A stretch of DNA of 64,000 nt from Squalus acanthias. Its lineage: Eukaryota. Location: assembly GCA_030390025.1 (NCBI GenBank), contig CM059431.1, positions 131,070,001 to 131,134,000 on the forward strand. The letters run 5' to 3'. The notes beneath the pieces were generated by a model. It had not been told where the DNA came from and searched no databases. It saw only the letters and a list, made by a program, of their open reading frames with translations. Position numbers and translations under genes: made by a program. Each line of letters opens with the position of its first letter. Within the stretch, counting starts at the first letter, position 1. Of the stretch, positions 1-64,000 are shown piece after piece.

Positions 1-1
1 A

Positions 2-3000
2 TGGAAGAGACCACTCGTTAGGATGGAGGTGGAGAAGGTGAAAGGGACTTATCTGTTAGATACTGGAGCTTCCAGCACCATAGTCTATTCAGCCAACCCC
101 GCCGCCTCACCTCTGTCTAACTGGGGTCCCGTACAGCTTAGTGGGGTTTACAGGTAACGAGCAGACTGGCTCATTCTCCATCCCGCTGTCCATTCATTTA
201 GGAACACTCCACACCAAGTGGACCTGTGTCCTGATGAAATGGGAGTGGGAAGGGACGGGGATCCTGGGGGCCGACTTTATCACAGGCCACAGGATTCTAG
301 TGGATCTTAGGAACCACTGTCTGTGGGGAGCATGTACTGGCAGAGAAAGTGAAGTGGCAGTCATCCCAGGGAAACAGGGCAAGGGGACCTTGTGCACCCG
401 AAAACCAAAGGAAGGTTACAACCTCGAAGAAATGGTCGGTAACACTCCGATGGCCTACCAGGCATTTGTGCGAGCACACCTCGCAGCATTTGCCACTCAC
501 AAGCACGACTGTGGGAGGGTAAACGGGGTCGAGGTTAGTGTCAGCGGGGGCCCCATGACCTGACCACAGAAGCAATACAATTTCCCCAGGGAGGCGGAAG
601 CAGACATAGAAAAGGCTATGGCTTCTTTAGTAACACAGGGGGTATTGAGACCGATAGTCACCCACGTAAACTCTCCACTGTGGCCGGTTAGAAAACCGGA
701 CAACTCCTGGAGGGCCACAGTGGACTATCGGGTACTCAACCGCAACATCCCCGCCTGTGCACCCACGGTAGCAGCCGTCGCCGACCTCATCGGAAGTATC
801 CCAGCATCTGCGACCACTTTCACAGTGCTGGACATTTCCAACGGGTTTTGGTCCATCCTTTTACGAAGAGAGGACCAGTACAAGTTCGCCTTCACTTTTA
901 AAGGCCAACAGTACACCTGGAACTGCCTACCTCAGGGCTTCCACAACAGCCCGAGCATTTTTCACCAATGCATGGTGAATTGTTTGAAGGGCTTCAGCCA
1001 GCCCCGGCAGTTGGTACAGTATGTGGATGACCTACTCCTGTTCACCGATGAGGGAGAGGAACACGGTCCACTACTGGCTGAACTGCTGGAGCTGCTCCCG
1101 CAAGAAGGCTTCAAAGTGAACCCAAAGAAGGTACAGATCGGCCAACAGGAAGTAAAATTCCTAGGGCTAACTGTGCGCGCTGGGGAAAGGGCCATCGACA
1201 AAGCTAGGAGGGAAGCAGTGCAGGAGTTACCAGCCCCCAACACAGTCACAGGAGTGAGATCCTTTCTAGGGCTAACCGGGTACTGCAGAGATTTCATTGA
1301 GGATTACGCAGCCACCGCAGCCGCTCTGCTCCGACTCCTACATAAGGGTGTAGAGTGGGCCTGGGACGAGAGTTGCGAGGCAGCATTTCCCAAGTTAAAA
1401 AAAGATCTGCAGACCGCGCCGGCTCCAGGAGCCATTGATGGGGAGAGGGAGTTTTTCCCGGAGGTGGCAGCCAGTGGGGACAGTCTGAGTGCCGTGCTGC
1501 TCCAAGACAGGCATGACCGGCTGAGACCGGTGGTTTACTCCTCCAGGATACTCACCGATGTGGAGAAGGGCTATTCCAACTGTGAGAGGCACCTCCTTGC
1601 CACTCACTGGGCTGTGAAAAGATTATTGATCTTCACAGGCACGTCTCCCATCACCCTCCTCACCCATCACACGCTCACCCAGATGCTCCTAGATGGGAGA
1701 ATCAAAGACGGGACAGTGAGCAGTGCCCGTATTGGTCGCTTGAACCCTGCTTCTCTCCCAGATGGACCTAAGGGTGAAAGGTCTCTGCGAGCCGAAGCTC
1801 GCAGCCAACATGATCTACCCAGGGACTGCCCACTGCTGTTCCATTGAAGGGGTATGGGAAGTCAACATAGGTTTTCGGGCCGGGATACACCCCACAGGCC
1901 GCAAAATCTATGTGGACGGTTCGAGCACAGTATCTGCTGGCGAGCGACTCACCGGGTGTGGAGTTTATGACCAGGAGGCAGTCATTGCCCTGGCAATCAA
2001 ACTCCCCAGCACCATGAGCGCCCAGCAGGCCGAACTGTCTGCGGTAGTGTACGTGGTCACACACCCCGAGAAGTTCCCTACCAGTGAGTGGCGAGGAGGT
2101 GCCTCTCACAGTTGGAATAGCCCTTCTCCTACCTCGGACAGCATGTTCATATGCAATTCGTGTACGGAGTACCTGGCCATCTGGTCCCGTCGCGGATATA
2201 CCTCCGCTGATGGGAGACCCCTCACCATAAAGCCCCTGCTGGAGAAAATTATGGCGGCTGTAGGGGAGGAAGGGAAGGCCTATATCCATAAGGTCATGGC
2301 CCATTCAAACACAGAGCCCAGGTAGGAGAGTAACTGTAAGGAAGACGAGCTGGCCAAACAGGGGGCCAGGGAAGGGATATTCTGGGATCCGTACCAAACA
2401 GGTCCGGTAGCCGCAATCCGGAGCAAGGGAGGCACCCAGGGGGTAGCCTTGGCCCCAGACTTAAAGCAGGCCCATGCCCAGGATACCGTCCTCAAGGCCG
2501 TCCTGAATGCCCTTGAAAAAGGGGAAAAGATAGAGGGCCCGTACGGCACAGTAGCCATCACCGTTAAGGAAGGCATGCTGTTCAGGGGGGAGCAGTGGGT
2601 GGTGCCGCAGCAGCACCGAAGGGAATTCCTCCAACTGGCCCATGAGGGTCCAGGAGCGGGGAATCTCGGACCTGAGACCACCTGGCAACGGGTGGAACAG
2701 ACAGGATGGTGGCCAGGACTCAGGGAAGAGGTCCGCGAGTTTTGTGCCGGCTGTTTGGTGTGTGCTGCTAACAACCCAGACCCCCAGAAAAGAAAGGTAT
2801 CTGTGGGACACATCAGGAGGGTAGAGGGACCATGGCAGTCGATCCAGGTCGATTACTTTGGGCCCCCACCCACCGTCCAGGGAGGCTTTAATTACTGCCT
2901 AGTCCTGGTGGATGTGTTCTCAAAGTGGGTGGAAGCGTTCCCATGCCGTACTGCTACCACATTGGGTACGGCTAGGATCCTGGTCAGGGAAGTGTTCTCA

Positions 3001-4032
3001 CGATGGGGACTACCGCAGTGTGTGGAGTCCGACCAGGGGAGTCATTTTACCGGGCAGGTCATGCAAGAGACCCTCAGGGTACTCGGCATTGAAGGGAAAT
3101 GGCACGTCGCCCACAACCCGCAGTCATCGGGTCCTGTGGAGCGTTTAAACCGTACCATTAAGGAAAGGCTACAGAAGGAAACGGGAGACTCACCCAAGAA
3201 GTGGGTAGAAGTCTTACCGTTGGTCCTAATGGGGATCCGAGCCAGCCAGTCAAAAAGCACAGGGTATTCCCCACACCAGCTCATGACTGGTAGGATTATG
3301 CGGACCCCCACCCATGTGCTAGCCCCGGTGCTCACGGAGGGTCAGCTCAGAGAGGTGAACCGGGACAGCTTCGTCAGGAATCTGTTTGAACACCTTAAAC
3401 AGGTTCACTGGCAGGCTGCTAGCAACATGGGAAAACCGCATCGGAGTAACCGACTGCTGCTAGAACCCCGCAAGCACCACGAGTGGGAGATAGGGGATCA
3501 GGTCATGGTTAGGAATTTTGCCCAGGTAGGGAGTTTCGAACCACTGTACATGGGGCCGTACAGCATTGTCGACAAGGCAAGCCCCATGGTCTACGCCATA
3601 AAGATGCCCCGCCGCACGAAGTGGTTCCACATTAACCAGTGTAAACTGTTTAAACCCAAAGGGGAACAGCCAGCAAGGGCGAACCGCCCTAAAGGTAGAG
3701 ATCCTCAGCCAGCAGCTGCGGCAGACTCACAGACTGCACTGGTAGGGGCAGTGGCTTGTGTCACCGGAGGGGCTACCCCACCAATTCTGTGGGACTCGGA
3801 TGCATCCCCGGTAGCCAGAGTCCTGAGAAGGTCTCCTCGCACACCACAGCCAAAACTACCGTGGTCACCATCGCATCAGTTTCAATGGTTCAGCCCAGCA
3901 AGGGCCGCAACCCGAAAAAGAATACCCAAAGTCAGGGATCGTTCTAAGAAGAGGGATCCCCAGCCTGCGACCTCAGGCTGCGGGGAACCCACAGGACAGG
4001 ACAAGGACTCAGCAGGGGGTAGTGTGCTGTAG
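2..4032 (+). pseudogene. pol: pol of element 1, disrupted by stops and frameshifts
   Basis: Protease YLLDTGAS (frame 2, about 50-73). RT LPQG and YVDD (618..1847). Degenerate RNase H EVAASG. Second RNase H IYVDGSS/AQQAEL (1762..2325). Integrase D,D(35)E and GPY (2449..4032). Stops at 561 and 2323; frameshifts near 140 and 1740. Confidence 0.93.
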
Positions 4033-4388
4033 CACAGGAGGGGACCCTCCCCGGATTATCAGGGATTCAGGGAAACCCTCAGTTGTTTTAAGAAGGACTC
4101 TCCGGGTCCTGCGGTACAGGCCACCTTACGCCCAGGCGTACAGGCTGCTCAGAAGCTGCCCAAGGCAGAGGCCATACAGGAATTAGCCTGGCCGTCTGGA
4201 GACGGGCGGCGGATGTACAGAGTTTTAGGTATTTTAGGGGTGTTTTACAGTTTTGGTAGTTTTAGTTTTAGTGAATTATTTTTACTTAAGTAAGTTTAAA
4301 TTTTTGAGACTCGATCACCTGTCAAGCCAGAGAACCTTCTCGGGACATGGCTATCTGTTTTGTGTGTCCCTACAGAGAGGAAATCAGC

Positions 4389-5455
4389 ATGAGGAGGGTT
4401 CTGCTCCTGCTCGCCCTGGTAGGGGTGAGCATCGGTGGCCGAGGTGACGTGGAGGAATCCCACATTTATGGGTGCTCGGGAGAGAGAGCGCCGATCGTTA
4501 CCGCTAGGGGTGGCAAACCGGGTGTGGAGGAGCTCGCTATTTACTTCCACGAGGGAAGGTGGCCAGGGTGGCTGGGGTCTAACTCTACAAAATACTCCAG
4601 GCAGACCGGGTTCACCTACGGGGAGGCCTCCATCCCGTGCCCCAGGGTACAGGTCGTTGCTACAAGGGTCAGTGTCACTGAGGGGAAACGTGTGTGTCTC
4701 ACATGCAAGGGACGGAGTCCCCTGGATAGGTGGTGGTGGCTCAGGAAGCTGAGCAGGGACATATGGGACCGTACAGCTGACTGGGAATGACTGGGGAACG
4801 ACACCTACCGGACGATCACAGGGTCCCAAGGGGGTGTGAGTGTGTGTTGGGATAAGTGGTGGGAGTCGGAACAGGGAATCTATGTCTGTATGTGGGGATC
4901 AGAGAGAGCCTGCCCCACAGGCATATCCATCATCTTCTCCAGACAATGGCAAGATACCGGGAAGGGGATGGGGTGGGACTCTAGCCTGCATGCGTGCGCG
5001 CTCCCACACTCCCCGATCCCAGTCAACGCCACCGAACTCGTAGCACGCCCCCGAAAGCCCCTGCCCATGACCACGACATCACGGACAGTGATAGAGAGGT
5101 GTCTTACCACCACCAAGGGACCAGAGCATGGGCTAGTGCTAGTGTCGACTGAAAAGGTACTCTATGCAGTAGCTTCAGTTATCCTAAACCTTACCGAAGT
5201 ATACTCTAGAACAAAAGACAGTCGAGATAGGGGCCGAGATTTCGGGCATCATAATTCCACCCTGGTGGGACATTTTCGAAAATATAGAGGTCCCTTTCCT
5301 GGATCAGAATGGCTTCCCACATTTTAGTGGTCTGCCAGCTTGGCATAGTTTTCTACTTACTGTGCACAAAATGCAAGGGAAAGGACAGAGTGCTCCGATC
5401 CCGACATGAGAAAGCATGGGACCAGCATTACAATAAAGCCTATGGCCAGGTTTAG
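4389..5455 (+). pseudogene. env: env of element 1, internally deleted
   Basis: Signal peptide MRRVLLLLALVG; aligns to element 2 Env up to NLTEV. Premature TGA at 4788-4790. After about 5200 another frame reads TLEQKTVEIG...PWWDIF...SWIRMASHILVVCQ, matching the TM end of element 2 Env. Confidence 0.88.
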
Positions 5456-5735
5456 GACGAGCCTTAATTGTTTTATTAAAATGAATAAAGTTTTTGTGAC
5501 CGTGTATTATTTTTCTACGTATGTACTATATTTTCCAAGTGGTGCAGGGGTGTTGGACCCCCTCCGTGCTTGGATATGAATGTAACTGAATTCTTACCTG
5601 TGTCTGCATCTGAACACTACACCTAAAGGGGAATGTGAGTTTTGGGTCTTAGATAGGTAAACTACAGGGGAAGGTCGGCTCTCAGGGATCACGGTTTTTG
5701 CTCACCCAGTATGAAACTCTAGCGAGTAAAGTATC

Positions 5736-5746
5736 AGAGGGGGGAC
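5736..5746 (+). promoter_or_regulatory. Polypurine tract of element 1
   Basis: AGAGGGGGGAC directly before TGTAA; element 2 has AGGAGGGAC|TGTAA. Confidence 0.85.
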
Positions 5747-7245
5747 TGTAAGATTCTCAAAATTCACAGATCCCCCAAAACTCAAAGACGAACCCTAAGG
5801 AAAAAGACTTTGGACTCTTTTATAACTAATACAGGGTGGTGAAGTGCATGGGGCCTAAGCGAAGGACATTTTGAGCAAAAACCAAGATTTGGTATTTTAA
5901 AAGACATGTCTGGGCTTGTAAGGGAGAAAAGGCTGTGAAGGAAGGTGGGCTCAACCTCTGTAAAAACAGTTTGGGTATTGGAGTTAATGGAAACTGTCTG
6001 GGAACCGTATGACCTCGCTGGGAGTTAAATCGGTCCCTATCAGACATTAACATTCTTACAATAAACCCGAGGAAAAGCAGTCTCCACCCCAATTTACAGA
6101 ACCCATTAAAAACATGCATAAAACAGATCACTTCGGCCTACTCTATAGAAATCCTAGACCCAGTCAAGAAACCCAAAACTTGAGGACAATCAACTACGAT
6201 TAAGTGGTAAATCGACAGGATGGAGCCATCCCGAAACCACTTCACACCTTAACAAACAAGTTACCGTTAACGAGCCAGCTAAAATCTAACAATGACCGAG
6301 ATCTGATTTGGCGCGCAGATAAGGAAGCTTCAAGTAGTATAATTGAAGGCCCGTTCTCAACCTGAAAAAGAAGAGGAAGGAAGAACAACAAGACATCCAC
6401 GGAGGCATTCTCCGCAACACAGTTTCTCCAGCACCACCGTTCAGCGTTCCGTGTCCAGCCAGGAGGTCGACAGCTCGAAGGCCAGACTATCCAACAAAGT
6501 AGGCCGACACGTGGAAGAAACCAGAACGACAGCCTCACTGACCATCGGACACCTCGCGGCAACAAGGTCCTCACGAAACCAACTAACCGAACACCAAGTA
6601 TCAATATTGGGCCACCGCGACCAAAGAAAACCAACTCGAAGAAAAACCGAAGATCCGCAAAGTTTCCACTCTACAATCTACTCCTGACTTACCGCTGGGT
6701 AAGATTTTCCCTAAAAAACTCTAAACCCTACTTCTAAACCAAAGAAAACTGGGTACTCACCTGATAGATCCAATACGCACCCTACCGCATCAGCGGACTC
6801 GCGAAGACTGACCAGATACGCAGTTGAAGTCCTCTATCGCGTACGGGGTACGGCAGACACCAACCAACATATAGAGCGAACCCCAAAACCGCGAACTAGC
6901 CCAACTGTCAAGGATTCTGGTGAGTATCATCCCTGGTCCTCTGGAGTCCAACCTAGCTAGTGAAGTGGGATTGGGAGGGGTGAAGTATTCTTCTAATGTT
7001 ATTTCCCTCGCTTGTACCGAAGTGTTCCGCACTTTTAGAGTGTAAAGAGTGTTTGTGTTGTGTTTTACTTTCTTGAATAAAGATCAAAGTTCTTGCATCA
7101 AAACCAGTTGTCTGCTGCACTTTTTGTCACAACCCCCAAATAAGTCCAAGGTCTAGAACCAAGGGAGTGGGAGCGATTCAAACCGCTCAGAAATCAGAGG
7201 CGAAGCTGACACAAACCACTGCTCAGTACACAAAACTCCTTCACA
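5747..7245 (+). repeat. 3' LTR of element 1 (about 1.5 kb)
   Basis: Starts TGTAA after the PPT. AATAAA at 7076-7081. Ends CAAAACTCCTTCACA, like the element 2 LTR end CAAAACCCCTCACA. Partner LTR is not in the window. Confidence 0.8.
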
Positions 7246-7289
7246 CAGCGTTGAATCTCTCCAGAAGTCTCTCTCTCTCTCTCTCTCTC

Positions 7290-7659
7290 AGAATGCGTGG
7301 TTCAAAAATGTCACCAACAAAAAAAGGCAGGAAGCGTTCGCCTTTAAATAGCGCTCCCCCAGTCCCTTTTTGACTGCAAAATGCTCCCCTCAACCTGTCG
7401 TTGCTAGCAGCAGGCGGTAAGGCAGGGGGCGCCACTCAACATCCGCTCCGGGGCGCTACCGGGGCATTGCGCACTCGACTGACGTCACGATCTGCTGGTG
7501 CAGGAGATCGTGGCGGTAGTGTTTAGCGCCGCCACAAAATGTCTCGTTAATTTTGCGAGCGGCGCAAACGTTGCCGCACCCGGGCGCTAGTTGCTTTGCG
7601 CCCCATTAACACCCTCTTAAGGCGCTAACGGGAGGCGCAACCAACTGAATTTTTCCCCC
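7290..7659. mobile_element. Right end of a non-autonomous Harbinger/PIF-type element
   Basis: Ends CTGAATTTTTCCCCC|TTA; last about 100 nt nearly identical to the end of the 39675-40418 element. Confidence 0.7.
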
Positions 7660-7991
7660 TTAGTATATAACCTTTTTAGAAAAGCATACTATATAGCCTT
7701 TTTTAGAAAAATACACTATCTTATGAAAGAATTCTGGCCTTGTTGAGATATGACAGTGGTTGACCCTGAAGAGTACCTTATAAGGAACTCTACCTTATAA
7801 ATTCTTTAAAACATGACAAACAGGGTTTGGAAATTTAGAAACCTAACTATGAAATAGCTATGAAAGAATTCTGGCTATTAAAACAGGACAAGTTGTTGAC
7901 CCTGAATAAATAACCTTATTGAAACAGAAGAATGGGATGGCTCCGAGTGGCTGACCTTTTGGGAACAACATAATGGTCAACCCCTAGCTAT

Positions 7992-9026
7992 GTGATATAC
8001 GATAACATCAACAGTTTCCATCCCACCATCAAACTCACCATGGACTACTCCTCAGAATCGGTTTCATTCTTGGACACACGAATCTCCATCAAAGACGGAC
8101 GCCTCAGCACTTCACTGTACCGCAAGCCCACGGACAACCTCACGATGCTCCACTTCTCCAGCTTCCACCCTAACCACGTTAAAGAAGCCATCCCCTATGG
8201 ACAAGCCCTGCGAATACACAGGATCTGCTCAGACGAGGAGGAAAGCGATGGACACCTATGGACACTGAAAGACGCCCTCGTAAGAACGGGATATGACGCG
8301 CGACTCGTCGATCGACAGTTCCGACGGGCCACAGCGAAAAACCGCATAGACCTCCTCAGAAGGCAAACACGGGACACAACCAACAGAGTACCCTACGTCG
8401 TCCAGTACTTCCCCGGAGCAGAGAAACTGCGCCATGTTCTTCGCAGCCTTCAACATGTCATCGATGACGATGAACACCTTGCTAAGGCCATCCCCACGCC
8501 TCCACTACTCGCCTTCAAGCAGCCGCCTAACCTCAAAAGTACCATCGTTCGCAGCAAATTACCCAGCTGTCAGGAGAACAGCGACCACGACACCACACAA
8601 CCCTGCTACGGCAACCTCTGCAAGACATGCCAGATCATCAACACAGATACCATCATCACACGTGAGGACACTACCCACCAGGTACATGGTACATACTCAT
8701 GTGACTCGGCCAACGTTGTCTACCTGATACGTTGCAGGAAAGGATGCCTCAGAGCATGGTACATCGGCGAGACCATGCAGACACTGAGACAACGTATGAA
8801 CGGACACCACGCAACAATCGCCAGGCAGGATTGTTACCTCCCAGTCGGGGAACACTTCAGCAGTCAAGGACATTCAGCCTCGGATCTGCAGGTTAGCGTT
8901 CTCCAAGACGGCCTTCGAGACACACGACAACGCAAAATCATCGAGCAGAAACTGATAGCCAAGTTCCGCATCCATGAGGATGGCCTCAATAGGGATATCG
9001 GGTTCATGTCACGCTACAGAACGTGA
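7992..9026 (+). CDS. Penelope ORF fragment: RT thumb plus GIY-YIG endonuclease
   Basis: FLD..I, LYRKPTD, CxxC, NVVYLIRC and YIGET..LRQRMNGH motifs. Confidence 0.88.
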   Translation: MIYDNINSFHPTIKLTMDYSSESVSFLDTRISIKDGRLSTSLYRKPTDNLTMLHFSSFHPNHVKEAIPYGQALRIHRICSDEEESDGHLWTLKDALVRTGYDARLVDRQFRRATAKNRIDLLRRQTRDTTNRVPYVVQYFPGAEKLRHVLRSLQHVIDDDEHLAKAIPTPPLLAFKQPPNLKSTIVRSKLPSCQENSDHDTTQPCYGNLCKTCQIINTDTIITREDTTHQVHGTYSCDSANVVYLIRCRKGCLRAWYIGETMQTLRQRMNGHHATIARQDCYLPVGEHFSSQGHSASDLQVSVLQDGLRDTRQRKIIEQKLIAKFRIHEDGLNRDIGFMSRYRT

Positions 9027-9392
9027 CTCGACATCGTTGTCTGTCTTTCCAGTTTTTAAAAAAAAACACACAAAAAAACAAACCAAAAAAAAAGATTAAA
9101 AGCTCAACTGCAGACAGCAGAATTTGACACGTTGGACCCCCTGTGATCCATCTCATTGTCTTGGCTGTGCTCTGGTGTGTCTTTGAAGTAATGCTTCCCT
9201 GAAAGATTGTTTCTCTGCAGTTTCTGTGTTTATATACTGTGTAATATTGTAGATTCCTTCATTGTACCTTTACCTGACGAAGGGGCGACAGCTCCGAAAG
9301 CTTGTAATTTTAAATAAATCTGTTGGACTATAACCTGGTGTTGTGCGACTTCTCATTTTTGTCCACCCCAGTCCAACACTGGCATCTCCGCA
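8000..9392 (+). mobile_element. Penelope-like retroelement, 5' truncated
   Basis: ORF 7992..9026 followed by a hammerhead-containing tail. Flanked by the duplication TATGTGATATA (7989-7999 and 9393-9403). Confidence 0.9.
9270..9307 (+). ncRNA. Minimal type I hammerhead ribozyme in Penelope tail
   Basis: TTAC-CTGACGA-A-GGGGC(GACA)GCTCC-GAAA-GC-TT-GTAA: conserved core, stem I TTAC/GTAA, stem II, palindromic AGCT stem III. Confidence 0.8.
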
Positions 9393-10265
9393 TATGTGAT
9401 ATAAATTAAACTTCGTAAAGATGGTACATAAAATAAGGGACATCTGCCTTTCACAACTTTTATATGTTGAACCCAGAACACCTGGAGATGTGGCAGATTC
9501 TGGAATATTACAAGCTGATGTGGCAGTAAAGAATTGCAAAGGTCAGCAGAAAGATGAATAGTGATAATTAACTTGCATCAGCAGAAACCTGAAAGGAAAT
9601 ACAACTGAAAAAGGGTATAAATATTGAAGTCTCAAATGGGTTATCAGATTCGCTTTAATCGGGCAAGGCGGTTGTTGACTACAGAGGCGGTTCTGTGGTC
9701 TTCCACTCTTTGTACCTCAGGGATCAAAGGTATTTTGATATTGATGGATATCCTGTATAGAAAACTTTAAGAACTGTAATACTGTAGCGAAGTTAAGATT
9801 TAAAAGTAAGATTCCCTGTTAAAAATAAAATCGTATTTTTTCTCTTTTTAGAACTGTTAACATTGCGATTGACTGATTCACCAACTATAAATTGCATGTC
9901 GGTTCTTTTAATAAATCTCTATATATTTTTAGAATTGTCTCACATAAGTCTTCTGTATCAATAACTCACAAACTCAATCTCTGTACACACTTTGGTGGAG
10001 AGTTACATTTCTGAGGGGAATTCTCCGGACCCTCATAATATCCGGGACGTTACAGTCTGGCTAAACTTATTAAAAGCGCTATCTGGAGGATGGTAACATT
10101 CTCGGGTTGTTCCTTTCCTTTAGGGAGAAATAGCCCGGACCTTTAGACCCAGTTAAGCGTCTTTAGGATTCAGCTACCTCAAACTTTAGTTGAAAGTGAA
10201 CATCTGAGAAATACACCTGATCCAGGATAGCCCCAAAGGGGGCTAGGACTAGTAAATATCCTTTC

Positions 10266-10585
10266 ACCGCAAGGATCAGTGCTTGGGCCTCAGCTATTTA
10301 CAATCTATATTAATGACTTAGATGAGGGGACTGAGTGTAATATATCCAAGTTTGCTGATGATACAAAGCTAGGTGGGAAAGTAAGCTGTGAGGAGGATGC
10401 AAAGAGGCTGCAAAGGGATATAGAGTTAAATGATTGGGCAAGAAGGTGGCAGATGGAGTACAATCTGGGGAAGTGAGAAATTATCCACTTTGGTAGGAAG
10501 AATGGAAAAGCAAAATATTTTTAAAAGGTGAGAGATTAGTATATGTTGGGATTCAGAAGGATTTGGAGGTCCTTCTACATGAATC
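10266..10585 (+). mobile_element. CR1 LINE RT fragment
   Basis: [14 protein letters not shown] and [10 protein letters not shown]. Confidence 0.85.
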
Positions 10586-10589
10586 TACG

Positions 10590-10935
10590 TAAATTTGAGA
10601 TCATCCAAAACTCAGCTGCCCATGTCTTAACTTGCACCAATCATCACTCATCATCCCTGTGCTCGCTGGCCTCCATTGACTCCCCATTAAGCTTTGCCTC
10701 GTTTTCAAAATTCTCATCCTTGTTTTCAAATCCCTCCATGGTCTTGCCCCTCCTTATCTCTTTAATCTCCTTCAGCCCCACAACCCCACGAGATATCTGT
10801 GCTCCTCAAATTCTGCCCTCTTGAGCATCCCTGATTATAATTGCTCAACCATTGGTGGCCGTGCCTTGGGCTTAAGCTCTGAAACTCACTCACTAAACCT
10901 CTTTGCCTCTCTACCTCTCTTTCCACCTTTAAGAT
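10590..10935 (+). mobile_element. L2-like LINE 3' fragment
   Basis: IQNSAAHVLT motif; similar to 36640-37185. Confidence 0.6.
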
Positions 10936-11481
10936 TGTCCACAAGGGGGTCGACGTCTCCGACGGCCACAGCACCCATGACATAGGCGGCAATGATGCGG
11001 CCCACTCGCTCCTCCAGGTCTGTAAGGGAGTGCAGGTCCGCCTCACCTCCTCCCGCTCATAGCTGCTCCCTCCTGTTGTGAGCGAGCTTGGCCTGCAAAA
11101 AAAAGGAAAGCATGTGAGTGAGTGTGTAGCGATGTGTTTGGCATATGTGCCTACCAGAGTTGAATAGCTGCTAATGTATGCAAGGCGTGAGATGTGCATG
11201 TCACTTTTAGTAGATGGGCATAGTTGGTGGGTGAGTGTTGGGGATGTGGTGGTTTATACAGTGTGTGCACAGAGTGAGGCTGAGATGTGGCATGTAGAGG
11301 TATTTGAAGCATCTACTCACCCTGGCCACCCGAGTGAGGTCATTGAATTTATCCGGCACTGGGTGGGAGTTCTGGGGACCACACTTCTGGCCGACACGTG
11401 CTGGGCGACCTCCCTCCACATCCTCCTAAAGGCCAGTGGCAATGGCCTCCTGCCAGGGTCCGGGAAGAGCACTGCCCGTCG

Positions 11482-14115
11482 AAGCTTGCAGGGAACATAA
11501 AAACTGACTGTAAAAGCTTTTATAGATATGTGAAGAGAAAAAGATTGGTGAAGTCAAGCGTAGGTCCCTTGCAGTCAGAATAAGGGGAACTTATAATGGG
11601 GAACAAAGAAATGGCAGACCAATTAAATACATATTTTGGTTCTGTCTTCACAAAGGAAGACACAAGAAACCTCCCAGAGATGTCGGGGAACATAGGGTCT
11701 GATGAAAGGGAGGAACTGAAAGAAATCAGTATTTGTAGGGAAATGGTGTTAGGGAAATTGGCGGGATTGAAGGCCGATAAATCCCCAGGGCCTGATAATC
11801 TACATCCTAGGGTACTTAAGGAAGTGGCCCTAGAAATAGTAGATGCATTGCTGATCATTTTCCAACATTCGATGGAATCTGGAACAATACCCATGGATTG
11901 GAGGGTAGCTAATGTTACCCCACTATTCAAAAAAGGTGGTAGAGAGAAAACGGGGAATTACAGACCGGTAAGCCTGACATTGGTAGTGGGGAAAATGCTA
12001 GAGTCCATTATAAAAGATGTAATAGCAGAGCACTTGGAAAACAGTGACAGGATCGGACAAAGTCAACATGGATTTACAAAAGGTAAATCGTGCTTGACTA
12101 ATCTACTGGAATTTTTTGAGAATGTAACTGGTAAAATAGATCAGGGAGAACCAGTGGATGTGGTGTATTTGGACTTTCAAAAGGCTTTCGATAAGGTCCC
12201 GCATAAGAGATTAGCGTGTAAAGTTAAGGCACATGGGATTGGGGGCAAGGTATTGACTTGGATAGAGAACTGGTAGGCAGACAGAAAGCAAAGAGTTGGA
12301 ATAAACGGGTCTTTTCCCGAGTGGCAGGCAGTGACTAGTGGGGTACCGCAGGGATCGGTCCTTGGACCCCAGCTATTCACAATATATATTAATGATCTAG
12401 ACAAGGGAACTAGATGTAATGGGCCGAAAATTGATCCCGGGACGCGAGAGTACGCACTGCATACTCTCGCGTATTCCCACTCCAATTGCCGGTTTTCTGC
12501 ATGCCCTGCGCATGCGCTGAAAACCGGCAATTGCTCTTCCGGAAAGGGGGCGGGGTCTGGGTGCATCGCGTGCGCGCTACAGGCTGCGCGCACGCTGTGC
12601 ACTTCATGCTTTGGACGCGCAGGTAAGTCGGGAAGATTTTGGAAATGTAAAAAGGAGGAGTAAGACCCGCTTTTAAGAAGGTAAGTAGTGAATTAAGTAT
12701 TTTTTTGAATTTTTTTTTACAGGTATATCTTTTTTATAGACTTTAAAGACAGGTAAGTTTATTTTTATAACTTGTTAAAAGATTTTAAATTTTTTGAAAA
12801 ATTTAATTTTTTATTTAAAATGGTTAATTTAATTAACTATACTTATTTTATTAATGTGATGGTTTTTTTTTTAAATTTAATTGAGGTTTAGCTGTTATTT
12901 TGGGGGGGTGTAAGATTCATAAGTCTCACAGCCATGCTGTGAGACTTATGAATGGAAGATGGTGTGCTGCCATTGGCTCTAACTGAGTCACGTGATCCCA
13001 CAGCTCGCACAAATTCACTACGCCGCTGGGATACGCAAGCCCAGCACAGCTGATGTCTGGAACATCAAGTTCGTGCGAGCTGGATCAGAAAAAGCATAAG
13101 CGAGGTGAGACATCGCGGGGAAGGCTTACCCCCGCGGGAACAGAGCGAGATCAATTTCTGGGCCAATATCTCCAAGTTTGCAGATGACACAAAGCTGGGT
13201 GGGCGTGTGTGCTGTGAGGAGGATGCCGAGAAACTCCAGGATGATTTGGACAGGTTGGGTGATTGGGCAGAAGCATGGCAGATGCAATATAACGTGGATA
13301 AATGCGAGGTTATCCACTTTGGTGGCAAAAACAGGAAGGCAGATTATTATCTGAATGGCAATAGATTGGGAGAAGGGGAAGTGCAACGAGACCTGGGTGT
13401 CCTTGTGCACCAGTCGCTGAAGGTAAGCATGCAGGTGCAGCAGGCGGTTAAGAAGGCAAATAGTATGTTGGCCTTCGTAGCGAGAGGGTTTGAGTACAGG
13501 AACAAGGATGTCTTGCTGCAGTTGTACAGGGCCTTGGTGAGACCACATCTTGAGTATTGTGTGCAGTTTTGGTCGCCTTATCTGAGGAAGGAGGTTCTTG
13601 CCATGGAAGGAGTTCAACGAAGATTCACCAGGCTGATACCTGGGATGGCAGGAATGACGTATGAGGAGAGATTGGGTCGATTGGGCTTATACTCGCTGGA
13701 GTTTAGAAGAATGAGGGGGGATCTCATTGAAACTTATAAAATTCTAACAGGACTAGACAGACTAGATGCAGGAAGGATGTTCCCGATAGTCGGGGAGTCC
13801 AGAACCAGGGGTCACAGTCTAAGGATAAGGGGTAAGCCATTTAGGACAGAGATTAGGAGGAATTTCTTCACCCAGAGAGTGGTGAACCTGTGGAATTCTC
13901 TACCACAGAAGGCAGTAGAGGACAATTCATTAAATATATTCAAGAAGGAGTTGGATATATTTCTTAAGGCTAAAGGGATCAAGAGATATGGGGAGAAAGC
14001 AGGGACAGAGTTCTGAATTTGGATGATCAGCCATGATCGCATTGAATGACGGAGCAGGCTAGAGGGGCCGAATGGCCTACTCCTGCTCCTATCTTCTATG
14101 TTTCTATGTTTCTAT
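11482..14115 (+). mobile_element. CR1 LINE, 5' truncated, interrupted by a MITE
   Basis: ORF2 RT pieces 11596..12276 and 13165..14016 (GVPQGS, FADD). 3' tail of TTCTATGT repeats. GAAG at both junctions. Confidence 0.93.
12421..13164. mobile_element. MITE (3-bp TSD, PIF/Harbinger-like), hairpin-rich family, copy A
   Basis: TIRs GGGCCGAAAATTGATC / GATCAATTTCTGGGCC; TSD AAT; removing it restores the CR1 frame. Confidence 0.88.
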
Positions 14116-14598
14116 GAAGTTCCATGGCCGCAACCAGAGCCTCCAATGCGTGGTCGCTGAACCGGCGAGCTCTCTCTCTGGGCCTCTGATCAGCCATCAA
14201 TTGCTTGAATGAAGGCTTGCAGCTCCTTGCAGGCCCCGCTCACAAACAGCAATGTGCAGCATGATTGAACCTCCCCTTTAAGAACTGGAAGGCGCCAGTC
14301 TCTCTGAGGACTCTCTAATTGACAGCGCAGGAACTTGATTAGCGCTCTGAAGATCGCACCCCGCTATGCGACGTTAGCGCCCTAAGAGAAGTGTGTAGTG
14401 CTTGATTTAGCGCTCCACTTCCCTCTTGGGCGCTAAAACTCAATTTTGCGTTAGCGCCCAGTCGATGTTAGCGCCCCAAAACGGTCGATACCGAATTTTT
14501 CCCCCAAGCTTCATGGCATGTAAAATGTCCCTTATCTCATCTGCTCCCAACTCTTAATTGGCCTGCTTTTCTGTGTGAACAATGGAGTCTTACTTATT

Positions 14599-15157
14599 GG
14601 CCCAAAATTTGTGATCGGAGGCTTCCCGCGGGCGGATGCCTCCGACCTGTAGAAAATCTACGAATGTACCTGATGGCCCGGGAGGTACAGAGACTTGCGA
14701 TCCTGGGCCTCTCCGGGTACGCGCCGGGCAGAGGCCCACGTATCCCAGGGACGCAGGCCTCTGGGATTACGTGGGCTGGCCCAACCAATAAAAGAAGGGA
14801 ATCCCCATTCATACTTATGGGAGTTCCGTACAGAACTCATGCCTGCTTTTACCAGGAGTAAGAATTTCACGGGCATTCAGCGGGCGGAAGTTGGGCAAAT
14901 AGCGCAACATTCTACCCGCAAAGACCCTTCTCCCGGGGATGCGGATCATCTGTCAAGAGAATTCGATCGCAAGTTCCGGGGTTTAGCGCATGCTCTTCGC
15001 AGCTCACCACCACCTTCTCAAGGGCAATTAGGGATGGGCAATAAATGCTGGCCTTGCCAGCGACGTCCACATCCATGAACGAATAAAAAAACTTGCGGGG
15101 CCCCTACGGGCATGTGTGCACCTCTTACGCACCCATAGGGGTCGCAAAATACGGCCC
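14599..15157. mobile_element. MITE family copy D (reverse orientation, core deleted, contains a LINE tail at about 15003-15091)
   Basis: Ends GGCCCAAAATTTG and CAAAATACGGCCC; TSD ATT; reverse complement matches 19240-19466. Confidence 0.8.
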
Positions 15158-15974
15158 ATTATACTGTTTACAGCTGTATTTCCAATCTGGTTTCACAGGC
15201 AACTATCCAAAAAGATCTTCTTTGGCAAGTTTTTTAAAGGTCCAGGTGCAATGTCTTTTGTTCAATTAACTGTTGCTAACAAGCTTACACACACACTATC
15301 TATGGATTATTATGATGGTGCACCATTGTGCTTAGCCCTATCCTAATTAGACAGAGACAAGGCTTAGGCTCCCCTTATCTTTGTTTTAAACTTCCTACAA
15401 ACCTTCTTTATTCAACAGTTAATGGAGACCTTGAAACTAATGACCATTCTAGCTGTAAGGAAATATAATTTAAATACCAAGCTAGTTCATTTGCCTCATA
15501 AGCTAGCCTTAATTTCCCATCAACCTCTCTGCCTCTTCCTTCTCCCTGTTCCAACATGCCCCATGTTCCAACAGTGATATAGCAAGAAACGAGTCAAATA
15601 AAAGTATGTTTAATGTATTATTTTGTTAATAGATTACTCAAATGTACATGATTCACCATTGCAGCATTTAGTCCTCACTTAGGCAGGTACATTCATAAGA
15701 TGTAGTATTCATATCAGAAAATAATTATCCATATTTAAAAGGCAAATTGTAATAATAATCCAATTGTTAAAATGTACCAATGAAAGTGTAAAAAGTCAAC
15801 ATTTTCAAGGAAGGTAGGGCATGCTGATGTACTGAGAATCTGACTGCGCTAGAGCTACTGGCCAGGACAACAGCAATATTTAGCTCTTGTGTGAATGACA
15901 TCTCGATCCCCATCAAACCATATTTACCAGCCTTAAAAGGTGGGAGGAGGTTGGGATGGGATTCTATTACGTTA

Positions 15975-16425
15975 TTGTGTTAGCCTTGGCTCAGTGGTAA
16001 AACTCTTGCTTTGGAGTCAGAATGGTATCAGTTCAAGCCCCACTCCGGAGACCTGAGCACATAATCCAGGCTGACACGTCAGTGCAGGACTGAGGATGTG
16101 CTGTATTGTCGGAGGTGCTGCCTTTCAGATGAGATGTTAAACAGAGGTTCTGTCTGATCTCTCAGGTGGGTGTAAATGTTTCTGTGACATTATTCCAAGA
16201 AGAACAGAGAGTTTTCCTGGTGTCCTGGCCAATATTTATGCCTCATCCAATACCACTAAAAAATAGATTATCTGGTCATTTATCTCATTGCTGTTTGTGC
16301 ACAAATTGGCTGCCATGTTTCCTTACATTATAACAGTGATTACACTTCAAAATACTGTAAAGCACTACAAAAGAATGTTCTGCAGTTATGAAAGGCGCTA
16401 TATAAATACGAGTTGTTTCTTTTCT
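15975..16425 (+). mobile_element. tRNA-derived Deu-domain SINE (SacSINE1-like)
   Basis: A-box TGGCTCAGTGG and B-box GTTCAAGCCC, followed by a body homologous to 59465-59915. Confidence 0.75.
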
Positions 16426-16534
16426 CTTTCATTCAAGAATAAAGTAAACCAAAAAGTGTATTCTTGATGTCATGCAACGCTGACTACATTTCTTTTGGTC
16501 CCTAACTAGAAACCAGTGCGTGATAGTGATAGGG

Positions 16535-17765
16535 GAATGGTAGTATAGTGATTATCTTACTGGACTAATAGTCCAGAGGCCTGGAGTAATAATCTAGAAA
16601 ATATGACTTCAAATCCCACCATGATCATTTGAATTCAGTATTTTTTTAATCTGGAAATAAAAACAATGTTGGTATGTGAGGTCATCCATTTTGGACCTAA
16701 AAAGGATAGAACAGGGTACTTTCTAAATGATGAAAAGCTAAAAACCCAAGCCAAAGGAACTTGGGGGTCCAGGTACATAGATCATGAAAATGTTATGACC
16801 AGGTACAGAAAATATTCAAAAAGGCTAATGGAATGCTGGCCTTTATATCTAGAAGACTAGAATACAACGGGGTAGAAGGTATGCTGCAGCTGTATAAAAT
16901 CCTGGTTAGACCACACCTGGAGTTCTGTGAGCAGTTCTGGGCACCACACCTCAGGAAAGATATATTGGCCATGGAGGGAGCGCAGCGTAGGTTTACTAGA
17001 ATGATACCAGGGCTTCAAGGGTTAAATTACAAGGCAAGATTACACAATTAGGGCTGTATTCCCAAGAATTTAGAAGGTTAAGGGGTGATCTGATCTGATC
17101 TGATCGAAGTTTTCAGGATATTCAGGGGAACAGGTAGGGTAGAGAGAGAGAAGTTATTTCCGCTGGTTGGGGATTCTAGGATTCGGGGGCATAGTCGAAA
17201 CATTAGAGGCAGACTTTTCAGGAGTGAAATTAGGAAACACTTCTACACACAAAGGGTGGTAGAAGTTTGGAACTGTTTCTCCGCAAACGGCAATTGATGC
17301 CAGATCTATTGTTAATTTTAAATCTGAGATTGATAGCTTTTTGTTAACCAAAGGTTAAGCGATATGGCCCAAAGGCAGGTATATGGAATTAGGTCGCAGA
17401 TCAGCCATGATCTCATGGAATGGCGGAACAGGCTCGAGGGGCTCAGTGGCCTACTCCTGCTCCTATGTTCCTATATATCAGTAAAAGTGACTGTAACACT
17501 GTTGGATTGTCATAAAAGCCCAACTAAATGCTTCAACTTCTCCAGGGAAAGAAAGCTATGATCCTTACCTGGTCTGGCCTATATTTGATACCAGTTCCAC
17601 ACCAACGTGGTTGATTCTTAACTGCCGCACCGAGCAAGCCACAAAGTTGTTTCAAACCAACGGTTCAAGAAGAAGGTTCAACACCACCTTCTTAGGGCAA
17701 CTAGGAATGGGCAATAAATGCCGACCTTGCCAGCGACACCTAGACCCTGAGAATGAATTTAAAAA
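16535..17765 (+). mobile_element. tRNA-derived SINE with LINE-derived tail, split by a CR1 fragment
   Basis: tRNA-like head at 16535-16620. Body resumes at about 17477. Tail GGGCAACTAGGAATGGGCAATAAATGC is shared with the LINE at 20913-22570. Confidence 0.6.
16666..17476 (+). mobile_element. Degenerate CR1 3' fragment
   Basis: CEVIHFG and LVRPHLEFCEQFWAPHL; CR1 3' UTR. Confidence 0.85.
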
Positions 17766-18720
17766 AACAGATATTCCTTTACCAGAGAGTATTGCTGGTC
17801 CTCTCACCAGTCCCTGAGTGGTTTAAATGTCTATGTTGAAAGAGTTGTTCTGCTACCATAAAGTGATCATTAGAGGGTGATACCACAGGTACCTACTCAC
17901 TGGATGAGCAGCTTTCCATGGGAATAATACAAAAAAAGCATATTTCTCTCATGCATAGAATGCAATAACTTTGATGTTGTTAGCATTTTTGTGTTCTCTG
18001 TTTCACTGATGATTCATAAGGCTTACACCATGAGAATGTTTACTGACCGCAGAGAAGAGAGAGTAGACTTAGCTATATCTGATTCCTTGTAGCTATAATT
18101 GTAATGTAAACGTCTATACAAAGTTTCCCATGGCTGCTTAGTTGTGTGGATGGGTGAGTGCATGAGATCTGCTATCAGCCAGACATGTATATGATGTTAT
18201 TTGCCTTGGCACAGGAGAATTCCTTAACGAAAATGAATAGCAGTCAGTTTTCCTAAACCTCCAATTTTGATGGACTAGGGAGAACAAACTTCAAGGCTAC
18301 CAGGACGGTATTTAAAATCGTGCCTGGGACTCACCCGGCAACGTCCCACAGCCACACCGCAGGTTCCAATTTTAACTTGCTCTTCTAAGCAGGCGCAAAG
18401 GACACCTGCTGGAATCTGAGTTAAACCAGGGTTCAGTGTTGCTGGATGCGACAAAAATCTTGATGTATCATATTATTGCTATTGCTTTTTATTCTTTCTG
18501 TCATGACATATGGACTTAAGAAAAACAAGTTCACTTACAGAGAACGACCTAGCATCTTTTGATGCACAATAGCACATTTTTAACAAATTTGTTCCTTCTC
18601 TTCAACTATCCCTCAGGCATCTGGCTGTGCTGTGCCTGAGACCAGCTGCAAATATGTTCCTTCCCTCTCCCCACCAAGAAGAGAGAATTCTGTCTGCATT
18701 AGGGAGCTCAACAACATAAT

Positions 18721-19466
18721 GGCCTGTAATTTGCGGCCCCTACGGGCGTCTACATGGTGCGTACGTGCCCGTAAGGGCCCGTAAGAGCCGCGCAAGTTCC
18801 AGGTTTTCGCGTGCAAAGCACATGCGTGAAAACCCAGAACTTGTGATCTGTCAAGAACTTTCTTGACAGATCCAACGCATCCCCGGGAAAAGGGCATCCA
18901 CGGGCAGAGCCCAACTTCTGCCCAGCGAATGCCCGTGAAATTCTTACACCTGGTAACAGCAGGCGTAAGGCGTAAGGCCTGCTTTTACCAGTGTAAGAGT
19001 TTAAAAACTCATTAAAATACATTTTTTAAATCATTTATACATTAAAAACCTGTGCAATAAGGTAAGTTTATTTTTAGCCCCTTTAAAAGATTTAAATTTA
19101 TTTTTCAAAAAATTAAATTTGTGTTTTAAATATTTAATTAAATGGCATTTTAATTAATTTTAAATAGTTTTTTTTTATTTGATGTATTTTTTGGGGGTAT
19201 TCCCATTCATGGTTATGGGGATTCCGGAATCCCTATAAGCATGAATGGGGATTCCCTTCTTTCATTCGTTAGGCCCATCCACGTGATCTCAGGGGCGCTT
19301 GCGAACCGCCTGCGCCCCTGGGATACGTGGGCCTCTACCCGCGGATACCCGGAGAGGCCCAGGACCACGCGTCTCCGTACCTCCCGGACCACCAGGTACG
19401 CGGGCATTATATTTGTGGATCGGAGGCATTTCCCTGCGGGAAGCCTCCGACCGCAAATTCAGGGCT
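18721..19466. mobile_element. MITE family copy B
   Basis: Ends GGCCTGTAATTTGCGG and CCGCAAATTCAGGGC; GC-rich arms, AT-rich core, internal hairpins. Confidence 0.82.
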
Positions 19467-19902
19467 ATTATTAATTAGGCAAAGACTATACCAACTGTCT
19501 GACAAAGCAGAAAATGTACACTTTTATGACTAGCGACCGAATTAAAGGAACCTGAATAAAGCTGAAACAAATAGAACTGCTTCTCTTTTGTACATTTTTG
19601 TCCTTCAGCCAGGTTTAATAAATCTGTTTGACATTTTATTGGCTAAGCCACAGTATTTGTAGATTGTTTATTCTAATGCTTTCCAGAGTTGAGGACGATC
19701 ACCTGAGGGCATGGGATATATCCAGCAAGGTGAAATACAGTAACTAGGGTTTTTATTTGAGCCATGGGCTGGTTACAAATTATCTAGACATTGGACAGGT
19801 AAAGGGATGCTCTGGTTAATAGGGAGTCAAAGATCCCCTGTCGGAATGGTCTGAGATGCAGAACTTGAGAAAAATATCTGAAGAAAAAACGCAAAAACAC
19901 TG

Positions 19903-20626
19903 GGGCCTGTACTTTTGATACCTACGGGTGTGTAAGAGCTGTGTACACACCTGTAGGGACATTGGAAATGCCGGTTTCAGGCATGCGCTGAAAACCGGCA
20001 TTTCTGATCTGTCAAGAATCCACTTGACAGATCGGACGCCTGCCCTGGAGAAAGGCCTCTGCGGGCGGAGAGTTCCGCTTTCTGCAGAACCTCTGCCCGC
20101 TGAAATCACTTAAAAATCTTACGCCTGGTAAAAGCAGGAGTAAGGCCTGCTTTTACCAGCATAAGAGTTTAAAAAAGTAAAAAAAATATTTTTTTTCACT
20201 CATTTATAATTTTAAAATACTTTTAAAATAGGTAAGTTTATTTTAGCCCCGGACAAAACTTGAATTATTTTTTCAATTCATTTAATTAATTTTAACTCAT
20301 TTTAAAAATGTGATGGTTTTTTAAAAAATGTATTTGAAGTTTTAGAGTCTTTTTTCAGTGATCCCCATTCATACTTTTGACAGGTCTATCTGTCAAAAGT
20401 ATGAAGCGGGATTCCTTTCTTTCATTGGCTGGCCTGGCCCACGTGATCCCAGGGACGCTTGTGAACCGCCTGCGCCCCTGGGATATGTGGGGACTGCACA
20501 TTTCGACTGTGGAGAGGCCCAGGATCGGAAGTGTCCGGACCGCGGGAGCTCTCAGGTGAGTGCGTAGATTTTTTCCTGATAGGAGGCATCCGCACGCAAG
20601 AAGCCTCCTATCGGAAATTACGGGCC
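19903..20626. mobile_element. MITE family copy C
   Basis: Ends GGGCCTGTACTTTT and GAAATTACGGGCC; 3-bp duplication; colinear with copy B. Confidence 0.82.
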
Positions 20627-20912
20627 TGGGTTGAAAAAGATTTTGTCCCATTAAACCCAGCTCTGAGCTGGACTTACAAATGTTGGGTCTTTAGATCCTT
20701 AATTGTGCAGAAATTGTAATGCAAAAAGATGACTTTCAGGCCCAAAAATGTTTCGCTTTGTCAGCCATTCATGCTGTAAATCACAGTGTTTTTCTAAAAT
20801 TTATCTCAGAAAAGAAAATTTAGCTCTGATAAAAGTTCTATAGTTTTGGTTTATGATTTCATGTTTTTTTACCCAAAAATAAACAATTGTCTTGTACATG
20901 TTTAGCGCTTGC

Positions 20913-22570
20913 AACCATTTTCAGCCAGAAGTGCCGAGTGGATGATCCATCTCGGCCTCCTCCTGAGGTCCCCACCATCACAGAATCCAGTCTTCAGCCA
21001 ATTTGATTCACTCCTCGTGATATCAAGAAAGGGCTGAGCGCACTAGATACAGCAAAGGCTGTGGGCCCCGACAACATCCCAGCTGTCGTGCTGAAGACTT
21101 GTGCTCCAGAACTAGCCACGCCTCTAGCCAAGCAGTTCCAGTAGAGCTACAACACTGGCATCTATCCGACAATGTGGAAAACTGCTCAGGTATGTCCTGT
21201 CCACAAAAAGCAGGACAAATCCAATCTGGCCAATTACCGCCCCATCAGTCTACTCTCAATCATCAGCAAAGTGATGGAAGGTGGCGTTGACAGTGCTATC
21301 AAGCAGCACTTACTCACCAACAGCCTGCTCACTGATGCCCAGTTTGGGAGCCGCCAGGACCACTCGGCTCCAGACCTCATTACAGCCTTGGTCCAAACAT
21401 GGACAAAAGAGCTGAATTCCAGAGGTGAGGTGAGAGTGACAGCCCTTGACATCAAGGCAGCATTTGACCGAGAGTGGCATCAAGGAGCCCTAGTAAAACT
21501 GAAGTCAATGGGAATTGGGGAGAAAACTCTCCACTGGCTGGAGTCATACCTAGCACAAAGGAAGATGGTTATGGTGGTTGGAGGTCAATCATCACAGCCC
21601 CAGGACATCGCTGCAGGAGTTCCTCAGAGCAGAGTCCTTGGCCCAACCATCTTCAGCTACTTTATCAATGACTTTCCCTCCATCATAAGGTCAGAAGTGG
21701 GGATGTTCACTGATGACTGCACAGTGTTTAGTGCCATTCGCAACTCCTCATGCAGCAAGACCTGGACAACATTCAGGCTTGGCCAATAAGTGGCAGGTAA
21801 CATTCGCACCAAACAAGTGCCAGGCAATAACTATCAAGTGAGCGTCTAACCACCGCCCCATGACATTCAATGGCATTACCATCGCAGAATCTCTCACCAT
21901 CAATATCCTGGGGGTCACCATTGATCATAAACTTAACTGGACCAGCCATATAAATACTGTGGCAACAAGAGCAGGTCAGAGGTTGGGAATTCTGCGGCGA
22001 GTGTCTCACCTCCTGACTCCCCTTTCCACCATCTACAAGGCACAAGTCAGGGAGGATGGAATATTCTCCACTTGCCTGGATGAGTGCAGCTCAAACAACA
22101 CTCAAGAAGCTCGATACCATCCAGGACAAAGCAGCCTGCTTGATTGGCACCCCATCCACCACCTTAAACATTCACTCCCTCAACCATCAGCGTACCGTGG
22201 CTGCAATGTGCAAAATCTACAAGATGCACTGCAGCATCTCACCAAGGCTTCTTCGGCAGCACCTCCCAAACCCGCGACCACTACCACCTAGAAGGACAAG
22301 GGCAGCAGGTGCATGGGAACACCACCACCTCCAAGTTCCCCTCCAAGTCACACACCATCCTGACTTGGAAGTATATCGCCATTCCTTCATCATCACTGGA
22401 TCAAAATGCTGGAACTCCCTCCTTAACAGCACTGTGGGAGTACCTTCACCACACGGACTGCAGCGGTTCAAGAAGGCGACTCATCACCACCTTCTCAAGG
22501 GCAACTAGGGATGGGCAATAGATACTGGCCTTGCCAGCGACGCCCACATCCCATGAACCAATAAAAAAAA
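20913..22570 (+). mobile_element. CR1-group LINE (second family), 5' truncated and degenerate
   Basis: RT ORF 21172..21789 (NYRPISLL, LDIKAAFD, GVPQ, FTDD); 3' tail and poly(A) at about 22560-22570. Confidence 0.88.
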
Positions 22571-22645
22571 ATTCCACTCGATGACAAGGAGACGGAGCAT
22601 AAAAATAGCAAATGATAATACTGCAGCTGTATAAACAACCCTTAC

Positions 22646-25600
22646 GTAAGAACATAAGAAATAGGACCAGGAATAGGCCACTTGGCCCCTCGAGCCTGCT
22701 CCGCCATTCAATAAGATCATGGCTGATCTTGGGCTCAAAGCCACTTCCCCGCCTGCTCCCCATAACCCTTTATCTTGCAAAAATTTGTCTATCTCCACCT
22801 TAAATGTATTTAATGACCCATCCTCCACAGCTCTCTGGGGCAGAGAATTCCACAGATTTACGACCCTCTGAGAGAAGAAATTCCTCCTCATCTCAGTTCT
22901 AAAAGGGCGACCCTTTATTCTAAAACTGTGCCCCCGCATTCTAGATTTCCCCACGAGGGGAAACATCCTCTCTGCATCTACCTTGTCATGCCCCCTCAGT
23001 ATCTTATATGTTTCAATAAGATCACCTCTCATTCTTCTAAATTCCAATGAGTATAGGCCCAGCCTTCTCAACCTTTCCTCATAAGTCAACCCCCTCATCT
23101 CTGGAATTAACCTAGTGAATCGTCTCTGAACTGCCTCCAATGCAAGTATATCCTTCCTTAAATAAGGAGACCAAAACTGTACGCAGTACTCAAGGTGAGG
23201 TCTCACCAATACCCTGTACAGTTGTAGCAGGACTTCGCTGCTTTTATACTCCAACCCCTTTGAAATAAAGGCCAACATTCCATTTGCCTTTTTGATTACT
23301 TGCTGTACCTGCATGCTAACTTTTTGTGTTTCATGCACAAGGACCCCCAGGTCCCTCTGAACTGCAGCCTTTTGTAATCTCTCTCCATTTAAATAATAAT
23401 TTGCTTTTTTATTTTTCCTGCCAAAGTGTATAACCTCGCACTTTCCCACATTATACTCCATCTGCCAAATGTTTGCCCACTCACTTAGCCTGTCTATATC
23501 CCTTTGCAGGTTCTTTGAGTCCTCTGCACAACTTGCTTTCCCACCCATCTTTGTATCATCCGCAAACTTGGCTACATTACACTCGGTCCCTTCATCCAAG
23601 TCATTAATGTAGATTGTAAATAGTTGAGGCCGCAGCACCGATCCCTGTGGCACCCCACTAGTTATCGTTTGCCAACCAGAAAATGACCCATTTATCCCGA
23701 CTCTCTGCTTTCTGTTAGTTAGCCAATTCTCTATCCATGCTAATATATTACCCCCAATTCCATGAGCTCTTATCTTATGCAGTAACCTTTTATGTGGCAC
23801 CTTATCTAATGCCTTCTGGAAATCCAAATACACCACATCCACTGGTTTACCTTTGTCCACCCTGCTCGTTACCTCCTCAAAGAACTCCAGCAAGTTTGTT
23901 AAACATGATTTCCCTTTCATAAAACCATGCTGACTCTGCCTGACTGCATTATGATTTTCCAAATGCCCTGCTACTGCTTCCTTAATGAAGGACTCCAGCA
24001 CTTTCCCAACGACAGATGTTCGGCTAACTGGTCTATAGTTTCCTGCTTTCTGTCTCCCTCCTTTCTTAAATAGGGGTGTTACATTTGCAGTTTTCCAATC
24101 CGCTGGGACCTCTCCAGAATCCAGGGAATTTTGGTATATTGCAACCAATGCATCCGCTATCTCTGCAGCCACTTCTTTTAAGACTCTGGGATGCAGGCCA
24201 TCTGGTCCAGGGGACTTGTTATCTTTTAGTCCCATTATTTTACCAAGTACTATTTCATTAGTGATAGCGATTGTCTTTAGTTCCCCCCTCCCTGTGGCCC
24301 CTTGATTATCCATTATTGGGATGCTGTTAGTGTCTTCTACTATGAAGACAGATACAAAATATTTGTTCAGAGTCTCTGCCATTTCCCCGTTCCCTATTAT
24401 TAAATCCCCAGTCTCTTCCTCTAAGGGACCAACGTTTACTTTAGCTACCCTCTTCCTTTTTATATACCTGTAGAAGTTCTAATTATCTGTTTTAATGTTT
24501 CTTGCCAGTTTACTTTCATAATTCATCTTCTCTCTCTTTATTATTTTTTTAGTCATCCTTTGCTGGTTTTTAAAAAGTTCCCAATCCACTGGTCTCCCAC
24601 TAATCTTGGCAACATTGTATGCCTTCGTTTTCAATTTGATACCATCCTTTACTTCCTTCGTTAACCACGGATAGTGCTCCCTTCTCTTAAAATCTTTCTT
24701 TCTCACTGGAATATATTTTTGTTGAGAGTTATGAAATATCTCCTTAAATGTCCGCCACTGCATTTCAACTGTCTTACCCTTTAATTAATTTTTCCAGTCC
24801 ACTTTAGCCAGTTTTGCCCTCATGCCACTGTAATTGCCTTTGTTTAAGATCAGGACACTGGTTTGAGATATAACTTTCTCACCCTCCAACTGAATTTGAA
24901 ATTCAACCATGGTATGATCACTCTTTCCTAGAGGATCCTTTACTATGAGATCATGTATTAATTCTGTCTCATTACATAGTACCAGATCCAAGATAGCCTG
25001 CTCCCTGGTTGGTTCCATTACATACTGTTCTAGGAAACCATCCCGGATGAACTCTCTGAACTCCTCCTCAAGGCTACCATGGCCAATTTGATTTGTCCAA
25101 TCAATATGGAGATTAAAATCACCCATGATTATTACCATACCTTTTTTACATGCCTCCATTATTTGTTCATTTATACTCTGTCCAACAGCATTGCTACTGT
25201 TCGGGGACCTGTAGACTACGCCCACCAGAGACTTTTTCCCTTTATTTTTTTTTATCTGCACCCAAACTGATTCTACATCTTGATCTTCTGAGCCAATATC
25301 ACTTCTCACCACTGCACTGATCCCATCCTTTACCAACAAACCCACCCCACCTCCCTTTCCTTTCTGTCTATCCTTCCGAATTGTCAAATACCCTGGAATA
25401 TTCAGTTCCCAGCCCTGATCACCTTGCAACCACGTCTCTGTAATGGCGATCAGATCATACCCATTTGTATCTATTTCTGCCGTCAACTCATCTATCTTGT
25501 TACGAATGCTGCGTGCATTCAGATATAGAGCTTTTAACTTTGTCTTTTTAACATTCCTCCTTGTTTTGGCCTCATTTTCTGTTGCTCTCTTATTTTTAAA

Positions 25601-25752
25601 CATTCTGTCCCTTCCTGTCACACTCTGGTTATTATTTCCCCCATCTCTATCCTGCTCTATTGCTTTGTCATTTCTCATTGACTTTTTTAATTCCCGCTCA
25701 CCTGGATCCTCCCCCCCCCCCCCCTCACTATTCAGTTTAAAGCCCTCTCTAC
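22646..25752 (-). mobile_element. CR1 LINE with nearly complete ORF2 (APE endonuclease plus RT), frameshifted
   Basis: APE 24785..25765 (LNARS, ITETW, GDFN, SDH). RT 22505..24382 (GVPQGS, FADD). TTCTTATG-type tail at about 22646-22660. Confidence 0.95.
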
Positions 25753-26250
25753 AATAAAATAGCAATAAATATAAACTGGATAAATAAATAAAAATTGCCT
25801 CATTAAATGCTCAAAAGTAAATTATATGGGTGAGAAATTGGGCTGTGTAGCGACTGTTTTTTAGGTGTTACATGACCTCCTATTGCTCAGAAATGCGGTC
25901 TGAGATGCTCGCACACACTTCTGATGGGAAGTGTGCTGGACGCCATCTTGGTAAAGCGGTTTCCTCGCGTGCACCCATGCAGAGCAGGCAGATTATGACA
26001 TTAATCAGTGTGCAATGCTGGTTTGACTCCAGTGCTGTCATTTTTAAGCACCACACTGCAGCCTATGCCCTTTCTTAACCTTGCACAGCTGAAGTGGCGT
26101 TAAACAAAAGGAAGGACCCCCCACCAGCACTATTTAAAGGGATCATGAACTACTTACAGGTTAGTTGCTGGATTAATTCTTTCGGCTGCTGGTGAAATTG
26201 TACACGTTTTTGGAGCTTTCCTATACTTGGCTAAAGTTTGAATAGTGTAA

Positions 26251-27183
26251 TTGAGCGTGACTGGAAGAATGAAGAAAGGCCATGCAGAGCAGGACAAGCT
26301 ACTAGAAGAGGGAAGGGGGAGAAGGGCTCTTAGCAGGAGGCCATATCCACAGAGAGTCTTTAGGGAGCAATTCTCTTACCTCAACTTCAGCAAGGACCAA
26401 TGCATGAGACGTCTTTGTTTCACAGAAGAGCCACAAGTGCAATCTCAAAGCAAGACAAAGCCTGTTGCTGTCAAGGTGATCGTGGCTCTTAACTTTTATG
26501 CATCTGGCTCCTTCCAGCCTGCGGCTGGAGATATAAGCAACATCTCGCAGTTTGCAGTACACTGCTGCATAAGGGAGGTCACTGAGGCTCTCTATACACA
26601 GAGAGACAGCTTCATCTCATTCCCTCTTGCCAGAGACAAGCAGGCGGAGCGAGCACAAGGGTTTGCACGGATTGCAGGCTTCCCCATGGTGCAGGCTGCC
26701 ATTGACTTCACGCACATTGCCTTGCGTGCGCCACAAGTGAACTTGGCCATTTTCATAAACCAAAAGGAATTCCTCTCCTTCATTGTACAGCGCATCATGC
26801 AGGTGAGTGCCCGTTATCCTGGCAGTAGTCATAATTCCTTTATTCTGTGGCAGTCCTCTTTGCCATCTGTATTTGACCCACCATGGCAAACCAAAGGGTG
26901 GCCATTGGACCACAAAGGTTATCCACTGATGGCATGGCTCATGACACTGGTCCGGAACCCACGCACACGTGCACAGCAGACATACAATGACAGCCATGCT
27001 GTCACAAGAAACATTACAGAGCACACCGTCAGTGTCCTCAAGCAACGCTTCCACTGCCTGGACCACTGTGGAGGAGCCCTGCAGTACTCAGCTGAGCAGG
27101 TATCAAGATTTGTGGTAGTATGCTGCATGCTGCACAATCTGGCCATTATGAAGGAACAGCCCTTGCCACCACCTATTAGATGA
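26251..27183 (+). pseudogene. Harbinger/HARBI1-like DDE transposase, decayed
   Basis: ALNFYASGSFQ, AIDFTHI, YPGSSHNS, KGYPL, LKQRFHCL and CCMLHNLA; catalytic motifs altered. Confidence 0.88.
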
Positions 27184-27192
27184 GAAGCTGAG

Positions 27193-28809
27193 GAGGTGAT
27201 CTCACTGAAACATATAAGATTCTGAGAGGGATTGACAGGGTAGATGCTGAGAGGTTGTTTTCCCTGGCTGGAGAGTCTAGAACTAGGGGGCATAGTCTCA
27301 GGATTAGGGGTCGGCCTTTTAAGACTGAAATGAGGAAGAAGTTCTTCACTCAGAGGGTTGTGAATCTTTGGAATTCTCTGCCCCAGAGGGCTGTGGATGC
27401 TGAGTCGCTGAATCTATTCAAGGCTGAGATAGATAGATTTTTGGACTCATGGGGAATCAAGGGATATGGGGATCGGGCAGGAAAGTGGAGTTGAGATCAA
27501 AGATCAGCATTGTTAGAAACTAGGGGTGCCTAAAAATATATATGGTTATGCAAATGAAACTGTAATGTGAATAATACTGTTTAAATGATTGTATTAGTGC
27601 TCGAGACAAGTAAGGGGTTAATGTATAAGTTGTGTTTTACTAGAACTGTGTACGTTTCATTTTCCTGGAGGCTTGTATTAGACTTTGAGACAATATGTCT
27701 TCAGTTAGTTAGATTAGATGAGGCATAACATCCCACATAGGGGCCTATAGCATGGCCTTGCCTGCCAGGCTAACTGTCTGTTGTTTGTAAGTTAGGCTTT
27801 TGATTTTGTTAATGTATCTTTAATTTGGCAATTGAAGGCCAAACCTATGTTTCTTCCATTATTACTAATAACCATATTATAATGCTAAGGTAGAATTTGG
27901 AGTTTGTTTAACAGAACTGCTTGCGAAGATAATTAAAAGTTAATTAGTATAAAGTACATAGAATAGAAGGAATTTATGGGAGTTAAGGTATCATCTTGGG
28001 ATGGAATAGTCTGTTAGATCAAGGGGAGATAGTTTGGATGGCGGCTGGTTGAGTAAGACAGATCTGGCTTGGGCCTCTGATTTAATGGCCCAAAACTGTG
28101 CCTGGTATACGCACTGGCTGCACCAGGGGGGACAAGACAGGATGAGATAAGAGACTATTGTTTTGGAAGGAAAGGGCTGGATGAGATAAGGGAAGACAGT
28201 CCTCAACATGCTGTAAGGTCAAGTACAGAAAGCATGCGTAATGGTTGTGAAGACCCCTTGAGGGAGGGTCTTCATCGGTAAGTTTACACAAAGAACTCGA
28301 CATGCCATTGGGTATCTTGTTTTAAGGGGAACCTCTATAGGTTAAATGGTCTTGTCCATTATTCTACCTCAGACCCATCCCTAAAAATAAAATAAAAGGA
28401 AGAACCAAAGAACTCTTAGCTCAGACAGGGGAGCAGAGGGCTCCCAAGAGTGAGTTGGTGGTCTAACACTCTTCAGAGAGTGGACACACGTGGACCCTAG
28501 TCTAACACTCTTGGGTAGTTCAGAGAAAGAGAGAGAGAGACATGTGAGACAAGAAGGAGGACGAATAAGAAGAGTTGTTCGTGCACGCCAGCCATCTGTC
28601 CGATTGGGTCCGGTACCAGCTTGTCATGGTCGTATGTTTTTGCTGTATAACTAGTGTGTTATATTCCATCCTAAACTCTGATTAAACATACCAACCATAC
28701 CAGAGATACACGAATCTCTACAGCATTGATCTTATTGAATGGTGGAGCAGGCTCGAGGGGCCGAATGGCCTATTCCTGCTCCTAATTCTTATGTTCCTAT
28801 GTTCTTATG
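27193..28809 (+). mobile_element. CR1 3' fragment split by a solo LTR
   Basis: GESRTRGHSLRIRG...VVNLWNSLP; 3' UTR resumes at 28727; TTCTTATG tail. Confidence 0.88.
27511..28722 (+). repeat. Solo LTR (1212 bp)
   Basis: Ends TGTTAG and CTACA; 4-bp TSD GCAT (27507-27510 and 28723-28726); ATTAAA at 28681; excision restores the CR1 3' UTR. Confidence 0.85.
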
Positions 28810-29679
28810 AGTACGAGGAAGAGGAGGAGGAGGAGGAGGAGGAAGTGGAGGAAGTGGAGGAGGAGGAAATGCAATAGGAAGTGGAGGAATACAAATAGGA
28901 AGGGAGGCTACAATGTAGACAGACCCATTCTGCCCGGGCTCTATGAGATCAAATAATTCATGAGCAATACGAGTAACCTCAACCACACCTCCCTATTCAC
29001 CAACAGTCCCACACTCCTTACCTTTCCTCTATCACTGACCATCACATCGTCCTCTTTCCGACAGAACAAAAATTAAAACCACCAGAAAATGCACATTCTA
29101 ATCTAATGTTATAAATTCAATCATGACATAATGCATACAAAATTAAACTAATCACCCTTGTGCATTCCCTTAGTGCCTGTCTTCCTTTACCTCTCATAGT
29201 GCTCCTATGAGGTGCTTCCCCAGTGGCTGCAGCATGGGTGGTGGAAGGCTGCTGACCTTCAATTGAGGAGACTGCAGAGGGCCTTGGAGGATGACCTCAA
29301 GCAGCTCTGAGCCTAGAAGGACCGGCTTCAGACTGCACCATCTCGGTCTGAGCTGCAGCAGTCTGGGTTGGCTGGCTGACAGACAATAGCAAGGGCACTG
29401 ACAGCGTAACAGGGGTGGGAGCAGGAATGCTGTCATCCTGAGAGAGGACAGCAGGCTCATGACATCAGATGCTGCATCATGGTGGGTTCCACAGGTGTGC
29501 TGATGGAGGTGAACACCCATTCCATGTTGGAAAGGCTGGGCTCCAAGCTCTGCACAAAGCCCTGTGTCAAGTTGGTGCTGGGATTCTTCCATGCTCCTTT
29601 ACCTTGTGCACAGGCTTTCTGGCAGGCTTTCCAGTGCACCAAGCATTTGGTTATGTATACCCATCAGCCTTCTTCTGTA

Positions 29680-29878
29680 CGATAGCAAAATACTGCAGAT
29701 GCTGGAAATCCGAAATAACAACAGAAAACGCTGGAAAAACTCAGCAGGCCAGGCAGCATCCGTAGAGAGAGAAAGAGAGTTGATGTTTCAGGTCGATGAC
29801 CTTTCTGGTCATCGACCTGAAACGTCAACTCTCTTTCTCTCTCTACGGATGCTGCCTGGCCTGCTGAGTTTTTCCAGC
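29680..29878. mobile_element. Short Penelope-tail insertion forming a 72-bp inverted repeat
   Basis: Arms 29730-29801 and 29807-29878; flanking duplication CAGCCTTCTTCTGTA; sequence matches the tail at 54765-54840. Confidence 0.85.
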
Positions 29879-30754
29879 CTTCTTCTGTAGCCTGGCCCAT
29901 CAAAGTCCTCATATGACTCCTCTACAGCAGAACTAGTGTGCGACCTAGCCATCTGGCGAGCTGGCACCTGCGCTAACCTTTCCCCCCACCCTGGCTCCTG
30001 CGTACTTGTGCCCGGTGTCTCACCACGTGCAGATCCCTCCTCCATCCTAGCCTCTAAAATACGCGCAGTGTCAGTCTCTAAGCTGGTGGCTGTGAGTGTA
30101 AGATTGAGTGATGGTGTTTCTTCATCTTCATTGTCTTCTTCCTCTTCCTCCACTGACTGAGCAGGTTCAAGTTCTTGGGTATCTGAAATGAAAAATGGAC
30201 AAGGGTTGGGTTGTGGTGAGGGTAGAGGAGAAAGTAAGAAGTGCATGCTTACACCTTGTGCAGCTTGTAAGTCAGAAGAGATTGTGGAATGAGGGAGAAG
30301 CAGGATGAGAGAAGGAGGATTACATATGCGGATACCCTCATCATTGATCGCTTCAGTTCCAGTGGCTACGGCCTCAGTGATGCCCCTTCCCATGATGGAC
30401 AGCACTGTCCCCTCCATGAGGGTTTAAACAGTTCTTTGCTGCAGCCTGCTGTTATGCACCACCTTCTCCTGTAAGAAAGAGGGAAGTGTGTCAGTAAGTG
30501 TCTTGCAATATGTTTGGGTGATGCAGCTGGCATGCCTGAATAGCTGCCAGTGTGTACGAGCTTTGAGTTGTGGGTGCGAGGCTTGCTACAGTGCTAAGTG
30601 TGTGAGGGTGAAATAAAGCAAATTAATTGTAGGGTTGAGTACTGACTGATAGAGCTTGTTGGTAGGTGGGTGATGGGGGTGTAGTGAATTGAACAGTGGA
30701 TGAGGCTAGTGGTGCAGTTGGTAGAATATACCATTTGAAGGTGAACTCACTCAC

Positions 30755-30994
30755 CCTGACAACTCGTGTGAGATCATTAAACTTCTTCCTGCACTGCATC
30801 CAGGTTCTTGGAGCAACACTCCTGGCACTGACCTCCGCTGCTACTTGTTCCTACTGCCTCCTGAGCATATATCTAGAGGGTCTCCTGCCCCGCTGCGGGT
30901 CTAGGACGTCTCTCCTTCTTTTCACCTCTTCCACCAAGACCTCCAGTGCATTGTCTGAAAACCTTGGTGCTTGCTCTCTCGCATGTTCAGCCAT
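30755..30994 (-). pseudogene. Harbinger Myb/SANT-like gene, exon 1 (further exons to about 29200)
   Basis: MAEHAREQAPRFSDNALEVLVEEV...RQ*EQVA...RTWMQCRKKFNDL, then donor GTGAGT. Confidence 0.8.
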
Positions 30995-31304
30995 TGCTCA
31001 AGGTATCACAGGCCAGATTGACTTTTGAAAAAACTCCCACCACTTCTTGCAGCCACAATGCTTCACAACTTAAGAGGTGCAGGCTGCCTTTAAGTAGCCC
31101 TACCCACTGGCATTATCGGGTCCCCAGGTGATGCGTGCAGCCAATGAACAGCATGGGGAGTGTTGGCTGCATGCAGCTATCATTTAAAAGAGTAGGCAGC
31201 ACCAATTTAACGTGCTGCCTGCAATGCAGTGAACGAGCACAGGTTAATTGCGTACCGCGATTCCCCGCAACCGTTTTCAGGGTGAGCCACTTTCTCCCCA
31301 TATA

Positions 31305-31403
31305 TACAAAAGCAAAACACTGTGGATGTTGGAAATCTGAAATAAAAACAGAAAATGCTGGAAATACTCAGCAGGTCAGACAGCATCTGTGGAGAGAGAA
31401 ACA
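31305..31403 (-). repeat. Penelope tail fragment
   Basis: Similar to 29683-29772 and to the reverse complement of 54790-54860. Confidence 0.7.
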
Positions 31404-31673
31404 TATATGCTCCCCAAATATGCTGTTTCCATTTTTCATGTAAAAAATAGATTTATTTTTATATTCAGATCTGGAACTAGTTCCTGTCTTTCTTCTATCA
31501 GAAACTTTCAAAGACTTGGAAAGAGGGGTAAGGGGTAAAGCTCATGAATAGGACTGGTATGGTCTACAAGCAGGAGCTCCTGGCACACTGGATAGCTGGT
31601 TTTGCTGTCCATCCTAAAATCATCGATTTTCTTTCCTCTGATAAACATCATGGACCTCAGATACAAGTTCTTG

Positions 31674-34110
31674 AGGGCTAAATTGAATAAGGTCCAAAAA
31701 TGGGTGCGGGGATCGCGATGCGCGATCTGCCTGCGCCCGTTGAAAGTAATGAAGGCAGCACACGAAATTCGTGTTGCTTGCTCATTAACATGATTGAAGC
31801 ACTGAGCCCAGTGCTGAACGCGCTGCTGGTTGGCTGAGTGCTCAGCAGGGGAAGGGGGAAGTCTGCTGTATTTAAAGGTTGCCTACAGAGTGAAACGCTG
31901 CCTGCACTTCTAAAAGGGGAGGTACTTTGTGAAAGAAGTATCTCATTCTGAGTGGAGCTAAGCAAAGAGGAAGTCAGCAATGTCACAACAGGGCAGAGAA
32001 AGGGCATCTCGGTTCTCAGAAACAGCACTGTAGGCCTTGGTGCAGGGGGCGATAGGAGAAAGCAGCTCCTCTACCCGCAGGGGGCCAGGAAGCCTTCAAG
32101 ACAGATTGTTCAAAGGCAGTGGGAACAGATAGCTGAAGTGGTCGGTGCCACTAGTCTCTGCCCGAGGACCTGACCCAGTGCCAGAAGAAGTTTAATGACC
32201 TCACACGAGTGGTCAAGGTCATTGAATGCATCTACAAATGCCATATCTCACCAGCTGCACCACTAGCCTCACACACTGCTTAATGCACCGAACAACTGTC
32301 ACTCACCTATCAACAATCTCTATCAATCACGACTCATACACCACAATCATAGCTTCACCTCACTCTCACACATTTACCACTGTGTCAAGCCTCACACCCA
32401 CACCTCACACCTTACACACAATGTCAGCCATTCAACCATGACAGGTGCATCACCCAAACACATTGCACCACACTCACTGGCACACCTACCTTTCTCTTTG
32501 CAAGCCAAGGTGGCGCAGAACCGATGCTAGCAGGAGCTAACAGGCGGGGGCAAACACGGCTGTAAAACCTGACCCAGCTGGAAGAGACGGTTCTCGATAT
32601 AATTGGAGGGGCCGTCACTGAGAGTGTGGCGATCGGCGAGGCTAAAAGCATTGATGGTGAGGGTATGCTCATACCTAATCCTTCTTCTCACAACCCACTT
32701 CCCCCTCATTCCACAATCTCTTCTCACTTACAAGCTGCTGATGATGTAAGGATGCAAATCTTACTTTTGCTCCGTCCCCTCACCACAACCCAACCCTTGT
32801 GCCTTTCTCTTTTCAGATACCCAGGAACTGCCACCAGCCCAGCCTGTGCAGGGAGAAGTAGAGGAGGAAAGTGATAGAGAAAAAGAGACACGGTCACTCG
32901 ATCAGACACTCCCAGGCACCAGCTCAGTAAAAGGCACTGTGTGAACTTTAGAGGGTAGTATAGAGGCAGGATCTGATTGTGGTGAGTCACTGGGCATGAG
33001 TGGCCTGCAGCCAGGCCAGGGGAAAGTGTAGCGCAGGTGCCAACTCCCCAGAGGGCGAGTTCACATGCGAGTTCTGCTGCAGAGAACTCAGATGATGACC
33101 TCGATGGGGTGGCCTTCAGAAGAAGGGTGATGAGCATGCACACAGAAATGCTTGCTGCAATGGCAGGCCTGTCAGAGAGGCTGTTGTCACTGTCAAGGAG
33201 TATGGAGAAGTCCAGCTCCAACCTTGCCCGGGGCTTTGTGAAGAGCTTGGAGCCCATGATTTCCAAGATGGAAGTGAAGGGCAATTCCATTAGAGCACTT
33301 GTGGACCCAACCATGATGCTGAGTGTGATGGACGATCTCTCAGCTTCCATTGCAGCAGAAGCGGAAGTGATCCAACGTCTGAGTGCTGCAGTGGAAGCGC
33401 AGACTGCTCTCATGCAGGCTCAGTTTGCTGCCACGCAAGATCAGACTGCGGCTATCGTGGCTGGGTTTACGAGTGTTGAAAGGGGCTTGCAGGGTCTCAC
33501 AGCAGGCCAGCAATCTGACATCCAACAGATGGCTAGCAATGCTGAGGTGCCACCCCAGGGGAGTGGCAGTGGGTCTGTGGAGCAAGAACCTGCTGTCCTC
33601 TCTCAGGATGACAGTATTCATACTTCTACCACTGCCACTCCGCCAGTGCCATTGCAGTTCTCTGTCAGCCAGCTCAGACTGCTGCCGCCCAGGCCAAGGA
33701 GGTGCAGTCTATGATCTCATCGAATGGCGGAGCAGGCTCGAGGGGCCAAATGGCCTACTGCTGCTCCTATCTTCTATGTTTCTATGTTTCTACAGCCGGG
33801 CCTTCTAGGTCCAGAGCTGCTCTGGGTCGTCCTGCAAGACTATCTGCAGTGTACTCCACTGAAAGTCAGCAGCCTTCCACCAGCCATGCTGCAGCCACTG
33901 GGGTAGCACTGCAAAGGAGCACTAGCATAGGTAAAGGAACACAAAAGACAGATACTAAGGGAATGCACAAGGGTGATTAGTTGACTTTGTAATGTAATAT
34001 TAGAATTCATCATTTGTAAATTATGTTTGGAATGTTTGTTTTATGGTGGCTTTCATTCCAGTCTTGTGCACAAGAGGACACTGTAATGTTCCGTGACAGA
34101 GGGATGGTAA
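31674..34110 (+). mobile_element. Harbinger derivative keeping only the spliced Myb-like gene; contains a CR1 UTR fragment at 33711-33790
   Basis: Exon 31980-32217 reads RERASRFSETAL...QWEQIA...QCQKKFNDL. ORF 33037..33714 is homologous to 29200-29990 on -. Confidence 0.75.
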
Positions 34111-36639
34111 GAAAGAAAGACTTGCAGTTATATAACGCCTTTCACTACCACTGGACGTCCCAAAGCGCTTTACAACCAATGAAGTACTTTTTTTTGAAGC
34201 GTAGTCACTGTTGTAATGTAGAAAATTAAATTATTAAATTAAATGGGGCAATTAAATTATAGAATCATAGAAATTTACAGCACAGAAGGAGGCCATTCGG
34301 CCCATCATGTCTGTGCCAGCCGAAAAAGAGCTATCCAGCCTCATCCCACTTTCCAGCTCTTGGTCCATAGCCCTGTGTGTTGCAGCATTTCAAGTGCATA
34401 TCCAGGTAGAAAACCATCAGCATTGTGCTTCGCTGTGATAGAAAAGGAATGTACTGGATTTCATTAGCAGAGAGATAGAGTACAAATCGAAAGAGGTTTT
34501 GTGACTGTCAGAGATTGTGAAATTTTTCTCGTTTATTTTTGATGTATTGAACAAAATACTACAGGCAGTAAATTAAATACACTACTGTGATTTTTAATTT
34601 TACAGTCTATACTTCAATGGGACCACAACTAATTAATATAATTAGTTAACTCTCTTTGAGGGGAACAAATTATTCTCAGCGTGAAATGTAGTCAATATCA
34701 TACATTACACATTCTTGTCCAAAGTCAAAATGACCCACTGCGAATCTAAATTAGTATAAATTAAATTACTTGTTTTAGCCAGCATGAAGTTGGTCCACTC
34801 TGGTATTTTACATCTAAAATGCTTCAGAAGAAATGATGGGGATCCTACATAAGTTCAGTAAACAATTTACCATTTCAACAAAAAAGCCTGAACTGTAACA
34901 TAGTACAAGACATATTGCTTGGGCTTATCTGCAGTACAAAATTCAGTTCTAGCCACCAAATCATAGGAAGGATAATGTTGCTTTGAGAAGGTACAGCAGT
35001 GAGCAACTGATTCTGGGTATCAGGAGATTAAATTAAATTAACTCACTGAAGTCCTATCCTAGCCCAAACTGATACTATGGCCTTGATTTTAACTTCCCTT
35101 GCCTGGTAGAAACTGGGGGGGGGGCGGGTGGTGAAGTGGGGGGGTGGGGGGGGTGTTAAAATGGAGCAGGGAACTTGCCCAGGCATCCTATTCAAATATG
35201 CAGATCGGGCTATGATAATTTTATCTGTGATTCTAGCCTGAGGCCTGAGCAGGGAAGCAGCAGTGGTTTCCCCACCAGGCCCAACCTGACAGGAACAGGA
35301 GCAAGTTAAGGCAAGTTAATTTTTTAGTTTCCTTGTGGGTCAGGAGGAGCAGGAGTGCTCCTCCCAGCCACACAAAGGAACCTTGTGCCTTCCCTACTCC
35401 GGGATTCCCCCTGCCCCCACCTACCACTTGCGTAAGTGCCGGGGGTCATTCCCTCTGGTCTTCAGTGGCTGCTTCCGACCGTCACGATTTTAACAGCCAG
35501 CTGCTTCCCGTCGACTTCCTGGCCATTTTGATCCTACTACAATTTCAGTGTAATTACTTATTCACACATGTCATAGGCCTATATTTAGAGTTGCTAGCCA
35601 ATCTTTATCCCTCAATCAACATCACTAAAAACAAATCATCTGGTCATTATCACATTGCTGTTTGTGGGAGCTTGCTGTGTGCAAATTGGCTGCTGCGTTT
35701 CCTACATTACAACAGTGACTACACTTCAAAAAGTACTTCATTGGCTGTAAAGCGCTTTGGGACGTCCGGTGGTTGTGAAAAGCGATATATAAATGCAAGT
35801 CTTTCTTTTTACTTTCTTTTGCTTTTGAGTTGTCAGTTTTTTGGTGGTTGTGGCAGCGTCTTTGAAGCTGTCGCTCAGTTTTTGCTAGTGACGTAGGTTG
35901 GCGATCCTTCCATTGACCCCAACAAAAATAGGATTGAGAGAGTCCCATCATGGCCTCAGTAAGATCACAAAATCAGGTAAGAGGACGTTGAATATAATTA
36001 AGAACCCCTGTCTTATGTGTTATGTTGTTTCCTTGGAACAAAATAATTAGAATAAAGATATTCAGCTGTTGTACCATTTTGCTTAATTCACCAAGCCATG
36101 GACCTGGCCCTCTAGAATACCCACCAACTCTTTCAGGTTTTGACTCCCACAGTCTGAGAGGTGTGGGAAACAGCAGTTCTTGCAAGATAGCTCCCAACTC
36201 ATGAGCTAGCTCTAATAATTTTGATTGTTATTGATTTTGATCACAGCCTCGTCTCGATTTGTTACCAGTTTTTCCTATTTCTTTTTGGTGCTGTTTTCTC
36301 CTTCTAAATGGACATAATTGTTTTCCAATCCACTTGCACCAACTACTGTAAAGTTCCCTGCACAGCTGGGTAAAATTCCAGCTGTTCAAACTGTTGGAAC
36401 CCAGGCAGAGCAGAGAAGGCAAGTAATATAAATATAGATTGGGAAACCTGACTTTCCCCAATATTCTTTTTGTAGGTGTTTCCCTGCTAACTCTGGGATG
36501 ATTTCTCAGGCACGGGAGCACGCCCACTCAGGAGCTGGAATCCCCTTCCTGAAACAGCTGACTGCACACGAGGACAGGGCCAGGTTGAGGCTGGTGCCAT
36601 CAGGTGAGTGTCGAAGCCTTTTGCTTTGTCTCCTGGGCA

Positions 36640-37185
36640 GGCTCTCCTGGCCGGCCTCCTATCTTCCACCCTACATAAACTTGAGCTCGTCCAAAACTCT
36701 GCTGCCAGTATTCTAACTCACACCAATTCCCGTTCACCCGTCGCTGACCTGCATTGGCTCCCAGTCCAGCAACGCCTCAATTTAAAATTCTCACACTTGT
36801 TTTCAAATCCCTCCATGGCCTCGCCCCTCCCTCCCTATCTCTGTATCCTCCTCCCGCCGTACAACCCTCCGAAATTTCTGTGCTCCTCTAATTCTGGCCT
36901 TTTGCACATCGCCTATTTTAATCACTCCACCATTGGCGGCCGTGCCTTCAGCTGCCGAGGCCGATAACTCTGGAATTCCCTTCTTAAACCTCCTGGCCTC
37001 TCTACCTCTCTTTACTCCTTTAAGGTGCTCCTTGAAAACTACCTCTTTGACCAAGCTTTTGGTCATCTGTCCCAATATCTCATTATGTGGCTCAGTATCA
37101 AATTTTGTCTGATAAAACAGACTCCTGTAAAACACCTTGGGACATTTTACGACTTTAAAGGCACTATATAAATACAAGTTGTTGT
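36640..37185 (+). mobile_element. L2-like LINE 3' end
   Basis: LLAGL..STLHKLELVQNSAA..LHWLPV..GGRAFS; tail TATATAAATACAAGTTGTTGTTG. Confidence 0.75.
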
Positions 37186-37967
37186 TGTTGATCCACCCCA
37201 AAACTATATCTAAAATCACGTAATTGTTTGTTCGTAAGATAATAGTGGTAGTCAAAGCTTGTCTGATTATCATGCTGTGAATACTTCTTAAATGACATAG
37301 ATCAGAGGTCTTCAAAGTGGAGTTCTCTTTGCGCAGAGAGTCTGCAAAGAGAGCATTGCAAATCCTCAAGGTCATCCAATTTCTGTCCATCCATTATCCA
37401 ATTTATTTATTTTTCTGTTGACTTAATAGCAGATTGTCTCAGATTTTGCTGGAACGTGCCCTGTCATTTAGACTTTTTGCCTCACGTGTCAGCTTGAAAA
37501 AATTTTGCACTGGAAGTTGCTGGAAGTGCGAGCTGATAACAGATGCAAGGACATCGTGGCATCTGGGACTTTGGTAAACAATGGGAACAACAGTCTATTT
37601 CCTTGATCAATGAAATTTAAGGATTGAGAAAGAAACAGAGGAATGATGGAGAAGGAGGGTGAATCAGAGTCAAATCAGGGACAGAAAGAGAAATAATGAG
37701 AGGAAAAGAACAATTGGATTAAGAGAGAGAGAAAAAAAGAGACAGAATGGAAAAGTAAGAAAAAATGTAACAATGTAAAATTTTAAATTAAAAAAATCTC
37801 TAAGAACAATTTACTACCTGCAGGAAAAAGACTCCACAGTTCCAATTGTAACCTTTCTGGGCTAGAGAGGTTGAGTAGCATTGCAGCAACATAAATCTCA
37901 ACATTAAAAAATTGTTACACTGTTAAGCAGCAGACCTAACATTCTACGGTGAGTTTAATTGGCAATT

Positions 37968-38935
37968 CAATGACCTTCCCTCCAACATAAGGTCAGAAAT
38001 GGGGATGTTCACTGATGACTGCACAGTATTCAGCGCCATTCACAACTCCTCAGATAATGAAGCAGTCCATGCCCGCATGCAACAAGACCTGGACGACGTT
38101 CAGGCTTGGGCTGATAAGTGGCAGGTAACATTCGCGCCACAGAAGTGCCAGGCAACATTCGCACCACAGAAGTGCCAGGCAATGATTATCTCCAACAAGC
38201 GAGAGTCAAACCAGCTCCCCTTGATATTCAACGGCATTACCATCGCCGAATACCACACCATCAACATCCTGGGGGTCACCATTGACCAGAAACTTAATTG
38301 GACCAGCCACATAAATACTGTGGCAACAAGAGCAGGTCAGAGGCTAGGTATTCTGTGACGAGTGTCTCACCTCCTGACTCCCGAAAGCCTTTCCACCATC
38401 TACAAGGCACAAGTCAGGAGTGTGATGGAATACTCTCCACTTGCCTGGATGAGTGCAGCTCAAACAACACTCAAGAAGCTCGACACCATCCAGGACAAAG
38501 CAGCCCGCTTAATTGGCACCCCATCCACCACCTTAAACATTCACTCCCTCCACCACCGGTGTACTGTGGCTGCAGTGTGTACCATCTACAAGATGCATTG
38601 CAGCAACTTGCCAAGGCTTCTTCAGCAGCACCTCCCAAACCTGCGACCTCTTCCACCTAGAAGGACAGGGCAGCAGACGCATGGGAACACCACCACCTCC
38701 AAGTTCCCCTCCAAGTTACGCACCATCCTAACTTAGAAGTATATCGCCGATCCTTCATCGTCGCTGGGTCAAAATCCTGCAACTCCCTACCTAACAGCAC
38801 TGTGGGGGTACCTTCACCACACGGACTGCAGCGGTTCAAGAAGGCGGCTACCACCACCTTCTCAAGGGCAACTAGGGATGGGCAATAAATGCTGGCCTTG
38901 CCAGCGACGCCCACATCCCATAAATGAATAAAAAA
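37968..38935 (+). mobile_element. CR1-group LINE (same family as 20913-22570), 3' part
   Basis: FTDD and MEYSPLAW; near-identical 3' tail; 27-nt tandem duplication at about 38127-38180. Confidence 0.88.
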
Positions 38936-39674
38936 TGTTAAAAATCAATGTGCAAATGCAGCAAATTCTTGAAACTCCTGGGGAGGCTGAGTGTGAGCTG
39001 TCATTTTCACAAGGCTAATGGTGGAGCAGCGCAAATAGTCCAACAACTTGTGGCGATTCACAATTCACGGGGTATCACTTCCTTGCCACAACTTGCTGGA
39101 TGATTTACACATTAATAATGGCGAGCGAATTAAACTCGCTGTCATTTTGGCAGCACATTCTGGCCCATTATTTCTGTTGGTATTATGGCTCTGTTTTCCT
39201 TTGGGTATTAGATACTGCCTTTTGTGAACAAGGACAAAAGGATTTTGCCAGTATTCGCGGGATTATGCACTTTGATTTTCCAATACAAATCTACCCATAT
39301 TCAGCCATGTGTTTCAGCTTTTGTTAACTTCTCTACTCTTCCTCACCCTCTCTCCATTAGGCCCAGGAGTCAGCTGAGTGTAATTTAAAAGAAAAATAAC
39401 ATTTATCAGCTACATTTCATTTGAGTTGATTGCACCAAAAAGTTGAACAGATTCATAGAAAATAGGCATTTTCTAAATAAAGCCACTAGTATGAAAAAAA
39501 CAATTTCAAAACAGATTCCATGTCTTCTTCATGGTTAGAGATAAAGATAAATATCCTCAAATGAAATTATACAAATGATAATAGATTCCAGAGACTGTGA
39601 ACAAACTGAACCACACCTAAAAAAAAAATTAAACAGACTGATCCATCAGGCTGGAGGGTAGGTTTTTATACCAA

Positions 39675-40418
39675 GGGGTAAAAATTGAGTCGCGCCCCAT
39701 TTGGGGCGCTAACCTCGCCGGGGCGCGACTTTTAGCGCCCCGAAAAAAATTAGCGGCCCCGCGCCGGAACTTCAGTGGTTGCGCCCTAAGAGGGAAGCGG
39801 GGCGCCACTGGAAGCACCCCGCATCCCTCTTGGGGCGCTGCGAGTGAATATCCTGGCGCTACGTGCCGCGGTATTGCAGGCCTTCCTCCCCTTCTTAAAG
39901 GGGAGGGACCCTGCGCAGCGCGAACCGGGGCCCAGCTGGGCCCCCAGGGATCGGGAGTGCCGGCAAAAGAGCCCGGCACTCAAGAGAAGTGCCGGGCTCT
40001 TGGAGCGCAGCCGGCACTTCACGGTGGGGGGGCTTCACAGGGGCCGGGGACAGCAACCGGGGCAGGTGCTGGCAGGCGGCCAGCAACAAAAATGGCCGCC
40101 TGCCACCTCCCCTTTAAATATCGCCGCCCCGGCCGCACGTACGCCCCCCTGAACCCGTCGGACATAGCGTCTGGCGGTAAATCAGGGGGCGCGACTGAAG
40201 ATCACGGCCGGGGCGCGAGCGGGGCGCTGCGCACGGCGATGACGTCATCGCCGGCGGCGCAGCGCCACAGGGCGCTACCGGCTGCTGCCGCCGCTAACCT
40301 CCCACTAAATTTTTCGGGAGGCGTGGGCGGCGCTGCGCCCGGGCGTTAGCTGCTTTACGCCCCATTAGCGCCCTCTTAAGGCGCTAACGGGAGGCGCAAG
40401 CAGCTGAATTTTTCCCCC
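39675..40418. mobile_element. GC-rich non-autonomous Harbinger-type element
   Basis: Ends GGGGTAAAAATTG and CTGAATTTTTCCCCC; flanks CAA and TAA. Confidence 0.8.
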
Positions 40419-40599
40419 TAAGAATTGATGACCCAAAACTCAGAAAATATGAATTAATTAACAGATATAATTTTCACCAACAGGACTTACTGATATTGAA
40501 GAGGTCCAGGTCCTATTTAATATCTAAATGTAGGACTTTTTTGCCGACAGCTCCATCCTCCTTACTGGAATAATTTAAAGCTTCCAGGATTTCTTTCAT

Positions 40600-41278
40600 G
40601 TGGGTTAGCCTTTTGTCTGTGGCATTTCCTTTTCACCATGGATGTCCAATCCCTCTACACCTCCATCTCCCATCTGGATGGACTGCTTCTTACTTGAACT
40701 GAGGTCCAACCAGTCCCCATCCACCACCAATTTCCTGCACCTGGCTGAATTTGTTCTTACAGTACACAACTTATCCTTTGACACCACTCACTTCCTCCAA
40801 ATAAAAGGTGTTGCTATGGGAACCCATATGGGACCTAGCTATGCCTGCATTTTCGTGGGATACATGGAATGTTCTTTGCTTCAGCCCTACACAGGACCCC
40901 TCCCTCACTTATTTTTCCAATACATTGATGACTGTATTGGTGCCTCTTCTTGCTCTCACCCTGAACTGGAAAATTTCATCAACTTTGCTTCCAATTTCCA
41001 GCCCTCCCTCACCTTCACATGGTCCATCTCCAACTCTTCCCTTCCATTCCTCGACTTCACCATCTTCATTTCTGAAGATAGGCTGTCGACCAATATCTAC
41101 TATAAGTCCACTGAGCCTCATAGTTACCTTGACTACACTTCCTTTCAACCTGCTTCCTGTAAGGACTCTATTCCATTCTCCCAGTTTCTCTGTCTCCATT
41201 GCATCTGTCCTGACAATGCCACCTTCCACACCAGTGCTTCCGATAAATCTTCTTTTTCCTGAACGGAGGATTCCCCTC
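40600..41278 (+). mobile_element. Penelope-like element, RT half (interrupted by element 2)
   Basis: QIKGVAMGTHMGPSYA, QYIDD and LPFLD (40642..41262). Confidence 0.88.
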
Positions 41279-42965
41279 TGTAAGGGGTTTTGGCGTGCTT
41301 GTATCACAGACGGTGCTGGTGCGAGGTTAGGCCTTCGTTGCCTAATGCTATTGCTTGCTCTGGTCTCCGGCCAGCCTTGTTGCAATAAGCACCTGTGAGT
41401 GGTTCAACCCACTCGCCCTTACGGTTCTAACACTGGACTTAGGTGCGAGAGCAGTAATGCAGAGAAAAACTCAAATAGACCCGGTTGAATAGTACGAAAT
41501 GGAAATCTTTATTGCATAGCGTCCAAAATCATGAAGTACATGTCATAGGCACAAATTAACGAGAGTACAAGTATACATACATTCATAAAGCTTGGTCTAT
41601 GGTAATGAAGAACGCACGGCACATCGTAAAAAGGGGAACACATTATACTTTATCCTTAATAAAACCACCCTCCCTTATCAATACCTACACTACATCTAGA
41701 TTTGTAGGATCGGGAAACATGCTCACCACTCGTGATACTTCGGAGAATTTTAAAGTGAGGCACTCGGCTCCTTCGCTGCAGCGCCTGACTGTCACGTGTT
41801 TGGAGGGGTCTCTGTACCCCACTTTTTTGTCTTCGCTGCTGCGGCAAGCAGGCCGGGATCCCCGTTGTCATGAAGAACTCGACAGGACTCGGGCCCGGCT
41901 GTAGAACTCAAAGAAAAGTCTTCCTGTACCGACACCAGTTGTCGGTAGAATTCAAAGAAGAGTCTTTGACCGGTTCGTGCAATAACCTGTAGAATTCAAG
42001 AAGTGGGTCCTATATTTTCGGGCGCAGTCGGGGTTTACTGACCGCGGCGGCACGTGGATTCTTCTTCTTTTCTTGTCATTTCGTATTGTCTTGTTGGGCC
42101 TTCGGGTCCAGACACCGTTTACCGACTCTCGGGATGGTGCACCCGGTCACTTGCCTTTGTCGAGGCGGCTCGTTCCGATTGAGCTCCACCCAACATTCGA
42201 ATAACCGTCCAGTGCGGCTAAAAGTCCAGAGTCAACAGAGTCCAGCCCTAGAGAAGAGCTTCGGCAGTCAGCAGCAAGCTAAGAGAATAGGAGACGATTC
42301 AAGCGAATAAGAGCCGAAAATCAAGAGAGCGATGGACATTTGTTCACTATAGTTATAGTGCTGTGTTCCCTTATCTCCCGCCCAAATCTTACTGTTTGTC
42401 CTTTGTGAAATATTGGCGCTCAAAACTCCCAGCATGGGGCGATTCTTTTCTTAACGGGTTTCGGTAGCACCTGAAACTGGCCAACTACCCGTTAATGTTT
42501 TCCCCATTGTTGAACTGGCTAGGAGCCTCCCTGGCTGGGTTTTGGGGGCCCCCGAATGCTCGCTTAATCACCCGTCGATGTCTCTCTCATTGTAGAGCCG
42601 TGGGGGTATTTGTGTATTGATGTGTCTGGATGGGCCTTCGATTGCCCAGTACAATGGTCCTTACTTGTGCATGGAAAACGATTCCAGCACTTATATCTTT
42701 GCTATTGTCACAAATGCAAACAGGTTGCATCCTGTCTTTATCAGTGTTTATCGAGTATGATCGCGCCTTATATTGAAATGTTTATTCGAACGCCATCTTG
42801 TCTGCCCACTGTAATTCTGGAAGCTTCTGCCACGATGCGCGGCGGCCATTTTACAGGCTTCTGTGTCCTTTTTAATCATGACAGCATTTAGTTTTAAATA
42901 AACTGATCAAACGAATCTGCTTCTATCTTGTTATTTTTGAATCGCGATAATTGCGAAACTTTACA
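41279..42965 (-). repeat. 3' LTR of element 2
   Basis: Colinear with 52109-53795 at constant offset 10830; about 22 substitutions by manual count; AATAAA on - at 41508-41513. Confidence 0.96.
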
Positions 42966-42974
42966 GTCCCTCCT
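42966..42974 (-). promoter_or_regulatory. Polypurine tract of element 2
   Basis: AGGAGGGAC directly 5' of the LTR TGTAA on -. Confidence 0.85.
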
Positions 42975-43359
42975 GTTGATGCGAATAACTCCGCTTATCG
43001 TATCAATTAAAAGTGGTGGTGAGCAAAATTATCCCGATTCTCCACATCCAAACACTCCCTTAACTTAAACTATCTATGGCCTCCATGCCGTCCTCATTTC
43101 CCAGGGAAATGATATTGTCTAAACTTGGACAAACCATAGGCAGTATTGCCTTTAAACTTACACTGCGTATACGCCTTCCAGGTGCAACAGGCCGATGCCT
43201 CTCGCACCACCTGTATATGCATTTTATTATACATGGAAAAATAATCAAAACAACTCTTTTAAAAATACAAAAGTTCCAAACTTAGTTACACATACTCATA
43301 ACTAAACAATCAATTACAAAAACACACATGGTAAAATGGAGCGGCGTCATCCTGGCCGT

Positions 43360-45711
43360 TTACACACCACTTTCTTCGTTCACGCGCATGTAGCATTCTC
43401 TCCACTCCCCTGTGTTCTCCTGCTTTGTGAGGCGTTTGCCTCTTTTGCAGTGCACGACCAATAGGTACACTACAATTATAACTTGGCACACTACCAAAAT
43501 GTGGGAGGCTATCCTGATCCATGAAGGAACTTCAATATTCGTGAACAGATCCCACCACAGTGGGATTACTATGTCTAAAATTTCTGTCCCTATCTGTACT
43601 GTTTTCTGTTCCAGGGTGTAAAAGTGGTTTTGTGATACCGCGACGGCTTTCAAAAGCTTGGTGAGGTGTTCAGGGAGAGGGGGAATGATGTATCCGAAAT
43701 GCGCGACGAATCGCTGCAAGTCTGTGAAATTCTCTTTTACTGTGAGGTGAACAGTGGATGGTTCAGGGATCGGGACAATTCGCTGTTGTGCCACTTGAAC
43801 TTCAGCCCTGGGTTTAAAACAGAAACTGCTGTCACTCACCGGACACCGGCTGTGGTTTCCATGCTGGTAGTGTTGCGCTGCAGTGGTAACGCAATATGTT
43901 CCACCCCCTATGTATGCCACCTGCGGAGGCACATGATCTTGTGTCATTGCCTCCATGGTGCAATTCATGGGCTTGGCGCCAGCTGTTCTGAACCCGCATT
44001 GTGGTGTTAAAAAGGCATTCAAGTGCTGGGGACACAGGATTATGTGTGCTCCCCGGCCACGACAACCCGATAGGCCGGTACCTGTCATCGTTTGCTCCCA
44101 GCGGATGACGTAAGGTGGGACCGCTGCGTAGCGAATGTGGGCTCCCCCCTGAATGACACCAATGTTCTCCACCCGATACACCGGGGCGGGCTTTGCTGTG
44201 TCGCCCAAGACCGGCATACGTAGTACTATACCCATGATGGTATGGTTTGACCGTCCGCAGTCCACGGGGACTGGGTATGCCTCTGAGGCTAGCCTGAGCT
44301 GGCACGGGCTTAATGCGTTCTGAAAAGGGTGGAGCGCCTGCAGGTGTTTGTTACTTATCCAGGACAGGACCAAACCTTGTTTTAAATCCTCCAAGTTACT
44401 GCGGCCCTCGCCCAGTAACCACGCCCCGTATAGTACGCACACCTCGTTCTGCGCAGCTTGATCGGATGCATTCCGATCTTCCCTGATCAGGGCATTTACC
44501 GTTCTCGCATGCTTCTCCAGCTCTGCTATAATTTCTTTTAAGTGTAGCGTCATGGCCTGGTCCTCATGTAACTCAGACCCTACTACCTTGTTTTCGCTTG
44601 TGAGGATGCTTTTTAGTTGTGTTTTTAAACCATTGATCTGGGTCTGCAGCTCCACGTTTTCTAGAGCGTTGACCACAGATGTTCCTGTATTAAAGGCGGT
44701 GAACATATTGTTCACAATACCCCTTCTTTGTCTCCCCACCTGACCCAAAACTTTGTGTGGTGTGGTGTACAAGCTTGTTTTGTCAATCTCTGCAAAATCA
44801 AACTCGTAGAATTGTCTGAACATGTTTGTCAACAGGACCTGGTACAATTGTTCTGTCTCTTTGGGGCACCACTCTGGTAAACGCACCTCGGTGAGATTTA
44901 GAATCACCGAAGCCACCGCGTAATGTACCCCCTGAAATAGTATCTGGTCTGTTGGGACCAGTACCAAACCATTCCTTGGCCCCTTAGTGGTTTTAGGGCA
45001 CCCTTCCTTTTGAGCCAAAACCACCGGAATCGTGGGCGGAGACTTGCGTGGGCGCGTGATGAGTTCAGTGGCGTTTACCGGGATCGGGGAGAATGGAGCT
45101 CCGCACCCCTTTGTGCTGACATCCCATCTCATCCCTTTCCCGTTATCCTGCCACTGGTGTACGAAAAATATGGATATACCCTTGGGGCAAACGTATTTCG
45201 ATCCCCACATACAAACATATATTCCCTCATCCGGTTCCCACCATTTGTCCCAACAGACTTTCAATTGTCCGTTAGTCCCTGTAATTGTCCGATGGGTATT
45301 GTTACCCAATCGCTCCCACTCAACCAAGGAATTTCTCATAGTCTTGCTTAACTTCCGTAACCACCACCATCGGCTCAATGGGACCTTCCCATTGCATGTC
45401 AAACAAATCCTTTTGCCGACGGTGACGCTGATTCTGGGTGCAATGATCCTCACTCTGGGGCACAGTAAAGAAGTCTCTTTGTAGGCAAATCCCGATGCAC
45501 TGGAGTATTCCATCGAATTTGTTCCCAGCCATCCCGGCCACCTTCCCTTGTGGAAATAAGTGGCGGTCTCCTCAGCCTTTCGCTCCCCGGTCCCATCCGT
45601 CGCGATGGGGGCCGTGTCCCCGGAGCAACCAAACACAACGACATCCTTGATGAGGCCCTGATAGGCCAATCCATATCCGATCGTTGCGAGCACTATCAGA
45701 ATCCGTTCCAT
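43360..45711 (-). CDS. env: Envelope glycoprotein, 783 aa, open: signal peptide, Ig-like domain, Pro-rich linker, class I F-like fusion module, TM
   Basis: Hydrophobic N-terminus; RQRR|GIVNNMFTAF (aa 327-340); heptad repeat; Cys-rich block; TM aa about 732-753; N-glycosylation sequons; position between pol and PPT. Confidence 0.92.
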   Translation of the reverse strand: MERILIVLATIGYGLAYQGLIKDVVVFGCSGDTAPIATDGTGERKAEETATYFHKGRWPGWLGTNSMEYSSASGFAYKETSLLCPRVRIIAPRISVTVGKRICLTCNGKVPLSRWWWLRKLSKTMRNSLVEWERLGNNTHRTITGTNGQLKVCWDKWWEPDEGIYVCMWGSKYVCPKGISIFFVHQWQDNGKGMRWDVSTKGCGAPFSPIPVNATELITRPRKSPPTIPVVLAQKEGCPKTTKGPRNGLVLVPTDQILFQGVHYAVASVILNLTEVRLPEWCPKETEQLYQVLLTNMFRQFYEFDFAEIDKTSLYTTPHKVLGQVGRQRRGIVNNMFTAFNTGTSVVNALENVELQTQINGLKTQLKSILTSENKVVGSELHEDQAMTLHLKEIIAELEKHARTVNALIREDRNASDQAAQNEVCVLYGAWLLGEGRSNLEDLKQGLVLSWISNKHLQALHPFQNALSPCQLRLASEAYPVPVDCGRSNHTIMGIVLRMPVLGDTAKPAPVYRVENIGVIQGGAHIRYAAVPPYVIRWEQTMTGTGLSGCRGRGAHIILCPQHLNAFLTPQCGFRTAGAKPMNCTMEAMTQDHVPPQVAYIGGGTYCVTTAAQHYQHGNHSRCPVSDSSFCFKPRAEVQVAQQRIVPIPEPSTVHLTVKENFTDLQRFVAHFGYIIPPLPEHLTKLLKAVAVSQNHFYTLEQKTVQIGTEILDIVIPLWWDLFTNIEVPSWIRIASHILVVCQVIIVVYLLVVHCKRGKRLTKQENTGEWRECYMRVNEESGV

Positions 45712-45988
45712 CTTTCCTGGTTCCTGTGATCAGATAAAATGATGTAGCCAGCCTCCCAAGAGTCTCTGGCTTTTGTGAAGGGTGAGCGGGTCCCTTGACC
45801 TCGTCTCACGTAAAAAGACATGTATTCTGGATAGACTTTAACTATTCCTATCTCTAACTCCCATCATTTTACCACTTACTTTTAAAATTAAACTACAAAC
45901 TTACCAAAATTATAAAACTTAAACTTAAACTTATAAACTTATCCTAAACTTAAACTGTACAGCGCTGCCCGTTCCCAGGGCGGCCTAC

Positions 45989-48900
45989 CTAAATTCTGCG
46001 AAGGCTGCCACGAGCTTTTCCCAGTGGTGGGAGGGCACTGACCCCTTCCTTTGATCTGCCGCAGCCTGTCGCCGCTGCGCTAGGATTGGGATCTCCCTGG
46101 GCTGCCTTGACCTTGAACTTACGCCTGGGGGTGCACGGGGGATTTGGCCACGACTTCCTGGGCTGGGGTGTCCGACTTGACCTACGGAGGGCTACTTTGG
46201 GCAAGATTTCCAGGGCCGACAGACCAGGAACCAAGACTTCCACCGTCGCGGCCTGTGGTCCCACCACAGCCGCTGGCTCCGTCTCCCCTGGCTCCGCCCC
46301 CCTGAACTCAGGATTTGCAGTTTCTGGCTCCACCCTACTTGGCCCAGTATGTTGTCCTCCACTCGCAATCCCTACCTCCCCCAAGGGCAAGACTTCCAGG
46401 GCCGACGGACCGGGTACCGAGACTTCCACCGTCACGGCCTGTGGTCCTACCACAGCCGCTGGCTCCGTCTCCCCTAGCTCCGCCCCCCTGGGCTCGGGAT
46501 CTGCAGTTTCCGATTCCACCCTGTGTGGAACTCCACTCGCAGCCCCTATCTCCCCTAAGCTTGAGTCGAGGGTGAAACCTTCGTCCTCCGACCCCAGCAC
46601 CTCTCCGACCGGGTCACTACCTTGATCGAGCTCCCCGAGCTCTTCCTCATCTGAATCCCAACACCAAGAAAAGATCCTACACTTTTCCAGAATGTCCTCT
46701 CCCCTCAAGCAGGCTGCTTTACCGGTCTGTGCGCCCTGCGGTCCTACCCGGGGCTGCGAGTCCCCACTCGCAGTTTTGGCCCCTGTGATTGGCCCCTGTG
46801 CAACCGGCTTATACAACTTGCACTGGTTAATGTGGAACCATTTCGTGCGCCGGGGTACCTTTACGGCGTACACCATGGGACTCGCCTTATCTACAATACT
46901 GTAGGGCCCCATATACAGTGGTTCCAAACTCCCTACTCTGGCATAGTTCCTAACCATGACCTGATCTCCGACTTCCCACTCCTGCTTCTTGCGGGGTTCC
47001 AGCAACAGGCGATTGCCCTGGTGCTGTCTTCCCATGTTCCCAGCCGCCTGCTCGTAAACCTGCTTCAGGCGCTCCAAGAGGGTCTGGACAAACTTGTCCC
47101 TTTTCACCTCTTGGAGCTGGACCTCAGTGAGCACCGGGGCTAGTACATGGGTGGGGGTTCGCATGATCCTCCCAGTCATCACCTCGTACGGGGAGTACCC
47201 TGTACTTTTCGACTGACTGGCCCGGATCCCCATGAGGACTAGAGGCAGAACCTCCGCCCATTTTTGGGGCGAGTTCATAGTCTCTTTCCTCAGCTTCTCC
47301 TTGAGGGTCCGGTTCATGCGTTCAACAATCCCGGATGACTGGGGATTGTGCGCTACGTGCCACTTCCCTTCAATGCCCAAAAGCATGAGGGTGTTCTGCA
47401 TCACCTGGCCGGTGAAATGACTCCCTTGGTCTGACTCCACGAAACGGGGGAGTCCCCACCGCGAGAACACTTCCCGGACCAAGATCTTGGCAGTACCCAG
47501 CGCCGTAGCTGTTCTACAGGGGAAGGCTTCTACCCATTTGGAAAACACATCCACCAAGACGAGGCAGTATTTGTAGCCTCCCTGGGTGGTGGGCAGGGGC
47601 CCTATGTAATCGATCTGTATCGACTGCCATGGTCCCTCCACCCTCCTGATGTGCCCCATGTGCACTTTCCTTTTCTGGAGGTCTGGGTTGTTTGCAGCGC
47701 ACACAAGACAGTTTGCACAGAACTCGCGGACCTGCTCCCTGAGTCCCGGCCACCATCCCGCCTGCTCTACCCGTTGCCAGGTAACCTCCGGCCCGGGGTG
47801 TCCTGCCCCCGGCCCCTCATGAGCCAACTGGAGGAATTCCCTCCTGTGCTGCTGCGGCACAACCCACTGTTCCTCGCGGAACAGCATGCCTTCTTTAACG
47901 GAGAGGGTTGCCGTACTGTACGGGCCCTCTACCTGCTTGCCCTCAGTAATCATTCTGAGAACTGCTTTTAGGGCGGGATCCTGGTTCTGGACGGTCTTAA
48001 GATCTAGGGGCAGTGCTACCCTGGTGTTCCCAGGATTCCCTTCCCTGCCTTGGATCGCTGCCACGGATCCGGGTCCATAGGGGTCCCAGAAAATGCCGTT
48101 ACGGGCACCCTCCCTGGCTAGCGCATCCGCCTGCTGGTTGCCCTCCCCGCGGGGCTCTGTGGAGGAGTGAGCCTTCACCTTATGGATGAAAATCTCCCCT
48201 TCCTCCCCTACTGCTGCTAGGATCTTTTCCAGCAAGGGCTTCATCGTTAAAGGTCGCCCGTCCGCGGAGGTGTATCCACGGCGGGACCAAATGGCCAGGT
48301 ATTCCGTACACGAATTGCACGTAAACATACTGTCCGAACAAATCGTGTATGGGGTTGGGAAAATCTCTAGGTGGGTCACTACGTACGCCACCGCAGACAG
48401 CTCAGCCTGCTGCGCGCTCATGGTGCTGGGGAGTTTAATTGCCAGGGCAAGGTTTGCCGCAGGATCATAAACTCCACACCCTGTGAGTCGTTCGCCAGCG
48501 GACACTGTGCTGGAACCATCAACATAAATCTCGCGACCTGTGGGATGTATCCCGGCCCGCAAACCTATGTTGACCTCCCACACCCCTTCCACCGAACACC
48601 GGTGATCTTTTCACAGCCCAATGCGTGGCTAAAAGATGCCTTTCGCAATTGGAGAAACTCCTCTCCACATCCGTTAACACCCTGGACGAATAGACAACCG
48701 GCCTCAGCTTGCCGTGACGCTCTTGGAGCAGCACGGCGCTCAAGCTGTCTCCGCTGGCAGCTACCTCCAGGAAAAACTCCTTCCCCCCATCTACGGCCCC
48801 CAAAGCTGGCACAGTCTGCAAATCCCTTTTTAACTTCTCGAATGCTGCCTGACAACCCTCGTCCCAAGACCACTCCACTCCCTTCTGGAGGAGTCGGAGC

Positions 48901-50273
48901 AGCGGAGCTGCTGTGGCCGCATAGTCCTCGATGAAGTCTCTACAGTAACCGGTCAGTCCCAGAAAGGCCCTCACACCCGTTATGGTGTTGGGAATCGGTA
49001 ACTCCTGCACCGACTCCCTCCTAGCCTTATCTATGGCTCTTTCCCCAGCGCGAATGGTCAGACCCAGGAATTTTACTTCCTGCTGACCGATACGTGCTTT
49101 CTTAGGGTTCACTTTAAAACCCTTTCTCGCTAGCAGCTCCAATAACTCGGCTAGCAGTGGTCCATGCTCCTCCCTTGAGTCCGTGAACAGGAGCAAATCA
49201 TCCACGTACTGCACTATCTGATTGGGCTGACTAAACTCCTTTAAACTTCCTGCCATACACTGATGGAAAATATTGGGGCTGTTGTGGAAACCCTGTGGCA
49301 AACAGTTCCATGTGTACTGTTGTCCTTTAAAAGTAAAGGCGAACTTGTACTGGTCCTCTCGCCGCAGCGGGATGGACCAAAAACCGTTCGAGATATCCAG
49401 CACCGTGAACGTGGTCGCGGACGCTGGGATACTCCCTATTAGGTCAGCAACTGCTGCTACTGTGGGCGCGCAGGCGGGGATGTTACTGCTAAGGACTCTG
49501 TAGTCCACCGTGGCCCTCCACGAATTATCCGGCTTCCTCACCGGCCATAATGGGGAGTTCACGTGTGTGGCTATCGGCCTCAACACGCCCTGCTGCACCA
49601 AGGAGGACATTGCTGTCTCCATATCAGGTTCTGCTTCTTTGGGGAAGTTATACTGCTTTTGGGGCCGGGTCATGGGGTCCCCGTCTACGCTGACCTCAAA
49701 CCCGGTAACCCTCCCACAATCGTGCTTGTGGGTTGCAAACGTGTGCATATTATCTGACACGTACGCTTGCATGTCCGTTGGGACATCCGCGACCATAAGC
49801 CCGAGGTCGTAACCTCCGGATGGCTTCATGGTACACAGGGCCCCTTTACCTTCCTTCCCCGGGATTACAACTACCTTGCCTTTTCCACCCTTGGCTCCCC
49901 AGAGACAGTGATTCCTAAGGTCCACGAGGATCCCGTGTTCCGATAGGAGATCCGATCCGAGGATACCTCTGCCACCCCCCTCTTGCCATTTCATCAGTAT
50001 GCACTTCCATGTGGTGTGGAGTGCTCCTAAATGAATGGAGAGCGGAATGGAGAACGCGCCAGCCTGCTCTTTTCCCGTGAACCCCGCTAATGTGAATGGG
50101 ACCTTGGTAGACAGTGGTGAGTCAAAGGGGCTATCTGTGTGAATCACGGTGCATGAAGCTCTCGTGTCCAACAAATAACTACCCTTCTGCTTCTCTACCT
50201 CCATCTCCACCAGGGGTCTTTTCCACGCATCATAGCTGAGCGGACACAGGCAAATGGGCTGCGCGGGCTCTAG
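45989..50273 (-). pseudogene. pol: pol of element 2 (PR-RT-tether-RNase H-IN with long C-terminal extension), broken by one deletion frameshift
   Basis: ORFs 48519..50210 and 45989..48592. Protease triad mutated to DTR. YVDD. RNase H DGSS/AEL/SDS/NQQAD. HHCC and DDE integrase. About 200 nt missing at about 48605 relative to element 1. Confidence 0.94.
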
Positions 50274-52032
50274 TCATTGGGTACTGGTGGACGGGGTTGT
50301 GGCATCTGTGAGGCCGGTAGTGACTGCCAGCCTTCCTTGCAAAATCATAAGGGACCGCATAGCTCCCAACATTGATTCTATCGCATCGGGATGGATAGGC
50401 ACACCAGGCCCTCTCTCAGAGACAGGCGCTTGGGTTCGGGCTGCGGGATTTTTATCCCTGGGGTCCTTCCAGGGGTTCCTACAGTTCTTACGCCAGTGAC
50501 CTGTCTTCCCGCACCCGTAACAAGCACCACTGGCTTGTGGGGCGCGGTTTCCCTCCTGATGCCACTCCTTTTGAGCCGGGGCTGCGGGCTGTGCCTCATG
50601 CACCTTTCCCTTAAGGGGATGCGCTCCCGTGCTCCTAATGTTACGATACCCTATGGTGAGTCGATTTAGGACAGACTCCTCTGTTGTGGCGGGGTTAGTG
50701 GGATCAAACCATGCTTTGGCCTGCTCCCTGACGGCTGGCAAACTGTTGGCTACTAAACACCTGAGCAAATGAGTTAAACCAGCACCGTCCAGGTGGTGGC
50801 GCGCGCTGGCGCACCTGGGCAGCTACTCTGGTGTACTGGCCACAGCCTATCGGCGAAAACCTTCGGGGGTTCTCCCTCCATCTGTATGGTTTGACTCAAT
50901 CTGACGAACGGACCTTCGTCATCCGCCCCTAACACTTCTAGGACCTCGTCCCTTAACTCCTCATAGGTTTTATTTCCCCTCTTGCTCTCGTCTGAGAGAC
51001 ACTGGAGGATCGAGCTATCCAACGAGAACAGCAACATTTTGGTCTTTTCCTCATCGTCGCAGCCATTAATTGCTGTGGTCTGTTCTACCTCCCTAAAGTG
51101 TACGGAAGGGTCGTCTGACTCGGACAGCTTCCGTACATGGCTAATCATTGCTCTCAGCTGGTGTGAGCTGTGGGGCAATACAAGCTGGTTCAGGACATCC
51201 CCCTCGGCCCCATTGTCTGTATTCGGGCCTCTCTTGTGACCTCGGAGCGGACACATCGGTCCCGACTTCGACTCTACCTCCGGGGACTGTCCTACCTCGG
51301 GAACCTCCTTTTCTATTTCCACCACTTCCTCCCTTACCCAGGTTGCCGAATAGCTGGGTGGCGCGGAGGGCACAGTGGCAAATACCTCCTCTGCTTTGTC
51401 TGGTAGGGATTTTGGGAATTCCCTACCCACCTGTGGCTGGTGTGCTGACGGGCTGATGAGGCACACCATGCCGTTTGCCTTATTCAGGACCTCTCTTAGG
51501 TTCCCTAACTCCTTCTGGCAAACACTGTGGTCGGCTCCCTCATGCCTATCCTCGAGGGCCATCTTATATGCCGCCCTAACTCCCTTCAAGCCTTCTTCTT
51601 GGGCTTTTATCTGGTTAGCTAGGCGGGCACACCGTTCTCTAATCCTACCCTCGTTTAATTTTGCTTCCGTGACCTGACACTCTAGGTAATCAATTTTAGC
51701 CTCATGGTGGTTGGCTACTATCTGGCGTTCCTGATGTAACGCATTCAAGGATGCAATGAGTTTCTGTCCTCCCGTGATCTTTTCCTCCATCTCAACTTCC
51801 AAATCCCTGATCTGAGCTGCCTGTGCTACAATGACCTGGTCCGAAAGTTGGACTTGCTTCTTTCTTGTAGCACATCAGCCAGACCGCTTTCTCTACCGAC
51901 TTCTTATGCTCTTTACTGCCTGTCCATTTGATGGCGGCGTCCTAGCGGACGCTTATCCATCAGTAGGTCACTTATCCACCTTTTGGTTAAGTTAACCTTC
52001 CCAAACACATAGTCGGCTACCCTCTCATCCAT
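50274..52032 (-). pseudogene. gag: gag of element 2, frameshifted
   Basis: Probable ATG at 52032 (MDERVADYVFGK). N-terminal coiled coil. MHR-like IQMEGEPPKVFADRL. One CCHC knuckle CYGCGKTGHWRKNC (50481-50522). Apparent frameshifts near 51945, 51860 and 50800. Confidence 0.88.
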
Positions 52033-52085
52033 CACATTTCGCCTATTCACACCAGGGTCTAAAACATTACTCTCTCGCTGTCAAT

Positions 52086-52103
52086 GTCCTGCCGCGGTCG
52101 CCA
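52086..52103 (-). promoter_or_regulatory. Primer binding site, tRNA-Arg(UCG) type
   Basis: TGGCGACCGCGGCAGGAC on -, complementary to ...GUCCUGCCGCGGUCGCCA, the 3' end of vertebrate tRNA-Arg(UCG) as recalled. Confidence 0.85.
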
Positions 52104-52108
52104 TTTTC

Positions 52109-53795
52109 TGTGAGGGGTTTTGGTGTGCTTGTATCACAGACGGTGCTGGTGCGAGGTTAGGCCTTCGTTGCCTAATGCTATTGCTTGCTCTGGTCTCCGG
52201 CCAGCCTTGTTGCAATAAGCACCTGTGAGTGGTTCGACCTACTCGCCCTTACGGTTCTAACACTGGACTTAGGTGCGAGAGCAGTAATGCAGAGAAAAAC
52301 TCAAATAGACCCGGTTGAATAGTACGAAATGGAAATCTTTATTGCATAGCGTCCAAAATCATGAAGTACATGTCATAGGCACAAATTAACGAGAGTACAA
52401 GTATACATACATTCATAAAGCTTGGTCTATGGTAATGAAGAACGCACGGCACATCGTAAAAAGGGGAACACATTATACTTTATCCTTAATAAAACCACCC
52501 TCCCTTATCAATACCTACACTACATCTAGATTTGTAGGATCGGGAAACATGCTCACCACTCGTGATACTTCGGAGAATTTTAAAGTGAGGCACTCGGCTC
52601 GTTCGCTGCAGCGCCTGACTGTCACGTGTTTGGAGGGGTCTCTGTACCCCACTTTTTTGTCTTCGCTGCTGCGGCAAGCAGGCCGGGATCCCCGTTGTCA
52701 TGAAGAACTCGACAGGACTTGGGCCCGGCTGTAGAACTCAAAGAAAAGTCTTCCTGTACCGACACCATTTGTCGGTAGAATTCAAAGAAGAGTCTTTGAC
52801 CGGTTCGTGCAATAACCTGTAGAATTCAAGAAGTGGGTCCTATATTTTCAGGCGCGGTCGGGGTTTACTGACCGCGGCGGCACGTGGATTCTTCTTCTTT
52901 TCTTGTCATTTCGTCTTGTCTTGTTGGGCCTTCGGGTCCAGACACCGTTTACCGACTCTCGGGATGGTGCACCCGGTCACTTGCCTTTGTCGAGGCGGCT
53001 CGTTCCGATTGAGCTCCACCCAACATTCGAATAACCGTCCAGTGCGGCTAAAAGTCCAGAGTCAACAGAGTCCAGCCCTAGAGAAGAGCTTCAGCAGTCA
53101 GCAGCAAGCTAAGAGAATAGGAGACGATTCAAGCGAATAAGAGCCGAAAATCAAGAGAGCGATGGACATTTGTTCACTATAGTTATAGTGCTGTGTTCCC
53201 TTATCTCCCGCCCAAATCTTACTGTTTGTCCTTTGTGAAATATTGGCGCTCAAAACTCCCAGCATGGGGTGATTCTTTCCTTAACGGGTTTCGGTAGCAC
53301 CTGAAACTGGCCAACTACCCGTTAATGTTTTCCCCATTGTTGAACCGGCTAGGAGCCTCCCTGGCTGGGTTTTGGGGGCCCCCGAATGCTTGCTTAATCA
53401 TCCGTCGATATCTCTCTCATTGTAGAGCCATGGGGGTATTTGTGTATTGATGTGTCTGGATGGGCCTTCGATTGCCCAGTACAATGGTCCTTACTTGTGC
53501 ATGGAAAATGATTCCAGCACTTATATCTTTGCTATTGTCACAAATGCAAACAGGTTGCATCCTGTCTTTATCAGTGTTTATCGAGTATGATCCCGTCTTA
53601 TATTGAAATGTTTATTCGAACGCCATCTTGTCTGCCCACTGTAATTCTGGAAGCTTCTGCCACGATGCGCGGCGGCCATTTTACAGGCTTCTGTGTCCTT
53701 TTTAATCATGACAGCATTTCGTTTTAAATAAACTGATCAAACGAATCTGCTTCTATCTTGTTATTTTTGAATCGCGATAATTGCGAAACTTTACA
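52109..53795 (-). repeat. 5' LTR of element 2
   Basis: Direct repeat of 41279-42965; followed on - by GAAAA and the PBS. Confidence 0.96.
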
Positions 53796-53799
53796 CCTC

Positions 53800-54860
53800 C
53801 ACCATGGCTGACAGGGCCCTTGACCTTGTCCGTCCGATTTCCTGGACTTCTGCCCTCACCCCTTCCCCTCTCTCCCGGAAACACGATACGGTTTCCCTTA
53901 TCCTCACCTTCCACCCAACCAACCTCCACATTCAATGGATCATCCTCCGTCATCTCCGCCACCACCAAACACATCTTCCCCTCCCCTCCCCTTTCAGCAT
54001 TCCGAAGGGACCATTCCCTCCACGACACCCTGGTCCACTCTTCAATAACTACAGCACCTGCTCCCTTTCCCACAGCATCTTTCCATGCAAGCGCAGGAGA
54101 TGCAACACCTGCACTTTCACCGCCTCCCTTCCTATCATCCAGCACCCCAAACACTCCATCCAGGTGAAACAGCGATTTACTTATACTTCTTTCAATTTAG
54201 TATACTGTATTCGCTGCTCACGATGCAGTATCCTCTACACTGGGGAGACCAAACGCAGATTGGGTGATCACTTTGCTGAACACCTCCGTTCAGTCCGTGA
54301 GTGTGACCCCGAGCTTCCGGTCGCTTGCTACTTTAATTCTCCATCCCACTCCCACCCTGACCTATTTGTCCTCAGCCTCCTACACTGTTCCAATGAAGCT
54401 CAATGGAAGCTTGAGGAACAGCACCTCATTTTTCGATTAGATACTTTACAACCTTCCAGACTCAACACTGAGTTCAACAATTTCAGATCATATCCACTGC
54501 TCCCATTTTTTTGGACAGCAGGTGCTGGTAATGGTTCTGCTGCTATCATTTCTAGCTCCTCCAGACTCATCTTTTATTTCTTTACTTGTCCCATTACCAC
54601 CCCCTTTTGCCTTGCACCATCATTCCTTTTGTAATTTAATCACTCCTGCCTTCCATCCAATCAAAGGCCTTCCCTTTTATTATTTCCTCCCCTACCCCCT
54701 CTTTCCTGACCTCTGTGCCTGCTTAACAACTATTACGTCTGTAACTTTTTCCAGTTCTGATGAAAGGTCATCGACCTGAAACGTTAACTCTGTTTCTCTC
54801 TCCACAGATGCTGCCTGACCTGCTGAGTGTTTCCAGCATTCTCTGCTTTTATTTCTAATT
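53800..54860 (+). mobile_element. Penelope-like element, GIY-YIG half and tail
   Basis: CKRRRCNTC and NLVYCIRCSRC.ILYTGETKRRLGDHFAEHL (53804..54634); hammerhead tail. Confidence 0.9.
54753..54789 (+). ncRNA. Minimal type I hammerhead ribozyme
   Basis: AGTT-CTGATGA-A-AGGTC(ATC)GACCT-GAAA-CG-TT-AACT. Confidence 0.82.
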
Positions 54861-55392
54861 TTGACTTGTTTGGATTTGCGCCTCATATTCCTCGATCTTA
54901 TGTATTTTGGGGTTTTTGAGTCTTTTAAAATCTGGCACTCCCACCAAATGCACAGATACTTTCTGTTTTTATTTCAGGTTTCCAGCATCCGCAGTGTTTC
55001 GCTTTTGTTTTGTCTGTTTCAGAGACACATTGATACATACAAATGAAAGAACTTCAACTGCTTCAACCACTCGTATGTTCGAAAATAAACAGGCAATGCA
55101 AAATTTTGAAAACAAAGTTTACTTGCCACACAAGGATTTCCAACCTTATTGCATAAGTTTGAAAACCAGTTATGTAGATTGTAAATTTTCCTTGTTTGAC
55201 CTTCATAGTTAAAAGGAAATTCAGAATTATATTTTGCATAATGCAAATGAATCTGAAGATTTCCAGGTTATTTGGGCATGGGTAACTATCAATCTGGCTT
55301 ATTTAAAAGGGAAGTCTCATATAAATCAGATTTGTGCGGCTTCATTTCCTTAGTTTCTAGATTGTCTTCTGTGCACCTAAATTTTATACTTT

Positions 55393-57307
55393 GGGGTCGA
55401 TCTTCCCTGGATACTTTAGGCACTAAAGAACCTCCGAAGTGGCCAAGATGGGGTCTTAAGCTGCAACACCAGTTTAGCCAGTGTTTAACACAAAACACCA
55501 TCTTGGTAAAGGAGTTGAAGCCTGTGCTAGGAATGGCCGTCCAGAGGATCATTAAGGGGCTGATTGACAATTAAATTGCTCATTAAAGAGGCTGCATGCC
55601 ATTCTGGTGGGTAGCGCTTCATTTAACAACCTTTCCTAACAGCAATCAGCTGAACAGGAGTAAACAAATCATTGCTGAGGATTTCGATTGCAGCTCTTTG
55701 TCGTTCCATGCAAGCTGCAATGACTGCAGTGGAAGCTGCGACCTCAGTCATCAGATGCTTCGTGATGTTGGGCGCCACAGGTTGCTGGCTGGAATTGGCC
55801 AGCCTCTCCACGCTGGAGAGGATGGGCTCCAGGCTCTGCGTCTAGCCACAGACCAAGGTGGAGGCGGACTCCTCCAGTTCCCCTAGCCATGACCCGTAGG
55901 CATTTAGGCCGGCTCTCCATTGCACCAAGCATTTGGTATGTCGTACCCATCAGCCTTCTTCTGAAGCTTGGCCCTGCGAGGTCCTCATCTGACTCCTCTG
56001 CAGCAGAACTAGTATACGACCTTGTCCCCATGGAAGGCTGGCACTTGTGGTGTCCCTTCCACCCTGCGCGGCTGCTGTCACCAATGCCCGACGCGTCCCA
56101 TTGTGAGGATCGCTCTTCTAACCTAGCCTCTAAGTTACATGTGGTGCTGAGCTCTGAGCTCTGAGCTGCTGTCTGCGACAGTGGTCGCTCTCCTCCTCCT
56201 CCGCTTCTTCTAGGGGCGAGGTGCATCTTGCTCCTGGGAGCCTGCAGTGATAAATCTGGAAGGGTAGGGTGCAGCGTGTGGCCATTATAGGAGGATGTGT
56301 GTGATGAGACCATATGGAGCTTGGGAGTGAGGATAGCTTTGGGGGATTAGGGATCAGGAATAGTTGTGCATCTGTAAGGAAGCTGGAGTGACCACATACC
56401 TCTAAGCGATATGTCCCTTGCTCTGCCTCTGGCCATGGGGTCTCCCACTTCCCTCCTGATCACGGCCAGCACTGCCTCTTCAAGGGGAGTGATGTCATGC
56501 AGGTATGATTGACCTCCCCTGGTCAGGTCCTGCTGCTGCCTTTTATGTGCTATCTTGTCCTGGAAGAGCAAAAGTGATGATTGTGAATGAGTATATTGAC
56601 AGGTGTGTGTGTGTGATGCCTCATGTGGTTGAAGACCTGTGAGATGTATCTGAGGTGTGAGTGGTGCCTGTGAAGGATGCAATAGTGTGGGGTGTGTGAA
56701 TGTCAGTGTATAGTTAGATGGTGGATGAAGTATGTTGAGGTTGTGATGCTGGTGGTGGTGGTGCAGTTATTGAGATGTGTGTTTGTGAGATGGGATCTTA
56801 CCATGACTACTCGTGTCAAGTCATTACATTTCTTGCGGCACTGGAGCCATGTCCTGGGGCCAGGGCTCCTGGCTGTCACCTCCTGGGCGATCTCCTATCA
56901 CATGCACCACATTAGCTGCCTCTGTGGCCTCCTGCGGGTAGAGGACATCCCTCCTCCTCTGGACCACCTTCAGCAGGACCTCCAGTGCCGTGTCCAAGAA
57001 CCTGGGTAACCTCTCTCTAGGAGATATCCTTCCACATTGGCTTCTCTCCCAGCCAGCGCACTCCATAACTTCAGTGGAAGTGGGTGATTGCTGGATACAT
57101 TTACAGCTCCAGGGAAATTGCGTCTAATCAGCGCTTCAGTGCTAAACCTGCAATAGTCGGGTTCAGCGCCTGCAGGCACAATTAAGTCATGATAATCATC
57201 ATTTATCCCGAAAATTGCATGCTAAATCCACACTGTCAAACAGGCGTTTCTTATTCACACAGCACCCATTTAGCGCCTGTTTTCACCATTTGGCCAAAGT
57301 AACCCCC
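55393..57307 (-). mobile_element. Harbinger derivative with Myb-like gene remnant and no transposase
   Basis: GGGG and CCCCC ends with TTT flanks; RERLPRFLDTALEVLL exon at about 56803-57060; downstream exon homologous to 33037..33714. Confidence 0.75.
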
Positions 57308-57727
57308 TTTATTTTTAAATCCAAAAATTGAGCTGATTATGAGCTTCAAAATATTGCATTGTTCATTTCCAGGGTTTTATAATTCTGCAAAATGATTTGG
57401 GATGGTGTCTGAATGCTAGATTTTGAGTTCAGCACTCCTTTGACTTGAGCATAGAGCCAAATGCTAACTGAAAATAATAGCAATAATATAGTGGCCTCTC
57501 AGCAGAGCAACCTGTTACACTTTTCAATCAGGGGTTTACGTGCTTGCTTATTTTCTATGTTTTTGCTCACATGGTAGTTCATAGGCAGTGGTCCAGCTGC
57601 AGGTTAAAAACACTTCAACTGAAACTGTTTTTGCTGCTGTAACCCAGCTCTTACTGTGGTGAAGACACTAGAATTCTAATAACTTTATTAAAGATTTCTC
57701 AATATTAAAAACACTTACACTGAGTGC

Positions 57728-58318
57728 GGGCGAATTTTGGCAGCACATTCAGGCGCTAAAGATACCCCGAGGTGGCCAAGATGGGGTCTTGAACTGAAAC
57801 ACCGGTTTAGCCTGCATTTAGCGCAAGATGCCATCTTAGTAAAGGAGTTGAAGCATGTGCTAGGAACGGTCGTCCGGAGGCTCGTTAAAGGGCTAATTGC
57901 CACTTAACATGCCTGCTAGCGCTCATTAAGGAGGCTGCACGGCATTTTGGTGGCTAGCGCTTGAACTAACACCCTCTCCTAACAGCTGCCGCAGAATGAA
58001 TGAATCGTGACTGCTGCCAGGATACCGGGCATTGGTGGCACACCAGCTGCATGTTGAGGGAACAGAATCCCTTTTGGTTCAGGTACATGCCAGAGTTGAC
58101 ATGAGGCGCACACAAAGCAATGTGCGTGAAGTCAATGGCACCCTGCACCTTGGGGAAGTCTGCAATCCTTGCAAACCCTTGTGCTTGCTCCAACTGCTTG
58201 TCTCTGGCAAGAGGGAATGAAATGAAGTTATCTCTCTTTGCATAGAAGGCCTCAGTGACCTCCCTTATGCAGCAGTGCACTGCACACTGCGAGATGTTGC
58301 TAATATCTCCAGCAGCAA
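57728..58318 (-). mobile_element. Harbinger end with transposase fragment
   Basis: AAGDISNISQ...GAIDFTHIAL; terminal about 200 nt similar to 55410-55620. Confidence 0.8.
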
Positions 58319-59203
58319 ATATATCCTTCCTTAGGTAAGGCAACCAAAACTGTACACAGTACTCCAGGTGTGGTCTCATCAAAGCCCTATATAATTACAG
58401 CAAGACTTCCTTACTCTTATACTCCAACCCCCTTGCAATAAAGGCTAACATACCATTTCCCTTCCTAATTGTTTGCTGTACCTGCATGGTAACTTTCTGT
58501 GATTCATGTACAATGACCCCCAAATCCTCTGAATACCAACATTAACTAGTCTCTCACCTTTTAAAAAATATTCTGCTTTTTCATTCTTCCTACCAAAGAG
58601 GATAATTTCACACTTCCCCACATTATACTCAATCTGCCACCTTCTTGCCCAATCACTTAACCTGTCTATATCCCTTTGCAGCCTCTTTGTGTCCTACTCA
58701 CAGCATATTTTCCCACCTAGCTTTGTATCATCAGCAAACTTGGATATATTACACTCGGTCCCCTCATCTAAGTCATTGATATCGATTATAAATAGCTGAG
58801 GCCCAAGAACTAATCCTTGCGGCATTCCACTAGTTACACCCTGCCATCCTGACAATAACCCGTTTATTTCTTACTCTCTGTTTTCTGTCCATTAACCAAT
58901 CCTCAATCCATGCTAATATATTACTCCAAATCTCATGAACCCTAATAATCTTGTGTAACAACCTCTTGTGTGGCCCCTTGTTGAATGCCTTCTAAAAATC
59001 CCAATATACTACATCTACTGGTTCTCCCTTATCTACCCTGCTCGATACACCCTCAAAAAATTTTAACAGATTTGTCAAAAACAATTTCCCTTTCTTAAAA
59101 CCATGTTGACTCTGCCTAATCATATTTTGATTTTCCAAGTGCCATGTCACCATGTCCTTAATAATAGATTCTAGCATTTTCCCTGCTACTGATGTCAGGC
59201 TAG
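58318..59203 (-). mobile_element. Degenerate CR1 RT fragment
   Basis: MLESIIKD..SQHGF and RPHLEYCVQFW. Confidence 0.85.
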
Positions 59204-59464
59204 CTTCTAGCTTTGACCAGTGTAAACAGATTAGAACTACATGCTTCCAACTCTTCCTGATGAGTACCCCTGTGAGTATCTGTCTGTACCTGTAATCTCA
59301 TGGTCACTGTATGTAGTGGGTAGTGTAAAATGCATTAAATAGACATCTCATTGTTTCCTAGTTTACGAGTTTGTTTAAAGGGGTCTAGATACGGATTATC
59401 CTGTAAAAGCCTAATATATATTTAGCCTATAAGGGGGCAAAAACCTAACACTGAGTGGAGGCAT

Positions 59465-59915
59465 AAAGAAAGACTTGCCTTTATATAGCGCCTTTCACAA
59501 CCTCAGCACATCCCAAAGCACTTCACAGCCAATTAAGTACTTTTGAAGTGTCGTCACTGATGTAATGTAGGAAACATGACAGCTAATTTGCACACAGCAA
59601 GGTCCTACAAATAACAATTTGGTAATGACTAGATAATCTATTTTTAGTGATGTTGGTTGATGGATAAGTATTGGCCAGGAAAAATTCCCCTGCTCTTCTT
59701 CGAAATAGTGCCATGTGATCTTTTACGTCCACCTGAGAGGGAAGACGGGGCCTTGGTTTAACGTGTCATCCGAAAGACGGCATCTCCAACAGTGCAGCTC
59801 TCCCTCAGTACTGCACTGGAGTATCAGCCTGAATTATGTACTCATCCCTGGAGTGGAACAGGAACCCACAACCTTCTGACTCAGAGGCAAGTGTGCTACC
59901 GCTGAGCCATGGCTG
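59465..59915 (-). mobile_element. Deu-domain tRNA SINE; partial copies at about 34110-34225 and 35600-35805
   Basis: Reverse complement homologous to 15975-16425, with the tRNA-like head at about 59850-59915. Confidence 0.75.
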
Positions 59916-62329
59916 ACCCCTAGCAAAGCTTGCTGGACAGGCAGCAGACATTGGCAGATAATTACACTCTAACATAGGAAACTGTAATGTTTGTTGGTGT
60001 GGGAAATGGAGGAAGGGAAAATCAATCTCAGTAAAGCACCTCCTATTGCACCAGTGTTTAAGAGGAGGCAGCTATGTTTTACATTTGAATGTGCAATATT
60101 CTGACGCAGTTTCACACCACTCCCACAAGTGCATGATAGTGTTCATGGTGGCACTCCAAAAGAAATAACAGTTTCAATTTTGCAACACAGAAAAGCATAC
60201 ATTAAAAACTGCTTTGTTTTGGAGGAGTCCCATCAACTTTCTTCAAGACCATTGCTGCTGTTACATCTAATATTTCTTGTTAGTGTTGCTTTTCAATTGG
60301 TGCAGCGCCATGCACACACTCATGTCTTGAGCTCAAATAATGGTATGAACAATTAACTCCACAGGAGGTGCTTTTCCCAACAGGGACAGACATTGCCCTT
60401 CCTCCTCTCACATCCTGCTTCAAGGTACAACAGGAGTCCATCTAACCTGGAAGTTATGGTGACACTAGTTGTGAAAAACATTGATGTTCCTTATCTTGAT
60501 GTATTATTCATTTAATTGCTGAGCTGTGGAGTGATAACAGTGTGTAGAATGCATTTGTTTCCTCGATTGCATGTCAAGTCACTTCTACACAAAATGGCTG
60601 ATCTTTTTTATACAGGAAGTATATGAAGCAGTTATTAGTTGACACATGCTAATATAACAGTCAAATGTCTGGCTATCTTCCCACTACAGTACCATGTAAT
60701 TAGTACTTGCTCCTGATTAGATTTATGGAACACTGGAGAACATGACGCTGTAAAGTTAACTTCCTCAACTCTGTTATGAGTGTGAAGCTATTGTGATTGG
60801 GAAGAGACCCAATAGCTTGGTGGATGGTGTCTGTCCTTCACACTATTGCTTTTGTTGCACTTTTTCAGAGGGCAAGACAGGGCTGGCAACAAATATCAGC
60901 ACAAAATAATGTGCTGGGGATAGAAGTTCCCTGATTCCTGATCTCCGGACATAAGTACAGCAGAAGATTGACAGAAACCCTGTGAGAAATTATGTAAATG
61001 GCTGTTAACTCCATTTCTCCGGGGTTTCTGCTAAATTTATGACAGGAGATTGGGAGAACCCCCATGGAAATTACTGGCCAACTCACTGAAATGATAATAG
61101 ATTGCTGTGGGCAAATGTGGCACAGATGGCTGTTGGCAAAGTAGGTGGCATAGATGGAAAATGGAAAAATACATGATATGTCCTTCAGCACTGAATATTT
61201 GATAATGATGGAGAAAGAGGGGAAAAATCAATGTATTTGAATTTATAATGCATATGTTTATTAAAGAAATCTGAATACTTGATTAAGACTTGGCTTACTT
61301 CATTTAGCTCCATCTGGTTAAATGCCCTGAAAATGTATTTGAATAGTCAGCCAGAATATGAGGAATGTCAGTCTGTTACTTAACTATAGACAGGCAATGT
61401 GATTATTATCTACCAAAAAATATAAAATATTAAAGAATGTTGCAAATACCAATCTATTTTTCGTGCTGCTCAGGATGATGTATGACAATGATGGGGAGCA
61501 GTACTATTTAACTGTTGCCCAGTAAACCATCGGGAAATCAGCACAGACCAGGGATCCGTGCCTTTACCCAGTCAACCTGCAGAGGGAGACTCATTAATAA
61601 AAGGACAATTTCTGTTGTATTTGTGAGCCTTCCTTTGGGGAGTACTTTAGTATTTGGTGAGGTTGTTGATTAAGTGAAGTTTTGCATCTGTGGGATGACA
61701 GTTGGTTAATCAGTAACATTTATTGTAACATTCCGATATCGAATATAACAATTTTTGATCTATCTGGTGCAATGCACTTGGAGTAAAGGGAAATATCCGC
61801 TGAAAACAATGAGGACATGTTTCTTCTCATCTCTGCCATGCCTATGTAACCTTAATTTCCTCTGTGTCCATTTGCATGTAAATTCTAGCTGCCACTCCAG
61901 ATCCAATCCCATTACTTTTATCTCTTTTTTTTTTGTTGGGCCATCTCGGGCCCTTCTCTCTCTTCTCCTCCCTTTTCTGTCACTGAGTGTTACCATCTTT
62001 CATTTTTCTTGGGCGCTTTCCTTCCCCAATACCTCCTCCAACCCATCACCACGCCTCTGTCTTCCTACTCTCCTGCTGTCATCCCAGGCTTGAATCAGCT
62101 CTTGGCATTCTCAAAAAGGGCCCATTGAAACACCATTGGTGTTTCCTATGAGCAGCTACTCCAACTGCCCCATCCTAATCTCTCAGCAATCTTCACACTC
62201 AGGGCCTAACCTCCTCACCTTTCTCCTCATTCCACTCACCCCACCCATCATTGCCCCCTTAGAGTCTGACATTGGATCAATAATCACCATCTCGCTCCAT
62301 GCTTCCCCCCACCCCGCACCCCACTCCCA

Positions 62330-62940
62330 GATTGTCCGTTCACTCGCAAACGAGACCCTTGCCATCCAGGAACTTAATGTGGATGATTGCATTGACATTC
62401 TGTCTTTGACTGAAACTTGGCTCACAAGTGGTGATACTTTGCCCCTTACTAAAGTCTCCCCACCTGGCTATACTTTCCAACAGATGCCATGCCCAAATCA
62501 CTGTGGTGGCAATATGGCCCTTATCACCAAGTCACACCTTGGCCTCTCCCCCTTCTCCTATGGCACATTTTCCTCCTTTGCACATTACCTTGTTCCACCT
62601 CTCTTACCGCTCCTTTAAAATCTATCATCCCTGAAGCCCCACTCGGAGTTTCTCCTTGAGATATCTCCATATTTTAATTCCTCAGCCTCTGCACTGAACA
62701 GTTCCTCATCCTTAGTGATTTTAATCTCCATCTCAGCTCCACTTGCCCTCTCTCCTCTGAATTCACTGCCCTCCTGTCCTTCTTAAACCTTTCCCTCCAT
62801 ATAAACTCTCCTACCCAAATTCACCGCCAACTCTTCAACCTTCCCATCTCCTATTGCCTCTCTACTATCATGATCACTGACAAGGCCAAGTTTGACTACT
62901 TCCTTGAATCCCTCACCACCCACATCCCACGTCCTTCTGT
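62330..62940 (+). mobile_element. L2-like LINE APE endonuclease remnant
   Basis: VRSLAN, IDILSLTETWL and a GDFN-like TGATTTTAATCTCCAT. Confidence 0.65.
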
Positions 62941-63082
62941 GATCGCCACTGAGCCACACAAGGTGGTATTAAGACAGATGACCAAAAGCTTGGTCAAAGA
63001 GGTAGGTTTTAAGGAGCATCTTAAAGAAGAAAAATGAGTAGTCGCACAACACCAGGTTATAGTCCAACAGCTTTATTTGAAA

Positions 63083-63119
63083 TCACAAGCTTTCGGAGCG
63101 CTGCTCCTTCGTCAGGTGA
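63083..63119 (-). ncRNA. Minimal type I hammerhead ribozyme in a solitary Penelope tail (about 63030-63120)
   Basis: On -: TCAC-CTGACGA-A-GGAGC(AGC)GCTCC-GAAA-GC-TT-GTGA; same tail as 9308-9360. Confidence 0.82.
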
Positions 63120-63610
63120 AGATCGCATCAAATGTTTCCAGGTCATGAACAACATGGGTCGGTCTATGGTAATGTATTCTGTGTACATTCACGTGTGATG
63201 TTTTACTGTATTGGATTCTTTTTCAGCCCTTTTAGTTTCAAATTGAGTTTTAGCTCCAGTATTAGTGTGTCAGGCTGATTCAGATAGGACCAAGCTCAAC
63301 CTCCAAACTAATCCCAGTTTGGTCATTCCTGGATGTCAGTATATTGTTGACGTGATTTTAGAAGAATGAAATCTCATGTCATTTTGGATAAAAGCTGAAA
63401 ACTAATTTGTTTTAAAGTCTTTACAAGGATTTCTGTCACTATTGGAGCCTTGAGTAAAAATGGATCTTGTACGATGGTCTGAAACTTTAGTATTCTACAT
63501 GATTTATGTGTCAGCCTTTGACTCCTTTCCATGGATTCTTGATAGTTCCAAATGAAGACACAGATCACTTGAATATCTAACATGGCAATAGCTTTGTTAA
63601 GCAAAGCTTA

Positions 63611-64000
63611 AGGGTGAAAACAGGTGCTAAATGGGTGCTTGAGCTAATAAGAAACGCCTGTTTGAAAGTGTGGATTTAGCATGCAATTTTCAGGCTAATT
63701 GATGATTATCATGATTTAAATGCGCCTGCAGACGCTGAAACCAACACCTCTCGAGGGCATCGCAGGAGAACATCTGAACATCCCTCTTCAGAATCTCAGC
63801 AGCCATCCACCTCACCTGCTGCTGCCACTGGGGTTGCATTTCTTAGAAGCACTAGATTAGGCAAGAGCACTTATAGATTTCCACTAAGGATAAGCACCAG
63901 GGTGAATAGTTTAATAGTTTTAAGTGCTGTTGGTTGTGTCATGTTTTCATTGTTTGTTTTTGCTCGAGATAAAGTGTGATTATGGTAATTGGGTAGTGGT
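63611..64000 (+). mobile_element. Internally deleted Harbinger derivative
   Basis: 63613-63745 matches the reverse complement of 57150-57290; 63800-63910 matches 33870-33980. Confidence 0.65.

Follow-up and report, generated by a model that had tools for sequence, protein, structure and literature searches.

The F proteins of paramyxoviruses and pneumoviruses depend on a separate attachment protein, and among retroviruses the primer site of SnRV is tRNA-Arg. In the elephant shark, SnRV-like ERVs are known and are described with a gamma-type Env (PMC4422223). Lokiretroviruses were found by Wang and Han in 0 of 6 chondrichthyan genomes, as given in the text to their Fig. S1 (PMC7947760), in agreement with the statement in our first-pass annotation that the reported hosts did not include sharks or rays. 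The same study leaves open four scenarios for the origin of retroviral Env, because the lokiretroviral Env resembled no canonical Env (PMC7947760).

Here we describe a window of 64,000 nt from Squalus acanthias (CM059431.1, positions 131,070,001-131,134,000), to which all coordinates refer. We are fairly confident that the stretch at 41279..53795 is a defective provirus of a high-copy ERV family, most likely from the class III/SnRV-related side of canonical retroviruses, and that the product predicted for its open env is a fusion protein of the paramyxovirus F type, with a probable attachment domain of Ig fold.

Anatomy and age of the provirus

The provirus lies on the minus strand in the order LTR-gag-pol-env-LTR (Table 1). 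The LTR length, the 22 differences without indels and the 4-bp target site duplication (TSD) given in the first-pass annotation are all borne out by sequence comparison; 17 of the 22 substitutions over 1,687 bp are transitions, 11 of these at CpG. The primer site matches tRNA-Arg(TCG) genes of the host genome. The copy is roughly 1.5-30 Myr old and so can be called young only in a relative sense. Likewise, it is complete in gene layout but not in coding integrity: gag is disrupted by at least three frameshifts, the protease motif is altered, and at the end of the tether ~190 bp are deleted and a frameshift is added, the match to P0004 breaking off at residue 540 and resuming at 604. By itself the copy is therefore unable to make Gag or Pol, and env is its sole open gene. 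The coiled-coil Gag noticed earlier is confirmed by a heptad-rich N-terminal region (hydrophobic at 19 of 36 a/d positions in the best register) and a single CCHC knuckle at 50481-50522, and the two RNase H domains by the matches of the tether to PF17919 and of the second domain to PF00075 (E 3e-21).

Table 1. Features of the provirus, its integration site and the second copy (window coordinates).
Feature	Position	Strand	Evidence or remark
Older, more decayed copy, related subfamily: pol, truncated env, 3' LTR 5747-7218	1..7218	+	
Host repeat hit by insertion, left half, Penelope-like RT remnant	40600..41278	+	RVT_1, weak, E 0.049
TSD CCTC, left copy	41275..41278	.	sequence
3' LTR, 1,687 bp, TG...CA ends	41279..42965	-	
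Polypurine tract	42966..42976	-	purine-rich run directly beside LTR
env, open 783 codons: signal peptide, N-terminal extension, F-like fusion core, TM anchor, tail	43360..45711	-	
Predicted TM helix of Env, residues 732-753	43453..43518	-	
Paramyxo/pneumovirus-F-like fusion core, residues about 238-720	43552..45000	-	VIA, hhalign
Furin-type site RQRR, then hydrophobic putative fusion peptide	44722..44733	-	aligns with loki and SnRV sites
Probable immunoglobulin-fold domain, Env surface part, residues 81-187	45151..45471	-	model pLDDT 52
Long low-complexity Pol tail, internal repeat ~187 bp at 46199-46559	45989..46807	-	
Integrase: zinc-binding, catalytic core, GPY/SH3-type end	46808..47866	-	PF17921, PF00665
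Second, retrovirus-type RNase H	48104..48535	-	PF00075 E 3e-21
Tether (degenerate RNase H), truncated	48606..48857	-	PF17919
Reverse transcriptase, YVDD at 49197-49208	48858..49655	-	PF00078 E 5e-35
Protease, catalytic motif altered in this copy	49932..50273	-	gag frame, behind TGA stop 50274-50276
gag, at least 4 frame pieces: coiled-coil region, capsid-like region, one CCHC	50274..52104	-	
Primer-binding site, complementary to host tRNA-Arg(TCG)	52086..52103	-	5 bp past LTR
5' LTR, 1,687 bp, TG...CA ends	52109..53795	-	
TSD CCTC, right copy	53796..53799	.	sequence
Host repeat, right half, GIY-YIG remnant	53796..54450	+	GIY-YIG, weak, E 0.018

The related, diverged subfamily reported nearby is also there. 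The second copy ends ~34 kb from the provirus, shares 232 of 264 RT residues with it, and has LTRs of its own that are 96.3% identical, with a CTGC target duplication. Genome-wide the copy count yields an abundant family, with at least 2,736 exact LTR-primer-site junctions and 1,357 exact LTR starts; it makes up a sizeable share of the host genome's repeat history. Thirty env-nearest copies were fetched, of which ten are a pol-less derivative; 14 were without a full LTR pair, leaving 16 pairs for comparison, and the 4-bp duplication is exact in 12 of the 16 other copies with both LTR ends located. None of these 16 pairs is identical (K2P 0.35-2.1%, median 1.1%; 2 of 16 with an insertion in one LTR), nor is any of 11 pairs taken from a younger subfamily whose LTRs are of another type (10 differ at 2-13 sites, one pair stands at 80%), so the proposed check for identical LTRs gave 0 of 27. 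Two DNA runs contain a joint that skips the element; since this joint is imprecise and has high-copy repeat on either side, it is uninformative on insertion polymorphism.

In the ancestor, RNA would have been transcribed from the 5' LTR and Gag made first, with Gag-Pol probably resulting from readthrough at the in-frame TGA. Host tRNA-Arg(TCG) and the polypurine tract would have served as primers for reverse transcription, which would have made use of the second RNase H, and integration would have followed with a 4-bp duplication, here into the Penelope-like repeat. Env would presumably have been cleaved at RQRR into an outer part, whose Ig-like domain likely served cell binding, and an F1-like part that may have carried out membrane fusion. 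The family appears to have spread in several waves and to have spawned the pol-less derivative, which was likely mobilised in trans.

The open env and its predicted fusion core

A Pfam search of Env gave no significant domain, PF00523 included. The predicted Env model (mean pLDDT 62; rmsd to F proteins 5-18 Å) was compared with known folds by VIA-align and matched NDV F with a Z of 11.2, PIV5 F with 9.6 and foamy Env with 8.4, and ESM features in Env correspond to Baculo_F and Fusion_gly (0.91-0.92). The Ig-like domain has a best Z of 7.5, and with a model pLDDT of 52 the Ig-fold call is of moderate confidence only. At the level of profiles the best-scoring known group is loki Env (E 5e-22; hhalign 98.4%), at 18% sequence identity, while SnRV Env aligns over the F-like core (hhalign 90.7%, E 1e-6) and foamy Env 8rm1 matches at E 0.004; the Env of the element is thus nearer in sequence to loki than to SnRV or foamy Env. 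Since the latter two align as well, an F-like Env is not a loki marker and cannot be used for calling a lokiretrovirus.

A gamma-type immunosuppressive domain and a CX6CC motif were looked for in env and not found. Homologous Env is present in frogs and in SnRV, and 14 of 16 diverged loci of the host genome (RT 48-97% identical) carry this F-type env where it would be expected, with no gamma-type immunosuppressive motif seen in any of them. The broader part of the initial description holds: the element is a provirus of retroviral type that combines dual RNase H with an F-like Env, and its host is a cartilaginous fish. The literature searched, which leaves most subscription journals outside it, contained no published account of the shark family, of an F-like SnRV Env or of an Ig domain in such an Env.

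Placement of pol and alternative readings

The RT is 51% identical to Xenopus, Latimeria and Aquarana ERVs, 43% to SnRV, 34-35% to foamy viruses, 33% to two loki RTs and 30% to Gypsy. Its motif, LPQG, is of retroviral type, and the early label of a Gypsy-like RT does not survive the comparison of 30% to the Gypsy reference with 43-51% to class III-type ERVs. We calculated three RT trees (LG+G4, mixture model and a quick tree), in which loki is represented by two references only, both fish-type, and Odin is absent; the SnRV references P0020 and L092 owe their identity to a match to Dataset S3 of PMC7947760. The element sits within canonical retroviruses, with loki outside, at 100/97 in the LG+G4 tree and 98/96 in the mixture-model tree, and is outside the loki clade in all three. 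In the former two trees the foamy clade (100/100) leaves it out, and a wider clade, which unites the element with its relatives from amphibians and the coelacanth, is one of the basal canonical branches. Grouping with SnRV reaches 99/94 in the LG+G4 tree and is absent from the other two, and the fit is just as good for a clade that leaves SnRV out (p=0.54), so the SnRV link, being model-dependent, is unstable. IN is 37-39% identical to loki and 31% to SnRV, and in the IN tree, which does not include CGIN1, the element falls into a basal grade with loki that has no resolution. Deep nodes of the RNase H tree, which bear on a grouping with loki and foamy, are without support.

The affinities of the RT thus disagree with those of Env and IN, as they would if a class III pol backbone had captured its env, and perhaps IN, from a lokiretrovirus. 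Such env swaps are known in class III from XtERV-S, and CmiERV-I of the elephant shark pairs, as judged by eye, the RT type of the element with a gamma-type Env (PMC4422223). We nevertheless consider a recombinant unlikely, given an Env only 18% identical to loki, homologues in frogs and SnRV, and an F-type env kept in place at nearly all of the diverged loci; any capture would have to be very old and is inseparable here from shared ancestry.

There is also a slim chance that the element, together with its relatives in amphibians and the coelacanth, represents a separate early branch, sister to loki or placed between loki and other retroviruses, which kept a loki-like Env and IN. The AU test does not reject a sister relation between loki and the wider clade when SnRV is left out of the latter (p=0.15, lnL 20.8 lower), and the basal position of this clade, the IN grade and the nearest Env being that of loki all agree with it. 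However, in the best RT trees a starred branch (100/97; 98/96) stands between the element and loki, the LPQG motif is common to the element and canonical retroviruses, and the likeness in IN may stem from slow evolution, not kinship.

The first-pass annotation took the element for lokiretrovirus-like and its host group for possibly new; a true lokiretrovirus, which would be the first for cartilaginous fishes, we regard as very improbable. The annotation had itself named nesting of the RT inside a known clade as the result on which its reading would fail, and the RT is found inside the canonical clade; grouping of the element with loki alone is rejected (AU p=0.008), as is that of the wider clade with SnRV and loki (p=0.003). 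RT begins at Pol residue 207, compared with 638 in loki. By eye, loki RTs carry the motif R-[C/L/M]-PFG in 21 of the 24 rows inspected in Dataset S3 (PMC7947760), and it has no exact match across the host genome. A loki-RT search of the genome gave 16,872 candidates, 146 of which were scored; identity reaches 41% in the best of these, and the top ten are all LPQG-type relatives of the element. As evidence that loki is absent, both results are weak. Of the resemblance to loki, the Env part stands and the RT part does not, while IN falls into the basal grade described above; the tether and second RNase H, also counted in its favour, are not diagnostic because they are common to all retroviruses, and F-like Env occurs also in foamy virus and SnRV. 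A false extension of the lokiretroviral host range is thereby removed.

An errantivirus-like Gypsy/Metaviridae retrotransposon with env, suggested by the 4-bp TSD, the GPY/SH3-type IN end and the ESM match to Baculo_F/Gypsy env clusters, can be discounted almost entirely, as the Gypsy references form a separate clade (100/99 in LG+G4, 100/100 in the mixture model) and the element has two RNase H domains, a tether and then a retroviral one, instead of one. Membership in three other groups was also rejected: foamy viruses, whose clade excludes the RT; gamma/epsilon (class I) ERVs, with the RT outside class I and env without the immunosuppressive domain or CX6CC; and Odin retrotransposons, sister to loki and with dual RNase H, set apart by the env that they lack and without an Odin RT in the trees.

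Significance and comparison with known systems

An envelope predicted to fold like paramyxovirus fusion proteins, in an element that is most likely a relative of SnRV, suggests that retroviruses have had this envelope type for longer, and in more of their lineages, than has been assumed. The Envs of the shark family, loki, SnRV and foamy virus are connected by a single profile, and this speaks for a common ancestor of F type. Tentatively, and with somewhat more doubt than trust, we propose a large early-branching canonical lineage in sharks, rays, frogs and coelacanth, with an F-type Env held by common descent with loki, foamy and SnRV. On this view the ancestral retroviral envelope would be the F-type fusogen, with Envs of gamma and beta type having replaced it or derived from it later, and the Ig domain would have been captured as a module for attachment, letting the F protein work alone. 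With many well-preserved copies the question of Env origin becomes testable, and the probable Ig domain is a candidate for how an F-type fusogen might attach without a partner protein.

Among described elements, CmiERV-I and clade Huo are likewise cartilaginous-fish ERVs, with a Gag rich in coiled coil and an LTR divergence of a few percent, and they cluster with SnRV (PMC4422223, PMC6001957). Short RT motifs of CmiERV-I match those of the element, by eye and from the supplement only (PMC4422223). In contrast, CmiERV-I has a gamma-type Env with the immunosuppressive motif and CX6CC (by eye), shorter LTRs and another primer site in that source (PMC4422223), while the Env of the shark family is of F type, its LTRs measure 1.7 kb and its copies run to thousands. 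SnRV shares with the element the coiled-coil Gag with one CCHC, the in-frame gag-pol stop, an RT at 43% and an Env aligning over the F-like core, but differs in an IN of only 31% identity that lies in a different part of the IN tree, a far longer Env (ORF 1,134 codons) and additional ORFs.

Lokiretroviruses have the same gene order, tether and RNase H, an F-like Env with furin site and a similar IN (PMC7947760, PMC9040795). However, the RT of the element is outside their clade with other motifs, its pre-RT region is much shorter, and inspection by eye of the loki Gag from L014 shows no CCHC, versus one in the element. The Env of the element also has an N-terminal extension of ~230 residues with the Ig-like domain, unlike loki. 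Foamy virus is a canonical retrovirus whose Env likewise has an F-like core (Z 8.4, E 0.004; PDB 8rm0, 8rm1), although a large receptor-binding domain is inserted between its core segments (PMC11468914), while in the element a small Ig-like domain is N-terminal to the core; the foamy RT is just 34-35% identical. Finally, paramyxovirus and pneumovirus F proteins (3maw, 2b9b, 8wsq) share with the element the predicted fold of Env residues 242-735, a furin site followed by a fusion peptide and a Cys-rich head, but at 8-16% identity, and in the element the candidate attachment domain is found in the same chain.

Layout and surroundings of the provirus

Self-comparison of the window yielded one near-identical direct repeat pair, the two LTRs of a minus-strand provirus, each 1,687 bp long with TG...CA termini, differing at 22 sites (17 transitions, 11 of these at CpG) with no indels, and the sequence CCTC is duplicated on both flanks. 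Self-comparison and flank reading thus confirm the LTR differences and 4-bp duplication proposed in the first-pass annotation; the duplication would have been made by integrase, as is established for retroviruses. The order is 5' LTR, primer site, gag, in-frame TGA, protease, RT, tether, second RNase H, integrase, env, polypurine tract and 3' LTR, and by analogy with known retroviruses the gag stop would be passed by readthrough. The provirus had been called complete, which holds for its layout but not for the copy itself, which is defective: gag is broken into four or more frame pieces, the catalytic motif of the protease is changed and the tether end has lost ~190 bp and gained a frameshift. 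The insertion site is a Penelope-like repeat, with an RT remnant to the left and a GIY-YIG remnant to the right, both weak Pfam matches.

Features of the provirus and its surroundings in the window
Feature	Position	Strand	Remarks
Related older copy	1-7218
Penelope-like element	7974-9026
CR1-like LINE fragments	10000-38900		many
Palindrome	29721-29888		168 bp, 93%, near-perfect
Provirus	41279-53795	-
3' LTR	41279-42965	-
Pol tail after integrase	45989-46807	-	long, acidic, proline-rich; ~187-bp tandem repeat
env		-	783 codons; sole open gene
Primer-binding site	52086-52103	-
ATG in good context	52102-52104	-	overlaps first bases of primer-binding site
5' LTR	52109-53795	-

A frame of 585-607 codons opens at the primer-site ATG in six of the 17 copies in which the site was found, and gag may start there; the spacer yields an ATG at this place automatically. 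The copy at the window start bears out the suggestion of a second, diverged subfamily nearby (RT identical at 232 of 264 residues; LTRs 96.3% identical; 4-bp duplication). The space between the two proviruses (7974-38900) showed no host gene, and the palindrome there is probably a foldback inside a repeat. Among the 120 matches listed, the neighbouring LINE RT reaches 63-70% against Chiloscyllium, Hypanus and Mobula and at most 54% against birds and turtles. Together with the named Env homologues given below, this makes it likely that the host is an elasmobranch.

Placement of the polymerase

The assignment of the element to the lokiretroviruses (loki) did not survive comparison of RTs. For loki we used L013 and L014, pulled from a public metagenome collection by the loki RT motif, whose RTs agree by eye with published fish loki rows; both are near-complete elements in records of probable fish DNA. 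Snakehead retrovirus (SnRV; P0020 and L092) was recognised by its match to the published RT, and 13 foamy-type genomes were collected. ERVs of Xenopus, Latimeria and Aquarana are 51% identical to the element in RT; the figure falls to 43% in SnRV, 34-35% in foamy viruses, 33% in loki and 30% in one Gypsy element. All three trees drawn from subsets of ~135 RTs place the element inside the canonical retroviruses and loki outside (quick tree of 66 rows, SH 87; 46 rows, 20 being left out as long or redundant, 100/97; 34 rows under a mixture model, 98/96). AU tests reject the element with loki (p=0.008), as well as the wider clade (the element with its amphibian and coelacanth relatives) joined to SnRV and loki (p=0.003). 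A sister relation between loki and the wider clade, with SnRV left out, is not rejected (p=0.15), and the clade fits equally with or without SnRV (p=0.54). Because of these trees and tests, RT sequences support well that the element is not a lokiretrovirus, while 'SnRV-like' is the nearest label, short of a firm grouping.

Integrase identity is 37-39% to loki, 31% to SnRV and 38-43% to the amphibian/coelacanth group, and the integrase tree (40 rows) puts the element in a poorly resolved basal grade that also holds loki; deep nodes of the RNase H tree lack support. The genome contains several diverged lineages of this clade side by side (L093-L118; RT 48-73% identical), mostly with F-type env.

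Envelope with a predicted F-like core

A Pfam search of Env gave no significant match. A profile of 33 natural homologues matched Env of loki (E 5e-22 and 3e-19), foamy viruses (2e-6 to 6e-5) and SnRV (4e-5), with no matches beyond these in the ORFs of seven reference loci. In pairwise profile comparison, loki Env reached 98.4%, SnRV Env 90.7% and foamy Env 41%, and the two best PDB matches are foamy Env. AlphaFold modelled Env with a mean pLDDT of 62, rising to 70-95 across most of residues 240-650. This model matches F, the paramyxo-/pneumovirus fusion protein, of NDV (Z 11.2, rmsd 17.6, 373 aligned), PIV5 (Z 9.6, rmsd 8.6, 288) and RSV (Z 8.9, rmsd 5.5, 277), and foamy Env (Z 8.4, rmsd 5.4, 277); each of the best 16 structure matches is an F protein or foamy Env. 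The likeness of foamy Env to F is already known, as the available text of PMC11468914 states. Since an F-like Env is also found in foamy viruses and SnRV, it is no marker of loki. The same type lies downstream of RT in 14 of 16 sampled loci of the genome (RT 48-97% identical to the element; one ambiguous, one without), and is therefore the old state of this radiation. Following general retroviral practice, Env would be cleaved by furin and then drive class I fusion. Homologues, in the 10 of 47 matches named, are from Rhinoraja (76%), Pristiophorus, Mustelus and Chiloscyllium, then frogs. SnRV Env (L092:6131-9532) can be aligned to the F-like profile across 274 columns; we found no report of its F-like character in the largely open-access literature searched.

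Several comparisons, individually weak but mutually consistent, liken residues 81-187 to an Ig domain: weak matches to antibody V domains and CRTAM, ESM neighbours in Ig clusters (0.89-0.91), and a model of low confidence (pLDDT 52), for which the best 50 matches are Ig-like beta-sandwiches (Z 6.7-7.5, rmsd ~2 Å). Such a domain could serve in binding. The distant homologues P0157 and P0132 seem to have N-terminal Ig-like domains too, and P0132 (Chiloscyllium) carries the UniRef name 'Ig-like domain-containing'.

Family, age and known relatives

Exact patterns of the element's subfamily occur across the 3.71-Gb genome at 2,736 junctions of LTR and primer site and at 1,357 LTR starts. An env search gave 4,761 candidates; 40 were scored, all at 96-100% identity. 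DNA runs labelled with three organism names span the entire element at 90-99% identity. Ten of 30 copies fetched (L015, L017, L033, L058 and L076 among them) lack almost all of pol, keep gag and env, and have in common a 250-470 bp junction sequence that is not found in the window provirus; they are likely a non-autonomous subfamily, which would spread in trans, as defective retroviruses are known to do. Four of the 30 match reference Pol uninterrupted in a single frame, and env is uninterrupted in seven of 11 copies, a hint, from reading frames, of Env use; the family may have spread either by reinfection or inside cells. The sequence of the primer site complements that of host tRNA-Arg(TCG) genes, and this tRNA would prime reverse transcription in the usual retroviral manner. 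A second variant, in four of 16 dated copies, presumably matches another tRNA-Arg(TCG) isodecoder. Tandem arrays of ~1,623-bp units with tRNA-Arg(TCG) lie at 38.99-42.2 Mb of C26 (L089-L091), adjoined in L089 by tRNA-Ser(GCT); the pattern has 431 exact matches genome-wide.

LTR pairs diverge by 0.35-2.1% in 16 cases, and ten of 11 pairs from a younger subfamily differ at 2-13 sites; identical pairs, sought as a sign of recent activity, were absent from all 27. The window provirus (K2P 0.0132) would date to 3 Myr at the mammalian rate given in the available text of Wang and Han (PMC7947760), 30 Myr at the shark rate assumed in that of Han (PMC4422223), or ~9 million generations at the epaulette-shark rate reported in that of PMC10587355; removal of CpG sites halves these estimates.

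The provirus is genuine but defective and belongs to a large family of elasmobranch ERVs. The statement that reported loki hosts did not include sharks or rays was right: Wang and Han screened six chondrichthyan genomes and found no lokiretrovirus (PMC7947760). The envelope would work as in loki, but RT places the element elsewhere. Han's available text groups CmiERV lineage I of the elephant shark with SnRV (PMC4422223); by eye, its short RT motifs are those of the element, while its Env is gamma-type, unlike the F-like Env here. The element is best filed as a variant of class III, SnRV-related ERVs.

Follow-up and report, generated by a model that had tools for sequence, protein, structure and literature searches.

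How does an endogenous retrovirus make its Pol proteins when gag and pol share one reading frame and a stop codon stands between them? The question arises at a junction on the minus strand of the window (the whole 64,000-nt stretch of shark DNA that was analyzed), which reads ...ACC CAA TGA CTA GAG CCC GCG..., with CAA at 50279-50277, TGA at 50276-50274, and CTAG at 50273-50270. Two stop-to-stop open reading frames abut here in one frame, the first (50822..50274, 182 aa) holding a zf-CCHC domain and the second (50273..48519, 584 aa) holding RVP, RVT_1, and RT_RNaseH domains, and tblastn assigned frame -3 to the final block of Gag and to the opening block of Pol alike. An earlier sequence-only reading of this DNA had put gag and pol in frame across a single UGA-CUAG stop, and the sequence, the abutting frames, and the tblastn result all confirm it; the 21 sense codons that it counted after the stop run up to a GTG, and an ATG first occurs in frame at codon 24. 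CAA-TGA-CTAG is the gag stop, set in a type II readthrough context in the sense of Beier and Grimm and followed by an in-frame downstream open frame. As only 4 of the 2215 TGA triplets on both strands of the window occur as TGACTAG, this context is unlikely to arise by chance at one given stop. The explanation we favor, with a probability of about 80%, is programmed opal readthrough between gag and pro in an endogenous retrovirus like SnRV.

The junction belongs to an endogenous retrovirus of ~12.5 kb (41277-53795, minus strand) with an LTR-gag-pol-env layout (Table 1). Its 5' and 3' LTRs are 98.7% identical (22 mismatches, no gaps), and a 4-bp target-site duplication, GAGG, can be read off both flanks; the surrounding repeats look to us like shark LINEs. 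Pfam domains run in the order RT_RNaseH, RNase_H, rve, placing a tether and a second RNase H between reverse transcriptase and integrase, and the element is of retrovirus type (Retroviridae or sister clades). The zinc knuckle falls narrowly inside the Pfam cutoff (zf-CCHC, E 7e-4). The primer-binding site looks complementary to the 3' end of a tRNA-Arg, seemingly tRNA-Arg(UCG), and we take a tRNA-Arg to be the primer of SnRV as well; tRNA-Arg(UCG) is a near-cognate reader of UGA, and no tRNA gene was found in the 64,000-nt window. At 52084-52106 on the minus strand the primer site shares letters with an ATG that lines up with the start annotated for a skate Gag, and the start codon of gag in this copy is uncertain.

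Table 1. Features of the element on the minus strand, in window coordinates
Feature	Coordinates	Strand	Remarks
5' LTR	52107..53795	-	1689 nt, TG...CA ends
Primer-binding site	52084..52101	-	TGG start, 5 nt past the LTR end
gag	50274..52032	-	Four pieces in this copy; from tblastn with two Gag relatives and open reading frames
Single CCHC zinc knuckle	50478..50525	-	68 codons ahead of the stop
Candidate extended stem-loop	50051..50271	-	From folding energy and pair probabilities
Protease	49932..50273	-	In frame past the stop; Pfam RVP residues 17-114
Reverse transcriptase (YVDD) and tether (degenerate RNase H)	48519..49931	-	Pfam RVT_1, RT_RNaseH
Second RNase H and integrase	45989..48610	-	Pfam RNase_H, Integrase_H2C2, rve
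env	43360..45729	-	789-codon open frame, RQRR cleavage site
3' LTR	41277..42965	-	Matched to the 5' LTR

This copy is dead. Three breaks in its gag frame, near 51942, 51860, and 50805 (tblastn with two Gag relatives), one in its pol frame near 48600, which parts reverse transcriptase from the second RNase H and integrase, and an altered protease active-site motif near 50162 leave it unable to make Gag-Pol. The LTRs are very long and only 1.3% apart, yet many lesions mark the interior, which departs from other copies at numerous positions; the insertion may therefore have been defective already, or the LTRs may have been homogenized afterwards. A 138-nt direct repeat (89%) lies at 46199-46522, within a long acidic, proline-rich tail after integrase. 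A second copy of the family, running from pro to env at window positions 1-~5340 on the plus strand, is ~75% alike and more decayed; it begins ~50 nt downstream of the stop position, its gag and junction falling upstream of the window start.

Over a 134-residue stretch of reverse transcriptase counted by hand, ~68 residues (~51%) were identical in SnRV, ~51 (38%) in feline foamy virus, and ~49 (37%) in Loki-Bsp, and on this hand count over a single stretch the element appears closest to SnRV. In SnRV, too, there is one zinc knuckle, and a single stop divides gag from pro-pol within a common frame; according to PMC1224870 the virus shares the readthrough layout. Its gag stop is UAG-GGC rather than UGA-CUAG (PMC13517186), and according to PMC3835772 no pseudoknot was found past it. 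A foamy-like endogenous retrovirus was ruled out by the CCHC knuckle and by pol lying in the gag frame, foamy Gag having no Cys-His knuckle, and a first identification as a lokiretrovirus was dropped, as the reverse transcriptase motifs differ.

A stop in a dead copy might be a nonsense mutation acquired after insertion, with CpG decay as one route, in a gag-pol frame that began as a fusion. Such a history would fit the further lesions of this copy, no fewer than five, the CpG depletion in gag (observed/expected 0.60), and the labeling of 10 of the 24 lokiretrovirus pol entries in the supplement of PMC7947760 (data set S1) as fused to gag, with 14 separate. Proteins from relatives point the other way. 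The 38 Gag-search proteins examined (P0001, P0003, and 36 representatives) include three full-length close relatives, P0001, P0003 (skate), and P0045, and all three end at this place, 68, 58, and 64 aa past the knuckle (68 in the window), two of them in Gln, as here; these ends show the position of the stop and not which stop codon is used. The distant relatives P0055, P0063, and P0065 end 25-64 residues past a knuckle, most of the other proteins are fragments or unrelated knuckle proteins, and a protease-motif pattern matched none of the 38. The closest named Gag is a skate protein, which together with the LINE-like flanking repeats points to a cartilaginous fish as the probable host. A junction search among proteins of 519-2000 aa gave the weak result of two matches, one Gag and one Pol, and no fusion. 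No relatives were found in the viral_contigs and metagenome_contigs scans.

The codon itself can be seen in elephant shark. CmiERV scaffold 2, an SnRV-like lineage I element of that species (PMC4422223), when read by hand has a knuckle, 69 codons, CAA-TGA-CAT, and a frame open to the protease motif; it shares CAA-TGA with our element at a like distance from the knuckle (69 versus 68 codons) and differs in having UGA-CAU in place of UGA-CUAG. Another CmiERV in the supplement of that paper has CAA-TGA-CTC in frame. A sense codon at this place in other copies, which the sequence-only reading had named as the mark of a post-insertion mutation, was absent from these relatives, the Gag proteins stopping there and CmiERV carrying an in-frame TGA.

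Contigs from sequencing runs add a view of other copies. In the 4 of 22 runs listed (four organism codes, four studies; aligned at 80% likeness), contigs from all four cover the bin that contains the stop. Among the 40 of 149 variable sites listed, seemingly those where differing letters make up ~85% or more in at least one run, none lies in 50256-50286 and no run has another dominant letter at the stop, whereas the gag break near 50800 came up in two runs as an indel. In two contigs, 82% alike (16 differences over 90 nt), the match starts at 50279, and one of the two has a further 103 letters toward gag that do not match. These contigs exclude only a purely private stop: since 40 of 149 sites are listed, and since they do not include this copy's altered protease motif either, a minority of copies could carry a sense codon at the stop. 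Because the Gag relatives end at the same place and CmiERV has an in-frame CAA-TGA, comparison across relatives argues that the stop is inherited and is not a lesion of this copy. A random stop would land in a CTAG context as a 0.2-0.4% event, and we regard the nonsense-mutation explanation as largely refuted and extremely improbable. What is kept among relatives is the position of the stop; the CTAG after it is uncontradicted in the four runs at the 40 of 149 sites listed and is replaced by CAT in elephant shark.

A stop shared by the whole family might instead mean that copies spread as Gag-only, non-autonomous elements, with Pol supplied by a helper and no readthrough at all. Two peptides, P0054 and P0062, join gag-like and env-like sequence, which suggests that internally deleted derivatives of the family exist. 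Pol, in contrast, is long, open, and conserved, at 83-85% identity to P0002, 72-77% in the second copy, and 44-46% to frog relatives, and this conservation argues that elements carrying the junction had their Pol under selection, leaving the Gag-only alternative very unlikely. The proteins annotated as 'NYNRIN-like' in frog and 'Gypsy integrase-like' in coelacanth (P0004-P0006, P0010) are Pol proteins of this clade, with 43-45% identity.

Pol might also be translated independently of the stop, off an RNA that is spliced or has its own start, or through reinitiation once Gag is finished, in a foamy-like manner and with the stop context incidental. Foamy viruses have a separately spliced pro open reading frame (PMC1224870), and the ATG at codon 24 is available in frame. 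In Tca2, the UGA junction between gag and pol gave no readthrough in a reporter and contains a promoter (PMC2194720), so gag-UGA-pol junctions need not read through. The CTAG could even serve as a splice acceptor, and env appears F-like, as in foamy viruses and lokiretroviruses. Against this, protease homology begins at codon 9 (BLASTP versus P0008) or 17 (Pfam), with the catalytic Asp at codon 36, so that reinitiation at codon 24 would truncate the protease and lose its conserved N-terminal strand; conserved protease sequence ahead of the first AUG favors readthrough over reinitiation. No T-rich pyrimidine tract precedes the AG of CTAG in the junction sequence, the elephant-shark relative has no AG directly after its stop, and the element has a CCHC knuckle and an SnRV-like reverse transcriptase, unlike foamy viruses. 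We consider independent expression of Pol unlikely and readthrough the better account.

The resemblance of env to foamy and lokiretroviral envelopes comes from its C-terminal half, which looks F-like (paramyxo/baculo/foamy-type): residues 325-770 scored 0.94 by ESM features to a Fusion_gly F0 cluster, which serves as a lead only. A whole-Env atlas search led to an unnamed cluster at 0.84, Pfam gave no match to env, an AlphaFold2 model from the single sequence was unusable (pLDDT 33.5), and a PDB sequence search returned weak matches to antibody light chains alone (E ~0.2). An immunoglobulin-V-like stretch (Cys...Trp...DEGIYVC) lies in the N-terminal half, at 45100-45450 on the minus strand. 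All 789 codons of env are open while gag and pol carry four frameshifts. The corresponding env passage of the elephant-shark relative differs by eye from the one here, which appears F-like and not gamma-type; env exchange or a retained env is possible.

If readthrough is the mechanism, the context of the stop is well suited to it. In human cells UGA-CUAG supports readthrough, its conservation extends through the vertebrates, and UGA-CUA by itself gives 1.5% readthrough (PMC4132726), and the type II context comprises UGA-CUA or UGA-CGG (PMC13517186, PMC4132726). The identical UGA-CUAG heptamer, with readthrough shown, is found in AQP4, OPRL1, OPRK1, MAPK10, and MDH1 (PMC4132726); these are host genes, with short extensions and no conserved structure. 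That UGA-CUA is used by alphaviruses, as the sequence-only reading stated, agrees with a 2026 review that lists it for alphaviruses and a triatovirus (PMC13517186). The benefit that the sequence-only reading ascribed to the 5' CAA codon lacks an established basis, the same review calling the preference for A at -1 'not absolute'.

The opal mode had also been called unusual, which does not hold for UGA itself and does hold for its type II UGA-CUA(G) context. UGA stands at the gag-pro junctions of SSSV (UGAAGA), ZFERV (UGACGA), and a cane-toad endogenous retrovirus (UGAAGU) (PMC13517186), and XtERV-S also has TGA there. Like our element, all four have an in-frame opal stop with predicted readthrough; they belong to other clades, and the contexts of the first three are other than type II UGA-CUA. 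The accessible text of the review lists no UGA-CUA context in a retrovirus, and literature on UGA-CUA with gag or endogenous retroviruses, outside subscription papers and Repbase, consisted of titles on cellular readthrough or tRNA. The accessible parts of PMC9040795, PMC12440569, PMC8227577, PMC10435555, and bioRxiv 2021.11.23.469661 contained no mention of this junction. According to PMC13517186, the UAG-pseudoknot sites of gammaretroviruses are the sole retroviral sites with proven readthrough, and in epsilonretroviruses it is unverified. MoMLV, a gammaretrovirus with a type III site, serves the common purpose of a fixed Gag to Gag-Pol ratio through stop suppression, but it does so with UAG-G, a purine spacer, and a compact pseudoknot ~8 nt downstream, compared to UGA-C here (PMC13517186). 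A type III site was rejected for our element, whose stop is UGA-C rather than UAG-G and is followed by no stable compact structure; a crude scan for a compact pseudoknot by the stop turned up nothing beyond geometrically weak candidates built on a single 6-bp stem.

Alphaviruses offer a closer parallel. At their nsP3-nsP4 junction the hexanucleotide UGA-CUA is the same, and extended stem-loops stimulate UGA readthrough through a long-range stem similar in design to the candidate in Table 1, in which +6/+16..+44 would pair with +188..+217/+226 and enclose a hairpin at +59..+177 (stop U = +1). Folding the region past the stop, as the sequence-only reading had advised, gave a result that depended on length: windows of 40-120 nt were no better than shuffles (z -1.9 to +1.9), whereas 229 nt folded as one long stem-loop with an MFE of -88.9 kcal/mol (z -4.29, matched by 0 of 200 shuffles), a length picked after seeing folds. 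One of 24 equal tiles folds as well as these 229 nt, and several reach z -2.5 to -3.2. Pair probabilities in three contexts were mostly 0.7-1.0 for +16..+44 and 0.2-0.85 for +6..+14. Among the variable sites listed, 7 of the 10 inside the stem-loop are unpaired, against 28% expected (p ~0.007), and 9 of 10 are structure compatible, against 68% expected per site, figures to be read with the clustering of the sites in mind and with the knowledge that a structure predicted on this copy favors unpaired differences. In the second copy, which has its 5' arm beyond the window, 36 of the inner hairpin's 48 pairs are kept (27 unchanged, 7 with one-sided and 2 with two-sided changes) and 12 are broken, which is at chance level and gives no covariation support. 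The stem-loop is accordingly a candidate only, based on folding energy and without covariation, whereas the alphavirus structure, from an unrelated virus family and with a span of 126-177 nt in VEEV and SINV compared to ~200-220 nt here, is backed by conservation and mutagenesis.

From these features we infer readthrough, how often it took place, and whatever part the stem-loop may have played, and the earlier proposal that Gag-Pol is made by opal readthrough is supported to that extent. In the active virus, most ribosomes would have stopped at UGA and released Gag, and a few percent would have decoded it via a near-cognate tRNA to yield Gag-Pro-Pol. The near-cognate tRNAs for UGA are those for Trp, Cys, or Arg. 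Basal leakiness would come from the UGA-CUAG context, and the long stem-loop, starting 3-13 nt past the stop, would probably raise it.

A similar context may occur well beyond sharks. Lokiretroviruses, described as the sister group of all retroviruses, likewise have an LTR-gag-pol-env layout and dual RNase H, and their Env, like Mononegavirales F and with an RxKR-type site, is of the kind that env here may encode; the accessible part of the same paper includes no report of them from cartilaginous fish and shows their Gag ends without a knuckle (PMC7947760). In its supplement, 8 of the 14 separate entries have visible junctions (Cne, and each of the 7 preceded by an annotated Gag), and hand reading of these consensus sequences of the authors found TGA-CTA ending gag in 7 of the 8. 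Four (Ofa, Cne, Pyo, and Sau) have TGA-CTA-G in frame to the protease motif; Dcl and Lro have TGA-CTA-A in frame to the annotated pol, Bsp has TGA-CTA-A in a consensus whose frame slips later, and Tfu reads TGN-CTA-A. Four junctions were found by motif search and four independently via pol starts, and 13 of the 17 TGACTAG matches in the supplement are not gag-pol junctions. The accessible texts of PMC7947760 and PMC9040795 make no mention of readthrough, stop codons, or frameshifting, and a search of the literature since 2020, outside subscription papers and Repbase, found none tying lokiretroviruses to readthrough. The shark and lokiretroviral TGA-CTA may reflect either shared ancestry or convergence. 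We tentatively raise the idea, which we hold to be possible but doubtful, that UGA-CUA with a long-range stem-loop is a widespread and overlooked gag-pol strategy of basal aquatic retroviruses, including SnRV-like shark elements and lokiretroviruses.

As a class, opal suppression at gag-pro is known; the type II signal is, as far as we searched, new for a retrovirus. The readthrough signal of fish and amphibian retroviruses has not been identified, according to PMC13517186, and a type II site followed by a candidate stem-loop of defined extent makes a cassette that can be tested directly. There is a practical consequence for annotation as well, in that gene calls for Pol in these families begin at downstream starts, leaving out the N terminus of the protease. 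If the readthrough interpretation is true, the UGA-CUA signal known from alphaviruses would extend to a retrovirus, bearing on which strategy of pol expression is ancestral, and if the wider pattern is also true, opal readthrough may be older than the UAG-pseudoknot of gammaretroviruses and than the frameshifts by which other genera make Pol.
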